Source: an uncultured Rikenellaceae bacterium (GTDB taxonomy: Bacteria > Bacteroidota > Bacteroidia > Bacteroidales > Rikenellaceae). Taken from it: a DNA stretch of 64,000 bases. Position 1 is the first letter of the stretch; the number at the start of each line of letters is the position of its first letter. The DNA lies in contig CALVFI010000007.1 in NCBI GenBank assembly GCA_944326815.1, positions 22,205 through 86,204 of the forward strand, written 5' to 3'. Shown one piece after another: positions 1 through 64,000 of the stretch. A model generated the notes under the pieces. That model was not told the DNA's origin. It saw only the letters and a program-made list of their open reading frames with translations, and ran no database searches. The position numbers and the translations under genes are program-made.

Positions 1-524
1 GTCATGGACACATTTTCCCCCGCAACGCCATAAGCTAGAACCAGATCGGGAGCCAAACCGGCCAACATCTCATAATTCATATTGGCATCGTATCCCACAT
101 CCTTCACTTCTCCGCGCGCATAACGGGCTCGAATCGTATCATTGGAGACATACTGTGCTCCAGACACCCCCACAACAGCATCCGCCGCTGCAATAACATC
201 TAAAAATGCAATATAAGAGGAGGAGAGGCAAACCACCCTATTCAGAGGCAATTGCACCGTCGTACCGGAAAATCCGGCGGGAGGAGCTTCACCGTCTCGA
301 GCCAGAAAAAGCTCCCGTTCCACCCCTGCTGCTCCCTGCCAGGGATTGAAAATCTTCAAAAGGGAACTTTTACCCACTCCCAAAATTTCAAAACATTCAG
401 CATATTGCGGCACATAAAGCGTATCCTGCAGCTCCGAAACCCTCTTCCGTCCCTGTGAACCACATGAAACCGCCGACAGCAACAACAGAAATATCCCTAT
501 AACCAAAATCGACCTCTTCTTCAT
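1..524 (-). CDS. ABC-transporter substrate-binding lipoprotein, iron-siderophore/cobalamin (BtuF/FecB) type; 5' part only, C-terminus runs off the window
   Basis: Not in the ORF track because it is truncated. My minus-strand translation from ATG 524-522 gives MKKRSILVIGIFLLLLSAVSCGSQGRKR...RVVCLSSSYIAFLDVIAAADAVVGVSGAQYVSN...LAPDLVLAYG. It has a lipobox (LSAVSC) and a motif pattern typical of periplasmic binding proteins of this class. Confidence 0.6.
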   Translation of the reverse strand, partial: MKKRSILVIGIFLLLLSAVSCGSQGRKRVSELQDTLYVPQYAECFEILGVGKSSLLKIFNPWQGAAGVERELFLARDGEAPPAGFSGTTVQLPLNRVVCLSSSYIAFLDVIAAADAVVGVSGAQYVSNDTIRARYARGEVKDVGYDANMNYEMLAGLAPDLVLAYGVAGENVSM

Positions 525-838
525 CTCCCTTGTTTATCGTATATCAGATAATCTACGGCCAGCACCACCAACAGCAGGAAATAGGAGATCCCCCCACCCA
601 ACAATGCCGTGATAATAATTAACAAAGTTGCAACGGCCAACCCCACACAGACCTTCGCACGACCTGACGCCGAACGGAACCTCCTGACACAGGAGAGCAC
701 GCCACGCATACCTGCCATCAGATAGAAAGCCATGACCACCAGCGAGAAGACAAATCCGAATCGCGGATACTCCCGACTCACCAAAGCCCCGAGAATGATC
801 GCCCCAATCACAACCAATATAAAATCCTTCCTACGCAT
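521..838 (-). CDS. small hydrophobic membrane protein (105 aa), unknown function
   Basis: The ORF track gives 521..970. I prefer the internal ATG at 838 (MRRKDFILVVIGAIILGALV...), which gives about three hydrophobic helices. Its stop overlaps the next gene's start (ATGA at 521-524), suggesting translational coupling. Confidence 0.4.
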   Translation of the reverse strand: MRRKDFILVVIGAIILGALVSREYPRFGFVFSLVVMAFYLMAGMRGVLSCVRRFRSASGRAKVCVGLAVATLLIIITALLGGGISYFLLLVVLAVDYLIYDKQGR

Positions 839-958
839 ATTTACGGCCGTTTTCCGCCCCACAAATGTACAAAAAGTGGCGTTGGTGACAAATTCCGGAA
901 ATCTTTTTTTAGCTTTGCGAGGAATATGTGTGTACGAAACGTTTAAATAGATCAGAAC

Positions 959-2170
959 ATGATTCTTCACCTTTCTGAGAAGGGATTCTCTCTACCACCC
1001 TCTCCCATCCGGAAACTCGTTCCCTATGCCGAGGCAGCCAAGGCTCGCGGGATCAAAGTATATCACCTCAATATCGGCCAACCCGACATCGCCACCCCGC
1101 GCGAAGCGGTCGAGGCGGTAAAAAACATCGGCGACCGTGTCTTCGAATACAGCCATTCGGCAGGCAACGAAAGTTTACGCCGCAAGATGGTCCAATATTA
1201 CGCCAGTGTGGGCATCCATATCAACCTCGAGGACCTGCTGATGACCGTAGGAGGCTCAGAGGCGATCTTCATGGCGATGACCGTCTGCATGAATCCCGGC
1301 GACGAAGTACTGGTCCCGGAGCCCTATTACGCCAACTACAACGGCTTTGCCATGGAGGCCGGCGTCAACATCAAGCCCATTTTTTCCACCATCGACAACG
1401 ACTTCGCCCTGCCGGCGATGAAAGAGTTCGAACGCCACATCACGCCCCGCACCAAAGCGATCCTAATCTGCAATCCGAACAATCCCACCGGATATCTATA
1501 CAGCCGGGCAGAGTTGGAACTGCTGCGCGACATCGTACAGCGACACAATCTGTTCCTCATGTGCGACGAGGTCTACCGGGAATTCTGCTACGACGGGCAT
1601 AAACACATCTCAGTCATGAACCTCGAAGGGATCGAGCAGAATGTAGTCATGATCGACTCCATGTCGAAACGTTACAGCATGTGCGGCATCCGGCTCGGGG
1701 CCCTCGTGTCACGTAATAAAGACGTAATCACCGCGGCTCTCAACATGGCACAGGCCCGTCTGTCGCCGCCCTATCTGGCACAAGTGGCTGCCGAAGCGGC
1801 TCTGGACGCGCCCCGCAGCTATTTCGAAAACGTATACAACGAATATATTGCTCGGAGGAACTGCATCGTAGAGGCTCTAAACAAAATCGAAGGAGTCTAT
1901 TGTCCCATGCCGAAAGGAGCTTTCTATGCAACCGTAAAACTCCCGATCGACGACAGCGACCGCTTTGCCCAATGGCTTTTGGAGGACTTCTCGTACAAGG
2001 GTCAGACCGTCATGCTGGCTCCCGCCACAGGATTCTACGCCACGATGAGTCTCGGCCATGACCAGGTGCGGATCGCCTACGTATTGAAACAGGAAGACCT
2101 GCTTGCCGCAGCCAAATGTCTGGAAGAGGCCTTGAAGGTCTATCCCGGCCGAACCTATCCGGAGGATTAA
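959..2170 (+). CDS. pyridoxal-phosphate-dependent aminotransferase, class I/II (aspartate aminotransferase-like)
   Basis: 403-aa ORF with LNIGQPDIATP, CNPNNPTG and the PLP-lysine motif SMSKRYSMCGIRLG. Confidence 0.85.
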   Translation: MILHLSEKGFSLPPSPIRKLVPYAEAAKARGIKVYHLNIGQPDIATPREAVEAVKNIGDRVFEYSHSAGNESLRRKMVQYYASVGIHINLEDLLMTVGGSEAIFMAMTVCMNPGDEVLVPEPYYANYNGFAMEAGVNIKPIFSTIDNDFALPAMKEFERHITPRTKAILICNPNNPTGYLYSRAELELLRDIVQRHNLFLMCDEVYREFCYDGHKHISVMNLEGIEQNVVMIDSMSKRYSMCGIRLGALVSRNKDVITAALNMAQARLSPPYLAQVAAEAALDAPRSYFENVYNEYIARRNCIVEALNKIEGVYCPMPKGAFYATVKLPIDDSDRFAQWLLEDFSYKGQTVMLAPATGFYATMSLGHDQVRIAYVLKQEDLLAAAKCLEEALKVYPGRTYPED

Positions 2171-2205
2171 TCTCAAACCGGGGACAACTTTTTTAAGCGG
2201 AACTT

Positions 2206-2236
2206 TTTGCAAGTTGAATAAAAAGCTCTATATTTG
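2206..2236 (+). promoter_or_regulatory. Bacteroides-type sigma-A promoter for tRNA-Pro (-33 TTTG / -7 TAnnTTTG)
   Basis: TTTG at 2206-2209 is followed after 19 nt by TATATTTG at 2229-2236. The -7 box ends 17 nt before the tRNA 5' end. Confidence 0.45.
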
Positions 2237-2253
2237 CATCCGCTAAACACACA

Positions 2254-2328
2254 CGGGGTGTAGCTCAGCCCGGTTAGAGTACACGTCTGGGGGGCGCGTG
2301 GTCGCTGGTTCGAATCCAGTCACCCCGA
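2254..2328 (+). tRNA. tRNA-Pro (anticodon GGG in the canonical register)
   Basis: Hand-folded cloverleaf. Acceptor CGGGGTG pairs with CACCCCG, the D arm is GCTC/GAGT, the T arm is GCTGG-TTCGAAT-CCAGT and the variable loop is 5 nt. The anticodon loop is C-T-GGG-G-G with G37, typical of Pro tRNAs. The anticodon stem has one A28-C42 mismatch. CCA is not encoded directly after base 73. Confidence 0.8.
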
Positions 2329-2337
2329 CACCAAGGA

Positions 2338-2376
2338 AGCCTTGATAATCAAACGATTATTAAGGCTTTTCTTTTT
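2338..2376 (+). terminator. rho-independent terminator after tRNA-Pro
   Basis: 13-bp stem (AGCCTTGATAATC / GATTATTAAGGCT, one G-T pair), AAAC loop, then TTTCTTTTT. Confidence 0.55.
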
Positions 2377-2489
2377 GTCTGACGTATTTCAAGTGGAACA
2401 GGAAATCAACTAACAATTAAATACATAAAAGTCTCAAGCTACTGACCCTTAAATTGAGATTTTAAATTCTCAGACAAAGACAAACTCAT

Positions 2490-3023
2490 CTACAAATCTT
2501 CTCCATCAGCCTGATTATCTAAATTATCATAGTACATAGCAATATAATACTCTCCTGCATAATCAGCAATTATATACCATACAATACCGTGAATTGTCGG
2601 ATCTTTAGGGATAAACGACACATCATAACGTTTGGAATTTACAGCTATCTCATAAGCTACTTTTTCCTCATCAGATAAAGTCTCACCATCCAATAAATCA
2701 TATTTCCCATTTTTCAGAAACTGATGAAACAACTGATTAAAACGAACTTTAATTTCAGTTTCATTAAGGGTAGTTACATCTGACACAAAAATTCGATAAA
2801 CTTTATTATTATTGGTTACCACAGATATATAAACATCTTTCCCATTAAATTCTCCTTTCAAAATATCTATATCCGAATCATAGACAAAACCTTTCTTCTT
2901 TAATTCTGATATCATATTCGTTTTTGTCCCGTCAATGGGAATCCCTAAAAATTTTATCGGATTTTGAGCAAATGAAAAATAGCCGATAAAAAAAGTGATC
3001 AAACATATTGTCCATTTTTTCAT
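2490..3023 (-). CDS. hypothetical secreted protein (177 aa), no recognised domain
   Basis: Signal peptide MKKWTICLITFFIGYFSFA|QN. The gene is very AT-rich (16/60 G+C counted at 2701-2760), unlike the backbone. Confidence 0.6.
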   Translation of the reverse strand: MKKWTICLITFFIGYFSFAQNPIKFLGIPIDGTKTNMISELKKKGFVYDSDIDILKGEFNGKDVYISVVTNNNKVYRIFVSDVTTLNETEIKVRFNQLFHQFLKNGKYDLLDGETLSDEEKVAYEIAVNSKRYDVSFIPKDPTIHGIVWYIIADYAGEYYIAMYYDNLDNQADGEDL

Positions 3024-3499
3024 AGCATAGGGATTTAAGTTTGTTAATATTTATTATCAAGCTGTTATACAATATTAGTTATTTTTTTCTGAAGCACAAA
3101 CAATATTCAACACTATTTCATGCATATACCATCATTTCTACTCCACTTTCAGAAATTCTCCGTAAAATCTACTAATACCCAACAACTACAACAACAATTT
3201 TACTCCGAAATTTCAATCATAAAAGATTATGTAAAAAGTGACGCATTCCTGGGGTACAGATAATACAAATCTTACCCTATAGATGCATTTCTCTTCGAAC
3301 AAAGTCGATCTTCTCATTCCCAAAACAAGAAGAAATCATACAGACCAAAGTACTCCATTGCGCAAAAACAAGTCTACCAAACACTTAAAAACACCGGACT
3401 GTTTTCTGATTAATTCTATATAGCAAAATAAAGAAACAAATGACATAAATCGTAATAGTATTTGATAATTCCGGTATAATTTAAATGAGCCGTCCAATC

Positions 3500-3507
3500 T
3501 ATTTTTG
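3500..3507 (+). promoter_or_regulatory. -7 promoter box (TATTTTTG) for the fimbrillin-like gene pair
   Basis: Matches TAnnTTTG, 42 nt upstream of ATG 3550. Confidence 0.35.
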
Positions 3508-3549
3508 TTATACCGCAAAACGGGCAGATACTCACTAACCAATAATATT

Positions 3550-4278
3550 ATGAAACAAATTTTTCTCATTTGTGCGACAGCGGCACTTCTGGCCGCTACC
3601 TCCTGCTCAAAACAGGACGGAAGCCAGACGGATAGAGCCGTTCGTTTCCGTATCGTAGGAATCGGCGAGCAAAGCAAAGCGGCTACTAACTATGTCGCCA
3701 CCGACTACTTCACCCTCTCCAACCTGGGGAAGGCCTCTGTAGAATTGAAAAGCAAAACGACCACTTATGTTTATGCAAATGATATTCTACAAGGTGAGAC
3801 ACCCGAAGACTGTCATTACTTCCCTGTCGATAACAGCGCATTGGCAAGCATCAAGGTTCGTTGGCCCGACGATGCCGCACGTAGCACACAAGGGACATCC
3901 ATTGCTAAAGATCAAAGCTCAAAAGAGGTTTTTCTGGCGGCAGACTGGCTCTCAGCAACCTTACAAAACGTCACTCCGGCTCAAACCATTGCCCTCACCT
4001 TGAGCCACGAACGTGCAAAGGTTACTTTCACGCTCGTCGGAGCCAACGCAGACAAGAAAATCACGGCCCTCTCCATCGGAGGCTACACGGCGTTCTGTGA
4101 CGAAGAGGCATCTGTCAAAGACGCCCAGCTCATTCTCACACCCGGGAGCACGGACATCAAGGCGAACGCCATCGGTGCTCTCTCCCTGGAGGGAGAAAGC
4201 ACCCAGCACAGTTTCGTAATCAGCACGATGCCTACCCTCGTAGCCGGCGAAAATCACACCATTGAAATCAACCTCTAA
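3550..4278 (+). CDS. fimbrillin-family (Mfa-like, type V pilin fold) lipoprotein, 242 aa
   Basis: The ORF track gives 3505..4278. I prefer ATG 3550 (MKQIFLICATAALLAATSCSKQDG, with a lipobox). Family-like pattern: AKDQSSKEVFLAADWLSA followed by LTLSHERAKVTFTL. Confidence 0.55.
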   Translation: MKQIFLICATAALLAATSCSKQDGSQTDRAVRFRIVGIGEQSKAATNYVATDYFTLSNLGKASVELKSKTTTYVYANDILQGETPEDCHYFPVDNSALASIKVRWPDDAARSTQGTSIAKDQSSKEVFLAADWLSATLQNVTPAQTIALTLSHERAKVTFTLVGANADKKITALSIGGYTAFCDEEASVKDAQLILTPGSTDIKANAIGALSLEGESTQHSFVISTMPTLVAGENHTIEINL

Positions 4279-4295
4279 ACCGAACATAGATAACC

Positions 4296-6572
4296 ATGAA
4301 AAAACAGATATTCCATCTTTTTCTGGGCTTACTACCGGCATTTGCCATCCTTACAGGATGCTCCGAAGATAAAACCAAAGGAAGCTCCATCGGTCCAACC
4401 AATATGGAAAGCGTATCCATTCTGCCCAATATGGCCGAAGTGTCCAAGGCCACGACCAGTAATGCCGTCAATGCCGATGACCCTACCATGAGTTCGGCAG
4501 AGACCCGTTCGACACACGTAATGACTGTGGCTCTCGGCAGCGGGAGCGACGCCATGCAAGCCACCTATATTTATAATGGAGGCAAATGGATTCCAGAAAA
4601 CCAACCCGTCACCTTCCCCGATAACAAACGCCAACCGATCGAAATCAACCTCAAGAAGAGCGGCACAATCACCCAGGATGGAAGCGCTCAAGGCTTGATC
4701 GATGCCGATGAACTCACCTGGTCGCGCAGCAATCAGGTACCTATTCGCGACCTGGCCAACGTGCCGATGACACACGTCAAAACCATGGTCGAGTTCGAAT
4801 TGGGTACGTTGCAAGCCACAGAAGTCTCAATAGGCTCAATCAAAGCATACCATGTTGAAAATGGCAACAAATGGCAGGCAATCATCGAACCGCAAACCGA
4901 AAGTTTTACGGTCAGCGTTACGGTAAATGGCAGTGTATCCACGGCCGAAGTAAAAGAAAGCGACTCGCCCACTGATGGAGTATTCAAAGCCAATTATCGT
5001 TACACCGTCCCCTTGGTACTGAACGGCACAGAGTTGAAACTCGGAACGATCGGCGTAGGCAGTTGGATAGAAGGAGCCGGAGGTACAGCAGAAGGTGTCA
5101 CCCCAACCAGATACACTTTAACAGGTTTGGAAAATCAGGAAATTGAAATCTATTTGGCAGGTAATGCTACCCCCACAACCGTAACGCTCGACCAAAACGG
5201 TTCCACGTCCCAACCTACGGGAGCTCCGGTCGGCATCGTGGAAAAGATTGTCTACAACGGCAACGAGTACCTTATCGGACGTGAAGAGAGCGGAGAAATC
5301 AAACTGAAGATTGTCGGCGGTGCTGTGGTGCTTCGCGATGCTGATGCCGACGGGTTCATCCCGGTTAATACTTTGGCAGAGTTGAGACTGATCGACACGG
5401 ACGACGCAAGTCGCGGCAACAAATACCTCCAGGAGAGCAACATCGACCTGATGAATCTCGAATGGACCCCCATCTCCAAAATGAACGGCACGTATGATGG
5501 AGGCAACTATTCACTCAGCAATCTCAACGTCTCTCTCGGCAAGGGCAATGCAGGTCTCTTTGCTGAAAACGCAGGAACGATCAAGAACGTAGTGATCGAG
5601 TCGGCCAGCGCACTGAACGGCGAATGGCATGCAGGATTCATCTGCGGAGAAAATAAAGGGACAATCGAAAGTTGTGTCAACAATGCTTCGATCACCGACG
5701 GCGGAGTCAATACACTGGGTGGTATCTGCGGATACAACAATAGTGGTATAATCAAGAATTGCAAAAATACCGGAACGCTCGTCATCGAGAATCGCGTACC
5801 GAGCGATGCAACCGGCGGTATCTGCGGCTACGGCAGCAAAGGCGAGATCATCGGCTGTATCAATACCGGAAAGATCGACGGCAAACCGAAGAATACCGGT
5901 GGTATCATCGGATCGGCAGACCAGGTATCCATCGCAGACTGTGCCAATATCGGCGAATTGATTCTGCCATGGGGCGCTGGCGACAACAACGGCGGCATCT
6001 GCGGAAAGACCAGCGGCGCAATGACCATCACCCGTTGTTACAACACCGGAACGGTCATCGTAGATGGCTCGCAAGCCGGCGGTATCTGCGGTCAGTTGAG
6101 CGGTGAAGGCATAATCACGGCTTGCTACAACGCAGGGAAAGTCGGTGCCAAATGGAACTCCGGAGGAATTGCCGGACAAAGCACAGACGCCCAAATCATA
6201 GCCTGCTACAATACCGGACTTGTCGAAGGCCAAACGAACGGTTGGGTAGGTGCCGGCGGTATCTGCGGCTACCACAAAGGGACCATCACGGCCTGCTACA
6301 ATACCGGCGATGTTATAGGTGACAGCGCTATCGGAGCTATCACCGGCGAGCACAACTCCGGCAATGTATCCTACTGCTTCTGGAGCAACGACATCGACGG
6401 CATCAACCCGAACGACGGCGGCACTTCAACCGGCAACGCCAAATTCGGAGGCAGCAACTGGCCATCGTCGTCACTCGACGCAGCATGGCAAACTACGGCT
6501 GAGAACCCCGATGCTTATTGGAAAACACTCGGCAGTTCAGGCGGAAGCTACCCCGTATTGGCCTGGGAATAA
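4296..6572 (+). CDS. surface lipoprotein: N-terminal fimbrillin-family region fused to a GLUG-type repeat (beta-helix) domain, 758 aa
   Basis: Lipobox ILTGC (Cys22). Residues about 23-330 carry ITQDGSAQGLIDADELTWS and MTHVKTMVEFEL. Residues about 405-690 hold 10 degenerate units of the form G-G-I-C/I/A-G...G-x-I-x-x-C-x-N-x-G. Confidence 0.7.
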   Translation: MKKQIFHLFLGLLPAFAILTGCSEDKTKGSSIGPTNMESVSILPNMAEVSKATTSNAVNADDPTMSSAETRSTHVMTVALGSGSDAMQATYIYNGGKWIPENQPVTFPDNKRQPIEINLKKSGTITQDGSAQGLIDADELTWSRSNQVPIRDLANVPMTHVKTMVEFELGTLQATEVSIGSIKAYHVENGNKWQAIIEPQTESFTVSVTVNGSVSTAEVKESDSPTDGVFKANYRYTVPLVLNGTELKLGTIGVGSWIEGAGGTAEGVTPTRYTLTGLENQEIEIYLAGNATPTTVTLDQNGSTSQPTGAPVGIVEKIVYNGNEYLIGREESGEIKLKIVGGAVVLRDADADGFIPVNTLAELRLIDTDDASRGNKYLQESNIDLMNLEWTPISKMNGTYDGGNYSLSNLNVSLGKGNAGLFAENAGTIKNVVIESASALNGEWHAGFICGENKGTIESCVNNASITDGGVNTLGGICGYNNSGIIKNCKNTGTLVIENRVPSDATGGICGYGSKGEIIGCINTGKIDGKPKNTGGIIGSADQVSIADCANIGELILPWGAGDNNGGICGKTSGAMTITRCYNTGTVIVDGSQAGGICGQLSGEGIITACYNAGKVGAKWNSGGIAGQSTDAQIIACYNTGLVEGQTNGWVGAGGICGYHKGTITACYNTGDVIGDSAIGAITGEHNSGNVSYCFWSNDIDGINPNDGGTSTGNAKFGGSNWPSSSLDAAWQTTAENPDAYWKTLGSSGGSYPVLAWE
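5508..6366 (+). repeat. coding tandem degenerate repeats (10 GLUG-type units) with conserved nucleotide cores
   Basis: The GGCGGTATCTGCGG core or a one-base variant starts at 5718, 5814, 5991, 6078 and 6255. The 17-mer GCCTGCTACAATACCGG occurs exactly at 6201-6217 and 6291-6307. Confidence 0.8.
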
Positions 6573-6581
6573 ATACAACAA

Positions 6582-6616
6582 GGGAGAAAGGGCGGAAAAG
6601 GCCTTTTCTCCCTTTT
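6582..6616 (+). terminator. rho-independent terminator after the fimbrillin-GLUG gene
   Basis: GGGAGAAAGG pairs with CCTTTTCTCCC (one bulged T) and is followed by TTTT. Confidence 0.5.
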
Positions 6617-6637
6617 CCCAATTCATTTAATTCTCGC

Positions 6638-6645
6638 TATATTTG
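6638..6645 (+). promoter_or_regulatory. -7 promoter box (TATATTTG) for the GH5-like gene
   Basis: Matches TAnnTTTG, 39 nt upstream of ATG 6685. Confidence 0.4.
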
Positions 6646-6684
6646 TTCTAAAGCAGAGCTGCAATAATTAAAAAAAGCATATTT

Positions 6685-8493
6685 ATGACTTGTCCCAAAT
6701 TTCTTTCTATTGTTATCTCACTATTAGCTTTCGTATGTTGCTCCAGTTCCGAACCGGATTCCAAAAAGCCTGGCCCCGGAACGGATCCAGAACCTAATCC
6801 ACCAACCCCCACCACAGGCGAATTCGTATATATGCAGAACGGCAAGTTATACTCTCCTCAAGGCGAAGAGCTTGCACTGTGGGGTGTAAACCTGCAACCA
6901 TGCATCAGTTGGGAGTACAATGACCGCCTCAAAAAACGAGGCATCCAACAAACCGCTTCTGCCCTGAAGCAAGTTGCCGAAAACAACCTGGACGAAGTGA
7001 AACGGCTGGGAGTAAGCGTAATCCGCTGCCACCTGACTCCGGGCGACTTTACGGATAGCGAAGGCAATCTAGTGGAAAGTTCTCCCTACCTCGACGTACT
7101 CGACTATATGATCACAGGAGCCGCCGAACGGGAAATCTACATGACTTTCGCATTCATCAACGACATGGGGAGCCGCTATATCAGCAACTCGATGTGGAGC
7201 ACCCTCGACCGCGAAGAGTGGATACACAACCAAGAGGCTGTCGAGAAATCGAAAAACTACATCACCCAACTACTCAAACATACCAATAAGTACAACGGGG
7301 TCAAATATGCCGATGAGCCATGGATCGCCACCTGGGAGTTAATCAACGAACCGGCCGTATACAGCTACTCGGACATCAAATCCCACTCGACCTATTACGA
7401 GATTTTCAAAACCTGGGCCAAAGCCAACGGGCAGCAAGACAACTCTGCAGCCTATGAGGCTTATCGCCAGAATCTTATAAAAGATTATATCGACGGTATG
7501 TACCTGACCGTACGCGACGCCGGAGCTCAACAGCCTATCATCTGGAGCCACAACTGGCATCGCTACCGCAATGGCAACCTCGACGTTTTCAAAGGAGCCC
7601 TCGCATCGAAAGCCGATGCAGTCTCCTGCTGCAACTACCCGGGACAGGATCTCGTATCGCAGGACTATTGGGCCAATCCAAAAGACCTCACCAGCCAGGA
7701 CTACTCGGGATGGTTCAACCAGTACTTCGATGATGTGAACGGCTACGGATGGCTCACCCTGCCGGATTACAACAGTAAAGCCAAAACAGTCTACGAATTC
7801 GAAACCTTCTTCAATCAAAGTGCTTATCTCTACCCGATTCAGGCACAATATTTCCGTGCGCTGGGTGTACAGATGGCCACCATGTGGACCTATACCATGC
7901 AGGAATATTCGCAATATTTCGCAGGTTCCCACTTCCTGAGCCTCACCTGTACCCCGAAAAAAGCAGCCAGTTTCATGGTCGCTCACGAGATATTCAAGAA
8001 TACTGCTCTCGGGACGACTTACGACCGTTTGGTAAACGAACAGATCGGAACAAATTTCGTCATCTCCAAGAACCACGATCTGAGCATCTTCTCGTCGGCA
8101 GACAAGGCCTACTATTCTGGCGATCTGACCAATTGGTGTCCGATTACCTTGAGCGATGAGGTGAAACATGTGATGGGCGTAGGCAACTCCTCGCTGGTAA
8201 GTTACAGCGGGACGGGAATCTATTTCCTCGATGAAGAGAACGGAGAGTTGTTCGTCACCCTGGAGCCGAATCATAAATGGCTGGGAGAACCGTGGAACAG
8301 TCTCCAAAGCGGGAAAGTCACCTCTCTCGATTACGACACGAAAAACACTTTGAGCATCAACCTCAAGGAGTGGAAGGATGGCTCCTATACTTTATACAAG
8401 ATCGAAAACGACGCACGGACAAAGGTAGAAACTTTGAATGGTTTGCAGAACATTTCTATTGCACCCGGCGACTATGTCATTGTTCGAGAGTAA
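6685..8493 (+). CDS. glycoside hydrolase family 5-like (TIM-barrel) lipoprotein with Pro-rich tether
   Basis: 602 aa. Lipobox region LLAFVCCSSSEPD is followed by KKPGPGTDPEPNPPTPTTG. The ATWELINEP motif (N-E-P acid/base signature of GH5-type enzymes) and a later VYEFETF are present. There is a C-terminal beta-rich extension. Confidence 0.55.
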   Translation: MTCPKFLSIVISLLAFVCCSSSEPDSKKPGPGTDPEPNPPTPTTGEFVYMQNGKLYSPQGEELALWGVNLQPCISWEYNDRLKKRGIQQTASALKQVAENNLDEVKRLGVSVIRCHLTPGDFTDSEGNLVESSPYLDVLDYMITGAAEREIYMTFAFINDMGSRYISNSMWSTLDREEWIHNQEAVEKSKNYITQLLKHTNKYNGVKYADEPWIATWELINEPAVYSYSDIKSHSTYYEIFKTWAKANGQQDNSAAYEAYRQNLIKDYIDGMYLTVRDAGAQQPIIWSHNWHRYRNGNLDVFKGALASKADAVSCCNYPGQDLVSQDYWANPKDLTSQDYSGWFNQYFDDVNGYGWLTLPDYNSKAKTVYEFETFFNQSAYLYPIQAQYFRALGVQMATMWTYTMQEYSQYFAGSHFLSLTCTPKKAASFMVAHEIFKNTALGTTYDRLVNEQIGTNFVISKNHDLSIFSSADKAYYSGDLTNWCPITLSDEVKHVMGVGNSSLVSYSGTGIYFLDEENGELFVTLEPNHKWLGEPWNSLQSGKVTSLDYDTKNTLSINLKEWKDGSYTLYKIENDARTKVETLNGLQNISIAPGDYVIVRE

Positions 8494-8593
8494 TTATACA
8501 CACAAAGGCCGAAAAGAACGTCTCAAAATAAAAATATTTCTCACAAGGCCCTAAAATTGAATAGCTACCACATTATTTTTTCCACTTTTTTAC

Positions 8594-8630
8594 AACTACT
8601 CCCCCTCTAAATTAGGGGGGAGTAGTTTTT
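8594..8630 (+). terminator. rho-independent terminator downstream of the GH5-like gene
   Basis: 12-bp stem AACTACTCCCCC / GGGGGAGTAGTT, 10-nt loop, then a T run. Confidence 0.65.
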
Positions 8631-8808
8631 ATATAAAAATGATAGCTACAAAAGAGGATTTCCTTAAAATCGCATAAAATAACGTTCATTTTTCTTTCAT
8701 ATCGTCACCCAACGTTAAATTCCCGTCTTTTTTTGTATGAAATATTATTTTTTTTTCAGATATTTATGGCCGTATTAACACTTTTGATAACCTTATTATA
8801 ACGTTCGA

Positions 8809-11800
8809 ATGAAGAAATTCTACCTTTCCGCACGTCAGGTGTCCGTAACACTGACTCATTTGCGCATGGGGGGGGGTATTGGGTTATTGACAATCCTTCT
8901 ATCCCTTTTATTTTCTTTTAATTGCGCAACACTACAAGCACAAGATCAAACGATGATCCCCATCCAGGGTGTTATCCTGGATGAGACAGGACAACCTTTT
9001 GCTGGGGTAACTGTCGTAGCTCCAAACACAACAGGAGGAACCACAACTGATGCTAAAGGAACATATCGTATTACCGTTCCTAAAGGCACCGACTCTTTAC
9101 GCGTATCTTTTATCGGATACAAAACATTAATGGTCAACATCCGGGATGCCCAACTAATTCACATGGAACCGGAAGTTGCCACCATCGAGGATGTAGTGGT
9201 AACAGGTATTTTTACCCGAAAAGCAGAAAGCTATACCGGATCAGCCACTACGATTAAAGGAGATGAGTTAAGACGCGTAGGTAACAAAAACTTATTCCAA
9301 AGTCTCCGCAGCTTAGATGCATCACTGAACATTCTTACCAACCTCGCAGCTGGTTCCGATCCAAATGTCATGCCAGACATGCAATTACGAGGCACCACAA
9401 CATTTCCTAATAGTAGTACCGAAGCCAACATGTCTCTCAAAGGCAATTATCTGGGAAGTGCCAATATGCCACTATTCATACTGGATGGATTTGAAACGAC
9501 TCAGCAACGCATTTTCAATCTGGACATGAACCGCGTGGCAAGTGTCACTATTTTGAAAGACGCATCAGCAAAGGCTATCTATGGTATGAAAGCCGCCAAT
9601 GGTGTAGTAGTTGTAGAGACAAAACCACTATTAACTAATGAAACACTTTTAACCTATACCGGAAGCATTTCATTGGAAATGCCAGATTTAACCAGTTACA
9701 ATCTTTGTAATGCCCTCGAAAAACTACAGGCAGAAAAATATGAAGGTTTTTATGAATCAGCAACCGGTGTTGCTGATCAAATCTTACAGCAACGTATATA
9801 TAACCAACGGTTAGAATCTGCATTAGCCGGCAATAGCACTTATTGGCTTTCTAAGCCCTTACAGACAGGCATCAGTCACCGACACAGTATTAGTGCCGAG
9901 TTTGGCGAAAGAACCTTGAAATCGACCGTAGATTTCAGCTATAACAAGGTCAACGGAGCGATGAAAGGCTCTGATCATGAAACAATCGCAGGAGACATTG
10001 CATTGGCATATCGCTACAAATCAATTAATTTCCGGAATATTACAAGCATTTCAAACACAAAAGGCAATGACTCTCCTTACGGATCATTTTCAGATTACGT
10101 TAAACTGAATCCTTATTGGACACCCTATGATGAAAACGGTATTCTAAAACCCATATTGCAAGAAGCAGACAGGATTGTATCATCAGAAGCAGTACCGAAC
10201 CCATTATATGATGCCACACTATCTACAAAATTATTAAACACATCATTGTATTATGCCAATAACTTTATTGTAGACGCCTTTTTGGTAAAAGGATTAAAAG
10301 TTATCGGGAAATTGGGTATATCTGGAACTCGCGACGAAGACGAACGTTTTTATCCAGCAAACCATTCTCGTTTCTTTAACATGACGGATGTCGACGATTT
10401 GATGCGTCGCGGTTCATATGCTATGACATACGGCAAAAGTTCTCAAATCGATGGAACTGTGGATTTACAATATGCGGGTGATTTTGGGAAACATTCTATT
10501 CTCGCAGCCGTCGAAGGTTATATTTCAGAACAAAAGATCACAGAAGCAACTTATGAAGCCGAAGGATTTCCGAGCGATCGTATGAATAACATCACCTTTG
10601 CCCGCCAATATGCAGAAGGGACCACACCGTACAGTGTAGACATTTTGCAACGGAATCTTAGGGTAATGGGTAATATATCATACACCTATGACAATCGTTA
10701 CGTTCTTGAGGTAACCGGAGCTCGCAATGCTTCTTCCTCCCTTGGAAGTAATAATAAATGGGGAAGCACATGGAGCGCAGGAGCACAATGGAATGCCCAT
10801 AACGAACAATTTCTTAGAAATATTTCAGGTTTAGACGCTATCCGTTTGGGCGTCACATATGGACGGACCGGTAATCCCAATTTTTCTACTCTTCAAGCCT
10901 ATTCTCTATACCGTTATATTACCAACGGTCAATATAACGGTAACATCGGTGCCACATTAATGAATATGGAGAATCCAAACCTGATGTGGCAAATGACAAC
11001 TGATTTTAATACGAAACTCACCATTGAATATAAAGCTCTTTCCTTTACAGCTGAATATTATCGAAGCGTAACGAAAAATACCATTGAGAGCATCGATATC
11101 GCTCCCTCCACCGGCTTCTCGTCTGTCCAAGAAAATGTCGGCGAGGTTACTAATCGTGGTTTTGAATTCCAAATAGGTGTTTATCCATGGCGCAGTTCGA
11201 AAGGCTTTGTCAACATCAACGTAGGCTTCAAAACCAATAAGAACTGGATCAGCAAGCTTTCTGATGCGATGCAAACTTATAACAACCAACAATTGGAAAT
11301 TGCTGAAAATTTAGGAAACAACGATCCAGTATTACTATATCAAGAAGGGAAACCAATCAATGCCATTTATGCTGTTCCCTCATTAGGCATCGACCCCATG
11401 AATGGTAAAGAAGTTTACATCAATAAAGATGGAGAAAAAACTTATACCTGGTCTAAAGATGATATGGTTTATTGCGGACAAACGACCCCAAAATATAACG
11501 GAACCATCAATTTAAATGCAGAATATAAAGGATTCGGAATTACCGCATCTGCCATTTTCAATGGAGGGTCAGACTATTATAACTACACGTTGGTTGATCG
11601 TGTTGAAGATGCAGACATATATTGGAATGTGGATCGTCGCGTATTAACCGGTCGATGGCTTTATCCTGGACAAATAGCCAAATACTCCGCACTCAAAGAG
11701 ACCTATCAAGAAGAGCCTGGAGGAAAACAATTAACTGTAAAATCCAGGTTATCAAGTCGATTTGTACAAAGGAACAACGAATTGTCGATTACCTCGGTTG

Positions 11801-11970
11801 GAGCTTATTATGAATTTAACTCCAAAGTACTACAAAAGTTGCACCTCAAAAGACTTAGACTACAATTTACACTCGAAGATCTAACCACTCTGTCAACTAT
11901 CCGGATAGAACGGGGTACGAGCTATCCGTTTGCCAGAAATATGTCATTCTCATTATCCGGAACTTTTTAA
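8809..11970 (+). CDS. susC: SusC/RagA-family TonB-linked outer-membrane transporter
   Basis: 1053 aa. It has a carboxypeptidase-regulatory-like N-domain (IQGVILDETGQPFAGVTVV...KGTYRITVPKG...SFIGYK), a plug (VVVTGIFTRKAESYTGSATTIKGDEL) and a C-terminal ...SFSLSGTF. The SusD gene abuts it (TAA-ATG). An alternative start at ATG 8866 gives MGGGIGLLTILLSLLFSFNCATLQA|QD. Confidence 0.9.
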   Translation: MKKFYLSARQVSVTLTHLRMGGGIGLLTILLSLLFSFNCATLQAQDQTMIPIQGVILDETGQPFAGVTVVAPNTTGGTTTDAKGTYRITVPKGTDSLRVSFIGYKTLMVNIRDAQLIHMEPEVATIEDVVVTGIFTRKAESYTGSATTIKGDELRRVGNKNLFQSLRSLDASLNILTNLAAGSDPNVMPDMQLRGTTTFPNSSTEANMSLKGNYLGSANMPLFILDGFETTQQRIFNLDMNRVASVTILKDASAKAIYGMKAANGVVVVETKPLLTNETLLTYTGSISLEMPDLTSYNLCNALEKLQAEKYEGFYESATGVADQILQQRIYNQRLESALAGNSTYWLSKPLQTGISHRHSISAEFGERTLKSTVDFSYNKVNGAMKGSDHETIAGDIALAYRYKSINFRNITSISNTKGNDSPYGSFSDYVKLNPYWTPYDENGILKPILQEADRIVSSEAVPNPLYDATLSTKLLNTSLYYANNFIVDAFLVKGLKVIGKLGISGTRDEDERFYPANHSRFFNMTDVDDLMRRGSYAMTYGKSSQIDGTVDLQYAGDFGKHSILAAVEGYISEQKITEATYEAEGFPSDRMNNITFARQYAEGTTPYSVDILQRNLRVMGNISYTYDNRYVLEVTGARNASSSLGSNNKWGSTWSAGAQWNAHNEQFLRNISGLDAIRLGVTYGRTGNPNFSTLQAYSLYRYITNGQYNGNIGATLMNMENPNLMWQMTTDFNTKLTIEYKALSFTAEYYRSVTKNTIESIDIAPSTGFSSVQENVGEVTNRGFEFQIGVYPWRSSKGFVNINVGFKTNKNWISKLSDAMQTYNNQQLEIAENLGNNDPVLLYQEGKPINAIYAVPSLGIDPMNGKEVYINKDGEKTYTWSKDDMVYCGQTTPKYNGTINLNAEYKGFGITASAIFNGGSDYYNYTLVDRVEDADIYWNVDRRVLTGRWLYPGQIAKYSALKETYQEEPGGKQLTVKSRLSSRFVQRNNELSITSVGAYYEFNSKVLQKLHLKRLRLQFTLEDLTTLSTIRIERGTSYPFARNMSFSLSGTF
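8868..8876 (+). repeat. homopolymeric G9 tract inside the 5' end of susC
   Basis: The sequence reads ATG followed by GGGGGGGGT. The run starts with the G of ATG 8866-8868, so nine consecutive G span 8868-8876. It lies upstream of the signal-peptide hydrophobic core, in an otherwise AT-rich gene. Confidence 0.9.
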
Positions 11971-13536
11971 ATGAAACAATTTATGAAAATCAAGATATTA
12001 TATGTATTCTTGGCAACCTCACTTCTTTTCTCTTCTTGCAAGGATTGGCTTGAAGCAGGTTCCAGTACACAACTCAAAGGAGACAAACTCTTCGAAACAG
12101 AAGAAGGATTTGAAAATGCCTTGACTGGCATTTATCTGAATATGGCTTCAGCAAACATGTACGGCAAAAACATGACATGGTTTTTTGTCGATTTAATGGG
12201 ACAGCCGTATTATAATTTTGGGACGACGGATGTGCGTACTGATATATTCCAAGGTAAATATTATACAACACGCACACAGCCCTATGTCGACAACATATGG
12301 AGTGCCTCGTATAATACGATAGCCAATATCAATAACGTATTGAAATATATCGATAAGAATGGGGATAACCTTATGGGAGATGCAACTCAAAACATGTATA
12401 AAGGAGAGCTCCTCGGGTTACGAGCATACATCCATTTTGATTTAATGCGTTTATTTGGATATGGCAATTTACAAAGCAGGGAAGACTATCAAACAAGAAT
12501 GACCATTCCTTATGTTACGGATTACAGTAAACAACAAACACCTCAACGCACATTTCCAGAAACGATAGGTCTCATCATCAAAGATCTTGAAGACGCATCC
12601 AAATATCTGATTAATGACCCTATCACAAACAATAATGTTGCACCAGAAATTTCCAGTAATACATTTTTCAGTAAGGAAACACGACGGTCACGCATGAATT
12701 ATTATGCGGCACAAGCCACTCTTGCTCGTGTATATATGTGGGAAGGAAGTGACACATGTCTCCAAAAGGCATATGATATAGCAAAAACACTTACACAACT
12801 TGAAGGTACTGCATATAAATGGGTTGAGCAGTCTGCTATTGCCAATAATGTTTTATATCCTGATTTAACATTTTCTACAGAACATCTATTCCGTCTTGAC
12901 GTATTCAATTTTAAAGATATCGTGAATAGTAGCATGGTGGATCTTAATACAAATTCTACCAATGTAGAAACAAATGTTTTCACGGAATATAATATTGAAC
13001 AGATGATTGTCAATACCCTTAAATATGATTATGATCTTGGAGATTATGTAACAGATATTGGTCGCGATGATTATCGTTATTCCCTTCATTACAAAAGGGT
13101 TTCAAAAAGTTCAACTGGTGGTAGTGACACATATTATTACATGCCTTATAAATACCGCCAAATCGAATATAGTCCATATTTAGACATGTTGCCAATGATC
13201 AAAATCAGTGAAATGTACTATATTATGGCAGAATATGAACTTCGCAATGGATCGGAAGATGCGGCACTAGATATTATCAATACAGTCCGCCTGCATCGAG
13301 GTATGACAGAACCAATCACAGAAGATATCATCAATAATGATTGGTGGAGTAGTGTAGAAGATGAACTCACCAAAGAATACATGAAAGAATTCGTTGGCGA
13401 AGGACAATTATTCTACTACATAAAACGTAAAGGATATACCAATCCTCTTTATATTTATAATGAAGAATTCACGGACAGCAAATATCTCTTACCGTATCCT
13501 AGCGACGAAACTATTTTAGGCTGGAGAGTTCAATAA
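11971..13536 (+). CDS. susD: SusD/RagB-family nutrient-binding outer-membrane lipoprotein
   Basis: 521 aa with lipobox LFSSCKDWLEAG, then GDKLFETEEGFENALTGIYLNM, typical of the SusD N-terminus. It sits immediately after SusC. Confidence 0.9.
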   Translation: MKQFMKIKILYVFLATSLLFSSCKDWLEAGSSTQLKGDKLFETEEGFENALTGIYLNMASANMYGKNMTWFFVDLMGQPYYNFGTTDVRTDIFQGKYYTTRTQPYVDNIWSASYNTIANINNVLKYIDKNGDNLMGDATQNMYKGELLGLRAYIHFDLMRLFGYGNLQSREDYQTRMTIPYVTDYSKQQTPQRTFPETIGLIIKDLEDASKYLINDPITNNNVAPEISSNTFFSKETRRSRMNYYAAQATLARVYMWEGSDTCLQKAYDIAKTLTQLEGTAYKWVEQSAIANNVLYPDLTFSTEHLFRLDVFNFKDIVNSSMVDLNTNSTNVETNVFTEYNIEQMIVNTLKYDYDLGDYVTDIGRDDYRYSLHYKRVSKSSTGGSDTYYYMPYKYRQIEYSPYLDMLPMIKISEMYYIMAEYELRNGSEDAALDIINTVRLHRGMTEPITEDIINNDWWSSVEDELTKEYMKEFVGEGQLFYYIKRKGYTNPLYIYNEEFTDSKYLLPYPSDETILGWRVQ

Positions 13537-13553
13537 TTAAAAACAACAATAAA

Positions 13554-14546
13554 ATGCATAATATTCATAAATTAACCATAATTTCAGTCGTTGCTGCTTT
13601 CCTGTTTCTCGGATGCAAGAAAGATGAAATAGATACTTATAATATCAACAATGCAGCGGCACATTTTACGAAGAATTTAGTCAATTATTCGTTTGTCGAT
13701 ACACCCGATGTACCCTATACGGACATAGATGTCCCAGTTACTATTATTGGACCGACGGCAGACTATGAACGTCCATTAACCGTGGAGGTCAACGCAGAAA
13801 CTACTACTGCAACACAGACTCAATATGAAATTTTAAGTGCCAAGGTGAATGCTGGTGCGACAAGCGGGGCTGTCACGGTGCGAATCCACAACGATGCTTC
13901 AGCATTAGATGTGAACGATCTTAATTTAGGGTTAAACATAAAGCCGAATGCTGATTTTGCCACGAATATCGATCCAGAAACAGTTGGTGGGCCTAATCAA
14001 TATCCATTTACAAGTACCCTTCTCGTATGGTCTAACCAGATTAAGATGCCTGATTATTGGTTAAAAAGCACCTTGGCTAAGGTAACGTCACAAACGTACC
14101 TTTATCTGGATAAAGAAGAGGATGCTATCTATGGAGAACAAAATGAAGCAGGTACGCGAGTTCAATTAAACAGCGGAAATGTATATTGGACGTATGGGTT
14201 ATATAGTAAAAATCTGGCGAAGATATTAAAAGAAGTATGGCCCGACACTATCAATGTCAATGGATACTTAGGAAAAGACCCAGAATTTGTAGCCAAATAT
14301 CCTCTGGTCGTCATGGTTAAAGGCCAAAACGGCAGTCTATTGGTGCATCAACTTCAGGAATATGTCTACAACTATAATCAGGCTCATCCCGATGCACCTC
14401 TTCGTCACAGTGAAGACGCGGCATGCATTGGCTCCAATGGAAATATTGCAACGGTTAATGTCAATGTAAATGGCGTTATTAAAAAATACGAACTTAGAAT
14501 CAAAGGCTGTCCTCCAATTCTAATCGACGAAAAAGGAAATTTCTAA
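13554..14546 (+). CDS. lipoprotein, probably DUF4843-family (position-based call)
   Basis: 330 aa with lipobox FLGCKKDEID. The family name rests on my recollection that SusC/SusD/DUF4843/PKD-like lipoprotein/zinc-metalloprotease is a recurrent Bacteroidota gene order. It is not verified by HMM. Confidence 0.5.
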   Translation: MHNIHKLTIISVVAAFLFLGCKKDEIDTYNINNAAAHFTKNLVNYSFVDTPDVPYTDIDVPVTIIGPTADYERPLTVEVNAETTTATQTQYEILSAKVNAGATSGAVTVRIHNDASALDVNDLNLGLNIKPNADFATNIDPETVGGPNQYPFTSTLLVWSNQIKMPDYWLKSTLAKVTSQTYLYLDKEEDAIYGEQNEAGTRVQLNSGNVYWTYGLYSKNLAKILKEVWPDTINVNGYLGKDPEFVAKYPLVVMVKGQNGSLLVHQLQEYVYNYNQAHPDAPLRHSEDAACIGSNGNIATVNVNVNGVIKKYELRIKGCPPILIDEKGNF

Positions 14547-14568
14547 CCCTCTCAGTAAAATTTCAATC

Positions 14569-16197
14569 ATGAAAAAGATATCAATCATTTATTATACGAT
14601 TCTCCTGTTGGGTTTCGTGGGTCTTCACTCATGCTATGAAGACAAAACGACAACGGGGACCATCAGCAATACAATCATCGTAGACACGACAGGTTGGAAT
14701 TTCACCAATGATATGCTCGAGGTATCGAGCGGAAGTATATTACGTTTAACTCCTAAAGTAACTCAAACCGGGACCAGCTCGATGGATAATCTCGATTATC
14801 GTTGGGTTATTACCGCCTCTGACTCCAAGATAGAAGGGGATACATTATTTGTCAGCGATCAATTAGTGTTAGAGAAAAAAGTAAACTGGCTTCCCGGCGA
14901 TGATTTTTACAGTTTATTTTTTACGGTCACCGATCGGAATACTGGTGTCCAATATATCAACAGATACAAAATATTGGTTGTCAGTGGCACTGGAGATGGT
15001 ATTGTTATTGCCGACACACGAGACGGGTCTACCTCTGATTTAACGCTGGTTCGGAATAAATATGTCTCTACCAACTATTCCGGCGAAACAAAATATATAC
15101 GTGACAACTATTCTCTCATCAATGGAGAAAAATTCGATGGAATCATAAAATCTCTCCACTACTCCCCCGGATATAATATGGGGAATGAGGTTTTCCGTTT
15201 ATACTTAGCATCCGATGACAAACTGGAAACTATTCTTTCATCTTCATATGCCCATGAATATTCTTTAGAGGATCTGTTTTTATTTCCGCCTACATTGGAT
15301 AAAAAGGTACAGTATATCGGATCTATAAATATTAATACTGTTCTATCGTATGGAGGTGATATTTATACTTTGAATTTTAATTCCAATGTAGGCAATCTTT
15401 TCACAGAGCCTATCAATTATGTAAAACCAGGAGAAGCTGCTAAGAAATTTGTTGCAGACTGCATCGTTACCGTGCCTTGGCGCAATTATCCTCAAGGGAA
15501 TTACTTTGATGCTACCAAAGGACAACTTTTAGCATTTAGCTTTGGAGGGTCAATCACAGCATATAAACAAGGGACCTCTGCACACACATACGATCCGTCA
15601 GCCTTACAGGGTTATACGCCATTAGGCACATCAATTGGAGAGATTAAAACCATTTCCGGAGACGAAGTAGGTGACATTTATTTCATTCTGAAAGCACCGG
15701 ATGGTTCCATTGCATATTATACAGTACATCAGACGTACGACGAATCAACAAATACTTACGAATATACAAGTGGAGATAAATTGACAACAACAGCTTGTGC
15801 AGAAATCGGAGATGCACGTTTCTTCGAAAGTTGCGAAATCCGTCCTATCGTTTATTACGCTACTAGTACGAAAGTATATAATGGAATCATCAATGAAGGG
15901 CCGGCCACCATTAGTGCCACAACCCCGGCATTTACCGTTCCAAGTGGCGAGGAAATTACTTGCATAAAACTTTTCCGTGAGGCATGGACCCAATACACCC
16001 ATGCTGCCTCTGGAACAGAATTCTCGGAAAGTCGAAATAACCTTATGGTAGCAACCTATAATAGCTCTACCCAAGAAGGAAAAGTTTATCTTTTAAAGAT
16101 TCAAGGCAATACAGGAACATTAGAGACTCCAACCGAGGATCGTATATTTACCGGTTTCGGAAAGATCACCGCTTTGGGTGTTCAAGGTAAACAATAG
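14569..16197 (+). CDS. PKD-like-family lipoprotein (Ig-like N-domain, beta-rich C-domain)
   Basis: 542 aa with lipobox GLHSCYEDKT. An Ig/PKD-like segment reads LRLTPKVTQTG...LDYRWVI...FFTVTDRNTGVQY. The family name is partly from synteny and is not HMM-verified. Confidence 0.5.
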   Translation: MKKISIIYYTILLLGFVGLHSCYEDKTTTGTISNTIIVDTTGWNFTNDMLEVSSGSILRLTPKVTQTGTSSMDNLDYRWVITASDSKIEGDTLFVSDQLVLEKKVNWLPGDDFYSLFFTVTDRNTGVQYINRYKILVVSGTGDGIVIADTRDGSTSDLTLVRNKYVSTNYSGETKYIRDNYSLINGEKFDGIIKSLHYSPGYNMGNEVFRLYLASDDKLETILSSSYAHEYSLEDLFLFPPTLDKKVQYIGSININTVLSYGGDIYTLNFNSNVGNLFTEPINYVKPGEAAKKFVADCIVTVPWRNYPQGNYFDATKGQLLAFSFGGSITAYKQGTSAHTYDPSALQGYTPLGTSIGEIKTISGDEVGDIYFILKAPDGSIAYYTVHQTYDESTNTYEYTSGDKLTTTACAEIGDARFFESCEIRPIVYYATSTKVYNGIINEGPATISATTPAFTVPSGEEITCIKLFREAWTQYTHAASGTEFSESRNNLMVATYNSSTQEGKVYLLKIQGNTGTLETPTEDRIFTGFGKITALGVQGKQ

Positions 16198-16222
16198 TGT
16201 AAGTTCTTAACTTTACTCATCC

Positions 16223-16263
16223 ACAAATCAAGCTAAGCAGAGTTTCTGTTTAGCTTGATTTGT
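16223..16263 (+). terminator. strong hairpin after the PKD-like gene (terminator-like, weak T tract)
   Basis: 14-bp perfect stem ACAAATCAAGCTAA / TTAGCTTGATTTGT with a 13-nt loop. It marks the 3' edge of the low-GC cassette. Confidence 0.4.
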
Positions 16264-16317
16264 TAAACATAACAGACATACAAAAAAAACACCAAACTAA
16301 TTATTAACCAAGTTTAT

Positions 16318-18918
16318 ATGAAAAAAAGGAGCTTTATCCTACTGGTAGCAGGTTTCATGATCTGTACCGCAGGGATGACTACAAACGCAGCTGCGTTTCC
16401 CTTTGGAAAGAAGAAAAAGGCCAAAACAGAGGTCAAAAGCGACTCTACGGCCAAGAAAAAAAGCAAGTATGACGAGCTTTTCAAAGACAAGCATGAAACA
16501 GCCACCGGCATGATCACGCTCCACAAAATGAAAGGCAAGCTCTATTTCGAAATGCCTATTGCTCTATTCGGTCGTGAGATGCTAATCGGCTCAACAATTA
16601 CGGAGATCAGCGACAATGGTCACGCTGTTGTCGGGTCGAAACCAACTGCACCTCTCCATGTGTATTTTACCAAAGACAATGAGAACGTACAACTTCGGCA
16701 GGTAAATACAGATTATATCACCAACGATTCCAATATCGATCGAGCAGTCAAGAGCAGTAATATCGGTGCTATTTTAGCGAATGCCAAAATAGCGGCTTTC
16801 AATAACGATAGTACAGCAGTCGTATTCGAAATGACCGATTTCTTCGTCAGCGACAATAAGGAAATGACCCCGTTCGATCGCAACTCTTTATACGGCAGTT
16901 ATAATTGCACCCAAAACTACAAAAGCGATCTCTCTTACCTGTCGGGCATTAAGGCATTTTCGGATAATGTCTCTATCAAAAGCAGCCTTTCCTATACCTT
17001 TTCTGTGGCAGACTTCATGACAGGACGTACGCTGATCAAAGATCAGCCCTTTACCGTAGAACTAACTCGGTCCATCGTATTGCTGCCTGAAACCCCGGCC
17101 CGGCCTCGTATGGCAGACTATCGTATCGGTATTTTCTTCACAGAAAAGCGGCAGTTGGGGGAAGGATCCAATACGACTGCGCCGATTTTCTATGCAAATC
17201 GTTGGCAACTGATACCTTCCGACTCGGCAGCCTATCGTCGCGGAGAGTTGGTGAAGCCTGTAAAACCCATTGTATTCTATGTGGACAACAATTTCCCGGA
17301 AAAATGGAAACCCTATCTGAAAGAGGGTATCAACCAATGGCAAGAGGTATTCGAGAAAGCTGGTTTCAAGGAAGCAATTATCGCAAAAGATTTTCCGACC
17401 GACGACCCTGAATTCGACCCAGATAATATCAAATACTCCTGCGTACGCTATGCTCCGATCGGCATCGAAAACGCCATGGGTCCGTCATGGGTCGATCCGC
17501 GCAGCGGTGAGATTCTGACCGCTTCGGTATACGTCTATCACGATATCATCAAACTGATCAACAGTTGGCTCTTTACCCAAACCAGTGCAGCGGATAAAGA
17601 TGTACGTACAGCAAAGATTCCTGACGAAATCATAGGAGACGCCCTTCGTTACGTGCTCGCGCATGAAATCGGACACTGCTTAGGATTGATGCACAACATG
17701 AGCGCTTCCACCAACATACCGGTCGATTCGCTCCGCTCGCCCTCTTTCACCCAGAAATATGGGACCACGATGTCCATCATGGACTATGCCCGATTCAACT
17801 ATGTGGCACAACCGGGCGATAAAGAACGCGGTGTAAAACTGACGCCTCCGCGCTTCGGCCCCTACGACGAGTATGCTATCAAATGGAGTTACACCCCGAT
17901 TCTCGATGCTAAATCCACAGAAGAGGAGACTCCTATAACTACCCAATGGATTACAGATGCTATCAAGAACCCTCTTTACCGTTACGGGAAACAACAGCTA
18001 TACGGTGTTTTAGATCCTCGCTGTCAAACAGAGGATCTGAGTGATGACGCAGTAAAGGCAACTGAATACGGTATCAAGAATCTCAAAACCATCATGAGTA
18101 ACTATTGCGACTGGATCAAAGAGGGAGATGATGATTTCGAATTCCGCACGGAGATTCTCTTGCAGATTATCAACCAATACGCCATGTATGTGACACACGT
18201 ATACAACAACGTCGGCGGTCTTTACATCAACGAAGTCAAATATGGAGATGAGCTTCCTGCTTTCGAAAATATGCCCAAAGACAAACAGGTACGGGCACTC
18301 AAGATGCTTTTCTCGATGTATGACGATCTCGACTGGCTGGAAAATAAGGAGCTGATGACCAAACTCTCGCTCATTGGTTCACCCAGAGCAGCCATCGAAA
18401 ACTTCATGGCGACCTATATTATTAACACCCCGTTCCGTGTTTCCAGCACTGCTGATATCACGATGAAAACGTTCTCTTTCCAGGAATGTGCAGACATGGT
18501 ATATGATTTTGTATGGAAACCGACAATCAACGGCGCACGTCCCAGTCGTTCTCAAATGGATCTGCAAACGGCCTACATAGAACTCATGATGAAAGCCGGG
18601 GGCTTTGAGACACCGGGATCAAGCAGCAATGCTATCGCCATCGAAGGGAGTAAACCCATTGCACTCCACAATCCATGGTGCGGCTGCACGGCAGATTTGC
18701 AGGAAGAGAGTCTCGGAGAACTGACCTATAATCCGGTAGGAGGATTTGGTTGGAGGCCCCGTATGATGTTCCAAAAAGGGCAAGCAACCGTTGCAGATGT
18801 ATATGCTTATATGACGAAAGTGAAAAACCTGCTCAACAGCAGAATGAACAGTGCTCCGGCCGACATCAAGGCACATTACCAACTACTTGTCCGGGCCATC
18901 GAATTTGGATTAAAATAA
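16318..18918 (+). CDS. zinc-dependent metalloprotease (met-zincin; DUF5117/DUF4953-type by recollection)
   Basis: 866 aa with a signal peptide. The intact motif VLAHEIGHCLGLMHNM carries HEIGH at residues 449-453 (nt 17662-17676) and the third His at 459. Confidence 0.8.
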   Translation: MKKRSFILLVAGFMICTAGMTTNAAAFPFGKKKKAKTEVKSDSTAKKKSKYDELFKDKHETATGMITLHKMKGKLYFEMPIALFGREMLIGSTITEISDNGHAVVGSKPTAPLHVYFTKDNENVQLRQVNTDYITNDSNIDRAVKSSNIGAILANAKIAAFNNDSTAVVFEMTDFFVSDNKEMTPFDRNSLYGSYNCTQNYKSDLSYLSGIKAFSDNVSIKSSLSYTFSVADFMTGRTLIKDQPFTVELTRSIVLLPETPARPRMADYRIGIFFTEKRQLGEGSNTTAPIFYANRWQLIPSDSAAYRRGELVKPVKPIVFYVDNNFPEKWKPYLKEGINQWQEVFEKAGFKEAIIAKDFPTDDPEFDPDNIKYSCVRYAPIGIENAMGPSWVDPRSGEILTASVYVYHDIIKLINSWLFTQTSAADKDVRTAKIPDEIIGDALRYVLAHEIGHCLGLMHNMSASTNIPVDSLRSPSFTQKYGTTMSIMDYARFNYVAQPGDKERGVKLTPPRFGPYDEYAIKWSYTPILDAKSTEEETPITTQWITDAIKNPLYRYGKQQLYGVLDPRCQTEDLSDDAVKATEYGIKNLKTIMSNYCDWIKEGDDDFEFRTEILLQIINQYAMYVTHVYNNVGGLYINEVKYGDELPAFENMPKDKQVRALKMLFSMYDDLDWLENKELMTKLSLIGSPRAAIENFMATYIINTPFRVSSTADITMKTFSFQECADMVYDFVWKPTINGARPSRSQMDLQTAYIELMMKAGGFETPGSSSNAIAIEGSKPIALHNPWCGCTADLQEESLGELTYNPVGGFGWRPRMMFQKGQATVADVYAYMTKVKNLLNSRMNSAPADIKAHYQLLVRAIEFGLK

Positions 18919-18928
18919 GGCTACCATT

Positions 18929-21604
18929 ATGAATAAACAGATAAAAAAATCCATACTGTTGGGTTCGGTGATATGCTTTCTGTCGCTAAATACCTTGCCG
19001 GCAGAGGCTTTCCCATTCTTCAAAAAGAAAAAGAAGAGCGCTGACACCACTCAAGTAGAAAAGAAAAAAGAGACTGCTTACGATAAGATTTTTAAAGACA
19101 AGAAAAAACATATTCGTAAAGATGGTTTCATTACTGTCCATCAGGTAGAAAGCAAAGTCTATCTGGAGGTACCTTTCGGGATTTTTGGTCGAGATCTTTT
19201 ACTGAGTTCCTATGCCAATAAAACCAGCGACATCGGAGTCGTATATCCGGGCATGTCGACGGCTACATCCAAACGGATACAGATCGACAGAACCGACTCA
19301 CTGGTGCTTTTCCGCTTACCCACCTATAACGTCTATGCGGAAAAAGGAGATAAGAACATCGAGCAAGCGCTCAAAACGTCCCGAATCAGTGCCATTATCA
19401 AATCTTTCCCAATCGCAGCAATGAATAACGACAGTACCGCTGTTCTATTCGATGCGACCTCGTTCTTTTCTGCGAGCAATAAAGACATTCTGAACATAAG
19501 GGGAGCAAGTGCCGGCGGTTACACCGTAACTGGGACCAATCTCATCAGCGGAACAAACCGCATTACGGATATAGACGCATTCAACAATAGCATCAGCATC
19601 TCTCTCGAAGCAGGATTCTCTCTCTCACTAACGAGCCTATTCGGCGAAAGTTCCTACAAACCGGAGATGGCTGCCGGAGTTATTGCCTCCCTCACCCTTC
19701 TTCCCGAGGAAAAAGCTGCTGTTCGTACAGCCGATCCCCGAATCGGGACCCAATATGTCGCTTTCACGAAATTCGATGCAGAAGGGGGAACCAAAGATGG
19801 CTATTTCGCTGCTCGATGGAAATTGGAGCCGAAAGATCCGAATGCAATCAAAAACGGACGATTGAGCGAACCTGTAAAACCGATCACATTCTACGTAGAT
19901 ACGTTGTTCACGGAGAGCTGGTATCAAGCTATTAAGAGCGGTCTGGAGAAATGGAATCCCGCATTCGAAAAAGCCGGATATAAAAACGCCATTCATGTGG
20001 AACGTTATCCGGCCGATTCGACTTTCCATGCAAACGATCCATTGATCAGTTGTGTCCGTTATGGATTGGTTCCCGATAAATACACGATCGGAGGACGTTT
20101 TCTGGCGGATCCCCGCACTGGAGAAATTCTCAGCTTCAATCTTACCGTACCGAGAGATTATGCATTTACTGCTCGTCGAGCTGGAGTATATCTGATCAGT
20201 GATGTCGATCCCCGTTATCAGGAATATTTTCTCTCTGACGATGCGGTTTGCGAGGTCCTGACGGCTGATATCATGCGAAAGGTAGGACTGGGTCTCGGCC
20301 TGACGCCCAATTATGCAGGAGGTATCGCCTATGACATCGACCAACTGCGCGATCCGGAATTTACTCAGAAATATGGCTTCACCGCCTCGGTCACCGATGA
20401 GATCCTCTTCAACTATGCAGCCCTGCCGGGAGACAAGGAACGTGGCGTAGCGCTCATCCTCAACAAGCCGGGCGTATATGATGAATTTGCCATTCAATGG
20501 CTCTATTCACCCATCTACGGAGATGAAAAAGAGACCCTGAACAAATGGCTGATGGAGAAAGCTGGCGATCCCCGTTATTTCTATGGAAAAGAACAACGGC
20601 TTGCCATGATGTACGATCCTCGTGCCATTAATGGATTTTTAGGTAATGGCGACCTGGGTAGTGATATCTTCGCTACGGCAGTCAATGAACTATCGCATCT
20701 GAAATATGTGGTAAAGAACAGCCCGGCCTGGCTCACGGATGATCGCATCCCGGCCGAAGAGTACAAAGAACTTTTCCCGGAATGGGTATTTCTCCGATTC
20801 TTTTACGATGTGGTCTATTCTCCGCTATTCTATGTAGGTGGTATTTATCAGAATGAGTATCGAGAAGGGAGCACCACCCCATCCTATCAGTCTGTTCCGA
20901 AAGCGTTGCAGAAAAAGGCCATGAAGTTTGTCCTCGACCAATGCAAGGACTACTCCTGGATGGATGACAAGGATTTTCTCTTTATTGGAGGTCCCAACAG
21001 TAACGCTTCCATATTTACCGCATTAAATCTGCCGATAAGATACATCTTCTCTCGTATCACGATGATGCCGTTAAGTGTAGATAAGTCCGAAGATCCTTAT
21101 ACACAGGAGGAGGCTCTGGATGACCTGGCAGATTTCGTTTTTGCCGATGTCAAAAAAGGAGGAAAGTTGTCACAGACCAGTCAATATTATGTAGGGCAAT
21201 ATATTTCTAACCTCATTGCCAGGTCAACGGTTCTTTCTGCCAATTATAAGAAAGCAAAAAGTAGTGGGAACGCCATCGCTTCTGACGAGGAACTTTTCCC
21301 GGAGATACGAGAAGCGGAAGAGGCTTTCTTACGGATGCAACAACGGAATGCAAAATTCACAGAGAAACCAATAGCGCTCAATGTAAGTAATTCCAATGAT
21401 GATGCTGTTGAACACACAGAAGCAATAGGACCTGCGACATTGTATTTCTACTTCCCGGCAAGTGCAGAGCCGTTATGCTATAACAAACTGGTAGAAGCCC
21501 GTCAGATTCTACGCAATGGCATGGCCTCCTGCTCGAATGATTTTGAAAGAAGTAAATATCGTTATTATATCGAACAGATCTCGATGGCTATCGACAACAA
21601 ATAG
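18929..21604 (+). CDS. catalytically dead paralogue of the preceding metalloprotease (pseudoprotease)
   Basis: 891 aa, colinear with the upstream protein (FYVD..W....K.G...W...FEKAG.K.AI, CVRY, DPR(S/T)GEIL, FTQKYG, PGDKERGV). The motif position reads RKVGLGLGLTPN (nt 20276-20311): H to R, E to K, H to L and the third H to P. There is no HExxH elsewhere in the protein. Confidence 0.75.
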   Translation: MNKQIKKSILLGSVICFLSLNTLPAEAFPFFKKKKKSADTTQVEKKKETAYDKIFKDKKKHIRKDGFITVHQVESKVYLEVPFGIFGRDLLLSSYANKTSDIGVVYPGMSTATSKRIQIDRTDSLVLFRLPTYNVYAEKGDKNIEQALKTSRISAIIKSFPIAAMNNDSTAVLFDATSFFSASNKDILNIRGASAGGYTVTGTNLISGTNRITDIDAFNNSISISLEAGFSLSLTSLFGESSYKPEMAAGVIASLTLLPEEKAAVRTADPRIGTQYVAFTKFDAEGGTKDGYFAARWKLEPKDPNAIKNGRLSEPVKPITFYVDTLFTESWYQAIKSGLEKWNPAFEKAGYKNAIHVERYPADSTFHANDPLISCVRYGLVPDKYTIGGRFLADPRTGEILSFNLTVPRDYAFTARRAGVYLISDVDPRYQEYFLSDDAVCEVLTADIMRKVGLGLGLTPNYAGGIAYDIDQLRDPEFTQKYGFTASVTDEILFNYAALPGDKERGVALILNKPGVYDEFAIQWLYSPIYGDEKETLNKWLMEKAGDPRYFYGKEQRLAMMYDPRAINGFLGNGDLGSDIFATAVNELSHLKYVVKNSPAWLTDDRIPAEEYKELFPEWVFLRFFYDVVYSPLFYVGGIYQNEYREGSTTPSYQSVPKALQKKAMKFVLDQCKDYSWMDDKDFLFIGGPNSNASIFTALNLPIRYIFSRITMMPLSVDKSEDPYTQEEALDDLADFVFADVKKGGKLSQTSQYYVGQYISNLIARSTVLSANYKKAKSSGNAIASDEELFPEIREAEEAFLRMQQRNAKFTEKPIALNVSNSNDDAVEHTEAIGPATLYFYFPASAEPLCYNKLVEARQILRNGMASCSNDFERSKYRYYIEQISMAIDNK

Positions 21605-21627
21605 TCCTTCGAGACCATACGCTCTAT

Positions 21628-21669
21628 AAAAAGAGGTCCGATTGCCAAATGGCAATCGGACCTCTTTTT
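21628..21669. terminator. bidirectional rho-independent terminator
   Basis: 19-bp perfect stem (AAAAAGAGGTCCGATTGCC / GGCAATCGGACCTCTTTTT) with an AAAT loop and A/T runs on both sides. It lies between convergent genes. Confidence 0.8.
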
Positions 21670-21693
21670 ATATCCCATACAGATTCCTGCGAA

Positions 21694-23604
21694 TCAGAAG
21701 GTAATATCCAATCCCCCGAACACCAGGGCTCGCGGCATCGGGAACCCATAATTGATCGTATAACGCTCAGCCATAAGGTTCTCGCCTTTGACGAATAACT
21801 TAATTCCCTTGTCTGCCGCTCCGATCTGATAGGCAGCCCGAGCCCCCAACAACAGATAATGATCCTCCATCTCCGCAACCTGATCGCCCGACGGCAGACG
21901 GGTATAAAGTTTCGATACAACCTGCATGCTGACATTCAACGTGAATCGTCCGGGCGTATAGGTCGCCCCCAGAAACGCTTTATGACGCGGAGCTGCCAAC
22001 AAGGGCCTGCTCGTAGAAAGATAGCTATAATTGGCATCAACGGAAAGGTTCTTCAGCGTACGATAATGAACATCCAACTCAATCCCCTTGTTTTTGAATT
22101 TACCCGTATTGAGGTTCAACGGACGACCATCCTCCCGTACGGTTTCGATCAAATTGCGACCATCGATGAAAAAAGCGGTCAACTCAGCCGACAAACGTCC
22201 CTCCAAAAAGGTTTGCGCCAAGGTCAGGTCGTAATTGAGCATATTTTCCGGTTGCAGATCGGGATTCTGGGGCGGGAACATATACATCTCCCGGATATTC
22301 GGACTGCGGAACCCTTTGGAAAAAGAGCCGCGCAAAGTAGTACGCTCCGCAGGTCGGAAACTGAACCCCGCCTGAGGTACCCAAACACCGCCGAAACGGC
22401 TGTTGTATTCATAACGCACCCCAGCGCTGAGCGTCAACAAGCGAACGATATCCTGCTGTACGGAGAGGTAGCCTGCGGTCTCATGGATCGAACGGTCCAC
22501 CAGATCGCTGTCCGGCGATCCATCGCGGAAAATATTCCACGCATGACCACCCCAATTCTTATAGTCGATCCCGACCGTAAAGCGATTACCCTTTATGATC
22601 CGATAGGTCTGATACGCCATCGCCCCGAAATGGTGGTCATCTGAACGGAAAAGATCGTTCCGAGGCTCCTCGCCGGGCGAATAGCCGTCGTCTATTTCAT
22701 GATGGCCCCAGTTGTAGAAAAACCGAATCGCCCCATCGCGATTCGCATGGGTATTCTCAAGGGCTATGGCTGCGCTGCCACGTAAAATATCCATCACATT
22801 ATCCAACAGAGGATCATTCACCTCTCCGGGATTTTCATTATAGATCCCGGCAATCGAAATATTCCCGGTAAGTTTATACCGATTAGAGAGTTCGTAACCG
22901 AGATTGGCATAACCGTTAGTAATATGGAAACGCGAATCGGGACGATGTCCGTCGGTCCGATCATGGTTCACCGATACGAAACTGCTGAACCGTCCTTTCC
23001 GATAACCATTGCTGAGCAGATACTTCTGCGTATTGTAGGAGCCGAACAACAGACGGGCACGGGTTTGCACCCCATCCGTATCGGGTTTGCGCGTAATAAC
23101 ATTCACCACCCCGCCCATAGCGTTCGACCCATATATAAACGACCCGGGGCCACGGATCACCTCAACCCGTTCAGCATCGGAAGCCACATACATATCGGGC
23201 AAGGCATGGCCGAAAATACCGGCCCACTGGGGTTGTCCATCCAACAGCATGAGTACCTGGTTTCCGCCCCCCACTCCACGCACATTAACCACTCCAGCAG
23301 CCCCCGTAGAGACTCCGAAGCCTGTAATTCCCTTTTGGGTAACGAACAACCCCGGCACATACTGCGATAGCACGGGCAACAAGGACGATTCGCTACTGTT
23401 CTCGATTTGGCTACGGGTCACCACCGAGAGAGTGAGTGGTAGAATATTGCGATGAATTCGTGTACGGGTAGAATACACCTCGATCTTTTGGATATCGGCA
23501 CTATCGGCAATAGAGGTATTCTTGTCTGCGGTTTTCTTCTCTTCAGCTTGGGCCAATGCGGGCAAGCATGCTACAGCACATAGCAGGGTCAATAGTCTCC
23601 TCAT
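21694..23604 (-). CDS. TonB-dependent receptor (non-SusC type)
   Basis: The ORF track gives 21694..23652. I prefer ATG 23604 (MRRLLTLLCAVACLPALAQA) because a -7 box lies at 23630-23637. Plug motif VIRGPGSFIYGSNAMGGVVNVITRKP; C-terminal GGLDITF. Confidence 0.85.
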   Translation of the reverse strand: MRRLLTLLCAVACLPALAQAEEKKTADKNTSIADSADIQKIEVYSTRTRIHRNILPLTLSVVTRSQIENSSESSLLPVLSQYVPGLFVTQKGITGFGVSTGAAGVVNVRGVGGGNQVLMLLDGQPQWAGIFGHALPDMYVASDAERVEVIRGPGSFIYGSNAMGGVVNVITRKPDTDGVQTRARLLFGSYNTQKYLLSNGYRKGRFSSFVSVNHDRTDGHRPDSRFHITNGYANLGYELSNRYKLTGNISIAGIYNENPGEVNDPLLDNVMDILRGSAAIALENTHANRDGAIRFFYNWGHHEIDDGYSPGEEPRNDLFRSDDHHFGAMAYQTYRIIKGNRFTVGIDYKNWGGHAWNIFRDGSPDSDLVDRSIHETAGYLSVQQDIVRLLTLSAGVRYEYNSRFGGVWVPQAGFSFRPAERTTLRGSFSKGFRSPNIREMYMFPPQNPDLQPENMLNYDLTLAQTFLEGRLSAELTAFFIDGRNLIETVREDGRPLNLNTGKFKNKGIELDVHYRTLKNLSVDANYSYLSTSRPLLAAPRHKAFLGATYTPGRFTLNVSMQVVSKLYTRLPSGDQVAEMEDHYLLLGARAAYQIGAADKGIKLFVKGENLMAERYTINYGFPMPRALVFGGLDITF

Positions 23605-23629
23605 CGTTTCATTTTTTGGAATTTGAGCG

Positions 23630-23637
23630 CAAATATA
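23630..23637 (-). promoter_or_regulatory. -7 promoter box (TATATTTG on the minus strand) for the TonB-dependent receptor
   Basis: Matches TAnnTTTG, 25 nt upstream of ATG 23604. It lies inside the longer ORF-track reading frame, which argues against the 23652 start. Confidence 0.4.
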
Positions 23638-23754
23638 ATAAGATAAATCCAATTATTCGGAGGAGGTAAATAGCAAACTTACTGTCGCTTCCGAAGTTTA
23701 AAGACAGCCATCACCAAATCCAATGCGGCACAGCGTAAAAAACCGGAACCAGTC

Positions 23755-25947
23755 TCAACGGGCATTTTCCTGAGCCTGATAAGCTGCAATACCGCTAAGC
23801 AGGAACTCCACGAACTGGTTCACATCAAGATCATATCCCCTCGGGGGCACCAGAATTTTTCCATCACGTCCCTGAAGCACATAATAGGGTTGCGCATTTA
23901 CCCCATAAGTGGAAAGCGCGTAATGAGAGTTGATCTTACCGAGCGTCTTGAGCACTTTACCATTGGGAAGCGTCACCCAATCCTCCTCGGGCAACACCTT
24001 TTTATCATCGGCATACAGAGCGACAATCACATAGTCGTTGCGCAAGATGTCCAGCACCTGCGGATCGGACCATACGCGCGCCTCCATCTCCCGACAATTC
24101 ACACAGCCATGTCCCGTGAAATCAATGAAAAGCGGTTTGTTTACCCGCTCCGCATAGGCTTCGGCCTCCTGTAAATCGAAGAAACCCGTCAACTGATGCG
24201 GCAGGTGGAGAAAATCGCTGTACTTCGGAGCTCTCCCATCGACAGTCAATAAACGCTCCGCCTCCACAGACATGGTTGTCGGGCCGTCTGTCCCTCCTAA
24301 AATCGGGGAGGAACCGGAGGTCTGTCCCAGTACGAAATCTTGCGTATGCATCGGCGGCAGATAGCCGGAGAGACCTTTCAGAGGAGCTCCGAAGAGTCCC
24401 GGAATGAGATAAACCACAAAACTGAAGGTCACTATGGACAGGAACAGCCGTCCTACCCCGATATGCTTCACCTCGCTGTCGTGGGTAAAACGGATCTTCC
24501 CCAACAGATAGAGTCCCAGCAGTGTAAAGACCACGATCCAAATGGCGAGATACACCTCCCGGTCGAGCAATCCCCAATGATAGGTCTGATCAGCCACACT
24601 GAGGAATTTAAGGCCCAGCGCCACCTCGATGAATCCCAGCACAACCTTCACTGAATTGAGCCATCCTCCGCTTTTGGGCAGATTCTTCAGCAGCGAAGGA
24701 AAAAAAGCGAATATCGTGAAGGGCAGGGCAAAAGCCAGTGAAAAGGCAAACATCGTGACGATAGGCTCCCAGAACTGCCCCGCCGTGGATTTGATAAGCA
24801 CCGACCCGACGATCGGTCCCGTACAAGAGAACGACACCAGCACCAGCGTCAATGCCATGAAAAAGACCCCTGCCAAACCGCCCCGATCGGACTGGCTATC
24901 GCTCTTGCTTACCAGCCGACTCGGCATCGTAATCTCGAAGGCACCGAAGAACGACGCAGCAAAAGCCATGAATACCAGGAAGAAAATCACATTGGGCAAC
25001 CAGTGTGTGGCAAGCCAGTTGAAGATATCGGCCGTCACCGTATCGCCGCCCAACCACCGGGTCAGAAGAATGATCACTCCGATCGGCACGGTATAAAGTG
25101 CTACAATGAAGAAGCCATACATCGAGGCCCGGAAACGTCCACGAGCAGCACTTCCGCTATTTTTCAGGAAAAACGATACTGTCATAGGAACCATCGGGAA
25201 GACGCAGGGGGTAAGCAAGGCGGCAAATCCCCACAGGATCGCCTCGATAATCAAGCCCCACAACGAACCACCGGAAGGCACGGCATCCATTCCCGCCACC
25301 ATCGCATCCGCACTGACAGATTGCACCGCACCATCTTCATTCACTTCCTTTCCGTTGGCATCGGTCATACGCTCTCCAGCAGCATTCGCCTCTTGCGCTC
25401 CTTGCGACACGCCAATAGCACTCCCATCCGATAACTGGATTCCATCCGCTTTCGGACTACCCGTTCCAGCCGCATCTAAAGTTGGTCCGCCGGTGACAGT
25501 TACCGAAAAATCGGCCTCTTCGGGCGGCATACAACTCTGATCATCGCAAACCATCCACTCCACGGTCGCTTTCAGCACAGAGGAGGGTACCGTCAGTTGA
25601 ACCTGCTGGGCAAACCGTGCCTGACGCTCGAAATAACCGATCTCCATTCCAAACAGTTCATCGTACCGCTTCACCGGACGATCCAACTGTTCGATCTCCC
25701 CCACCAACGTCATTCCCTCTCCCGGCTGCAGGGTAAAGAGCGTTGCATTCGGCCCCCCTTCGTATGGGCCCATATCGTACATATGCCAACCCGACGCCAA
25801 GTCGGCTTGGAAAATCACCCGGAACAGCGCATCGCCCAAAGGCTCTACCTTGGTCTGCCAACGCACAGGTTGTCCCTGTCCCAGAACGGAAGTAAAACCG
25901 AATAACGCGACGGCCAAAAGAATCAAACGAAAAAATTTATGTCTCAT
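23755..25947 (-). CDS. dsbD: DsbD-family thiol:disulfide interchange protein (N-domain, CcdA-type membrane domain, C-terminal thioredoxin)
   Basis: LLTPCVFPMVPMTVSFF membrane motif and thioredoxin-fold FTGHGCVNCREME. The start is ambiguous among ATG 25956, 25953 and 25947. The ORF-track start at 26040 is unlikely because a -7 box lies at 25969-25976. Confidence 0.8.
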   Translation of the reverse strand: MRHKFFRLILLAVALFGFTSVLGQGQPVRWQTKVEPLGDALFRVIFQADLASGWHMYDMGPYEGGPNATLFTLQPGEGMTLVGEIEQLDRPVKRYDELFGMEIGYFERQARFAQQVQLTVPSSVLKATVEWMVCDDQSCMPPEEADFSVTVTGGPTLDAAGTGSPKADGIQLSDGSAIGVSQGAQEANAAGERMTDANGKEVNEDGAVQSVSADAMVAGMDAVPSGGSLWGLIIEAILWGFAALLTPCVFPMVPMTVSFFLKNSGSAARGRFRASMYGFFIVALYTVPIGVIILLTRWLGGDTVTADIFNWLATHWLPNVIFFLVFMAFAASFFGAFEITMPSRLVSKSDSQSDRGGLAGVFFMALTLVLVSFSCTGPIVGSVLIKSTAGQFWEPIVTMFAFSLAFALPFTIFAFFPSLLKNLPKSGGWLNSVKVVLGFIEVALGLKFLSVADQTYHWGLLDREVYLAIWIVVFTLLGLYLLGKIRFTHDSEVKHIGVGRLFLSIVTFSFVVYLIPGLFGAPLKGLSGYLPPMHTQDFVLGQTSGSSPILGGTDGPTTMSVEAERLLTVDGRAPKYSDFLHLPHQLTGFFDLQEAEAYAERVNKPLFIDFTGHGCVNCREMEARVWSDPQVLDILRNDYVIVALYADDKKVLPEEDWVTLPNGKVLKTLGKINSHYALSTYGVNAQPYYVLQGRDGKILVPPRGYDLDVNQFVEFLLSGIAAYQAQENAR

Positions 25948-25968
25948 CTCCATCATTTTCTTTGCGGA

Positions 25969-25976
25969 CAAAGATA
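25969..25976 (-). promoter_or_regulatory. -7 promoter box (TATCTTTG on the minus strand) for the dsbD-like gene
   Basis: Matches TAnnTTTG, 12-21 nt upstream of the candidate ATGs. Confidence 0.35.
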
Positions 25977-26103
25977 CGGAAATTGCATGAAATACCATCA
26001 TACAGCAACCTTCTCTACCACAACGCATAATACAGGTCATAAATTAAACGTTAAATAGTTGGGAGCAAAAGGTACAGATAGAACGTAAATCAAAGTTAAT
26101 TCG

Positions 26104-26111
26104 TACCTTTG
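26104..26111 (+). promoter_or_regulatory. -7 promoter box (TACCTTTG) for rnr
   Basis: Matches TAnnTTTG, 21 nt upstream of ATG 26133. It overlaps the TTG at 26109 used by the ORF track. Confidence 0.4.
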
Positions 26112-26132
26112 TTCCGAATTATAGAAGATTAT

Positions 26133-28478
26133 ATGACGAAAAAAGAGACGAAAAAACAAGGCGGACGACACAACGAGGAAAAACGGCCGTCGAAACATGG
26201 CAGGAACGCCGACCGTGCAGCGGTCATATCGGAGTTGTTCCGCCTGTTCCCCACCAGGAAATACAGCATCAAGAACCTGGCTGCAGCCAGTGGCGACAGC
26301 GATCGCGAAGGGCGTCAGACAACGCTGCAGATTGTGAAGTCGATGCTGGCTCAGGGGGTAATCGAAGAGGTGGCCACAGGTAAATACCGTTTGGCAACAG
26401 CAGCCCAAGAGACCCTGGAGGGTGTTGTAGACATGCTGGCCAGTGGTTCCGCCTATATAAAAATGGAGGGCGTCGAACAGGATGTTTTCATCAATGCCCG
26501 CAATGCCGGCCATGCCCTGGACGGCGACCGGGTGAAATTCATCATCACCCGCGTGGGAAAAGGAGGCGTACCGGAAGGAGAAATCGTCTCGATCGTGGAA
26601 CGCAGCAAAAGGAATTTGGTCGGAGTGCTCGAACTGTCCAAGAATTTTGCATTCGTACGGGCGGATTCCCGCAAGATTCCCGTCGACATCTTCATTCCTC
26701 ACAAAGAGGATCAACAACTCGAAGACAGACAAAAAGTCCTGGTACATATCATCGACTGGCCCGAAACAAGCAAAAATCCGATCGGCGAGATCGTCGATGT
26801 TTTCGGAGAGGTGGGCGAAAACAATGCCGAGATGCATGCCATTTTGGCCGAGTACGACCTTCCCTATCGTTTCGAACCCGAGGTGGAGGAGGCTGCCGAA
26901 GCGATCGCTTCGGACATCAACCCGGAAGAGTACGCCAAACGTCGTGACATGCGGGAGGTGACGACCTTCACGATCGACCCGGCCGATGCCAAGGACTTCG
27001 ACGACGCCCTTTCGTTCCGTCAGTTGAACGACGGCGTCTACGAAGTAGGCGTACACATCGCAGACGTAACACACTACGTCACTCCCGGCAGCATTGTCGA
27101 TACGGAGGCCGTCAACCGCGCCACATCGGTCTATCTGGTCGACCGAACGGTCCCAATGCTCCCCGAGCGACTCTCGAACGAGCTCTGCTCCCTGCGTCCG
27201 GACGAGGAGAAACTCACCTTCTCCGCGGTGTTCGAAATCGACGACGAGGCCAATGTCCTCAACACATGGCTCGGGCGCACGGTCATCCGTTCCAATCGCC
27301 GATTCACCTACGCCGAGGCCCAGGAGGTCATCGAAACCGGTCAGGGAGACTTTCGTGATGAGATTCTGAAGCTGAATGAACTGGCTCAGAAGATGCGTAC
27401 GGCCCGTTTCAAACACGGAGCGATCAGCTTTGCCCGCGAAGAGGCGAAATTCGATCTCGATGAGAACGGTAAGCCACTGGGCGTCTATTTCAAAGAGCAA
27501 AAGGAGTCGAATCAACTGATCGAGGAGTTCATGCTTTTGGCCAATAAAAAGGTGGCCGAATTCGTAGGCAAGAAAAGAGGGAAAGGAGCCAATGCCGAGC
27601 GGACGTTCGTCTATCGAGTCCACGACAAACCCAATATCGACAAACTGACCAGCTTCAAGAATTTCATTCTCCGTTTCGGCTACTATTTCAAAGCCGAACA
27701 AGGCAAAGCCATCGCCAAGGAGATGAACAAACTGATGGGCAAAATCAAGGGCAAAGCAGAGGAGAATGTCGTCTCGACGCTCGCTATCCGCACCATGGCT
27801 AAAGCCTATTACAGTACCGATAACATCGGCCACTACGGTTTGGCGTTCGATTACTACACCCACTTCACCTCGCCGATTCGGCGCTATCCCGACATGATGG
27901 TACACCGGCTGCTGGCTCACTATCTCGCCGGTGGCAAATCGGCCGACAAGACGACCTACGAACAACTCTGCGAACACTCCTCCGAAATGGAAGTACGGGC
28001 TGCCGAAGCAGAACGCGCCTCGATCAAATACAAGATGGTAGAGTTCATGCTCGACCGGCTGGGACAGGAGTTCGACGGGCACATCTCCGGTGTGACCGAA
28101 TGGGGCGTTTATGTAGAGCTGGACGATACGCATATCGAAGGCATGGTCTCGCTGCGCGACATGACGGATGACTATTATGTATTCAACGAAGAGGATTATG
28201 CCATTCGAGGTGAGGCTTCGGGGCGTACCTTTACACTGGGAGACGGTGTTCGGATCAAGGTATTGCGAGCTGATCTGGCACGCAAGCAGCTCGACTTCCA
28301 ACTGGTCGCCTCCTACGATTTCAAAACCGGCAAGGCCATTCCGTTGGACGAGGGTCCGAAGAGTCACGAACATCATGCGGACAAAGGTAGAGGCCGCAAA
28401 TCGGATCGTCGGCACGAGAATACCGGCAGGTCCGGTCACTCTCACGGGAACGGCAAGCGGGGTAAAGAACGGAGATAA
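26133..28478 (+). CDS. rnr: ribonuclease R
   Basis: RNB-domain motifs (FTIDPADAKDFDDALS, VYLVDRTVPMLPE), an S1 domain (GHISGVTEWGVYVEL) and a basic C-terminal tail. I prefer ATG 26133 over TTG 26109. Confidence 0.9.
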   Translation: MTKKETKKQGGRHNEEKRPSKHGRNADRAAVISELFRLFPTRKYSIKNLAAASGDSDREGRQTTLQIVKSMLAQGVIEEVATGKYRLATAAQETLEGVVDMLASGSAYIKMEGVEQDVFINARNAGHALDGDRVKFIITRVGKGGVPEGEIVSIVERSKRNLVGVLELSKNFAFVRADSRKIPVDIFIPHKEDQQLEDRQKVLVHIIDWPETSKNPIGEIVDVFGEVGENNAEMHAILAEYDLPYRFEPEVEEAAEAIASDINPEEYAKRRDMREVTTFTIDPADAKDFDDALSFRQLNDGVYEVGVHIADVTHYVTPGSIVDTEAVNRATSVYLVDRTVPMLPERLSNELCSLRPDEEKLTFSAVFEIDDEANVLNTWLGRTVIRSNRRFTYAEAQEVIETGQGDFRDEILKLNELAQKMRTARFKHGAISFAREEAKFDLDENGKPLGVYFKEQKESNQLIEEFMLLANKKVAEFVGKKRGKGANAERTFVYRVHDKPNIDKLTSFKNFILRFGYYFKAEQGKAIAKEMNKLMGKIKGKAEENVVSTLAIRTMAKAYYSTDNIGHYGLAFDYYTHFTSPIRRYPDMMVHRLLAHYLAGGKSADKTTYEQLCEHSSEMEVRAAEAERASIKYKMVEFMLDRLGQEFDGHISGVTEWGVYVELDDTHIEGMVSLRDMTDDYYVFNEEDYAIRGEASGRTFTLGDGVRIKVLRADLARKQLDFQLVASYDFKTGKAIPLDEGPKSHEHHADKGRGRKSDRRHENTGRSGHSHGNGKRGKERR

Positions 28479-28568
28479 TTATTTACACTCATCTGGAGAT
28501 CCGACAGACATCCGTCGAAAGGCCACGTTCACTTATGAACATACCCCCAAAAGCGGATCGCCGCAGAG

Positions 28569-28608
28569 GATAATAAAACAGCGCCCTATGAGGCGCTGTT
28601 TTATTATC
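28569..28608. terminator. bidirectional rho-independent terminator
   Basis: 17-bp stem GATAATAAAACAGCGCC / GGCGCTGTTTTATTATC with a 6-nt loop, between convergent rnr and the chrA-like gene. Confidence 0.7.
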
Positions 28609-28635
28609 TCCGATATTTCCTATTCCACACGCTAT

Positions 28636-29160
28636 CTAATAATAGAGAAAGAATCCTGCCACCCCGGAGAGAACGATCAACAAAATCGGATTCACCTTAC
28701 GAAGCGATGCAATAAAACACGCCCCGAAAATGATCCAGCTTTTATAATCGATGAACGTCTCGGGCGTAAGCAGCAACAGAGCGGCGGCAGCGATCAGCCC
28801 GATCACGGCAGGCTGCATGCCGAACATCGCCCCAGCCACATATTTGTTGTCATGCAGTTTCATGTAAAACCGCGTAAGCAGCAACATCAACGTAAGCGAG
28901 GGCAGGCTGACAGCCAGGGTGGCAATGGCCGATCCCCAAACATTTCCCGTCACGGTATAACCGATATAGGTAGCACTATTGAGAGCAATCGGTCCCGGAG
29001 TCATCTGTGAAATGGCTACGATATCGGCAAACTGCTGGTTTGTAATCCACGCATTGCGTACCACCACCTCGTTCTGAATCAGGGAGAGCATCGCATAACC
29101 GCCTCCGAATCCAAAAAAGCCGATCTTCAGATAGACATAAAAAAGTTGAAGATAGATCAT
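28636..29160 (-). CDS. chrA: chromate transporter family protein (short-chain CHR, second half of the pair)
   Basis: 174 aa, hydrophobic, with the FGGGYAML motif. Its ATG overlaps the upstream partner's stop (ATGA at 29157-29160). Confidence 0.8.
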   Translation of the reverse strand: MIYLQLFYVYLKIGFFGFGGGYAMLSLIQNEVVVRNAWITNQQFADIVAISQMTPGPIALNSATYIGYTVTGNVWGSAIATLAVSLPSLTLMLLLTRFYMKLHDNKYVAGAMFGMQPAVIGLIAAAALLLLTPETFIDYKSWIIFGACFIASLRKVNPILLIVLSGVAGFFLYY

Positions 29161-29723
29161 TTTCCGGAAGTTTTATGAGATTTGTATATCGTCCATGCAA
29201 TACCGCCCAAGGCCCCGAGAATAATCATAACAATGGGCGAAACCCCCAGGCGCCACACCGCGGCAGCGACCAGTACGGCCAACCCGATGCGATACATTCC
29301 CATACCATGAGCCAAATGGAATACAGGGGCCGCAATCAATGACACCACGGCCGGGCGCATTCCCTTAAAGACGGCCTCCACAACAGGATTATCCTTGATC
29401 CCCGTAAAAAAGATCGCTATCAACAACAGGATAACAAACGACGGCAGAATAACCCCCAACACGGCGGCCACCGCCCCTTTATAGCGATCCATATGGTATC
29501 CGACGAAGACTGCCGTATTCAACGCGATAGGACCCGGAGCGGACTGCGCCAGTGTCAGCAACTCGAGGAAACGTTCTTTCTCGATCCAGTGCCGACGGTC
29601 GATCAACTCCCTTTCGATCAATGGGATCATAGCATAGCCACCCCCAAAGGTAAAAACACCTATCTTGCTAAACGACAATAGCAGCACAAAAAACATAGGC
29701 AGTTTTCTATTCTCACCCTCCAT
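29157..29723 (-). CDS. chrA: chromate transporter family protein (short-chain CHR, first half of the pair)
   Basis: 188 aa with FTFGGGYAMIPLIEREL and LAQSAPGPIA. Confidence 0.8.
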   Translation of the reverse strand: MEGENRKLPMFFVLLLSFSKIGVFTFGGGYAMIPLIERELIDRRHWIEKERFLELLTLAQSAPGPIALNTAVFVGYHMDRYKGAVAAVLGVILPSFVILLLIAIFFTGIKDNPVVEAVFKGMRPAVVSLIAAPVFHLAHGMGMYRIGLAVLVAAAVWRLGVSPIVMIILGALGGIAWTIYKSHKTSGK

Positions 29724-29725
29724 AA

Positions 29726-30433
29726 CTATTGATTGATAAAGGATACAGCCATCACGGCCGCCAACGCCGCCGTTTCTGTACGCAGACGACTATCTCCGAG
29801 CGAAACCTCCCGGAAACCGTGCTCGACGGCAGCACGGATCTCCTCCTCCGAAAAGTCACCCTCGGGACCGATCAGGATCAGCACATCCTCCCCCGGATGC
29901 ACACAATCCTTCAACAAACTACGTTCCACAAGTGCCGCCCGGCAATGTGCAATCAACTTGACCCCCTCGAACGGCCGACGAATCACCTCCGCCACGGAGG
30001 TCATCGGCGTCAGGTCCGGATGATACGCCTTGAGCGACTGTTTCACAGCACTGGTAATCACCTTCAATTCACGCTCCGCCTTAATCACACGACGCTCGCT
30101 ATGACGGCAATCCAAAGGAATAAAACAATCGCATCCCACCTCGGTTGCCTTCTCCAGAAACCATTCGAAGCGTTCGATATTTTTCGTCGGAGCCACGGCC
30201 ATCGTCAACGAATAGCTCCGGCGGCCATATTCCTCCACGGTTTCGACAACCTCCACCTCACAGGCCTTGGGGTCAGCCTCGATGATCTGCGCAGTATAAA
30301 GCGTACCCCGGCCATCGGTCAGCCAAAGCGCATCGCCCGCTCCAAGCCGAAGTACCCGAACACAATGCCTACTCTCTTCCTCATTGAGCGTATATCGAGG
30401 CGGCTGTATATCCGGCGCATAGAAAAGCGTCAT
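29726..30433 (-). CDS. rsmE: 16S rRNA (uracil1498-N3)-methyltransferase
   Basis: 235 aa with LILIGPEGDFSEEE and LGDSRLRTETAA, characteristic of RsmE. Confidence 0.85.
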   Translation of the reverse strand: MTLFYAPDIQPPRYTLNEEESRHCVRVLRLGAGDALWLTDGRGTLYTAQIIEADPKACEVEVVETVEEYGRRSYSLTMAVAPTKNIERFEWFLEKATEVGCDCFIPLDCRHSERRVIKAERELKVITSAVKQSLKAYHPDLTPMTSVAEVIRRPFEGVKLIAHCRAALVERSLLKDCVHPGEDVLILIGPEGDFSEEEIRAAVEHGFREVSLGDSRLRTETAALAAVMAVSFINQ

Positions 30434-30454
30434 AACATTTTAGCGAAAAAATTT

Positions 30455-30462
30455 TATCTTTG
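30455..30462 (+). promoter_or_regulatory. -7 promoter box (TATCTTTG) for the oxidoreductase gene
   Basis: Matches TAnnTTTG, 27 nt upstream of ATG 30490. It overlaps the TTG at 30460 used by the ORF track. Confidence 0.4.
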
Positions 30463-30489
30463 TGCAAAGATAGTGCAAAAAGAGACAAC

Positions 30490-31566
30490 ATGAAACCCAT
30501 CCGCACAGGACTTGCCGCGTTCGGACTCTCCGGAGAGGTTTTCCACGCTCCGTTTCTGGCTTCGGATCCACGTTATGAACTGACCGCCATCTGCGAGCGC
30601 CATCGGGAGAACTCTCGGGTGCGCTATCCAGCAGCAAGGCTCGTACGTAGTTTCGAGGAGTTGCTTGCTGTGCCCGGTCTGGAGTTGGTTGTTGTGAATA
30701 CGCCAGTCAGTACACACGCCACCTACACACGCATGGCCCTGGAGGCGGGATTACACGTTGTGGTGGAGAAACCTTTCGTTCCCACATGGGCCGAAGCCGA
30801 AGAGTTGGCCGCATTGGCAGACAAAAAGGGATTGATGTTGAGCGTCTATCAGAATCGACGGTGGGACGGCGACTTTCTCACGGTAAAACAGATACTGCAG
30901 GAGGGAACGCTGGGACGTATCGTAGAATTTGAGTCCACGTTTGCCCGTTTCCGTAGCGCCATCCGTCCGAACTCCTGGAAGGAGAACGACCTTCCGGGCA
31001 ATGGACTCACCTATGACCTCGGGGCTCACCTGGTCGACCAGGCGGTGGAATTGTTCGGCATGCCGGAGGCGGTGTGGGCGGACATTGCCCGGCTGCGCGA
31101 CGGGGCACGGGCCGACGACTACTTCACGATTCGCCTCTTGAATCCGGAGCGAGCCCCTGCCGTAAAAGTCACACTCAAAGCCAGCTATCTGATGTGTATA
31201 CCGGAGCCTCGTTTCGTCATACACGGCACCGAGGGTTCCTATGTCAAATATGGAGAAGACCCGCAAGAGAGGAATCTCAAAGCAGGATGTATGCCGGGAG
31301 AACCGCACTGGAACGAAGAGCCCCGGGAACAGTGGGGGATGATTCGAACACAGGGCAGAGAAAGGACAAACGATTCACAGACCTCGCATTACCAGACACT
31401 ATCGGGAGATTACGGAAAATATTATGACAATATCTACCGTTATCTACACGAAGGGGTACCACTATCCGTCACCGCCCGACAGGCTGCCCGGACCATCCGG
31501 ATCATCGAAGCTGCTTACGAAAGTTGCCGCTGCCGACAGACGGTCGTCCTCGCGAAGGGCAATTAA
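30490..31566 (+). CDS. Gfo/Idh/MocA-family NAD(P)-dependent oxidoreductase
   Basis: Rossmann-type start IRTGLAAFGLSG and the VVVEKPF motif. I prefer ATG 30490. Confidence 0.8.
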   Translation: MKPIRTGLAAFGLSGEVFHAPFLASDPRYELTAICERHRENSRVRYPAARLVRSFEELLAVPGLELVVVNTPVSTHATYTRMALEAGLHVVVEKPFVPTWAEAEELAALADKKGLMLSVYQNRRWDGDFLTVKQILQEGTLGRIVEFESTFARFRSAIRPNSWKENDLPGNGLTYDLGAHLVDQAVELFGMPEAVWADIARLRDGARADDYFTIRLLNPERAPAVKVTLKASYLMCIPEPRFVIHGTEGSYVKYGEDPQERNLKAGCMPGEPHWNEEPREQWGMIRTQGRERTNDSQTSHYQTLSGDYGKYYDNIYRYLHEGVPLSVTARQAARTIRIIEAAYESCRCRQTVVLAKGN

Positions 31567-31645
31567 TCTGCGTAACAACACAAAGCTACAACAAAAAAAG
31601 ACAGCTGATCATCAAATCATAACGAGCATCAAACCACTCCGAAAT

Positions 31646-33844
31646 ATGAAAAAAATAGTATCTGTTTTACTCTTTCTATCCGTAATTGCCATGACATCAT
31701 GCCATAAGAGCCATTCGGCAGGGGAGAATCCTTTCTTTACCGAATGGGAAACGCCTTTCGGCATACCCCCCTTCGATGAGATCGAGACTTCCGACTACCT
31801 GCCGGCTTTCGATTCGGCCATGCGAGCCCATACCGCCGAGATCGAGGCAATCGTTCAGTGCACAGAAGCCCCTTCGTTCGAGAATGTAATCGCAGCATTC
31901 GATCGCAGTGGAGCGTTACTGACCACGGTCAACAGCGTTTTCGGCGGAGTGAATGCCAACGACTCCAACGACGAACTCCGGGCTGTTCAAGAGAAGATTG
32001 CACCGGTTCTGAGCGCCCATTACGACAATATTTTCCTCAACGACAAACTATTCGAAAAGGTAAAAGCCGTGTACGACACACGTGAGCCTGCCGGACTGGA
32101 CTCCCTGCAACTACGACTGCTGGAAAAAACCTACCGGAAGTTCCTCCGTGCCGGGGCTGCCCTCTCCCCCCAGGAGAAAGATCAGTTGAAAAAAATCAAC
32201 GGAGAGTTGGTCTCCGCATCCGTCCGATTCGGGAATAATCTTCTGGCCGCGAATCAGACATTCCTCATGATACTTGACACCGCAGAGGTGAGCGGCCTAC
32301 CCATGAACGCCCGCAATGCCGCCGGAGCTTTGGCCGAGGAGAAGGGACATCCGGGTAAGTTCGCCTTTACGTTGAGCAAACCGAGCATGATTCCTTTCCT
32401 AACTTATGCCGACCGCCGCGACCTGCGGGAAAAGATCTACCGAGGCTACCTGGAGCGTTGCTGCGGCGGAGACTCGACAGACAACCGTCAATTAATCAAT
32501 GACATGGTTCGACTGCGCCTCGAACGGGCCCGCCTGTTAGGTTACGAGACTCACGCAGACTATGTCCTCGACGGCGAGATGGCACGTACGCCCGGCAATG
32601 TCTATGCCCTGCTGGATTCCCTGTGGAGCCCTGCTCTCGCTTCCGCCCAAGCGGAACTGGACTCGATGAAGGCCATCAAACTCAAAGAGACCGGGGATGA
32701 TGATTTTCAAAGCTGGGACTGGTGGTACTATGCCGAAAAGGTACGCAAGAAACAATATGACCTGGACGAAGATATGCTTCGGACCTACTTTGCCCTGGAG
32801 AACGTTCGTACCGGCATCTTCGATCTGAGCAACCGCCTCTATGGACTCACATTCACTCCACTCAGCGTACCGATGTATAACCGGGAGTGTACAGCCTACG
32901 AAGTGCTCGACAAGGACAATACTCATCTCGGCGTCGTGATCTTCGATCTGTTTCCACGCCCCGGGAAAGGCCCCGGAGCATGGTGCGGGACATTCCAGGA
33001 ACGCACCTATAAGGATGGGGAACGGATCGACCCCGTCATTTACGTGGCTGCCAATTTCACGCGTCCGTTCGGAGATACACCGGCGCTGCTGAGTCTGGAC
33101 GAAACAGATACTTTCTTCCATGAGTTCGGCCATGCACTGCATCAGCTTTTCCTGGACGTACCCTATAATGGCTTACGGTCTGTGGAACGCGATTTCGTCG
33201 AACTACCTTCGCAGATCATGGAAAACTGGGCCATGGAACCCGACATGTTGCGCCGTTATGCCCTGCACTACGCCTCCGGGACCATCATCCCCGACTACAT
33301 GATCAAGAAGATCCAAAACAGTGCACTGTTCAACCAGGGATTTGCAACAACGGAATATCTTGCCGCCTCGCTGACCGACATGGACATCCATTCGATCAAG
33401 GAGTATCAACCCATCGACATAACGGCTTTCGAGCGCGATGCGCTATACGATCGGCGAGGGCTGATGCCGCAAATCGAACCACGCTATCGCTATCCCTATT
33501 TCTCGCATATTTTCGGAGGCGATTTCGATTACTCGGCCGGTTATTACAGTTACATCTGGTCCGAGGTGCTGGACAAAGATGCATTCCAGGCCTTTGCCGA
33601 GAGCGGAGACATATTCAACCGTACGGTTGCCGAGCGTTTCCGGCGTGAGGTGCTCTCCCGGGGAGGCAGTGCGGACGGTATGACGCTCTACCGCAACTTC
33701 CGAAGCAAAGAGCCCTCGCGGGATCCCCTGCTCTACTCACGCGGTTTCATCAAAGAGCTACCGAAACCGGAGCCTGCCGACTCCGTCGGAACATCCGATA
33801 CACCAGTTCTGATTGCAACTCCCGAACAGAAGAAGGCTCAATAG
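31646..33844 (+). CDS. dcp: M3-family peptidyl-dipeptidase (Dcp-like), lipoprotein/secreted
   Basis: Carries FFHEFGHALHQL (HEFGH zinc motif). I prefer ATG 31646 (MKKIVSVLLFLSVIAMTSCHKS) over the ORF-track start 31424. Confidence 0.85.
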   Translation: MKKIVSVLLFLSVIAMTSCHKSHSAGENPFFTEWETPFGIPPFDEIETSDYLPAFDSAMRAHTAEIEAIVQCTEAPSFENVIAAFDRSGALLTTVNSVFGGVNANDSNDELRAVQEKIAPVLSAHYDNIFLNDKLFEKVKAVYDTREPAGLDSLQLRLLEKTYRKFLRAGAALSPQEKDQLKKINGELVSASVRFGNNLLAANQTFLMILDTAEVSGLPMNARNAAGALAEEKGHPGKFAFTLSKPSMIPFLTYADRRDLREKIYRGYLERCCGGDSTDNRQLINDMVRLRLERARLLGYETHADYVLDGEMARTPGNVYALLDSLWSPALASAQAELDSMKAIKLKETGDDDFQSWDWWYYAEKVRKKQYDLDEDMLRTYFALENVRTGIFDLSNRLYGLTFTPLSVPMYNRECTAYEVLDKDNTHLGVVIFDLFPRPGKGPGAWCGTFQERTYKDGERIDPVIYVAANFTRPFGDTPALLSLDETDTFFHEFGHALHQLFLDVPYNGLRSVERDFVELPSQIMENWAMEPDMLRRYALHYASGTIIPDYMIKKIQNSALFNQGFATTEYLAASLTDMDIHSIKEYQPIDITAFERDALYDRRGLMPQIEPRYRYPYFSHIFGGDFDYSAGYYSYIWSEVLDKDAFQAFAESGDIFNRTVAERFRREVLSRGGSADGMTLYRNFRSKEPSRDPLLYSRGFIKELPKPEPADSVGTSDTPVLIATPEQKKAQ

Positions 33845-33865
33845 AGAGCAAAAAACGATTTGACC

Positions 33866-33918
33866 GATTCGCGCTTTTCCCATCCTTCCCGTCATGAAGG
33901 CAGGAAGGAGCGCGAATC
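33866..33918. terminator. long imperfect hairpin between convergent genes
   Basis: The outer 10 bp GATTCGCGCT / AGCGCGAATC enclose an inner CCTTCC / GGAAGG pairing. Confidence 0.4.
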
Positions 33919-33935
33919 CGTTAACAAAGAAGACC

Positions 33936-34652
33936 TTACAACAGGATAAATATGGCCGGACGTTTATGAAGATCGGGCCGGGGCAGAGCGCGCCACTCCC
34001 GGATCGTCGCCGTACGAATGAACTCGGCAGGTTCCAGAATATCGGCAGCGACGGTCAACCGGGTTTCGGGAAGACAGGCAGCGAGCAACTCCTCGAAAAG
34101 TTTCATATTCCGATACGGTGCTTCGATGAATAACTGCGACTGATGTTCGGTCTGGGCCCGACGTTCGAAATGCTTGATGGCCCGCAACCGTTCAGGCGGT
34201 TTCACCGGCAGATAGCCGTTGAAAGCAAACGACTGGCCGTTCAATCCAGAGGCCATGAGGGCCAGGACAATAGACGAAGGACCGACCAGCGGCACCACGC
34301 GAATCCCCTTCCGATGGCACAACGCCGCCACCTCCGCTCCGGGATCGGCAATACCCGGGACACCGGCCTCGGAGATCACCCCCGCACTGCGCCCCTCAAG
34401 CAATGGCCCGACGAGTCGTTCCACCTCTTCGGGGCGCGTATGTTCGTTCAGCTCGGCAAACTCCAACGTATCGATCGGTTTCCCGATCTCCGCACGGCTC
34501 AGAAAGCGACGTGCACTACGCACATTCTCCACGATAAAATAATCCAGCGATCGAATCACCTCGCGGTTTGCCAACGGCAACACATCATAAGGAGCCCGTT
34601 CTCCGATCGGACAGGGAATCATGTACAAAATGCCTTTCCGGGTCATAGCCAT
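33936..34652 (-). CDS. SAM-dependent methyltransferase, tetrapyrrole-methylase fold (RsmI-like)
   Basis: 238 aa with ILYMIPCPIG, VISEAGVPGIADPG and VPLVGPSS. Confidence 0.7.
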   Translation of the reverse strand: MAMTRKGILYMIPCPIGERAPYDVLPLANREVIRSLDYFIVENVRSARRFLSRAEIGKPIDTLEFAELNEHTRPEEVERLVGPLLEGRSAGVISEAGVPGIADPGAEVAALCHRKGIRVVPLVGPSSIVLALMASGLNGQSFAFNGYLPVKPPERLRAIKHFERRAQTEHQSQLFIEAPYRNMKLFEELLAACLPETRLTVAADILEPAEFIRTATIREWRALPRPDLHKRPAIFILL

Positions 34653-34663
34653 CGGTTATAGAA

Positions 34664-37042
34664 TTACTCTTTGGTATAAATTCGTTTGACACGAGAGGAA
34701 ATACTCGTCATCACCTCATACGGAATTGTACCCAGCACACGCGCCATATCTTCCACGCGATTACCGGGTCCACCGCCAAATACGACGACCGAATCGCCCT
34801 CCTGCACCTCGATACCCGTCACATCCACCATGCAGGTATCCATACAAACACGCCCCACGATAGGAGCCGGCTTGCCGTTTACCATCACCGACCAACGGCC
34901 GCATCCCAGATGTCGATTCAGTCCATCGGCATAACCGATCGGAATGGTTGCCGTACGTGTCGGACGTTCGATCCGGCCGGCACGACCGTAACCGACCGTC
35001 TCCCCGGCCTCCAACTCCTTGATCTGCACGATACGCGTACGCAGCGTACTCACCTGTCGCAGTTCCATACCCGGCACAGCACCTACCCCATAAAGACCGA
35101 TACCGAGCCGCGCCATATCGAACTGTGCCTCGGGCATCCGTTCAATGGCAGAGGTCGCAGCAATATGGCGTAAAGGCTTATACGGCAGGCTCTCCGCAAT
35201 GCGGCTGCTCAATTCGTCGAATAGAGCGATCTGACGACGGGTAAAGGCATCCTCGGCCGGATCGTCGGCAGCCGCCAGGTGCGAAAAGATCGTACTCACG
35301 CGGATCACATCCCGATTGGCCTCCAGTTTCTCAAGCAACGTGGGAATATCTTTGCGTTCGAATCCAAGTCGATGCATGCCCGAATCAATCTTGAGATGAA
35401 TCGGCCAGGCACGCTCTCCATGCCGACGGAGTGCCGACACAAAGGCATCGAGCGATGTGAAGCTATATATCTCGGGTTCAAGCGCATTGGCGATCATCAG
35501 CTCGAAGCTATCCGCATCGGCATTGAGCACCACAATCGGCATCGTGATGCCTCTCTCGCGCAACAGGACCCCCTCGTCGGCAAATGCAACGGCCAGATAA
35601 TCCACCCCCTGATGCTGCAGCAGACTGGCCACCTCATAGGTGCCATTCCCGTAACCAGCGGCCTTGACCATCGCCATCAGACGCGTCTGCGGACGGAGTC
35701 GTGCCCGATGAAGATTGAGATTATAGACCATGGCATCCAGGTCGATCTCCAACGTCGTGGTATGGCAGCGTCGTTCGAGCGAATGGCTCAGACGTTCGAA
35801 CTGCGAACCTCGGTTTCCCTTGATGAGAATGGCCCGGTCGGCGACATCCTCACGACGTACTGCCTTGAGAAAAGCATCCGTCGTGGGATAAAACTCCGTT
35901 TGACAACCGAACAGCCGGCCGTAATGTTTGATCCGCTCGCCCACCCCGATCAGATGGTCCACAGCAGACTGCCGGACAAGTTGTGCCACCCGGGCATACA
36001 ACTCCTGCTCGGGGAAACCGCTCTGCAGAATATCGGAAAGAATCAGCGTCTGCCGTCGTCCTCCCGCCACATTTTTCAGATAGTCGAGCGCAATGGCCAG
36101 CGAATTGATATCCGAGTTATAGGAATCGTTGACGATCATCGAGTTATTCAATCCCTCCTTAAGCTCCAGGCGCATGGCTACGGGTTGCAGTTCCGCCACC
36201 CGTCTGACGGTCTCTTCATGGTCATAGCCCAGCACATCGCACAAAGCCACGGCGGCAGCGGCATTTTCCTGTGAGGCCCGGTCCGGGAAAGAGGCATATG
36301 CTTCCCGTTGCCGAGATGCATCCACCAACTGTTTCTGCGGATAATCGCGTATTAGAGCAGATTCCACCAATGCATAGGCGCTATTATAAATAATCGTTCC
36401 GGCATGGCTGAACAGTTTGATCTTTTCCTCGATTTTTCCTTCGATCGTATCGAAATGCTCCTGATGGGCATCGCCAATCATCGTAATGATCCCCACATCG
36501 GGCCGGATGATACGCTCGAGCCGCTCCATCTCCCCGGGCTGCGAAATTCCCGCTTCGATCACGGCCACCTGTTCATCCCCTTCGATCATCAGCACCGACA
36601 GCGGTACACCGATCTGAGAGTTGTAACTCTTCGGACTACGGAACAACTTCACCTCTGCAGGCACCAGCGAGGCAATCCACTCCTTAACCACCGTCTTGCC
36701 GTTGCTGCCCGTGACAGCCACGACACGCCCCCGGAACCGGGTACGATAATCAGCCGCCAGCCGTTGAAGCGCCACCACGGCACTCTCCACCCGTACGAAA
36801 CCCGCATCCTCATATTTCGCCGTATTGACGTCGCGTTCGGTCAGAAACGCCCGCACCCCGCGCGCATAAAGTTCGTTGATATAGGCATGTCCGTCGTGAT
36901 TCGTACCGCAAATGGCTACAAACAACGGATACTCGCCCGTCGACAAATTGCGGCTGTCGGTAAATACCGAATCGACCGTATGATTCACCCCCGAAAGGCG
37001 TCCACCACAAATGGAGGCTATCTCGTTCAATGTATATTTCAT
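34664..37042 (-). CDS. murF: bifunctional UDP-N-acetylmuramoyl-tripeptide--D-alanyl-D-alanine ligase / alanine racemase
   Basis: The N-terminal half has AVTGSNGKTVVKEW (Mur ligase P-loop). The C-terminal half has LMAMVKAAGYGNG (Alr PLP-lysine motif). This fusion is usual in Bacteroidota. I prefer ATG 37042 (MKYTLNEIASICGG). Confidence 0.85.
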   Translation of the reverse strand: MKYTLNEIASICGGRLSGVNHTVDSVFTDSRNLSTGEYPLFVAICGTNHDGHAYINELYARGVRAFLTERDVNTAKYEDAGFVRVESAVVALQRLAADYRTRFRGRVVAVTGSNGKTVVKEWIASLVPAEVKLFRSPKSYNSQIGVPLSVLMIEGDEQVAVIEAGISQPGEMERLERIIRPDVGIITMIGDAHQEHFDTIEGKIEEKIKLFSHAGTIIYNSAYALVESALIRDYPQKQLVDASRQREAYASFPDRASQENAAAAVALCDVLGYDHEETVRRVAELQPVAMRLELKEGLNNSMIVNDSYNSDINSLAIALDYLKNVAGGRRQTLILSDILQSGFPEQELYARVAQLVRQSAVDHLIGVGERIKHYGRLFGCQTEFYPTTDAFLKAVRREDVADRAILIKGNRGSQFERLSHSLERRCHTTTLEIDLDAMVYNLNLHRARLRPQTRLMAMVKAAGYGNGTYEVASLLQHQGVDYLAVAFADEGVLLRERGITMPIVVLNADADSFELMIANALEPEIYSFTSLDAFVSALRRHGERAWPIHLKIDSGMHRLGFERKDIPTLLEKLEANRDVIRVSTIFSHLAAADDPAEDAFTRRQIALFDELSSRIAESLPYKPLRHIAATSAIERMPEAQFDMARLGIGLYGVGAVPGMELRQVSTLRTRIVQIKELEAGETVGYGRAGRIERPTRTATIPIGYADGLNRHLGCGRWSVMVNGKPAPIVGRVCMDTCMVDVTGIEVQEGDSVVVFGGGPGNRVEDMARVLGTIPYEVMTSISSRVKRIYTKE

Positions 37043-37160
37043 CTCTGCCGTTTTCTTTCGTCTCAATAAACACCCAAAATTCACAATAATTTTCGGTTTT
37101 ACGAAAAAAAGAGCCCTGAAACCTAAAATTATTATTCCGTCACGTCACTCCGTAAAAGCA

Positions 37161-37189
37161 AATCCGCCCCGATGAGTACGAGGCGGATT
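37161..37189 (-). terminator. terminator hairpin after ahcY
   Basis: AATCCGCC / GGCGGATT stem, followed on the minus strand by TGCTTTTA. Confidence 0.5.
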
Positions 37190-37215
37190 GACAGTTCTTT
37201 TGAAGATACCGGATT

Positions 37216-38634
37216 CTAATAACGGTAATGGTCGGCTTTGTAAGGGCCCTCCACGCTTACACCGATATAATCGGCCTGTTTGGGGGTCAGTTGGGTGAGC
37301 TTCACTCCGATATTGGCCAAGTGTAAACGAGCCACCTCTTCGTCGAGATGTTTCGGGAGGCGATAGACATCCACCGCCATCTTGCCGCGATTCTCCCACA
37401 GTTCCATCTGCGCAAGACACTGGTTGGTGAACGAGTTGCTCATAACGAAAGAGGGGTGCCCCGTCGCACAACCGAGGTTCACCAGACGCCCTTCGGCCAG
37501 CACAAAGATCGAATGCCCATCGGGGAAGGTATACTTATCTACCTGCGGTTTAATCGTCGTCTTCACCACGCCCGGACACTCATCCAAACGGGCCATCTGA
37601 ATCTCATTGTCAAAATGGCCTATGTTGCAGACAATCGCCTGATCGCGCATCCCCTGCATATGTTCGAGCGTAATGATATCGCAGTTCCCGGTGCAAGTCA
37701 CAAAGATGTTGCCCTCGTCGAGCGCATCCTCCACGGTCTTCACCTCGAAGCCCTCCATCGCTGCCTGCAATGCGCAGATCGGATCGATCTCGGTAACGAT
37801 CACCCGGGCCCCATAGGAACGCATACTCTTGGCGCAACCCTTGCCCACATCGCCATATCCGCATACAACGACCACCTTGCCGGCAATCATCACATCGGTG
37901 GCACGCTTGATGCCGTCGGCCAACGACTCCCGACAGCCGTACAGGTTGTCGAACTTGCTTTTGGTCACACTGTCGTTCACATTGATCGCCGGTACGAGCA
38001 ACTCGCCGCGCTCTTTCATCTGATATAAACGATGGACACCCGTCGTCGTCTCCTCCGAGACACCTTTCCAATCAGCCACCGTATTGTGCCACTTCCCGGG
38101 CTCCTCCTGCAGAATCGTACGCAGCGTCTGCAGAATCACCGCCTCTTCATGGCTGCCAGGGGTGACATCAAGCGTCTTGGCATCATTCTCCGCCGCATAT
38201 CCCTTATGGATCAGCAACGTCGCATCGCCACCATCGTCCACGATCAGATTCGGGCCTTTGCCACCCGGAAACGAGAGGGCCATGGCCGTACACCACCAAT
38301 ACTCCTCGAGGCTCTCGCCTTTCCAGGCGAATACCGGGACACCGGCTGCAGCAATGGCTGCCGCTGCATGATCTTGCGTCGAAAAGATGTTGCAACTGCA
38401 CCAGCGCACCTCGGCACCCAATTCTACGAGGGTCTCGATCAGTACGGCAGTCTGTATCGTCATGTGGAGCGAGCCCATCACACGCGCCCCCTTGAGCGGT
38501 TTCTGCGGGCCGTATTTCTTACGGATGGCCATCAATCCGGGCATCTCGTGCTCCGAAATCTCAATCTCTTTACGTCCCCAATCGGCCAGCGCGATGTCCG
38601 CCACCTTGTAGGGCATGGTCGTATCAATAAACAT
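37216..38634 (-). CDS. ahcY: adenosylhomocysteinase
   Basis: 472 aa with [16 protein letters not shown] and NAD motif [15 protein letters not shown] 38616 is an alternative start. Confidence 0.92.
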
Positions 38635-38636
38635 AG

Positions 38637-39011
38637 CTATCGTGTTTTAAAATATTCCGTGATGATGCGGCGATCCTCGGCAAGCCAGGCACGCAAGGCA
38701 TCGAAGGAGGTCATCGTCTCCTCTCCACGCATGAATTCGAGCAACCGGATCTCGATCGTCTTACCATAAAGATCTCCTTCAAAGTCAAAAAGATTGATCT
38801 CCAGGACACGCTTCCCGTCGCCACCCACCGATGGTTTATGCCCCAGATAGGCCATACCGTCATACTGCACACCTTCAACGACGGCCTGTGCGGCATAGAC
38901 ACCGTCTTTCATTGGCCACGACGGATCTACGGCAATGTTGGCTGTCGGAAAGCCCAACCGTCGTCCGAATTTATTGCCGCCAATAACGACTCCTGATATC
39001 TTCTCTTCCAT
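38637..39011 (-). CDS. monofunctional riboflavin kinase domain protein
   Basis: 124 aa with [11 protein letters not shown] and [13 protein letters not shown], matching the RibF C-terminal domain only. It ends 2 nt before the ahcY start. Confidence 0.75.
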
Positions 39012-39030
39012 CTTCTATCGAATTTCGCGG

Positions 39031-39038
39031 CAAATGTA
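39031..39038 (-). promoter_or_regulatory. -7 promoter box (TACATTTG on the minus strand) for the riboflavin kinase-ahcY pair
   Basis: Matches TAnnTTTG, 19 nt upstream of ATG 39011. Confidence 0.4.
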
Positions 39039-39099
39039 CGAAGAAATCCCGGAATCCGTACGTATTCCCAACTCCTTTTGTATACGAATACAAATCTCT

Positions 39100-40038
39100 C
39101 TACGCTCCGAAATCGAACAATGGCGTAGAGAGATAACGCTCGCCCGTATCGGGAAGCAACACGACAATCGTCTTGCCGGCATTTTCCGCTCTGCAGGCCA
39201 GCTCCATGGCAGCAAAGGCAGCGGCACCGGCCGATATCCCGACCAGAACTCCCTCCGTACGAGCCAATTCATGTGCCGTATCGAACGCCTGCTCGGTGGT
39301 CACCTTGAAAATTTCATCCACAACAGCCGGATCAAAGTTCTCCGGAACAAATCCGGCACCGATTCCCTGCAACTTATGCGGCCCGGGCTGCCCACCCGAA
39401 AGCACGGGAGAGTCGGAGGGCTCCACAGCCACAACGCGCACCGAGGGCTTCAAAACCTTCAATTTACGCCCCACACCGGAAACCGTCCCTCCTGTACCAA
39501 CTCCGGCCACAAACATATCGACACCTCCGTCCGTATCATGCCAAATTTCCATGGCAGTGGTCCGTTCATGTATCGCCGGATTGGCCGGATTAACAAATTG
39601 CCCGGGGATGAGGCTTCCCTCAATCTCCCTATGCAGTTGTTCCGCCCGGGCAATGGCACCCGACATACCCTCGGCACCCGGCGTCAGCACCAACTCGGCA
39701 CCCAACGCCTGTAAAATCCGACGACGTTCAAGACTCATCGTCTCGGGCATCGTCAGAATCAACCGATAGCCCCGTGCCGCTGCCACCATCGCCAAACCGA
39801 TACCAGTGTTCCCGCTGGTCGGCTCAATCAATGTCCCCCCGGGCTGCAGAACTCCCTGTTTTTCGGCATCTTCCACCATGGCCAAAGCAACGCGGTCTTT
39901 AACACTCCCTGCCGGATTGAAATATTCGAGTTTCGCAACCAATCGCGCAACCAAACCATGTTGCCGGGCATAATTGGACAGTTCCAAAAGCGGTGTACCT
40001 CCCACCAAATCCGTGAGACTTCGAGCAATCTTTGTCAT
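39100..40038 (-). CDS. cysK: cysteine synthase A (O-acetylserine sulfhydrylase)
   Basis: 312 aa with NPAGSVKDR (PLP lysine) and [10 protein letters not shown]. Confidence 0.9.
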
Positions 40039-40128
40039 AGCTGTATCTATTTTCCTTTAAATTCTATTCTTCGGGTTAAAATTAAAAACATATTCCGTAC
40101 CGTGAAAATGAAAACAAAAAATTATTGT

Positions 40129-40136
40129 TACATTTG
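40129..40136 (+). promoter_or_regulatory. -7 promoter box (TACATTTG) for the MerR-family gene
   Basis: Matches TAnnTTTG, 42 nt upstream of ATG 40179. Confidence 0.4.
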
Positions 40137-40178
40137 TCCCTATAGACATCTGACTTTTCAAGCCGTTACAGAAGCATT

Positions 40179-40898
40179 ATGGATACGATCTCCCACAAAA
40201 AAGGCAAAATATACTACTCGATGGGCGAGGTTTCGGAGATGTTCGACGTCAATCCGTCACTGATCCGGTTCTGGGAACAGAAATTCGACATCCTCAAGCC
40301 TCACAAAAACAAAAAAGGCAACCGCATGTTCACCCCCGAAGATGTGGACAACCTAAAACTGATCTACCATCTGGTCAAGGAGAAGGGCATGACTCTTGCG
40401 GGAGCACAGAAACGCATTAAGGACAACAAGGAGGGGGCACAACGCGACATGGAGGTGATCGACCGGCTGCTGGCCATCAAAGCGCTCCTGCTGGAGATCC
40501 GTCAGGAGCTCAAGGTCGGCGGCGAGGAGCTGATCCGGGAAGACGAGTACGAGGAGCCAGCTATCCCCGGGCACCAAGTCGCAGAAACAACGGCAGAAGA
40601 CGCGTCCCAAGAGGTGGAACAGACGGCAGCGACGGATATTGCAACCGATTCCGCAAGCACGGTCAGCGTACCGGCTTCTCAACAGGAATCCACTCAGGAG
40701 CCGATTGAGGAGCAACTGTCCCATACCGAACAGATGCTCTTCGAGGTGGAGCAGACCAGCGTCCCGGCATCTACGGAGTCCTCAGGTGCTCGGTCCGAAG
40801 AACAAAAGCCCGTGGCCGAAGAGTCGCAAGCAGAGCAAACAACAGTGCAACCCGAAGCCCCACAAAAACCACGCATCTACGAACAAACCCTGTTTTAA
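40179..40898 (+). CDS. MerR-family transcriptional regulator with a long acidic low-complexity tail
   Basis: The HTH region is YYSMGEVSEMFDVNPSLIRFWEQKF...NRMFTPEDV. Residues from about 111 to 239 are E/Q/T/S/A-rich. Confidence 0.75.
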   Translation: MDTISHKKGKIYYSMGEVSEMFDVNPSLIRFWEQKFDILKPHKNKKGNRMFTPEDVDNLKLIYHLVKEKGMTLAGAQKRIKDNKEGAQRDMEVIDRLLAIKALLLEIRQELKVGGEELIREDEYEEPAIPGHQVAETTAEDASQEVEQTAATDIATDSASTVSVPASQQESTQEPIEEQLSHTEQMLFEVEQTSVPASTESSGARSEEQKPVAEESQAEQTTVQPEAPQKPRIYEQTLF

Positions 40899-40945
40899 CC
40901 ACCAAGCCGCTCCGCTTCAGGAGCAAGATAAAAACAGCCAGCAAC

Positions 40946-41740
40946 ATGAAAGTCGCCGACATCGCCAAAGCCATCGAAGAACAAGTCCCTTTGTGTCTGC
41001 AGGAGAGCTATGACAATGCGGGTCTTCTGGTCGGCCATCCCGACGACGAGGTCCACGCAGCACTGCTCTGCGTGGATGTCACCGAAGAGGTAATGGATGA
41101 GGCGGAAGCACGGGGCGTCGACATGGTCGTATCACACCATCCGATCATTTTTCACGGCATAAAGCGTCTGACCGGCCGTACCTACATCGAGAAAGTGGTC
41201 GAACGCGCCATACGCAACGGCATTGCGCTGTATGCCTGCCACACCAATCTCGACTCGGTTGCGGGAGGCATGAGTTGGCGGGTCGGTGAGATGCTGGGAC
41301 TGCAACAGATGGAATTGTTAGAGGCTACACGACCAGCAGACCCAGGCGTAGGATTCGGCGTAATCGGCACGCTGCCGGAAGCCGTTGCGACCAGAGAGTT
41401 CCTGCGCCAGGTACAACAACGCCTGCAGGTACAAGTGGTACGCCACAGCGACCTGCACAGCGACACGGTACAGCGCATCGCCCTCTGCACAGGGGCCGGA
41501 GCCTCCCTGATCCAGACGGCGCACTCTGCCGGAGCCGATCTCTACATTGCAGCGGACTTCAAATACAATGACTTTCTGGATGCCCGAGGACTGTTGACTG
41601 TGGCCGATATCGGTCATTTCGAGAGCGAATATTGTGCAATCGACCTTTTATTTGATATTATTAGAAAAAAATTCGCTACTTTTGCACTCCATAAAAGCCA
41701 AAACGCGCGTAACCCGATCAATTACCTAGTAGAAGAGTAA
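40946..41740 (+). CDS. Nif3-like dinuclear metal centre protein
   Basis: 264 aa with SYDNAGLLVG, VVSHHPIIF and HFESE, typical of the Nif3/YbgI family. Confidence 0.85.
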   Translation: MKVADIAKAIEEQVPLCLQESYDNAGLLVGHPDDEVHAALLCVDVTEEVMDEAEARGVDMVVSHHPIIFHGIKRLTGRTYIEKVVERAIRNGIALYACHTNLDSVAGGMSWRVGEMLGLQQMELLEATRPADPGVGFGVIGTLPEAVATREFLRQVQQRLQVQVVRHSDLHSDTVQRIALCTGAGASLIQTAHSAGADLYIAADFKYNDFLDARGLLTVADIGHFESEYCAIDLLFDIIRKKFATFALHKSQNARNPINYLVEE

Positions 41741-41745
41741 AAAAT

Positions 41746-42516
41746 ATGGCACCAGCAAACAAGAAAACGGCCGACAGCGTCGATTACTCCATCGAGGAAA
41801 AGATTGCCGCCCTGTACAATCTTCAGAAGATCGACTCGAAAATCGATGAGATCAACAAACTCAAGGGGGAACTGCCACTCGAAGTACAGGACCTCGAGGA
41901 TGAGGTGACCGGCTTGCAAACCCGGATTGAAAACATCAGCAGGGAGATCGACGAGCTCGGCCAAATGACCAAACAGCGCAAAGAGGAGATCGAGCAGTCG
42001 AAAGCCCTGATCGCCAAATACGAAGAGCAGCAAAGAAATGTACGCAACAATCGTGAGTTCGATTCTCTCTCCAAGGAGATTGAATATCAGCAACTCGAGA
42101 TTGAACTCTGCGAAAAACGCCTCAAAGAGTACAGCGGCGAAATCAAAGCCAAAAAGAAACTGGTAGAAGATGCCGAAGCCTCAATGGCAGACCGCAAAAT
42201 CGATCTTGACAACAAGAAAAAGGAGCTCGACAGTATCGATCAAGAGACTGCCAAAGAGATGGAGGCCTTGCGTGCCGAAGAGGCCAAAGCTCAGGCCAAA
42301 ATCGACGAACGCCTGATTACCGCCTACAAACGCATCCGCAATAATGTACGCAACGGGTTGGCTGTTGTCACCGTAAAACGTGATGCCTGCGGTGGTTGCT
42401 ATAACCGAATTCCGCCACAGCGTCAGTTCGAGATCCGGCAGAGCAAGAAAATCATCGTATGCGAATACTGCGGTCGTATTCTTGTATCCGATCAACTTGA
42501 AGAGGAACAAGCATAA
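41746..42516 (+). CDS. coiled-coil / C4 zinc-ribbon protein (COG1579-like, usual Nif3 neighbour)
   Basis: 256 aa. A long heptad-like region is followed by ACGGCYNRIPPQ...VCEYCGRIL. Confidence 0.7.
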   Translation: MAPANKKTADSVDYSIEEKIAALYNLQKIDSKIDEINKLKGELPLEVQDLEDEVTGLQTRIENISREIDELGQMTKQRKEEIEQSKALIAKYEEQQRNVRNNREFDSLSKEIEYQQLEIELCEKRLKEYSGEIKAKKKLVEDAEASMADRKIDLDNKKKELDSIDQETAKEMEALRAEEAKAQAKIDERLITAYKRIRNNVRNGLAVVTVKRDACGGCYNRIPPQRQFEIRQSKKIIVCEYCGRILVSDQLEEEQA

Positions 42517-42559
42517 GTTCTCGGCAGCAGCATTTCGGAGTCGAACAGCATTTTGATTC

Positions 42560-42598
42560 AGAGAGGATTATTCGATTGAGAATAGTCCTCTCTTTTTC
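42560..42598 (+). terminator. rho-independent terminator after the zinc-ribbon gene
   Basis: 14-bp stem AGAGAGGATTATTC / GAATAGTCCTCTCT (one G-T pair), then TTTT. Confidence 0.65.
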
Positions 42599-42862
42599 TA
42601 AAACAATCTACGATCGACTTGGCATGCAACATTTCTGTTCCAATCTGCATCTATTTTATAGATATTAATTAATGTGTACCCGTCGCACAAAACCGTATAT
42701 GATATGTTCCCTGATGGTCCACACCATATATCGAAACAAAGAAAGGGCTAAAAACATCCGTTTTGGCATAATATTTGAATAAATGATCCATGACAAAAGT
42801 AAAAGAACCCGAAACATGATATATTTTTGGAAAATGATTTTGGATTTATAAAAACTAAATAT

Positions 42863-42870
42863 TACTTTTG
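42863..42870 (+). promoter_or_regulatory. -7 promoter box (TACTTTTG) for the sigma-factor gene
   Basis: Matches TAnnTTTG, 88 nt upstream of ATG 42959. Confidence 0.3.
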
Positions 42871-42958
42871 TTAGTTGACACACAAAATAAGTACAAAACT
42901 CTAAAAAAGATTGCCTATCGAAAAAATCTACTCAAAACCAAACCATTAGGAGTAGAAT

Positions 42959-43543
42959 ATGAACTTGAAAGCATTAAGCGACCAGGAGCTGCTTAATACC
43001 TATCTTGCAGGCAATGAAAGTGCTATATCCGTATTAATTGATCGGCATCGGAAACGCATTTCCGATTACATCTATATGATGGTAAAAAGCCGGGACGTAG
43101 CGGATGACATTTTCCAGGAGACCTTTATCAAGGTGATTCGATTCCTCGGAGAAGGACGATACACAGAGAGCGGGCGTTTTCTGTCGTGGGTGTTGCGTAT
43201 TGCACACAATCAGGTGATCGACCATTTCCGTCAACAGAAGATGCAAAATAATGTAACGGAAACAGATGCCGGTTATGACATTCTCAATTGTCGGAAATTC
43301 TCCGACCATACGATCGAAGACCGTTTGGTCACCGAGCAAATCGAAAGCGACATACGAAAACTGGTGGACCATCTGCCTGAAGAGCAAAAAGAGGTAGTGA
43401 TGATGCGATATTACAGTAATCTCAGTTTCAAGGAGATCGCAGAGCAGACCAATGTCAGCATCAACACGGCGCTGGGTCGTATGCGCTATGCGCTCATCAA
43501 CCTGCGAAAAATGATTCAGGAAAAACAACTTATTTTGAGTTAG
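42959..43543 (+). CDS. sigma-70-family RNA polymerase sigma factor (group 4 / ECF-type)
   Basis: 194 aa. Region 2 carries DIFQETFIKV and WVLRIAHNQVIDHFR. Region 4 carries LSFKEIAEQTNVSINTALGRMRYA. Confidence 0.85.
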   Translation: MNLKALSDQELLNTYLAGNESAISVLIDRHRKRISDYIYMMVKSRDVADDIFQETFIKVIRFLGEGRYTESGRFLSWVLRIAHNQVIDHFRQQKMQNNVTETDAGYDILNCRKFSDHTIEDRLVTEQIESDIRKLVDHLPEEQKEVVMMRYYSNLSFKEIAEQTNVSINTALGRMRYALINLRKMIQEKQLILS

Positions 43544-43603
43544 CAGACAATATTTCGACAAGCAGGGCGTTTTGTTAATAAACCGAAAAACAGACGGCTG
43601 CCT

Positions 43604-43738
43604 ATGGACGAAATGGACATTTATTCGGAGACGAACGGTATCGATCAGGAGGAAGAACTATTTCTAAACTTCGTCGTTCAGGGAGACCACGAGTTGCTCT
43701 ATCTGGACACCTGCCTTCGGGAGATTCTGGGAAGATAA
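43604..43738 (+). CDS. candidate small acidic protein (44 aa), below the ORF-track cutoff
   Basis: My translation gives MDEMDIYSETNGIDQEEELFLNFVVQGDHELLYLDTCLREILGR. It starts 60 nt after the sigma-factor stop and ends 18 nt before a strong terminator, so it lies within the sigma-factor transcript. I have no homology evidence. Confidence 0.3.
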   Translation: MDEMDIYSETNGIDQEEELFLNFVVQGDHELLYLDTCLREILGR

Positions 43739-43756
43739 CGGTACCGAACCATGAGG

Positions 43757-43791
43757 GGAAGCACCATATAATACATGGTGCTTCCTTTTTT
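43757..43791 (+). terminator. rho-independent terminator closing the sigma-factor transcript
   Basis: 11-bp stem GGAAGCACCAT / ATGGTGCTTCC with a 7-nt loop, then TTTTTT. Confidence 0.8.
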
Positions 43792-43826
43792 ATTCCGTAT
43801 CTTTCGCACGCAAAAGTCGCTGCATC

Positions 43827-46397
43827 ATGAACCGAGCAAACAAGATAGGAAAAGGCGAACGCCCCGTAAAATTCAAAATCGCATCGGGCTATGTGATTCT
43901 GTTGGCTGCAGCCATTCTTTCGGCAAAATACATCTACAAAGAGATGACCCACGTCTCGTCGCTGGAGAACTACGAATCGCAACTCTACACCAAATACAGT
44001 TTCATCAGCCGAACACTCTACCACCTCAACCAGGTGGAAAATTACGGGCAACTCATTCTGGCCGGTTACATATCGTATGATGCCCCCTACAAAAAAGAGA
44101 TGGATGTCGTACGCAGCTACATCGACTCTCTGCGGCTGTTGGCCATCGAATCGGCCGATTCGATGCAGAGCGAGCGAATAGACAGCATCGGAGGCCTGCT
44201 GACGATGAAAGAGCAGAATATCCTCAACCTACGCAATACGATTCACGCCGCTACCACGACACAACTCTACAATAAGGATATCGACAGCCTGCTATCGACG
44301 GCGATTCTGCCGTCAGACATGACACTCACCGCCGACACCACCCTTCTATCACCCACCGAAGAGCAAATCGTCACCCAATACGACACCATCGTCACAACAC
44401 GAAAAAATCGTCCCGGTTTCTTTCGCCGGTTGGCTCAGGCATTCTCTTCCGAACAAAAAGACTCCACAATCGTCATCAACACCCGAATCGAGCAAATTCA
44501 GGTTCAAACGCCCCCTCCTCCCGCATTCTCCCTCGACACGATTACCACCCTGCTGCGTGACCTGCAAGGGAGCGTAAACACCCGCAGTCAGGAGATTTAC
44601 GACAAAGCTTGGAAAACCGGAAATCGGTTACGCCACAGCAATCAACTCATCACAGAAAAAATCAGCCATCTACTGTTTGACTTCGAACGAGAATGGACCC
44701 AATACATGCTGACCCGCATGGAGAGCCAACGTGCGGTTTCTCAACATGCGATCCAGGTCTTAGGAGGCGTGGCATTCCTCAGCATTATGCTGACGTTGAT
44801 CTTTCTATTTATCATCTGGCGTGATATCGACCGAAGCAACCGCCAGAAACGCGAACTGGAAGCCGCCAACCGTTATACGGAAGAGTTGCTCAAAATCCGG
44901 GAGAATCTGATGCTCACCATCACTCATGACATCAAAGCCCCATTGAGTTCGATCATGGGTTACATCGATCTGCTTAGCCGCTTGACTAAGGATAAGCGCG
45001 AGGCGGCCTATCTCTCCAACATGAATCTTTCGGCACACCATCTGTTGCGACTGGTCAACGACTTGCTGGATTTCCATCGGCTCGACTCCAACAAGATGGA
45101 AGTGAATCGGGTTACATTCCACCCTGCGACGCTCTTTACCCATCTGCTGGACAGTTTTCGCCCCGTCATAGAAAAAAAAGGGATCGTCCTACACAATCAA
45201 ATCGCCGCGGAACTCAACCGAGAGATGGTCAGTGACCCGCTTCGCATCCGTCAGGTTGCAGAGAACCTGCTTTCCAATGCCGTTAAATTCACAGACCATG
45301 GAGAGATTCACTTTATCGCCTCGACAGACAAAACGGGGCGACAACTTCGCTTTACGGTAGAGGATACGGGGCGTGGCATCGCCCAAGAGGAGCAGGAAAA
45401 AATCTACCGGGAGTTCACACGTCTACCTTCGGCGCAAGGGGTCGAAGGATTCGGACTCGGCCTCTCCATCACCCGCAAACTGATACATCTGCTCGGAGGC
45501 TCGATTACCCTCGACAGTACCCCGGGGAAAGGCTCCGCGTTCCATGTCACCCTTCCCATTGAACCAGCCCCCGAAAGAAAGAGTCCTTCCCTGCCGGATC
45601 AGGCCACAAAGGCTGCAGGGGCCGATCTATCGGGAATCCGATGCCTGATAATCGATGACGACCGGTTCCAACTGGAAATCACACAAGCGATGTGCCGACA
45701 ACTGGGCTTCACAGCCGACTGTTGTCAGCATCCCGCAGAATTGGACGAACGGCTCCTGTCCATCGGCCAATACCAAGCCATTCTGACCGATATCCAGATG
45801 CCGGCCATGAGTGGATTCGACGTTTTACACCGCATCCGAGCCATGCAGGGCGGAGAAAAGATACCGGTCATCGCCGTCACAGCACGTAGCGACAACAGTC
45901 AGGAGGATTTTCAGCAGGCAGGTTTTTCGGCCGTACTCACCAAACCCTTTTCCAAAACAGAGCTGACCGACTGTCTTCGCTCCGTCATTCCAGACCGGTC
46001 CATTGCCGACGCTGGCGAAAAGACCGACGTTGGCGAAGAGAACGCCTCCCAAGCGATTGAGAGCACTTCTCGCTTTGCTGCTTTGACTGCATTTGCCGGA
46101 GAAGACCAGGAGGCCGCAACCGAGATTCTCCGCTCCTTTGTCTCCGAAGGGCGGATCAACCTGCAACGTCTCCGTACGGCATCCACACAACACAATGCTG
46201 CCGAGTTACGGGCCGTAGCCCATAAAATGCTCCCCATCTACCGACTGCTCCAGGCAGAACGCATCGTCATACTGCTCTCATCGCTCGAGCAAACCTCCGA
46301 GACCATCTCTCCGGAGATACTGTCGCAGGCTGAAGAGGCAGCGGCAGCGATTGAACACTGCATCGAAAATGCAGAAAACGAACTATCTTTGTCCTAA
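43827..46397 (+). CDS. hybrid sensor histidine kinase / response regulator with C-terminal HPt-like domain
   Basis: 856 aa. Two TM segments flank a sensor region of about 270 aa. H-box ITHDIKAPLSSIMGY; ATPase boxes LLSNAVKFT, EDTGRGI and GFGLGLSI; receiver LIIDDDRF...LTDIQMPAMSGFD...TKPF; HPt-like AHKMLPIY. Confidence 0.85.
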   Translation: MNRANKIGKGERPVKFKIASGYVILLAAAILSAKYIYKEMTHVSSLENYESQLYTKYSFISRTLYHLNQVENYGQLILAGYISYDAPYKKEMDVVRSYIDSLRLLAIESADSMQSERIDSIGGLLTMKEQNILNLRNTIHAATTTQLYNKDIDSLLSTAILPSDMTLTADTTLLSPTEEQIVTQYDTIVTTRKNRPGFFRRLAQAFSSEQKDSTIVINTRIEQIQVQTPPPPAFSLDTITTLLRDLQGSVNTRSQEIYDKAWKTGNRLRHSNQLITEKISHLLFDFEREWTQYMLTRMESQRAVSQHAIQVLGGVAFLSIMLTLIFLFIIWRDIDRSNRQKRELEAANRYTEELLKIRENLMLTITHDIKAPLSSIMGYIDLLSRLTKDKREAAYLSNMNLSAHHLLRLVNDLLDFHRLDSNKMEVNRVTFHPATLFTHLLDSFRPVIEKKGIVLHNQIAAELNREMVSDPLRIRQVAENLLSNAVKFTDHGEIHFIASTDKTGRQLRFTVEDTGRGIAQEEQEKIYREFTRLPSAQGVEGFGLGLSITRKLIHLLGGSITLDSTPGKGSAFHVTLPIEPAPERKSPSLPDQATKAAGADLSGIRCLIIDDDRFQLEITQAMCRQLGFTADCCQHPAELDERLLSIGQYQAILTDIQMPAMSGFDVLHRIRAMQGGEKIPVIAVTARSDNSQEDFQQAGFSAVLTKPFSKTELTDCLRSVIPDRSIADAGEKTDVGEENASQAIESTSRFAALTAFAGEDQEAATEILRSFVSEGRINLQRLRTASTQHNAAELRAVAHKMLPIYRLLQAERIVILLSSLEQTSETISPEILSQAEEAAAAIEHCIENAENELSLS

Positions 46398-46414
46398 CCT
46401 GAAGAATTGAAACA

Positions 46415-47764
46415 ATGAAATCGGTACTGATCGTAGAAGATGATGTGACGTTCGCTCTGATGCTGAAAACCTGGCTCGGCAAAAAAGGCTTTACCGTCGA
46501 GACAGCCAGCTCGGTGGACAAGGCCAAGGAGTCTCTGGCCCGGCACTGCCCCTCTATCGTTCTGACAGACATGCGAATGCCGGGACAGGACGGCATCTAT
46601 CTGCTGCAATGGATCGCCGAGCAGATGCCAACGCTTCCCGTCATTGTGATGACCAGCTATGCAGACATTCAGACCGCCGTACGCAGCATGAAACTCGGTG
46701 CCAAGGACTACATCGCCAAGCCGGTCAATCCGGAAGAACTGCTGCAAAAAATCGAGGAAGCCATCGCCGACAGTACAACCGTTGAGACCTCTCGGAGGAA
46801 AACCGACACAGAGGTGTCGACCGCCATTGACACCTCCTACATCGAAGGGAAAAGCGATGCTGCCCGGAAGTTGTACGAGTTCGTACGACTGGTGGCCCCG
46901 ACCCAGATGTCGGTATTGATCAACGGGGCAAGCGGTACGGGTAAGGAGCATATCGCCCGACTGATCCATCAATCCAGCAAACGGGCCGACCATCCGTTCG
47001 TTGCAGTAGATTGCGGCGCTATTCCACGAGATCTGGCCGCATCGGAGTTTTTCGGCCATGTCAAAGGTTCCTTTACCGGAGCGCTAAGCGACAAGACGGG
47101 AGCCTTTGCCGCAGCCAATGGCGGCACGCTCTTCTTGGACGAAGTCGGGAATCTGAGTTACGAAACCCAGATCCAACTGCTTCGTGCGCTCCAGGAACGC
47201 AGGATACGTCCCGTCGGCAGCAACAAGGAGATACCAGTCGACATCAGGTTAGTTGCAGCCACCAACGAACATCTCGAAGAGGCTATCGCCCAAGGCAAAT
47301 TCAGGGAAGACCTCTACCACCGGCTCAACGAATTCACCCTCCGGATGCCGACCCTGTGTGAACAGGCAGAGGATATCATGCTCTACGCCAACTTCTTCCT
47401 CGACCAGGCCAACCGTGAGTTCGACAAACATATCGAGGGATTTTCTCCCGAAGCCGTTACACTCATTTTACGATACGACTGGCCCGGAAATCTCCGGCAA
47501 ATGCGCAACATCGTAAGATGTGCCGCTCTCTTGGCTCAGACGCCTCAAATCACGCCACAGGATCTGCCAGCCGAGATCTCCGAGACCGACTCCTCGAAGG
47601 CTTCTACAGCACTCCATCAACCACAAGACGAAGAGGAACGGATCCGTCGGGCATTAACACTGGCCGGCAACAACAAATCCAAAGCCGCCCGACTGCTCGG
47701 CATCGACCGGAAAACGCTTTACAACAAGTTGAAAAGTCTCGGAATCGAATCCGACATTCCATAA
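46415..47764 (+). CDS. sigma-54-dependent response regulator (NtrC-type bacterial enhancer-binding protein)
   Basis: 449 aa. Receiver VLIVEDDV...LTDMRMPGQDG; AAA+ domain with GASGTGKE, FFGHVKGSFTGA and GGTLFLDEVG; Fis-type HTH NKSKAARLLGIDRKTLYNKL. Confidence 0.9.
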   Translation: MKSVLIVEDDVTFALMLKTWLGKKGFTVETASSVDKAKESLARHCPSIVLTDMRMPGQDGIYLLQWIAEQMPTLPVIVMTSYADIQTAVRSMKLGAKDYIAKPVNPEELLQKIEEAIADSTTVETSRRKTDTEVSTAIDTSYIEGKSDAARKLYEFVRLVAPTQMSVLINGASGTGKEHIARLIHQSSKRADHPFVAVDCGAIPRDLAASEFFGHVKGSFTGALSDKTGAFAAANGGTLFLDEVGNLSYETQIQLLRALQERRIRPVGSNKEIPVDIRLVAATNEHLEEAIAQGKFREDLYHRLNEFTLRMPTLCEQAEDIMLYANFFLDQANREFDKHIEGFSPEAVTLILRYDWPGNLRQMRNIVRCAALLAQTPQITPQDLPAEISETDSSKASTALHQPQDEEERIRRALTLAGNNKSKAARLLGIDRKTLYNKLKSLGIESDIP

Positions 47765-47790
47765 AACAACACACCTCGCACAGGGAATAG

Positions 47791-47840
47791 TGTGGAAAAT
47801 TTCCACAGTCTGCCTCATCGTTTTCCACAATTTCCCCACA
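47791..47840 (+). promoter_or_regulatory. candidate enhancer (UAS): 17-bp palindrome plus repeated half-sites
   Basis: TGTGGAAA-A-TTTCCACA at 47791-47807 has perfect 8+8 arms. TTTCCACA occurs again at 47822-47829 and TTTCCCCACA at 47831-47840. The sites lie directly after the activator gene and about 100 nt upstream of the candidate promoter. Confidence 0.5.
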
Positions 47841-47907
47841 CACCCCACCCACCCTCCTACCACACAAAAACATAATAATCAGCAATTTGCAGCAAAGTGT
47901 CTTTTTT

Positions 47908-47931
47908 TGGCATTCTGATTGGATAAATTTG
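47908..47931 (+). promoter_or_regulatory. competing promoter candidates for the small secreted protein: imperfect sigma-54 -24/-12 element and a sigma-A -7 box
   Basis: TGGCAT-TCTGA-TTGG at 47908-47922 has GG-N10-GG spacing like TGGCAC-N5-TTGC, but the -12 GC is GG. TAAATTTG at 47924-47931 matches TAnnTTTG. I cannot discriminate between them from sequence. Confidence 0.3.
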
Positions 47932-47994
47932 GTATGCAACCACAAAGGAAGCAAAACCAGAAAAACAGAATATTAATTTTTAAACTTTTAAGCC

Positions 47995-48372
47995 ATGAAA
48001 AAGACCTTTGTTTCAGTAGCGACCATCGCTCTTATGTTCGGAAGTGTATTTGCCGTATCTGCACAGCAACCCCAGCAAGCACCGACGGAACCGGCAGATA
48101 CCACGGAAGCACCTGCTCCGGAACAACCCGCCGATACGACTCAATCTGAGCCGACCAATGCAGAACCAGAAAAATCCATCTTCTTGACAATCGTTCAGGC
48201 ACCCGAGCAGGCTCCGGAAGAGTCGAAAGATGCGCCTCAGGAAGAAGCTCCCGCAAAAGATGATTCTCAGAAAGAGGAAACGCCTGCCGAAGAGGACGCT
48301 ACGCCTACCGAAGAGTCTGCTCCCGCTGAGGAGACAGCTCCTGCCGGAGAGGCTGCCAGCCTGATTTTCTAA
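47995..48372 (+). CDS. small secreted, highly acidic Pro/Glu/Ala/Thr-rich low-complexity protein (125 aa)
   Basis: Signal peptide MKKTFVSVATIALMFGSVFAVSA|QQ. The mature part is almost entirely P/E/A/T/Q, with one hydrophobic patch (SIFLTIVQA) and a C-terminal AASLIF. Confidence 0.55.
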   Translation: MKKTFVSVATIALMFGSVFAVSAQQPQQAPTEPADTTEAPAPEQPADTTQSEPTNAEPEKSIFLTIVQAPEQAPEESKDAPQEEAPAKDDSQKEETPAEEDATPTEESAPAEETAPAGEAASLIF

Positions 48373-48407
48373 GCCCCTCACACTTAATATATACCTTTTT
48401 CCAGAAA

Positions 48408-48439
48408 CAAAACCCTGCCGACATAGTGGCAGGGTTTTG
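48408..48439. terminator. bidirectional rho-independent terminator
   Basis: 12-bp stem CAAAACCCTGCC / GGCAGGGTTTTG with T-rich flanks on both strands, between convergent genes. Confidence 0.75.
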
Positions 48440-48480
48440 TTATGTTATATAGCATAGAACATCCCGAAGGAAAACGGCCA

Positions 48481-50907
48481 TTACAATAGGGCCAACTTCA
48501 GCACATCATCGTTCGTACGAACATAGTGGAAATTAAGTCCTTGAATATAATCAGCCTTGATTTCCGAAATATCCTTGCGGTTGTCTTCACTGAGGATAAT
48601 ATCGGTAATCCCAGCCCGCTTGGCAGCCAGAATCTTCTCCTTGATTCCGCCCACAGGCATGACACGTCCCCGTAAAGTCGTCTCTCCGGTCATGGCAATC
48701 CGTTCCTTCACCTTACGTCCGGTAAAGGTCGAGACCATCGAGGTCACCATCGTAATACCGGCACTCGGTCCATCTTTTGGAATTGCTCCTTCGGGCACAT
48801 GGACATTCATATCCCACTTTTCGAACTTCTCTCGATCGATACCCAACTCCGCGTAATGAGCCTTCACCCATTCCAGAGCAATCGTAGCCGACTCCTTCAT
48901 CACATCGCCGAGGTTCCCGGTCAGGCTCAACTTCCCCGTACCGGGACTCAGCACCGACTCGATATAGAGGATATCGCCTCCGACCTCCGTCCAGGCCAGC
49001 CCGGTAACGACCCCAACAATGCCTCCGACTTCATACATCTCACGTTGGAACTTCGGCATACCGAGAATCTTCTCCACATCCGCCGCTGAAATCTGGGGTT
49101 TGTACTTCGTCGCAAATCCGATGTCTTTAGCACGATGCCGCGCAATCTTCGCCAACAACTTATCCAGCGTCCGGACACCCGATTCACGTGTATATTCCGA
49201 TATCACCTTCTCCATGACGGCAGCATTCATCTTCAACTCCTTCGACGGAATGCCATGTGCTTCGAGCTGCTTGGGCAACAGATGTTTCAGACCGATCTGC
49301 ACCTTCTCTTCAAGGAGATATCCCGGAATATTGATCATCTCCATACGGTCGCGCAATGCCGGATTGATGGCTCCCACATTGTTGGCCGTAGCGATGAAAA
49401 GCACCTTCGACAGGTCGTACTCCATGTCGAGGTAGTTGTCATGGAATGTGGTATTCTGTTCCGGATCGAGCACCTCGAGCAGAGCCGACGACGGATCGCC
49501 ATGGTTGCCCACTCCAACCTTGTCCACCTCGTCGAGAATGATCACGGGGTTCGACGAACCGCACCGTTTGATGGTTTGAATAATTCGACCAGGCATGGCT
49601 CCGATGTAGGTACGGCGGTGTCCCCGGATCTCGGCCTCATCGTGCAGACCTCCAAGTGAAATACGCCCGAATTTCCGTTTGAGCGACTCCGCCACACTCT
49701 TCCCGAGAGAAGTCTTACCCACTCCCGGAGGGCCATACAGACACAGAATCGGCGACTTGAGATCCCCTTTTAGTTTTATCACGGCCAAGTGTTCCAAAAT
49801 ACGCTCCTTCACCTCCTCCAGGCCGAAGTGGTCGGCATCGAGTCGTTTGCGCGCCCGTTCCAAATCGAGATTGTCTTTGGTCGTCTCGTTCCACGGCAGA
49901 TCGAGCATCAACTGCAGATAGGTCATCTGCACAGAGTACTCGGCAATCGCCGAATTAAGACGCTCGAGTTTGCTCACCTCCTTTTCAAACGTCTCGGCAA
50001 CCTCCTTGTTCCATTTCTTCTTTTGAGCCCGACGACGCAATTCGGCCACATCGCTTTCGGTCGGATCTCCTCCCAACTCCTCCTGAATGGTACGTATCTG
50101 TTGTTGGAGGAAATATTCGCGTTGCTGCTGATCGAGATCGCGTTTCACCTTGCTCTGTATCTCACTCTTCAGCTCCACCAGTTGTTGCTGCTTGACCAGA
50201 ATCTCGAGCAAACGACGTGCCCGGGCCAACAGTCCCGGAGCCTCCAGCAAATGTTGACGATCGGCATCCGCCAGATCCAGATTCGAACAAATAAAATTGA
50301 TCAACCCCCGTTTGCTGTCGATATTCTTAATGGCGAAAGTCGCCTCTTTGGGCATATTCGGCGATATATTGATAATATTCAGCGCCACATCCCGAATCGA
50401 ATCCACCAAGGCATCAAACTCCACGTTTCCCTTCTCCGGAGTGGAATCTTTCAAGGGAATAATGGATGCCGTAAAGTAAGGATCGGAAGTGATGAAATTC
50501 TGAATCTCTATCTTCTCCTGCCCGTGCAGAATAACCGTCAGATTGCCGTTCGGCATCTCCAGCACCTTCAATACACGTGCAGCCGTACCGATTTTATATA
50601 CATCCTCCGGACCGGGATTCTCCACATCGGCCTCTTTCTGAAGCACAGCACCCAAAACACCGCTGCCGTTCTCCACCTCACGGATGAGCCGCATGGATTT
50701 TTCGCGTCCTACGGTAATCGGAGTAATCGCCCCTGGAAACAGCACGGAACTGCGAAGCGTCAGAATCGGTATCACCCCCGGCATAATCGTTTCCGGCGTA
50801 GCCTCATCCTCATCTCCTGTAACAATAGGAATGACCTGATGACGTCCCTCGAGCATATCCGTAATGCTCGCATAATCTTCGATTTCTATTCTGTTTTTCT
50901 TATTCAT
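48481..50907 (-). CDS. lon: ATP-dependent Lon protease (endopeptidase La)
   Basis: 808 aa with AAA+ motif GPPGVGKTS and protease active-site region [11 protein letters not shown]. Confidence 0.95.
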
Positions 50908-50925
50908 AATTCAATCTCCAATCCG

Positions 50926-50933
50926 CAAAGGTA
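50926..50933 (-). promoter_or_regulatory. -7 promoter box (TACCTTTG on the minus strand) for lon
   Basis: Matches TAnnTTTG, 18 nt upstream of ATG 50907. Confidence 0.4.
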
Positions 50934-51030
50934 ATGATTTCCCGCGGATTTTCTATTATACCTCACTATGAAACGTTTCCGAGATGGAAAAATTGTGATA
51001 TCCGAACGCGGATTATCAACAGCAAACAAC

Positions 51031-51038
51031 TATCTTTG
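51031..51038 (+). promoter_or_regulatory. -7 promoter box (TATCTTTG) for valS
   Basis: Matches TAnnTTTG, 35 nt upstream of ATG 51074 and only 8 nt before the ORF-track start 51047. This favours 51074. Confidence 0.4.
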
Positions 51039-51073
51039 CAAATTGAATGCAAATATTATCAGGAGGACATTAT

Positions 51074-53698
51074 ATGCAGATTGGAGACAAATACGTTCCC
51101 CAGGAGATCGAGGGCAAATGGTACGAATATTGGCTCGAAAAGAAATTTTTCCATTCGGAACCGGACGAAAGAGAGCCATATACTATCGTCATTCCGCCAC
51201 CCAATGTCACCGGAATGCTACATATGGGTCATATGCTCAACAATACATTGCAGGATGTTCTGGTGCGCCGTGCAAGGATGCAGGGGAAGAATGCCTGCTG
51301 GGTTCCGGGGACAGACCATGCTTCGATCGCCACAGAGGCCAAAGTGGTCGCCAAACTCAAGGAGGAGGGCATCGACAAGTCTTCTCTCACGCGTGAGGAG
51401 TTTCTCAAACACGCATGGGCATGGAAAGAGAAACACGGAGGCATCATTCTCCAACAGTTGCGCAAGTTGGGTGCCTCGTGCGACTGGGATCGTACCTGTT
51501 TCACGATGGACGAGCCCCGCACCGAAGGTGTTCTTAAGGTTTTCGTAGACCTCTATAACAAAGGCAAGATATATCGCGGAGTACGGATGGTCAACTGGGA
51601 CCCCGCAGCACAAACCGCACTCTCCGACGAGGAGGTGGTCTACAAGGAGTCTCAAGGGAAGCTCTACTACTTACGCTACAAGATCGAGGGCGAGGAGGGC
51701 TATGTCGTCGTGGCTACGACACGCCCGGAGACGATTCTGGGAGACACGGCGCTCTGCGTCAACCCGAACGATCCTCGCTACACCGGACTGAAAGGCAAAC
51801 GGGTTATCGTGCCGCTGGTAAACCGGTCGATTCCCGTCATCATGGACGACTATGTGGATATCGAATTCGGTACGGGAGCATTGAAAGTCACCCCGGCACA
51901 CGACGTCAACGACTATATGTTGGGCGAGAAATATAATCTCGAAGCCATCGACATTTTCAACGACGACGGCACGATCAACGGCAAGGTCGGCATGTACGAA
52001 GGGATGGATCGTTTCGCACTGCGCACACAGATCGAAAAAGATCTCGCAGCAGCCGGGCTGCTCGACAAAACCGAAGCCTATACCAATAAGGTAGGCTGCT
52101 CGGAACGCACCGGAGTACCCATCGAACCGAAACTCTCCATGCAGTGGTTCCTCAAGATGGAGGAACTCGCCGCTCCGGCAACGAAAGCCGTCATGGAGGA
52201 TCTGATCGAATTCGTCCCCGCCAAATACAAGAACACCTACCGCTACTGGATGGAGAACATCAAGGATTGGTGCATCTCGCGTCAACTCTGGTGGGGACAG
52301 CAAATCCCGGCCTGGTATCTCCCACAGGGAGGCTACGTAGTCGCCGAGACACCGGAGGAAGCGCTGAAGCTCGCCCGCGAAAAGAGCGGAAACGCCTCTC
52401 TGCAGATGAGCGATCTTCGCCAGGATGAAGACGTCCTCGACACTTGGTTCAGTTCTTGGCTCTGGCCGATCTCGGTATTCGACGGCATCCGCCATCCCGA
52501 CAACCGGGAGATCAACTACTACTATCCGACCAATGACCTGGTGACCGCCCCGGACATCATCTTCTTCTGGGTGGCGCGAATGATTATGGCCGGCTATGAG
52601 TATCGCGGCGAGAAACCGTTCGGACACGTCTATTTCACAGGAATCGTCCGTGACAAAATCGGGCGCAAGATGAGTAAGCAACTCGGCAACTCGCCCGATC
52701 CGCTCGACCTGATTGCCCAGTACGGTGCCGACGGTGTGCGGGTAGCTATGATGCTCTGTTCGTCGGCAGGCAACGACCTGATGTTCGACGACGCACTCTG
52801 CGAACAAGGACGCAACTTTGGCAACAAGATCTGGAATGCCTATCGTCTGGTCAACACCTGGAACGCGGATGAGACTCTTCCGCAACCCGAAAGCAGCCGT
52901 TTGGCCGTAGCATGGTTCAACGCCGTATTGAACAAAACCCTCTCGGAGATCGAGGCCGATTTTGCAGCATACCGAATCTCGGAAGCGTTGATGGCCGTCT
53001 ACAAACTGTTCTGGGACGAATTTTCGGGATGGTATCTCGAAATGGTCAAACCCGCTTACCAGTGTCCGATCGACGCCCAGACCCTGTCTCAAACCAAAGA
53101 GCTGTTCGAGAAGTTGCTGCTGATCCTCCACCCCTTCATGCCGTTCCTGACAGAGGAGTTGTGGCAGCATATCGCACCCCGCAAAGAGGGCGACAGTATC
53201 ATGGTAAGCCTTGCGCCTCAAGCGTCGGCCTACGACGAAACGATACTCTCGGAGTTCGAGAAGGTCAAGGAGGCCATTACGGCCATCCGCAATATCCGGA
53301 AAGAGCGCAACCTTCCCAATCGTGAGGCGCTGACGCTCAAAGTGATCACCGACGAAAACTATCATCCGCAATACAACCCCGTACTGGAGAAGATGGCCAA
53401 CCTGTCGGCCGTGGAAACTGTCAAGGAGAAAGATCCGACAGCAGCGGCCTTCATGGTCAAAACCACCCAATATTTCATCCCGCTGGGCGATAAAATCGAC
53501 GTAGAGGCTGAGCGCAAGAAGCTCCAGGCAGACCTGACCTATCAGGAAGGTTTCCTGTCGTCGGTGATGAAGAAGCTGAACAACGAACGATTCATGAGCA
53601 GTGCTCCAGCGAAGGTGGTCGAGACAGAGAAAGCCAAGAAAGCAGATGCCGAGGCGAAGATCAAAGCCATCCAGGAGAGGTTGAATGCCCTTCAATAG
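51074..53698 (+). CDS. valS: valine--tRNA ligase
   Basis: Class I signatures LHMGHML (HIGH-type) and [10 protein letters not shown] (KMSKS-type), plus a C-terminal coiled coil. I prefer ATG 51074 ([20 protein letters not shown]). Confidence 0.95.
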
Positions 53699-54674
53699 AA
53701 CGAACATGGCCGTCCACTCCCAGGAAAAAGAGCAAGACAGGGCCCCGTATGTCAGTGTGCTGATTCCGGTCTATAATGGAGAGCGATTCCTGCGCCAGAC
53801 GATTGAATCGATACTTGCACAGACATTTACGGATTTCGAACTGATTCTCGTGGACGATTGCTCCTCGGATCGTTCGGCAGCGATCATTCAATCCTATAAC
53901 GATCCCCGCATCCGATTCTTCGTCAACGACAAGAACCTCGGCAACGGAGGGACACGTAACCGTCTTGTCCAGTTGGCACGAGGGAAGTATTGTGCCGTAC
54001 TGGATCATGATGACCTATGCCTTCCCGAACGGCTGGAACGCCAGGTGAAGTTTCTCGATGCCCATCCCGAAATCGGATTCTGCTCCTCAGCCATCGAGAT
54101 CATCGACGAACAGGGGCAGATGGCCGGCGAACGATGGTACAACATACCCGCCAACCATGAAGAGATCAAATGCGGGATTCTTTTCTGCTGTCCGGTGTCG
54201 CATGTCACCGTGATGTTCCGTCGCGAAGAGTATCTGGGCTACGGATTAAAATACACGAATGGCGGAGCTGACGACATGAGTCTTTTCAGTCGTGCCGTAG
54301 AGGTGATGCGTTTTACCAACTTACCAGAGCCATTGGTCTGCTATCGGCTCTGGAAAGGACAGTTCTCCGCGACCGGAAGGGAGAATCAGATGCGCCATGC
54401 CATGGAGGCCTTCGAATATGTCTACTCAAAGATAGGTATTACGCTCGACGACCAGGACCGGGCCGTACTCTTCTATACCATGCAGGGACTTCGCCCTACG
54501 GACAATCTGCTCCCAGCCTACCGGCGACTGGCTTTTCGGATCTGGAAAGCCAATCGAACCCACAAAAAATACGACAAGCACGCGCTCCGGAAACAACTGC
54601 ATCGTCTCCATCGCCACAAGCGAGGAGGCATCACGCCGGATTATCTGCTCTTTAAATTCCGCCTGTTATTCTGA
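53685..54674 (+). CDS. glycosyltransferase family 2
   Basis: [15 protein letters not shown]...[13 protein letters not shown] 53685 overlaps the valS end by 14 nt. ATG 53706 is an alternative start. Confidence 0.8.
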
Positions 54675-54694
54675 AGCCCTTTCTCAGAAGAAGG

Positions 54695-56521
54695 TCAGGA
54701 CATGTGTTGCATCTCGACGAGTTTGCAATAGACGCCTCCTTGCGCCATCAACTCCTGATGCGTACCCTCCTCGACGATTCGGCCCTGCTCCACGACCAGA
54801 ATACGGTCGGCATTATAGATCGTACTAAGGCGATGGGCAATCACAATGGAGGTCCGTCCATCAAGCAGCGAATCGAGCGCATCCTGTACCAGTTTCTCAC
54901 TCTCCGTATCGAGGGCCGAGGTAGCCTCGTCCAGAATTAAGATCGCAGGATTCTTAAGCACAGCCCGTGCAATACTGAGTCGTTGCCGCTGACCTCCGGA
55001 AAGTTTCATGCCCCGATCGCCGATATTGGTCTGATAGCCATGCTCCGTCTCCAGAATAAACCCATGAGCATTGGCAATCTTCGCAGCATTCTCTACCTGC
55101 GCAAAATCGGCCGTATCATTACTCAACCGAATATTGTTCTCGATCGTATCATTGAAAAGCACGGTCTCCTGCGACACGACACCCATCGTCTCGCGCAGAC
55201 TGCGAATCGTATACTCCTTAATATTCCGGCCATCGATCAATATCTCTCCCGCATCCACATCGTAGAATCGCGGAATCAGATCGGAAAGCGTCGATTTTCC
55301 ACCTCCCGACGGGCCCACCAAGGCAACGGTCTCACCCTTCTTCACCTTGAAGTTCACTCCGCAGATCACCTCCCGATTCTCGTAAGAGAAACGGACATCG
55401 CGGAATTCAATCTCCTCCTTGAACTCAGTCAAATCAATAGCATCCGGAGCATCGGTAATCAGACTCTTCGTGTCGAGTAACGAAAGCACACGTTCTCCGG
55501 CGGCAATTCCCTGATTGATGTTACTGAAGGCATCCATAAAGGAACGCATCGGACGCGTAATCTGCGTAAAGACTCCAATATAGGCCAGGAACCCACCGAC
55601 CGTCAACGAATCCTGCAGCACCAGATATCCGCCGAAAACCAACAGTCCTCCGGCTGCTACAATACCCAGGAACTCACTCATCGGCGAAGCCATCTGCTGA
55701 CGACGCGCCATACTGCGGTAGATACGCGAAAACGCATCATTAATATCATGAAACTTCGCTTTAAAATAATTCTCGGCATTATAACTCTTGATCACTTTCA
55801 TGCCCGAAAGCGATTCGTCGAGCACAGAGGTCATATTGCCGAAATTCTCCTGGGCCTCTTTGGCCGAACGGCGCAAACGCTTGACAATCGAGCCGATAAT
55901 GACAGCCACCAACGGCAAATAGATGATCGAGAAGATCGTCAGTTTGGTCGAAATGGAGATCATCAAGAAGATGTAGAACAGAATCAGAAACGGCTCGCGG
56001 AAAGCAACCTGCAACGTATTGGAGATACAAAACTGAACCACCTGCACATCCGATGTAATTTTGGAGATAATATCGCCCTTACGTTCATTGCTGAAATATC
56101 CGAGATTCAACCCCATCACATTGTCAAACACGGCATTACGCAACTTCTTCAACGTATTGATCTTCAAATTCTCGATATTCCACTGTCCCAAATAGCGGAA
56201 CAAATTACTGAGAAATGCCGTGCAGGCCACAAAACAAGCCAACAGAATCAGCACACTCATCACGCTGTAATGTTCTCCGAAGATGTTATACAGGAAATAG
56301 TTGATCAACGCCGTGAAATACTTCTCGTTCAAAGCGAAAGGAGGCAGCTCTGTCACATGCTCCAGCACACGATTCTTATCAAAAAGGGTATTGACAATCG
56401 GGATGATGACCGCGAAGTTCATCATATTGAACAGCGCATAGAACAGTGTATAAAAGAAATAGGGAATCGCATATTTGCCGTAAGGCTTCGCAAAACTGAG
56501 CAGGCGCCAATATGTATTCAT
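54695..56521 (-). CDS. ABC transporter permease/ATP-binding fusion (MsbA-like exporter)
   Basis: Six-helix TMD followed by Walker A GPSGGGKST, signature LSGGQRQRL and Walker B ILILDEATSALD. I prefer ATG 56521 because a -7 box lies at 56552-56559, inside the longer ORF. Confidence 0.85.
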   Translation of the reverse strand: MNTYWRLLSFAKPYGKYAIPYFFYTLFYALFNMMNFAVIIPIVNTLFDKNRVLEHVTELPPFALNEKYFTALINYFLYNIFGEHYSVMSVLILLACFVACTAFLSNLFRYLGQWNIENLKINTLKKLRNAVFDNVMGLNLGYFSNERKGDIISKITSDVQVVQFCISNTLQVAFREPFLILFYIFLMISISTKLTIFSIIYLPLVAVIIGSIVKRLRRSAKEAQENFGNMTSVLDESLSGMKVIKSYNAENYFKAKFHDINDAFSRIYRSMARRQQMASPMSEFLGIVAAGGLLVFGGYLVLQDSLTVGGFLAYIGVFTQITRPMRSFMDAFSNINQGIAAGERVLSLLDTKSLITDAPDAIDLTEFKEEIEFRDVRFSYENREVICGVNFKVKKGETVALVGPSGGGKSTLSDLIPRFYDVDAGEILIDGRNIKEYTIRSLRETMGVVSQETVLFNDTIENNIRLSNDTADFAQVENAAKIANAHGFILETEHGYQTNIGDRGMKLSGGQRQRLSIARAVLKNPAILILDEATSALDTESEKLVQDALDSLLDGRTSIVIAHRLSTIYNADRILVVEQGRIVEEGTHQELMAQGGVYCKLVEMQHMS

Positions 56522-56547
56522 GCGTACAGAATCTATAAAATAATTGT

Positions 56548-56592
56548 CCTGCAAAAGTAGTCTAATTTTCAATAAATATATACTTTTGCAGG
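56548..56592. promoter_or_regulatory. divergent promoter pair built from a perfect 12-nt inverted repeat (TACTTTTGCAGG)
   Basis: The arms lie at 56548-56559 (minus) and 56581-56592 (plus). Each contains TACTTTTG (TAnnTTTG) pointing outward, 30 nt from ATG 56521 and 25 nt from ATG 56614. Confidence 0.5.
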
Positions 56593-56613
56593 TAAATTCA
56601 TTCGATTTGAACT

Positions 56614-57603
56614 ATGGAGACAGTACTTAGCGGCATCCGCTCAACCGGTCAGTTGCATCTGGGAAACTACTTCGGTGCACTGAAGAATTTCGTTAAAATG
56701 CAGCACGATGCCTGTTGTTATTTTTTCATCGCAGACTACCATTCGCTCACCACACATCCTGATCCGAAGCTGTTGCACGATAATGTCAAAAATGCACTCT
56801 CGGAGTACCTGGCGGCCGGTCTTGACCCCGAAGTTGCTACAATTTATATCCAAAGCGACCTACCTCAGACAGCCGAGTTATCGCTTCTGTTGAGCATGCA
56901 TGCCTATGTGGGCGAACTATCTAAAACGGTTTCGTTCAAGGACAAGATTCGCCAACAACCCAACAATATCAACGCCGGACTGCTCTGCTATCCTGTTTTA
57001 ATGGCGGCCGACATTCTGATCCATCGCGCCACGCGCGTACCGGTCGGCAAAGACCAAGAGCAGCATCTGGAGATGACCCGTAACTTTGCCCAGCGATTCA
57101 ACCAATTCTATGGAGTAGACTATTTCCCGCTTCCGCAATCCTACAATTTCGGCGAAGCGTCGATCAAGGTTCCGGGACTCGACGGCAGCGGCAAAATGGG
57201 CAAAAGCGAAGGCAACGGCGTATTTCTCGTAGACACCGATGAAGTTATCCGCAAAAAGGTCATGAAAGCCAAGACCGATTCCGGTCCTACAGAGCCCAAT
57301 CAGCCGATGCCCGAGGCAATCGAGAATCTCTTTACGATCATGCAAATCGTCTCGCCGGCCGATACCTACCACTATTTTCTCGACAAATATAACAACTGCG
57401 AGATCCGTTACGGTGACATGAAGAAACAGTTGGCCGAGGATATGATCGCCGTAATCGCCCCGATCCGCGAACGCATCGACGACATCCGTTCGAACGACAA
57501 ATACCTGCACGAAGTGGTCAGCGAAGGGGCGCGTAAAGCGGCCGAAAATGCCAACCGCACCCTGAAGGAGGTCCGCGAAATCATGGGAATCAAACCATTT
57601 TAA
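56614..57603 (+). CDS. trpS: tryptophan--tRNA ligase
   Basis: 329 aa with GIRSTGQLHLGNYFG and SGKMGKSEGN class I signatures. Confidence 0.95.
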   Translation: METVLSGIRSTGQLHLGNYFGALKNFVKMQHDACCYFFIADYHSLTTHPDPKLLHDNVKNALSEYLAAGLDPEVATIYIQSDLPQTAELSLLLSMHAYVGELSKTVSFKDKIRQQPNNINAGLLCYPVLMAADILIHRATRVPVGKDQEQHLEMTRNFAQRFNQFYGVDYFPLPQSYNFGEASIKVPGLDGSGKMGKSEGNGVFLVDTDEVIRKKVMKAKTDSGPTEPNQPMPEAIENLFTIMQIVSPADTYHYFLDKYNNCEIRYGDMKKQLAEDMIAVIAPIRERIDDIRSNDKYLHEVVSEGARKAAENANRTLKEVREIMGIKPF

Positions 57604-57771
57604 CATTTCCGGGCATCGATCACCACCGAAAGGACTAAAGAGAAAGATTCCCCAGCAGGTGATACCGGAAGAAAGTTGGAATGAAACAAACCGAGAGTGT
57701 CGGACGTACCAATTCAAAGAGTTGGGATAACAGCCCGGGATCAACATCGTAATAACCAAAGCCGATAAACC

Positions 57772-59547
57772 TTGACGCGACTGGAGATTGCATACCGCTA
57801 TTTCATGCTGCTAAGCAAGCGCCTTTCCGACAAACAGTTGATGATGATTCTTGCAATCATCGTCGGCTTGTTGGCCGGTCTGGGGACCTATGTGTTCGAA
57901 ATGCTGCTCTACTGGATCAAATACGCACTGGTGAGTTGGTTTCCCGTGGATAGCGCCAGCTTCCTTTTCCTGATCTACCCCGCGACGGGAATCATTCTGG
58001 CATCGCTGTTTGTCCGTTACGTCATCAAAGACAACATCTCCGAAGGCGTAACACGCGTACTGTACGCCATGTCAAAAAAAGGGTCACGTATCAAAGCTCA
58101 CAACTGCTATTCGTCGATTGTCGGCGGAGCCACGACCATCGGATTCGGCGGATCGGTCGGTCCCGAGGCCCCGATTGTCCTCACAGGAGCCGCCATCGGT
58201 TCCAACGTGGGGAAGTTCATGCGCATGAACTACAAGCACATCACCATGTTGCTCGGATGCGGTGCGGCAGCGGCTTTGGCAGCGATCTTCAAAGCCCCAA
58301 TTTCAGGTGTGATCTTCGTGCTGGAGATCCTGATGCTCGACATCACCGTGTCGTCAGTCATCCCTTTGCTGATCTCCTCCGTAACAGCCACCACACTCGT
58401 CTTTTTCCTCAAGGGTTTCGAACCCGTGCTCGACGTCACCGTCACAGGAACTTTCGAGCTGGGCAATCTCCCCATGTATATCGTCCTGGGACTCTCCTGC
58501 GGACTGGTCTCCTACTATTTCACCAGTCTCAACGCTTGGATCGGCGAACGATTCCACCGGCTGACCTCCCCCCAAAAGAAATGGCTCTGGGGAGGGGTGA
58601 TTCTCGGGGTGTTGATCTTCATCTTTCCTCCACTGTACGGCGAAGGCTACGAGGCATTCACGAACCTGATGCACGGACGCATTGAGACCCTGTTCGACAA
58701 CTCGTTGTTCTATCGCTATAAGGACATTCCCTGGGTGATTGCCCTGTATCTGTTGGCCATCCTGCTGTTCAAGGTGATTGCCATGGCTGCCACCAACGCC
58801 GCCGGCGGCGTAGGCGGGACATTTGCCCCTTCGCTATTCGTAGGGGCTTTTACGGGCGGTCTGCTGGCCTACTCCTGCAACACCTTCCTGGGGATGAATC
58901 TGCCGATTCTGAACTTCACCCTCGTGGGTATGGCCGGAGTGATGTCGGGAGTGATGAAAGCCCCGCTGACCTCGATCTTCCTCATCGCAGAGTTGTCGAA
59001 CGGCTATGCGTTGTTTATCCCTCTGATGATCGTCACGACGGCCTCGTTCGTCATCGGCTACTATTTCGATCCCTACTCCATCTACACCAAAAAACTAGAA
59101 CAGAGCGGAGAACTGCTCACCCACAACAAGGACAAATCGGTGATGGTTTTCCTGCACCTCAACGAACTGATGGAAACAGACTTCTATGAATTAGACGAAA
59201 AGGCACGTCTGGGAGATGTCGTAAAACTCATCGCCAAGGTACGGCGCAATATCTTTCCCGTCGTTAATTCCAAAGGGGAACTGATGGGTGTTGTGCAGCT
59301 CGATGATTTGCGGGCCGACATGTTCGATCCGACAAAGTACGATACCCCCATCGAGAACTATATGATTCCACCGCCGGACACCATTATGCCCAATGAACAG
59401 ATCATGAGCGTACTCGACCGTTTCGAGCAATCGAAAGCGTGGATGCTTCCCGTCGTAGACAAAAACGGCAAATACGTGGGCTTCATCTCGAAATCCCGTA
59501 TTCTGGCCGCCTATCGTCAACAGTTGGTAGAAATCAGCGAATCCTAA
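57772..59547 (+). CDS. ClC-family voltage-gated chloride channel/antiporter with C-terminal CBS pair
   Basis: GFGGSVGPEAP and GGTFAPSLFVG selectivity-filter-type motifs, plus a C-terminal region of about 150 aa with two CBS-like repeats. The start is TTG 57772 (ORF track). The first ATG is 57805, so the start is uncertain. Confidence 0.85.
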   Translation: MTRLEIAYRYFMLLSKRLSDKQLMMILAIIVGLLAGLGTYVFEMLLYWIKYALVSWFPVDSASFLFLIYPATGIILASLFVRYVIKDNISEGVTRVLYAMSKKGSRIKAHNCYSSIVGGATTIGFGGSVGPEAPIVLTGAAIGSNVGKFMRMNYKHITMLLGCGAAAALAAIFKAPISGVIFVLEILMLDITVSSVIPLLISSVTATTLVFFLKGFEPVLDVTVTGTFELGNLPMYIVLGLSCGLVSYYFTSLNAWIGERFHRLTSPQKKWLWGGVILGVLIFIFPPLYGEGYEAFTNLMHGRIETLFDNSLFYRYKDIPWVIALYLLAILLFKVIAMAATNAAGGVGGTFAPSLFVGAFTGGLLAYSCNTFLGMNLPILNFTLVGMAGVMSGVMKAPLTSIFLIAELSNGYALFIPLMIVTTASFVIGYYFDPYSIYTKKLEQSGELLTHNKDKSVMVFLHLNELMETDFYELDEKARLGDVVKLIAKVRRNIFPVVNSKGELMGVVQLDDLRADMFDPTKYDTPIENYMIPPPDTIMPNEQIMSVLDRFEQSKAWMLPVVDKNGKYVGFISKSRILAAYRQQLVEISES

Positions 59548-59558
59548 ACGACCATTTC

Positions 59559-60443
59559 ATGAAAAATTTCAAGCATTTTGTCATCACTCGCTTCAACCTG
59601 AATCTTTACCCCCGCGACAAGCATCAGTCGCCTACCCGTACAGAGAAATGGTTGAGCAATCGTTTCGAAATTTTCGAACGTTACTGCTTGCCCTCCATGA
59701 AAGCACAAACAACGGACCAATATACGTGGATTTGCCTGTTCGACAGCCAGACGCCGGAAGAATACCGCAATAGAATCGAAGGTTATCGGAACGAATGTCC
59801 TGCTTTTACTCCAATCTATTACAACGCGGAGCAAACAGAACGATTGACGGAAAGCTTGCGCCATACCTTGTCTGCCTGTCATCCACACAAGGGGAAAGGT
59901 CGCACTTGCCTTCTCATTACCACCAATCTCGACAACGACGACGCACTTGCCTGCGATACGGTCGCGCTGCTCCAACAAGAGATACTTCGGCAAGGATTCG
60001 GTCCGCAGCCGGCATCATCCGATCGACCTCGGACGATTTACAGCCTGCTCTACGGCTACCAGTACTTCACAGATCAGAAATTTGCCCTCAAAATGCGTTA
60101 CACGAACAACCATTTCCTCACCCTGGCAGAGCCATTCGACGATCGTGCAGAGACCATCATCTCTTTTCGTCACACGAAAGCCACACGCCAACTGCCGACA
60201 ATCTATTTGGACACGCCGCACGGGAAATGGCTCGAATTCGTCCATAAAGATAACGTAAGTAACGATTTCCGAATCAACAGCAAGGTCGTGAACATTCCTG
60301 TGCTGTACAGCCGATCGTTCCGAGATTTCGGACTACCGCTCCGCACCACTTGGTGGAGCCAATGGTTTAAGACCTTGACCTTGTTACCCGCCCAATTCGT
60401 AGTAACTGCATACACAAGACTGAAACGTAAAATTCATAAATAA
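59559..60443 (+). CDS. glycosyltransferase of the putative rhamnosyl-transferase type
   Basis: I prefer ATG 59559 (MKNFKHFVITRFNLNLY...WLSNRFEIFERYCLPSMKAQT..YTWICLFD). This N-terminal pattern is what I remember for that family. It is not HMM-verified. Confidence 0.55.
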   Translation: MKNFKHFVITRFNLNLYPRDKHQSPTRTEKWLSNRFEIFERYCLPSMKAQTTDQYTWICLFDSQTPEEYRNRIEGYRNECPAFTPIYYNAEQTERLTESLRHTLSACHPHKGKGRTCLLITTNLDNDDALACDTVALLQQEILRQGFGPQPASSDRPRTIYSLLYGYQYFTDQKFALKMRYTNNHFLTLAEPFDDRAETIISFRHTKATRQLPTIYLDTPHGKWLEFVHKDNVSNDFRINSKVVNIPVLYSRSFRDFGLPLRTTWWSQWFKTLTLLPAQFVVTAYTRLKRKIHK

Positions 60444-61847
60444 GTGACACACGAAGAAACATTCCATCAATCGGAATCGGCCACCAAAATGCTTGGCACG
60501 GAGAAACTCTCCCGGCTACTTCCACGTTATGCCATTCCTTCGATCATTGCAATGACCGCAGCATCGCTCTACAACATGGCCGACAGTATCTTCATCGGTC
60601 ACGGCGTAGGACCGCTCGCCATTGCAGGACTGGCAATCACCATGCCCCTGATGAACCTCACCTCCGCTTTCGGCTCGATGGTCGGAATCGGAGCCTCATC
60701 GCTCATGTCCATCAAACTCGGACAAAACGACCGACATAGCGCCATGTCGATTCTGGGCAACGTCATCCTGCTCAATGCCATCATCGGCTTCGGCTTCGGA
60801 ATGCTCTGTCTGATACTGCTAAAACCTATTCTCGCCCTGTTCGGAGCCAGTCCAGAAACTCTGCCCTATGCACAAGACTACATGACCATCATCCTCTCAG
60901 GCAATATCTTCACGCACCTCTATCTTGGCATGAACGACTCACTCCGAGCCTCGGGCTATCCGCGCAAGGCGATGGCCATCATGCTGACCGCCGTTATCAC
61001 GAATGTCGTATTAGACGCTATCTTCGTGCTCGGGTTCAACTGGGGGATTGCCGGTGCCGCCTGGGCTACCGTGATTGCCCAAGTATTGGCCATGGGGTTG
61101 GAAGCCGCTCACTTCTTCGACAAAAAACATTACATCCACTTCTCACGTGAGATATTTCGTCTACGGGCCAAAATCGTACGTGGCATCCTGTCAATCGGTC
61201 TGGCACCGTTTCTGATGAACGTATGCGCCAGTATCGTAGTCATTTTTATCAATAAAGCACTCAAAGAGAGCGGAGGCGCCATGGGCGACCTGTACGTCGG
61301 CGCATACGGTATCGTCAATCGTGTGATCTTCATCTTTGTGATGATTGTCATCGGGCTCAACCAAGGGATGCAGCCCATCGTCGGCTACAACTACGGAGCC
61401 CGAAAGTTCGACCGCGTAAAGAAGGTGCTTCGTATGGTGATCACCATTGCCGTCTGCATCACAACGACCGGATGCCTTTTAAGTCATCTGATGCCTAAAG
61501 CCATAGGTATGATGTTCACCACCGACCCAACGCTGCTCCAGATTTCGGAAGAGGGACTTCGGATTGCCACCCTTGCATTCCCGTTGGTCGGATTCCAAAT
61601 GGTATCGACTAACTTTTTCCAGTCGATCGGGCTGGCCCACAAGGCTATCTTCCTATCGCTCACGCGTCAGATGTTGTTCCTGCTGCCCATGCTGATTCTC
61701 CTGCCCCCCATATTCGGGACCAAAGGCGTCTGGATGAGCATGCCTATTGCAGATACCGTATCGACCATATTGACGGCCATCCTGCTGGTTCGTCAGTTCA
61801 AGAAATTCCATGCCATGCAGGAGGCAAATCAACCAACCGGAATGTAG
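60444..61847 (+). CDS. MATE-family efflux transporter
   Basis: 12-TM profile with LLPRYAIPSIIAMTAASLYNMADSIFIGHG. GTG 60444 abuts the upstream stop. ATG 60489 is an alternative start. Confidence 0.85.
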   Translation: MTHEETFHQSESATKMLGTEKLSRLLPRYAIPSIIAMTAASLYNMADSIFIGHGVGPLAIAGLAITMPLMNLTSAFGSMVGIGASSLMSIKLGQNDRHSAMSILGNVILLNAIIGFGFGMLCLILLKPILALFGASPETLPYAQDYMTIILSGNIFTHLYLGMNDSLRASGYPRKAMAIMLTAVITNVVLDAIFVLGFNWGIAGAAWATVIAQVLAMGLEAAHFFDKKHYIHFSREIFRLRAKIVRGILSIGLAPFLMNVCASIVVIFINKALKESGGAMGDLYVGAYGIVNRVIFIFVMIVIGLNQGMQPIVGYNYGARKFDRVKKVLRMVITIAVCITTTGCLLSHLMPKAIGMMFTTDPTLLQISEEGLRIATLAFPLVGFQMVSTNFFQSIGLAHKAIFLSLTRQMLFLLPMLILLPPIFGTKGVWMSMPIADTVSTILTAILLVRQFKKFHAMQEANQPTGM

Positions 61848-61851
61848 CCTT

Positions 61852-62454
61852 ATGAATCGACCTTTTATCATCACCATCGGCCGGCAATACGGAAGCGGCG
61901 GCCGCGATATCGGGAAACAACTCGCTCAAATGTTCGGAATCGACTATTACGACAAGGAACTGCTGCTCGAAGCGGCTCGCGAAAGCGGACTGCAAGAGGA
62001 CTTCTTGGAACAGACGGATGAACGTACTCCGGGCACGCTTATACATGCACTTACTACTGCCTTTGCGGGCAGTTGGGGGGCATCGGGAGAGAACATCTAT
62101 AAATTCCAGTCGGCTGCCATCCGACGTTTGGCAGCCAAAGGTTCCTGCGTCATCGTAGGCCGCACGGCAGATTATATCTTACGCGACAACCCACGGTGTT
62201 TCAACTTCTTTATCCATGCTCCACAGAAAATTCGTCTGGCACGTATCATGGAACGAGAAGGTATCTCAGAAAAAGCAGCACGGGAACGTATTGCCAAAAT
62301 CGACAAGACACGTGCCTCCTACTATAATTTCTACACTGACAAGGAGTGGGGCAACAGTGCCTCCTACCATATGTCGATCGACTCCTCTATGCTGGGTACA
62401 ACGCGCAGTGCCGAATTCATTCGGGATTTCTTGAAGAAGATCCTCAATATCTGA
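61852..62454 (+). CDS. cytidylate-kinase-like family protein
   Basis: I prefer ATG 61852 (MNRPFIITIGRQYGSGGRDIGKQLA), which has a P-loop-like start typical of this family. Confidence 0.7.
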   Translation: MNRPFIITIGRQYGSGGRDIGKQLAQMFGIDYYDKELLLEAARESGLQEDFLEQTDERTPGTLIHALTTAFAGSWGASGENIYKFQSAAIRRLAAKGSCVIVGRTADYILRDNPRCFNFFIHAPQKIRLARIMEREGISEKAARERIAKIDKTRASYYNFYTDKEWGNSASYHMSIDSSMLGTTRSAEFIRDFLKKILNI

Positions 62455-62479
62455 AGTCCGGCCGTTCTTTTCAATGCAA

Positions 62480-62519
62480 AAAGAGATAAGCGCTGCTCAA
62501 GTGCAGCGCTTATCTCTTT
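62480..62519. terminator. bidirectional rho-independent terminator
   Basis: 17-bp perfect stem AAAGAGATAAGCGCTGC / GCAGCGCTTATCTCTTT with a 6-nt loop, between convergent genes. Confidence 0.75.
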
Positions 62520-62546
62520 CACAAAAACGCAAGGATTCCTCCTTCA

Positions 62547-63989
62547 TCAATGCTTGTATGGCTTCCCTTCGTGCGTATGGGTAAAGACCTTGCCTTTGAC
62601 CTTCTCCCCCTTATCCTGAGCCAGACGGGTCTGAGTCGGATACTCAAGTTGTTCAAGCTCCTCAACGGCCGCACGGATATCGGAAAGAAGCATATCCACC
62701 ATATCGCGACTCATTCCCTGACGCACGACAATGCGCATCACCACGCAATCCTGCACATTGGCAGGAAGCGTATAGGCAGGAACCATCCATCCGCTCTGCT
62801 GTAGTTTTGCCTGAAGATCATAAAGCGTCCATTTGGCCTTTTTCGCATATTCCGGCTTCATATACCAGATGAACAGCGGATTCTCCACCTCCTTGCTGTA
62901 ATTCATGAAAGGAGCCATTCGACCGATCTGCTCATGACAGTAACGGGTCACCTCCATGCAGTTGTTCTGAATGGCCTTATAACCATCGAATCCGAGCCGA
63001 ATGAACTGATAGTACTGACCGAGTATCTGTGCTGCGGGTCGCGAGAAGTTCAATCCGACCTGTGTGATATTGGCACCGAGATAATTGACACTGAAAGCCA
63101 TCACTCCCGGCAGATATTTCTTGTCTCGCCATACGACCCATCCCAAGCCGGGATACACCAGCCCAAACTTGTGCCCCGAGGTACTAATCGAGAGCACCCA
63201 CTTCAGACGGAAGTCCCATTTCACCTCCGGATTGAGGAACGGCAGGATATATCCTCCCGAAGCGGCATCGACATGAATCGGAATGTCGTAGCCGGTTTTC
63301 TTATTGTAGGCATCGAGTGCCTTGTCGAGTGCCTCCACATCATCATTCAATCCGGTCCAGGTGACTCCTTCGATAGGGACGACACAGATGGTATTCTCGT
63401 CGCAATATTTGATGGCCTCTTCCGGATCGAGGGTGGGTTTTTCAAAGGTCAAAGGCACGGTACGCATCTCGATCTGCCACAACTGGCTGAACTTCTCCCA
63501 CACCACCTGATAAGCACTCGAAATGACGAAATTGGGCTTATCGGTCGGTTTTCCCTGTGCCTTGCGTTTCTCCTTCCAACGGAGCCACGCCGCCACGCCC
63601 CCGAGCATACAGGCTTCGGAGGAACCGATTGCCACGGCACCGGCTTTCCATTGAGCTTTCTCCGGCGAATTCCACAGATTGGCGATAATGTTGATGCAAC
63701 GGCCGGCCATAACAGCTACACGCGGATACTCCGTCTCGTCGATATAGTTCATGTTAATCGCCTCGTTCATCAACTTCGTAGCATAACGGTCCATATACGT
63801 TGTGACAAAAGTAGCGAGATTCAGACGGGGCTGGGTCTGCGGGAACGTCTCGTCCTTGACCATCTGATAGGCAATCTCGGGGGTGGTAGGATGCTGAGGA
63901 ATCTTATCCGTGGGGGCAGGATTCAACATCTCTTCCGAACCGAACACCGATGTTTCGGCATTGGCTCTTTCATAGTTCAGACTTTTCAT
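62547..63989 (-). CDS. gadB: glutamate decarboxylase (PLP-dependent)
   Basis: 480 aa with PRLNLATFVTTYMD, the PLP-lysine motif ISTSGHKFGLVYPG and a C-terminal tail. Confidence 0.9.
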   Translation of the reverse strand: MKSLNYERANAETSVFGSEEMLNPAPTDKIPQHPTTPEIAYQMVKDETFPQTQPRLNLATFVTTYMDRYATKLMNEAINMNYIDETEYPRVAVMAGRCINIIANLWNSPEKAQWKAGAVAIGSSEACMLGGVAAWLRWKEKRKAQGKPTDKPNFVISSAYQVVWEKFSQLWQIEMRTVPLTFEKPTLDPEEAIKYCDENTICVVPIEGVTWTGLNDDVEALDKALDAYNKKTGYDIPIHVDAASGGYILPFLNPEVKWDFRLKWVLSISTSGHKFGLVYPGLGWVVWRDKKYLPGVMAFSVNYLGANITQVGLNFSRPAAQILGQYYQFIRLGFDGYKAIQNNCMEVTRYCHEQIGRMAPFMNYSKEVENPLFIWYMKPEYAKKAKWTLYDLQAKLQQSGWMVPAYTLPANVQDCVVMRIVVRQGMSRDMVDMLLSDIRAAVEELEQLEYPTQTRLAQDKGEKVKGKVFTHTHEGKPYKH

Positions 63990-64000
63990 AGAAATAAAAT

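Follow-up and report, generated by a model that had tools for sequence, protein, structure and literature searches.

Results

Organization of the locus

We have analysed here a 64,000-nucleotide stretch of DNA from an uncultured Rikenellaceae bacterium (the window), which contains a six-gene locus at positions 8809–21604, with all genes on the forward strand. The susC gene (8809..11970) is given as its longest open reading frame, encoding 1053 residues, with Met20 at 8866 as a possible true start, and the susD gene (11971..13536) begins at the first base past the SusC stop codon. Next are the genes for a DUF4843 lipoprotein (13554..14546) and a PKD_2 lipoprotein (14569..16197), a forward-strand stem-loop (16223..16263) that separates this outer-membrane block from a protease block, and two genes whose products we refer to as MP1 (16318..18918), a predicted active-type met-zincin, and MP2 (18929..21604), a putative pseudoprotease paralogue of MP1. 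The intergenic gaps are, from 5' to 3', 0, 17, 22, 120, and 10 nt, and the coordinates agree with an earlier sequence-only reading of this DNA, which had described six co-oriented open reading frames with gaps of 0–22 nt within the blocks.

The operon is delimited by two intrinsic terminators. The 5' boundary is the forward-strand terminator of an upstream fimbrillin-like gene (8594..8627), which has a 13-bp G+C-rich stem followed by a T run, and the 3' boundary is a bidirectional terminator (21625..21672) with a perfect 23-nt inverted repeat, a 2-nt loop, and flanking A and T runs, which is shared with a convergent TonB-dependent receptor gene. The upstream flank encodes Mfa-like fimbrillins, and the downstream flank the convergent receptor and DsbD. 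Upstream of susC there is no exact match to a Bacteroides-type promoter (TTTG...TAnnTTTG), and a sigma-70 promoter scan gave no score above those of shuffled sequences. The hairpin that had been placed between the two blocks is confirmed as a 19-bp stem, with 19-nt arms that are 95% complementary, a 3-nt loop, and a minimum free energy of -28 kcal/mol (z = -6.8 relative to shuffles). It has no T run on its 3' side, and the five closest loci have hairpins of 15–21 bp at the equivalent place with unrelated sequences; it probably sets the relative expression of the surface block and the protease block. There is a dip in GC content across the six-gene cassette, no direct repeats flank the low-GC segment as mobile-element boundaries, and the cassette of this genome was probably acquired horizontally.

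Family searches find no match to any glycoside hydrolase or other CAZyme family in the six proteins or in the products of the flanking genes, as the sequence-only reading had proposed for the locus itself, and the strict definition of a polysaccharide utilization locus (PUL), with SusCD together with carbohydrate-active enzymes for one glycan, does not describe 8809–21604. There is likewise no regulator gene of the HTCS, SusR, or ECF sigma/anti-sigma types inside or adjoining the locus; the window contains just one ECF sigma gene, an orphan at a distance of 21 kb, and the window's SusC has no match to the STN signalling domain.

The transporter and its accessory lipoproteins

SusC matches TIGR04056 with 492.8 bits (curated cut-off 368.25) and the SusC/RagA signature TIGR04057 with 53.6 bits (cut-off 46.2), and contains a Plug domain (E = 1.2e-10) and a CarbopepD_reg_2 N-terminal extension. 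The full-length match, the signature, and the plug together place it among the SusC/RagA TonB-dependent transporters. SusD matches SusD-like_3 with 53.6 bits (cut-off 27) and SusD_RagB with 33 bits (cut-off 23.1), has a lipobox ('...FSSC KDWLE'), and is encoded directly 3' of susC, all as in the SusD/RagB lid lipoproteins. The two accessory proteins match PF16132 (DUF4843; E = 4e-15) and PF16407 (PKD_2, the 'PKD-like family'; E = 2e-15), with lipoboxes 'FLGC KKDEID' and 'LHSC YEDK' respectively. These assignments, and those of the met-zincins below, are the families that had been named from the sequence, with none assigned to an unrelated family.

Neither accessory lipoprotein has a relative in the PDB by single-sequence or profile search, and neither matches a carbohydrate-binding family. 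Both appear to evolve very fast, with only 20–48% identity among orthologues, and word-indexed searches return only six relatives of the PKD_2 protein. The lipoprotein signals are nonetheless well kept among orthologues: the lipobox cysteine is followed by an acidic residue in 58 of 63 SusD proteins, the DUF4843 proteins have a lipobox in 58 of 60 cases and acidic residues past the cysteine in 55 of 60, and the PKD_2 proteins have a lipobox in 54 of 59. On this combination of lipobox and acidic residues, SusD, DUF4843, and PKD_2 are all predicted to be surface-exposed, in keeping with the surface location first suggested for the latter two. Pairs of DUF4843/PKD_2-like lipoproteins may also precede TlpA-like thiol-disulfide oxidoreductases.

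MP1 and MP2

MP1 matches PF16313 (E = 1e-97) as well as PF17148 and PF17162, and is laid out as DUF5118 and a DUF5117 beta domain, a DUF4953 catalytic 'Met-zincin' domain, and a large C-terminal helical domain. It contains the zinc motif HEIGHCLGLMHN at residues 449–460 (HEIGHCLGLMH at 449–459) and a Met-turn, SIMDY, at 486–490, which together make up the met-zincin signature of HExxHxxGxxH and a downstream Met-turn. Residues H449, E450, H453, H459, M488, and Y490 are shared without exception by all 80 MP1 orthologues, and MP1 is predicted to be a peptidase of the active met-zincin type. Its nearest relatives are in Alistipes and Rikenellaceae, at 67–68% identity.

MP2 has the same three Pfam domains (E = 1e-56 to PF16313) and the same succession of DUF5118, DUF5117, and DUF4953, and is 32% identical to MP1 over about 800 residues. 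At the position aligned with the MP1 zinc motif it has RKVGLGLGLTPN, and all of the zinc ligands and the catalytic glutamate are lost; HxxxH is absent from the entire protein, and HExxHxxGxxH with it. The ligand positions are lost in 75 of 75 dead MP2 orthologues, which form one single clade, although the catalytic domain is even so the best-conserved region of MP2, and the dead orthologues keep G452, L455, G456, N460, S464, R473, F477, G482, S486, D489, and N494. Among 139 full-length best matches in a 50%-identity library, 97 are without HExxH. The pairing of an active with a dead paralogue that the sequence-only reading had recognized is thus upheld, and MP2 appears to be a pseudoenzyme, a fold homologue of MP1 that is under selection.

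Both proteins have signal peptides of the signal-peptidase-I type and lysine-rich mature N-termini, and most of their orthologues have AxA- or AQ-type signal-peptidase-I sites. A lipobox-like cysteine with acidic residues occurs in only one of 79 active and two of 74 dead orthologues, quite unlike a surface lipoprotein. No Pfam or NCBIfam match to a Por_Secre_tail or other T9SS domain was found in any of the six proteins, so that MP1 and MP2 show no C-terminal sorting domain of T9SS cargo, and the C-terminus of MP1 is modelled by AF2 as helices. The orthologue signal types and the domain searches therefore bear out the earlier description of these proteins as having a signal peptide only, and because these are plain signal peptides, MP1 and MP2 are probably periplasmic.

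Two AF2 models of MP1 were made, the first from 14 sequences (pLDDT 69) and the second from 118 (pLDDT 87.3), and neither has a structural neighbour in the PDB at E <= 1e-3. Weak structural matches to an M1 aminopeptidase and to MMP-8 are not evidence of kinship. Full-text literature searches found no solved structure or paper for the two accessory lipoproteins or the proteases, and no assayed member of the MP1/MP2 family, in line with the impression of the sequence-only reading that the system has no published characterization.

Conservation and regulation of the cassette

Species-representative genomes were scanned and yielded 493 relatives of the protease; for comparison, 80 related loci from such genomes were used. 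The active copy is followed directly by the dead copy in all 71 loci with enough downstream DNA, and the gap between them (median 11 nt) is within -10 to +30 nt in 72 of 77, with a 4-nt overlap in ten. The genes for SusC, SusD, DUF4843, and PKD_2 precede the pair in 55 of the 62 loci with enough upstream DNA; 51 of these canonical loci were recognized by phmmer and two by Pfam (L042 and L058), one (L057) was assigned by its similarity to those two, and L073 is the last. They come from genera including Alistipes, Bacteroides, Prevotella, Porphyromonas, and Dysgonomonas, and also from Muribaculaceae and Rikenellaceae. Its recurrence in many genera of the Bacteroidales puts the arrangement far outside what chance would produce, and the gene order that had been described as recurrent in Bacteroidota proves to be so; judged by these comparisons, the operon is ancient and conserved across the order Bacteroidales. 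Most of the additional co-oriented neighbours in related loci are unrelated housekeeping genes.

The conserved enzymes of the cassette are exclusively peptidase homologues, with no glycoside hydrolase, lyase, or esterase, and no glycoside hydrolase is found among the six conserved genes in any of the 55 canonical cassettes. There are variations on this theme. One cassette variant has an added C92 papain-like amidase, 13 loci have a gene for a BACON-domain lipoprotein 3' of MP2 as a seventh gene, and two (L015 and L016) have a GH20 gene directly upstream of susC. In Bacteroides (L078 and L079), the MP pair is also found in a SusCD locus that encodes GH99-like proteins along with a metallophosphoesterase, which raises the possibility that the ligand is not a plain peptide but a glycopeptide, and the pair occurs without any SusCD nearby in L013, L047, L050, and L053, which suggests that it is able to work independently. 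On this distribution, the MP pair is a portable two-gene module.

The regulation of these loci also varies. Of 44 canonical relatives, 26 have a SusC with an STN domain and/or an anti-sigma factor of the FecR type, and 17 also have an ECF sigma gene; the L007 locus of B. xylanisolvens XB1A, for example, contains an ECF sigma/anti-sigma pair. The SusC proteins of relatives with sigma/anti-sigma genes have an STN domain and are about 60–80 residues longer. Control of this kind is typical of host-glycan loci in Bacteroides. In the other 18 of the 44 canonical loci, the window included, there is no STN, FecR, or sigma, and both MPs are kept, which excludes anti-sigma site-1 processing as their general function. 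The absence of a cognate regulator that had been reported from the sequence is thus correct for this copy and for one sub-lineage, both of which are a regulator-less variant, but it does not describe the system as a whole.

Discussion

From the gene content, conservation, motif status, signal types, and operon boundaries described here, we infer that the role of this operon is to bring a peptide-bearing nutrient through the outer membrane for periplasmic digestion by a protease/pseudoprotease pair, a reading to which we give a probability of about one half. The substrate is probably to be sought among peptides, small proteins, or glycopeptides. In this model, the SusC barrel, the SusD lid, and the DUF4843 and PKD_2 lipoproteins would form a four-component surface complex that captures oligopeptides or small proteins, and, in the manner of RagAB and Bt2261-64, the SusD lid would close over the ligand before it is drawn into the periplasm. 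The co-translated met-zincin pair would then act on the ligand within the periplasm, with MP1 as the catalyst and MP2, which keeps the scaffold of the catalytic domain, probably serving as an obligate partner in the form of a binding or gating subunit, and the products would pass to ordinary peptidases and inner-membrane transporters.

This differs in one step from the sequence-only reading, in which a proteinaceous substrate was captured at the surface and its fragments imported. The locus encodes no surface protease, which argues against that step, and import of a ready-made oligopeptide or small protein is likelier than that of a large captured protein. The conserved enzymes, all peptidase homologues, are consistent with a proteinaceous substrate, although a purely proteinaceous one is not established and there are features that point to glycopeptides or glycoproteins. 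We keep such a substrate open because of the ECF-sigma control, the recurrent BACON lipoprotein, and the GH20 and GH99-like neighbours seen in some loci.

Taken further, these same features give rise to the alternative that survives best, which we hold as a tentative possibility, that the locus serves glycoproteins or glycopeptides and recognizes them by their glycan. The lipoproteins (DUF4843, PKD_2, and BACON if present) would bind a host or dietary glycan, SusCD would import the glycopeptide, and the MP pair would merely strip off the peptide, leaving glycosidases encoded elsewhere to finish. The STN, FecR, and ECF sigma genes of the relatives are consistent with this, as are the BACON lipoprotein with its putative carbohydrate-binding domains, the GH20 gene next to susC, and the company of the MP pair in the GH99-like and metallophosphoesterase locus. 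A mucin O-glycoprotein locus of B. thetaiotaomicron is also reported to combine SusCD with a peptidase (PMC11992087). However, glycoside hydrolases are missing from the conserved genes of the canonical cassettes and from the vicinity of the locus in the window, the GH20 and GH99-like associations are confined to a small minority of loci, and the two accessory lipoproteins resemble no carbohydrate-binding family.

We consider it quite improbable that the operon is a toxin or signal system rather than one for food, whether as a gate for bacteriocins or ubiquitin-like toxins of competitors that are then destroyed by the MP pair, or for the sampling of peptide signals. A precedent exists in ButCD, a SusCD beside a zinc metalloprotease that is the entry route of the toxin BfUbb (PMC11467351), and the very fast evolution of PKD_2 and DUF4843 is expected of surface receptors under conflict, although it is common to all Bacteroidales surface lipoproteins. 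There are signs of horizontal acquisition of the cassette here. However, its neighbourhood contains no genes for toxins or immunity proteins, control by a ligand-inducible ECF sigma is what uptake systems typically show, and the retention of a costly six-gene operon throughout an order is more in keeping with nutrition.

FecR-type anti-sigma factors of Proteobacteria need periplasmic site-1 cleavage, and the stand-alone MP pairs and those with unrelated SusCD sets suggest that the function of the pair is separable from the transporter. Even so, a role for the MPs in serving the envelope instead of the cargo, by maturing or turning over the transporter's lipoproteins or cleaving an anti-sigma factor, with the linkage to SusCD being one of regulation or assembly, is the least probable of these readings, since loci without signalling parts keep both MPs, two proteins of ~870 residues with a large helical domain exceed the needs of maturation, and literature searches found no precedent.

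Returning to peptide-bearing nutrient import, a more elaborate version can be envisaged in which MP1 and MP2 form an obligate periplasmic heterodimer docked on the periplasmic face of SusC, perhaps via the conserved aromatic and poly-lysine N-terminal tails of the two proteins, such that import and proteolysis are physically coupled. We regard this version as unlikely, although if true it would constitute an 'import-and-shred' machine that acts on glycopeptides or on small folded proteins, and a new class of non-glycan utilisome with a metzincin architecture for which there is no solved structure.

The gut Bacteroidales have been studied almost entirely as glycan foragers, and to our knowledge the acquisition of peptides or proteins across the outer membrane is known there for few systems, namely RagAB, ButCD, and the uncharacterized Bt2261-64. 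In the cassette described here, a SusCD importer is combined with its own protease/pseudoprotease pair. If the proposed function holds, the cassette would represent a widespread gut route for the acquisition of peptide or glycopeptide nitrogen, and its pair would illustrate, in bacteria, a metzincin pseudoenzyme that is conserved as a partner. The substrate could then be sought with an inducer screen, for which the relatives under ECF-sigma control would be a ready genetic entry point.

Comparison with known systems

RagAB of P. gingivalis is similarly a Bacteroidales SusCD-type peptide importer that has no CAZymes in its locus and holds its ligand under the lid (bioRxiv 10.1101/755678; PMC7782687), and bound oligopeptides are present in the structures of both RagAB and Bt2261-64 (PMC7782687; bioRxiv 10.1101/755678). 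However, RagAB is a two-gene system without DUF4843 or PKD_2 lipoproteins or a dedicated periplasmic protease pair, and its peptides are made by secreted gingipains encoded elsewhere. For the SusC and SusD of the window, no special sequence affinity to RagA and RagB over glycan transporters is apparent, as SusC matches RagA at 9.8e-38 and glycan SusCs at 1.7e-39 and 6e-37, and RagB is not among the matches of the SusD search.

The gene order of the cassette resembles that of Bt2261-Bt2264 (PUL27) of B. thetaiotaomicron, in which the genes for two functionally uncharacterized lipoproteins come after those of SusCD and all four products assemble into a stable complex (bioRxiv 10.1101/2022.08.15.503959). 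The complex was crystallized with a bound oligopeptide (PMC7782687); it has no known substrate, and an in vivo fitness defect is reported for the system. The window likewise has two extra lipoprotein genes directly 3' of susD, at gaps of 17 and 22 nt, and the passages considered on PUL27 mention no active/dead protease pair. Bt2264 matches the window's SusC only weakly (3e-12). DUF4843 and PKD_2 were considered as homologues of Bt2261 and Bt2262, but they have no match in the PDB, which includes 5fq6, 5fq7, and 5fq8, at E <= 1 by single sequence or profile, and because the profiles match no PDB chain the accessory lipoproteins are not detectably homologous to Bt2261 and Bt2262.

ButCD of B. 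fragilis is also a non-glycan SusCD that adjoins a predicted zinc-dependent metalloprotease; it imports the small ubiquitin-like toxin BfUbb, and protein uptake has been put forward as its native role by the authors who described it (PMC11467351). Its gene content (ZnMc-SusC-SusD-VWA-AAA ATPase) is different, however: its single protease is encoded upstream and lacks a dead paralogue, and lipoproteins of the DUF4843 and PKD_2 families are absent. Canonical PULs and utilisomes (Sus, levan, and dextran) have in common with the cassette the SusCD core, the downstream surface lipoproteins, and the operon layout, as well as the ECF-sigma/anti-sigma/STN control of many of its relatives, whereas the sole enzymes of the window's cassette are peptidase homologues that are predicted to be periplasmic and not surface-anchored.

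For the proteases themselves, the nearest solved sequence relative of the MP1 catalytic motif is EcxA, the metzincin A subunit of an E. coli AB5 toxin, a marginal local match (E = 0.022, about 80 residues) in which the zinc-binding helix HEIGHxLGLxHN is common to both, although EcxA has 266 residues and neither a DUF5117 beta domain nor a C-terminal helical domain. A parallel for the pair is provided by the alpha and beta subunits of the mitochondrial processing peptidase (M16), an active/inactive pair in which the inactive subunit is retained as an obligate partner. The fold and clan differ (met-zincin versus inverzincin) and the MP1-MP2 heterodimer is a predicted one, but in both cases the proteins are paralogues of which one has no metal ligands yet is retained, and the tight coupling of the MP1 and MP2 genes is consistent with a heterodimer.

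Results

Six co-oriented open reading frames fill positions 8809-21604 (+) of the window, exactly where the sequence-only reading had placed them, with gaps from gene 1 through gene 6 of 0, 17, 22, 120, and 10 nt, and HMM searches agree with its family assignments for all six. Gene 1 encodes a SusC/RagA transporter (TIGR04056, 492.8 bits versus a cut-off of 368) with a plug domain and a carboxypeptidase-regulatory-like N-terminal extension, and with no STN domain in these searches. Gene 2 encodes a SusD/RagB lid, genes 3 and 4 encode DUF4843 (PF16132) and PKD_2 'PKD-like family' (PF16407) lipoproteins, and genes 5 and 6 (MP1 and MP2) each contain DUF5118, DUF5117, and DUF4953 ('Met-zincin', PF16313; E = 1e-97 and 1e-56 respectively). 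Two terminators bound the operon: an intrinsic one at 8594-8627 and a perfect 23-nt inverted repeat at 21625-21672, which has A and T runs on its flanks and is common to the operon and a convergent gene. An active/dead protease pair and a hairpin preceding it had also been described, and both are evident: a zinc motif is present in MP1 and HxxxH occurs nowhere in MP2, and a 19 bp hairpin (16223-16263; z-score -6.8), with no T run after it, lies in the 120-nt spacer between genes 4 and 5. The observation of the operon is confirmed in full.

The flanks are unrelated to the operon, with Mfa-like fimbrillins upstream and a convergent TonB-dependent receptor and DsbD downstream. The upstream group comprises three co-oriented genes (3505-8493) closed by the terminator at 8594-8627; the first two match the Mfa-like fimbrillin family, the second (758 aa) also matches a GLUG motif, and the third (602 aa) has no family match. 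At 21694-26040 (-), two genes converge with the operon and share its terminator region, one for a non-SusC TonB-dependent receptor (652 aa) and the other for a DsbD-type thiol:disulfide interchange protein (761 aa). The G+C content is 0.395 in the transport block and 0.463 in the MP genes versus 0.515 in the rest of the window, whereas in 43 other genomes cassette G+C tracks that of the host, with means of 0.450 (transport) and 0.464 (MP) versus 0.460 for the flanks. This low G+C here, set against the host-like values elsewhere, suggests that the cassette was gained horizontally and recently in this genome. A check for flanking repeats and mobility genes around the window cassette found neither.

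The MP1 family is very large, with at least 8,000 scored candidates at E <= 1e-10 in an indexed search; at 50% identity it comprises about 2,900 clusters. When GTDB species were scanned with one genome each, 493 MP1 relatives came up, and we mapped the loci of the best 80, all at least 48% identical to MP1; the locus statistics describe this orthologous group rather than every DUF4953 protein. These loci are found in Alistipes, Bacteroides, Prevotella, Porphyromonas, Dysgonomonas, Muribaculaceae, Rikenellaceae, and unnamed Bacteroidales. Within these best 80 of 493, a gene with HExxH is directly followed by a paralogue without it in all 71 loci whose downstream sequence extends at least 2.6 kb, and SusC-SusD-DUF4843-PKD_2 directly precedes the pair in 55 of the 62 that have 7.6 kb or more upstream, bearing out the earlier statement that the gene order recurs in Bacteroidota. 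The cassette is a conserved unit rather than a chance neighborhood. Phmmer identified 51 of the 55 canonical loci and Pfam identified L042 and L058; L057 was counted by inference, its gene clustering with those of L042 and L058, and L073, with an additional C92 amidase, is also included. Eight cassette loci (L019, L022, L024, L027, L043, L049, L056, and L064) are in assemblies titled Firmicutes or Chloroflexi (Anaerovoracaceae, Clostridium sp., Acutalibacteraceae, Clostridia, Butyricicoccaceae, Oscillibacter, and Flexilinea), and these are most likely mis-binned contigs, not true cross-phylum occurrences.

The cassette is also modular. The MP pair lacks a SusCD directly upstream in four loci (L013, L047, L050, and L053), and in L046 a SusC-SusD-DUF4843-PKD_2-BACON set is on the other strand, convergent with the pair. 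At a second Bacteroides locus (L078 and L079) the pair lies behind a different SusC/SusD, a couple of GH99-like proteins (one of which is a fusion with a calcineurin-like metallophosphoesterase), and an 874-aa protein, which suggests a glycoprotein- or phosphoglycan-directed variant. L079:17-14967 is the second locus of Bacteroides xylanisolvens XB1A, and its 874-aa protein has a weak Kelch-like match; L077 shares this MP pair, the GH99-like context being known from L078 and L079 only.

Several accessories recur. One is a sigma/anti-sigma pair; another is a BACON-domain surface lipoprotein of some 650-700 aa, encoded after MP2 in 13 loci among the best 80 of 493 (L015:14984-17014, L020:15083-17110, and 11 further loci; see also L046:15228-17321 (-)). 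It has a strongly acidic export signal, its two BACON domains are N-terminal, and the remainder is beta-rich and poorly conserved, with no catalytic motif found in it. Four Bacteroides loci have an accessory TonB-dependent-receptor-like barrel, two loci have a GH20 upstream of SusC, and the remaining neighbors are unrelated genes. In the second locus of Alistipes timonensis (L073:9210-9857), a Peptidase_C92 gene separates the PKD_2 gene from the MP pair and encodes a permuted papain-like amidase, a second peptide- or amide-bond hydrolase in one cassette variant.

No regulator or CAZyme was found near the window operon. The sole ECF-type sigma factor in the window is an orphan 21 kb from the cassette, in another low-GC patch (42959-47764) and without an adjacent anti-sigma; genes for a hybrid histidine kinase/response regulator and for a sigma-54-dependent response regulator come next, and we see no link between these genes and the cassette. 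The claim that the locus has no regulator gene holds for the window copy, but not for the system. Among the 44 canonical loci whose upstream sequence reaches at least 2 kb (within the best 80 of 493), 26 have STN and/or FecR, 17 of them with a recognizable sigma factor too; in L007 (B. xylanisolvens) and L039 (Dysgonomonas), an ECF sigma and FecR anti-sigma precede the cassette and SusC has an STN domain. The other 18 have no STN, FecR, or sigma; the window copy is among them, as are its nearest relatives in Alistipes/Rikenellaceae and a group of Muribaculaceae type.

The five closest loci have a 15-21 bp hairpin (z-scores of -4.7 to -7.1) in the spacer between PKD_2 and the first MP (L001:9910-10000, L002:9908-10000, L006:9911-10000, L011:7528-7633, and L003:3043-3149). 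Because their sequences are unrelated, the hairpin is conserved in position and structure only; none is found in the Prevotella spacers. Its probable effect is to set how much of the outer-membrane components is made relative to the periplasmic ones.

MP1 has the zinc motif HEIGHCLGLMHN at residues 449-460 and a SIMDY Met-turn. MP2 is 32% identical to it over about 800 residues and has RKVGLGLGLTPN at the aligned position. Residues H449, E450, H453, H459, M488, and Y490 are invariant among 80 active orthologues and every one is replaced in 75 dead orthologues, which retain the scaffold positions G452, L455, G456, N460, S464, R473, F477, G482, S486, D489, and N494. In a neighbor-joining tree a single bipartition sets exactly the 75 dead copies apart from the 80 active ones, pointing to one event of duplication and inactivation, which would be older than the divergence of the carrier families. 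The dead lineage evolves faster (median pairwise identity of 31% versus 49%), its best-conserved region is the former catalytic domain, and 35 columns of that domain have an identical residue in both lineages. The intergenic gap has a median of 11 nt and falls between -10 and +30 nt in 72 of 77 cases, ten of them 4-nt overlaps, and 97 of the 139 full-length best matches listed in an unindexed search with MP2 lack HExxH. By these sequence comparisons the MP2-type paralogue is an ancient, maintained pseudoenzyme, and the residue conservation, single dead clade, tight gene coupling, and many HExxH-less matches together argue for MP2 being an obligate partner of MP1, most simply in a heterodimer.

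A lipobox cysteine followed by acidic residues is the surface-export signature of Bacteroidota lipoproteins. The cysteine is present in 58 of 63 SusD, 58 of 60 DUF4843, and 54 of 59 PKD_2 orthologues, nearly always followed by acidic residues (e.g. CKKDEI, CYEDK). MP1 and MP2 lack this pattern and have signal-peptidase-I-type sites, and HMM searches found no T9SS C-terminal domain in either, in agreement with the earlier description of signal-peptide-only proteases; the simplest reading is that both are periplasmic, as proposed there. The public gene call for MP1 (P0001, 853 aa) begins at Met14, cutting into the signal peptide; the longer frame from 16318, which adds 16318-16356, has a normal n-region/h-region signal and aligns with orthologues. 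Within the N-terminal regions encoded at 16318-16450 (MP1) and 18929-19070 (MP2), the mature chains begin with an aromatic, poly-lysine segment, FPFGKKKK in MP1 and FPFFKKKKK in MP2. The majority of orthologues share it, a KKK run being present in 55 of the 79 active and 52 of the 74 dead ones. The segment is disordered in the AF2 model and might be a membrane or transporter tether.

That model of MP1, a confident one (pLDDT 87.3, pTM 0.86), has three domains: an all-beta one at the N-terminus (~46-300), the alpha/beta catalytic one (~300-530), and a helical one over the C-terminal ~330 residues. It has no PDB neighbor at E <= 1e-3. Sequence and profile searches found no solved relative of the DUF4843 or PKD_2 lipoproteins or the MPs, a marginal zinc-helix match to EcxA being the sole match to a solved structure.

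Discussion

We favor, with a probability of about 0.5, a model in which the four-component surface complex would take up ready-made oligopeptides, small proteins, or glycopeptides, and the MP1/MP2 pair would then digest the imported ligand in the periplasm, because the cassette's conserved enzymes are all peptidase homologues, predicted to be periplasmic, and no surface protease is encoded. The main rival, that what the system recognizes in its ligand is a peptide-borne glycan, draws on the ECF-sigma control, BACON lipoprotein, and GH20/GH99-like neighbors, each seen in some loci, and is the less probable of the two. Toxin or signal handling, and a role in envelope maintenance, are less likely still, and anti-sigma processing as a general function is excluded by the 18 of 44 canonical loci without a regulator.

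The functional idea of the sequence-only reading is a reasonable hypothesis once corrected for the regulator, modularity, and possible glycopeptide ligands. We infer that the cassette is a non-glycan or glycopeptide SusCD system distinguished by a metzincin and a pseudo-metzincin that always occur as a pair and whose architecture has no solved counterpart; it is widespread and readily testable. The earlier statement that no experimental characterization was known is matched by full-text searches using family names and descriptive vocabulary, which returned no paper on the operon, although locus tags in supplementary tables could be missed.

The general concept of peptide-importing SusCD systems is already established. 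RagAB is an oligopeptide importer (bioRxiv 10.1101/755678). Bt2261-64 (PUL27 of Bacteroides thetaiotaomicron), a SusCD pair with two extra lipoproteins, is described as forming a stable complex that binds an oligopeptide; it shows a fitness defect in vivo, and its substrate is not known (PMC7782687, PMC8121099, bioRxiv 10.1101/2022.08.15.503959). ButCD, a SusCD adjoining one zinc metalloprotease, is an import route for the small protein BfUbb, and the authors who described it suggest that its native role is protein uptake (PMC11467351). As described in these papers, none of the three has the gene content of the window cassette.
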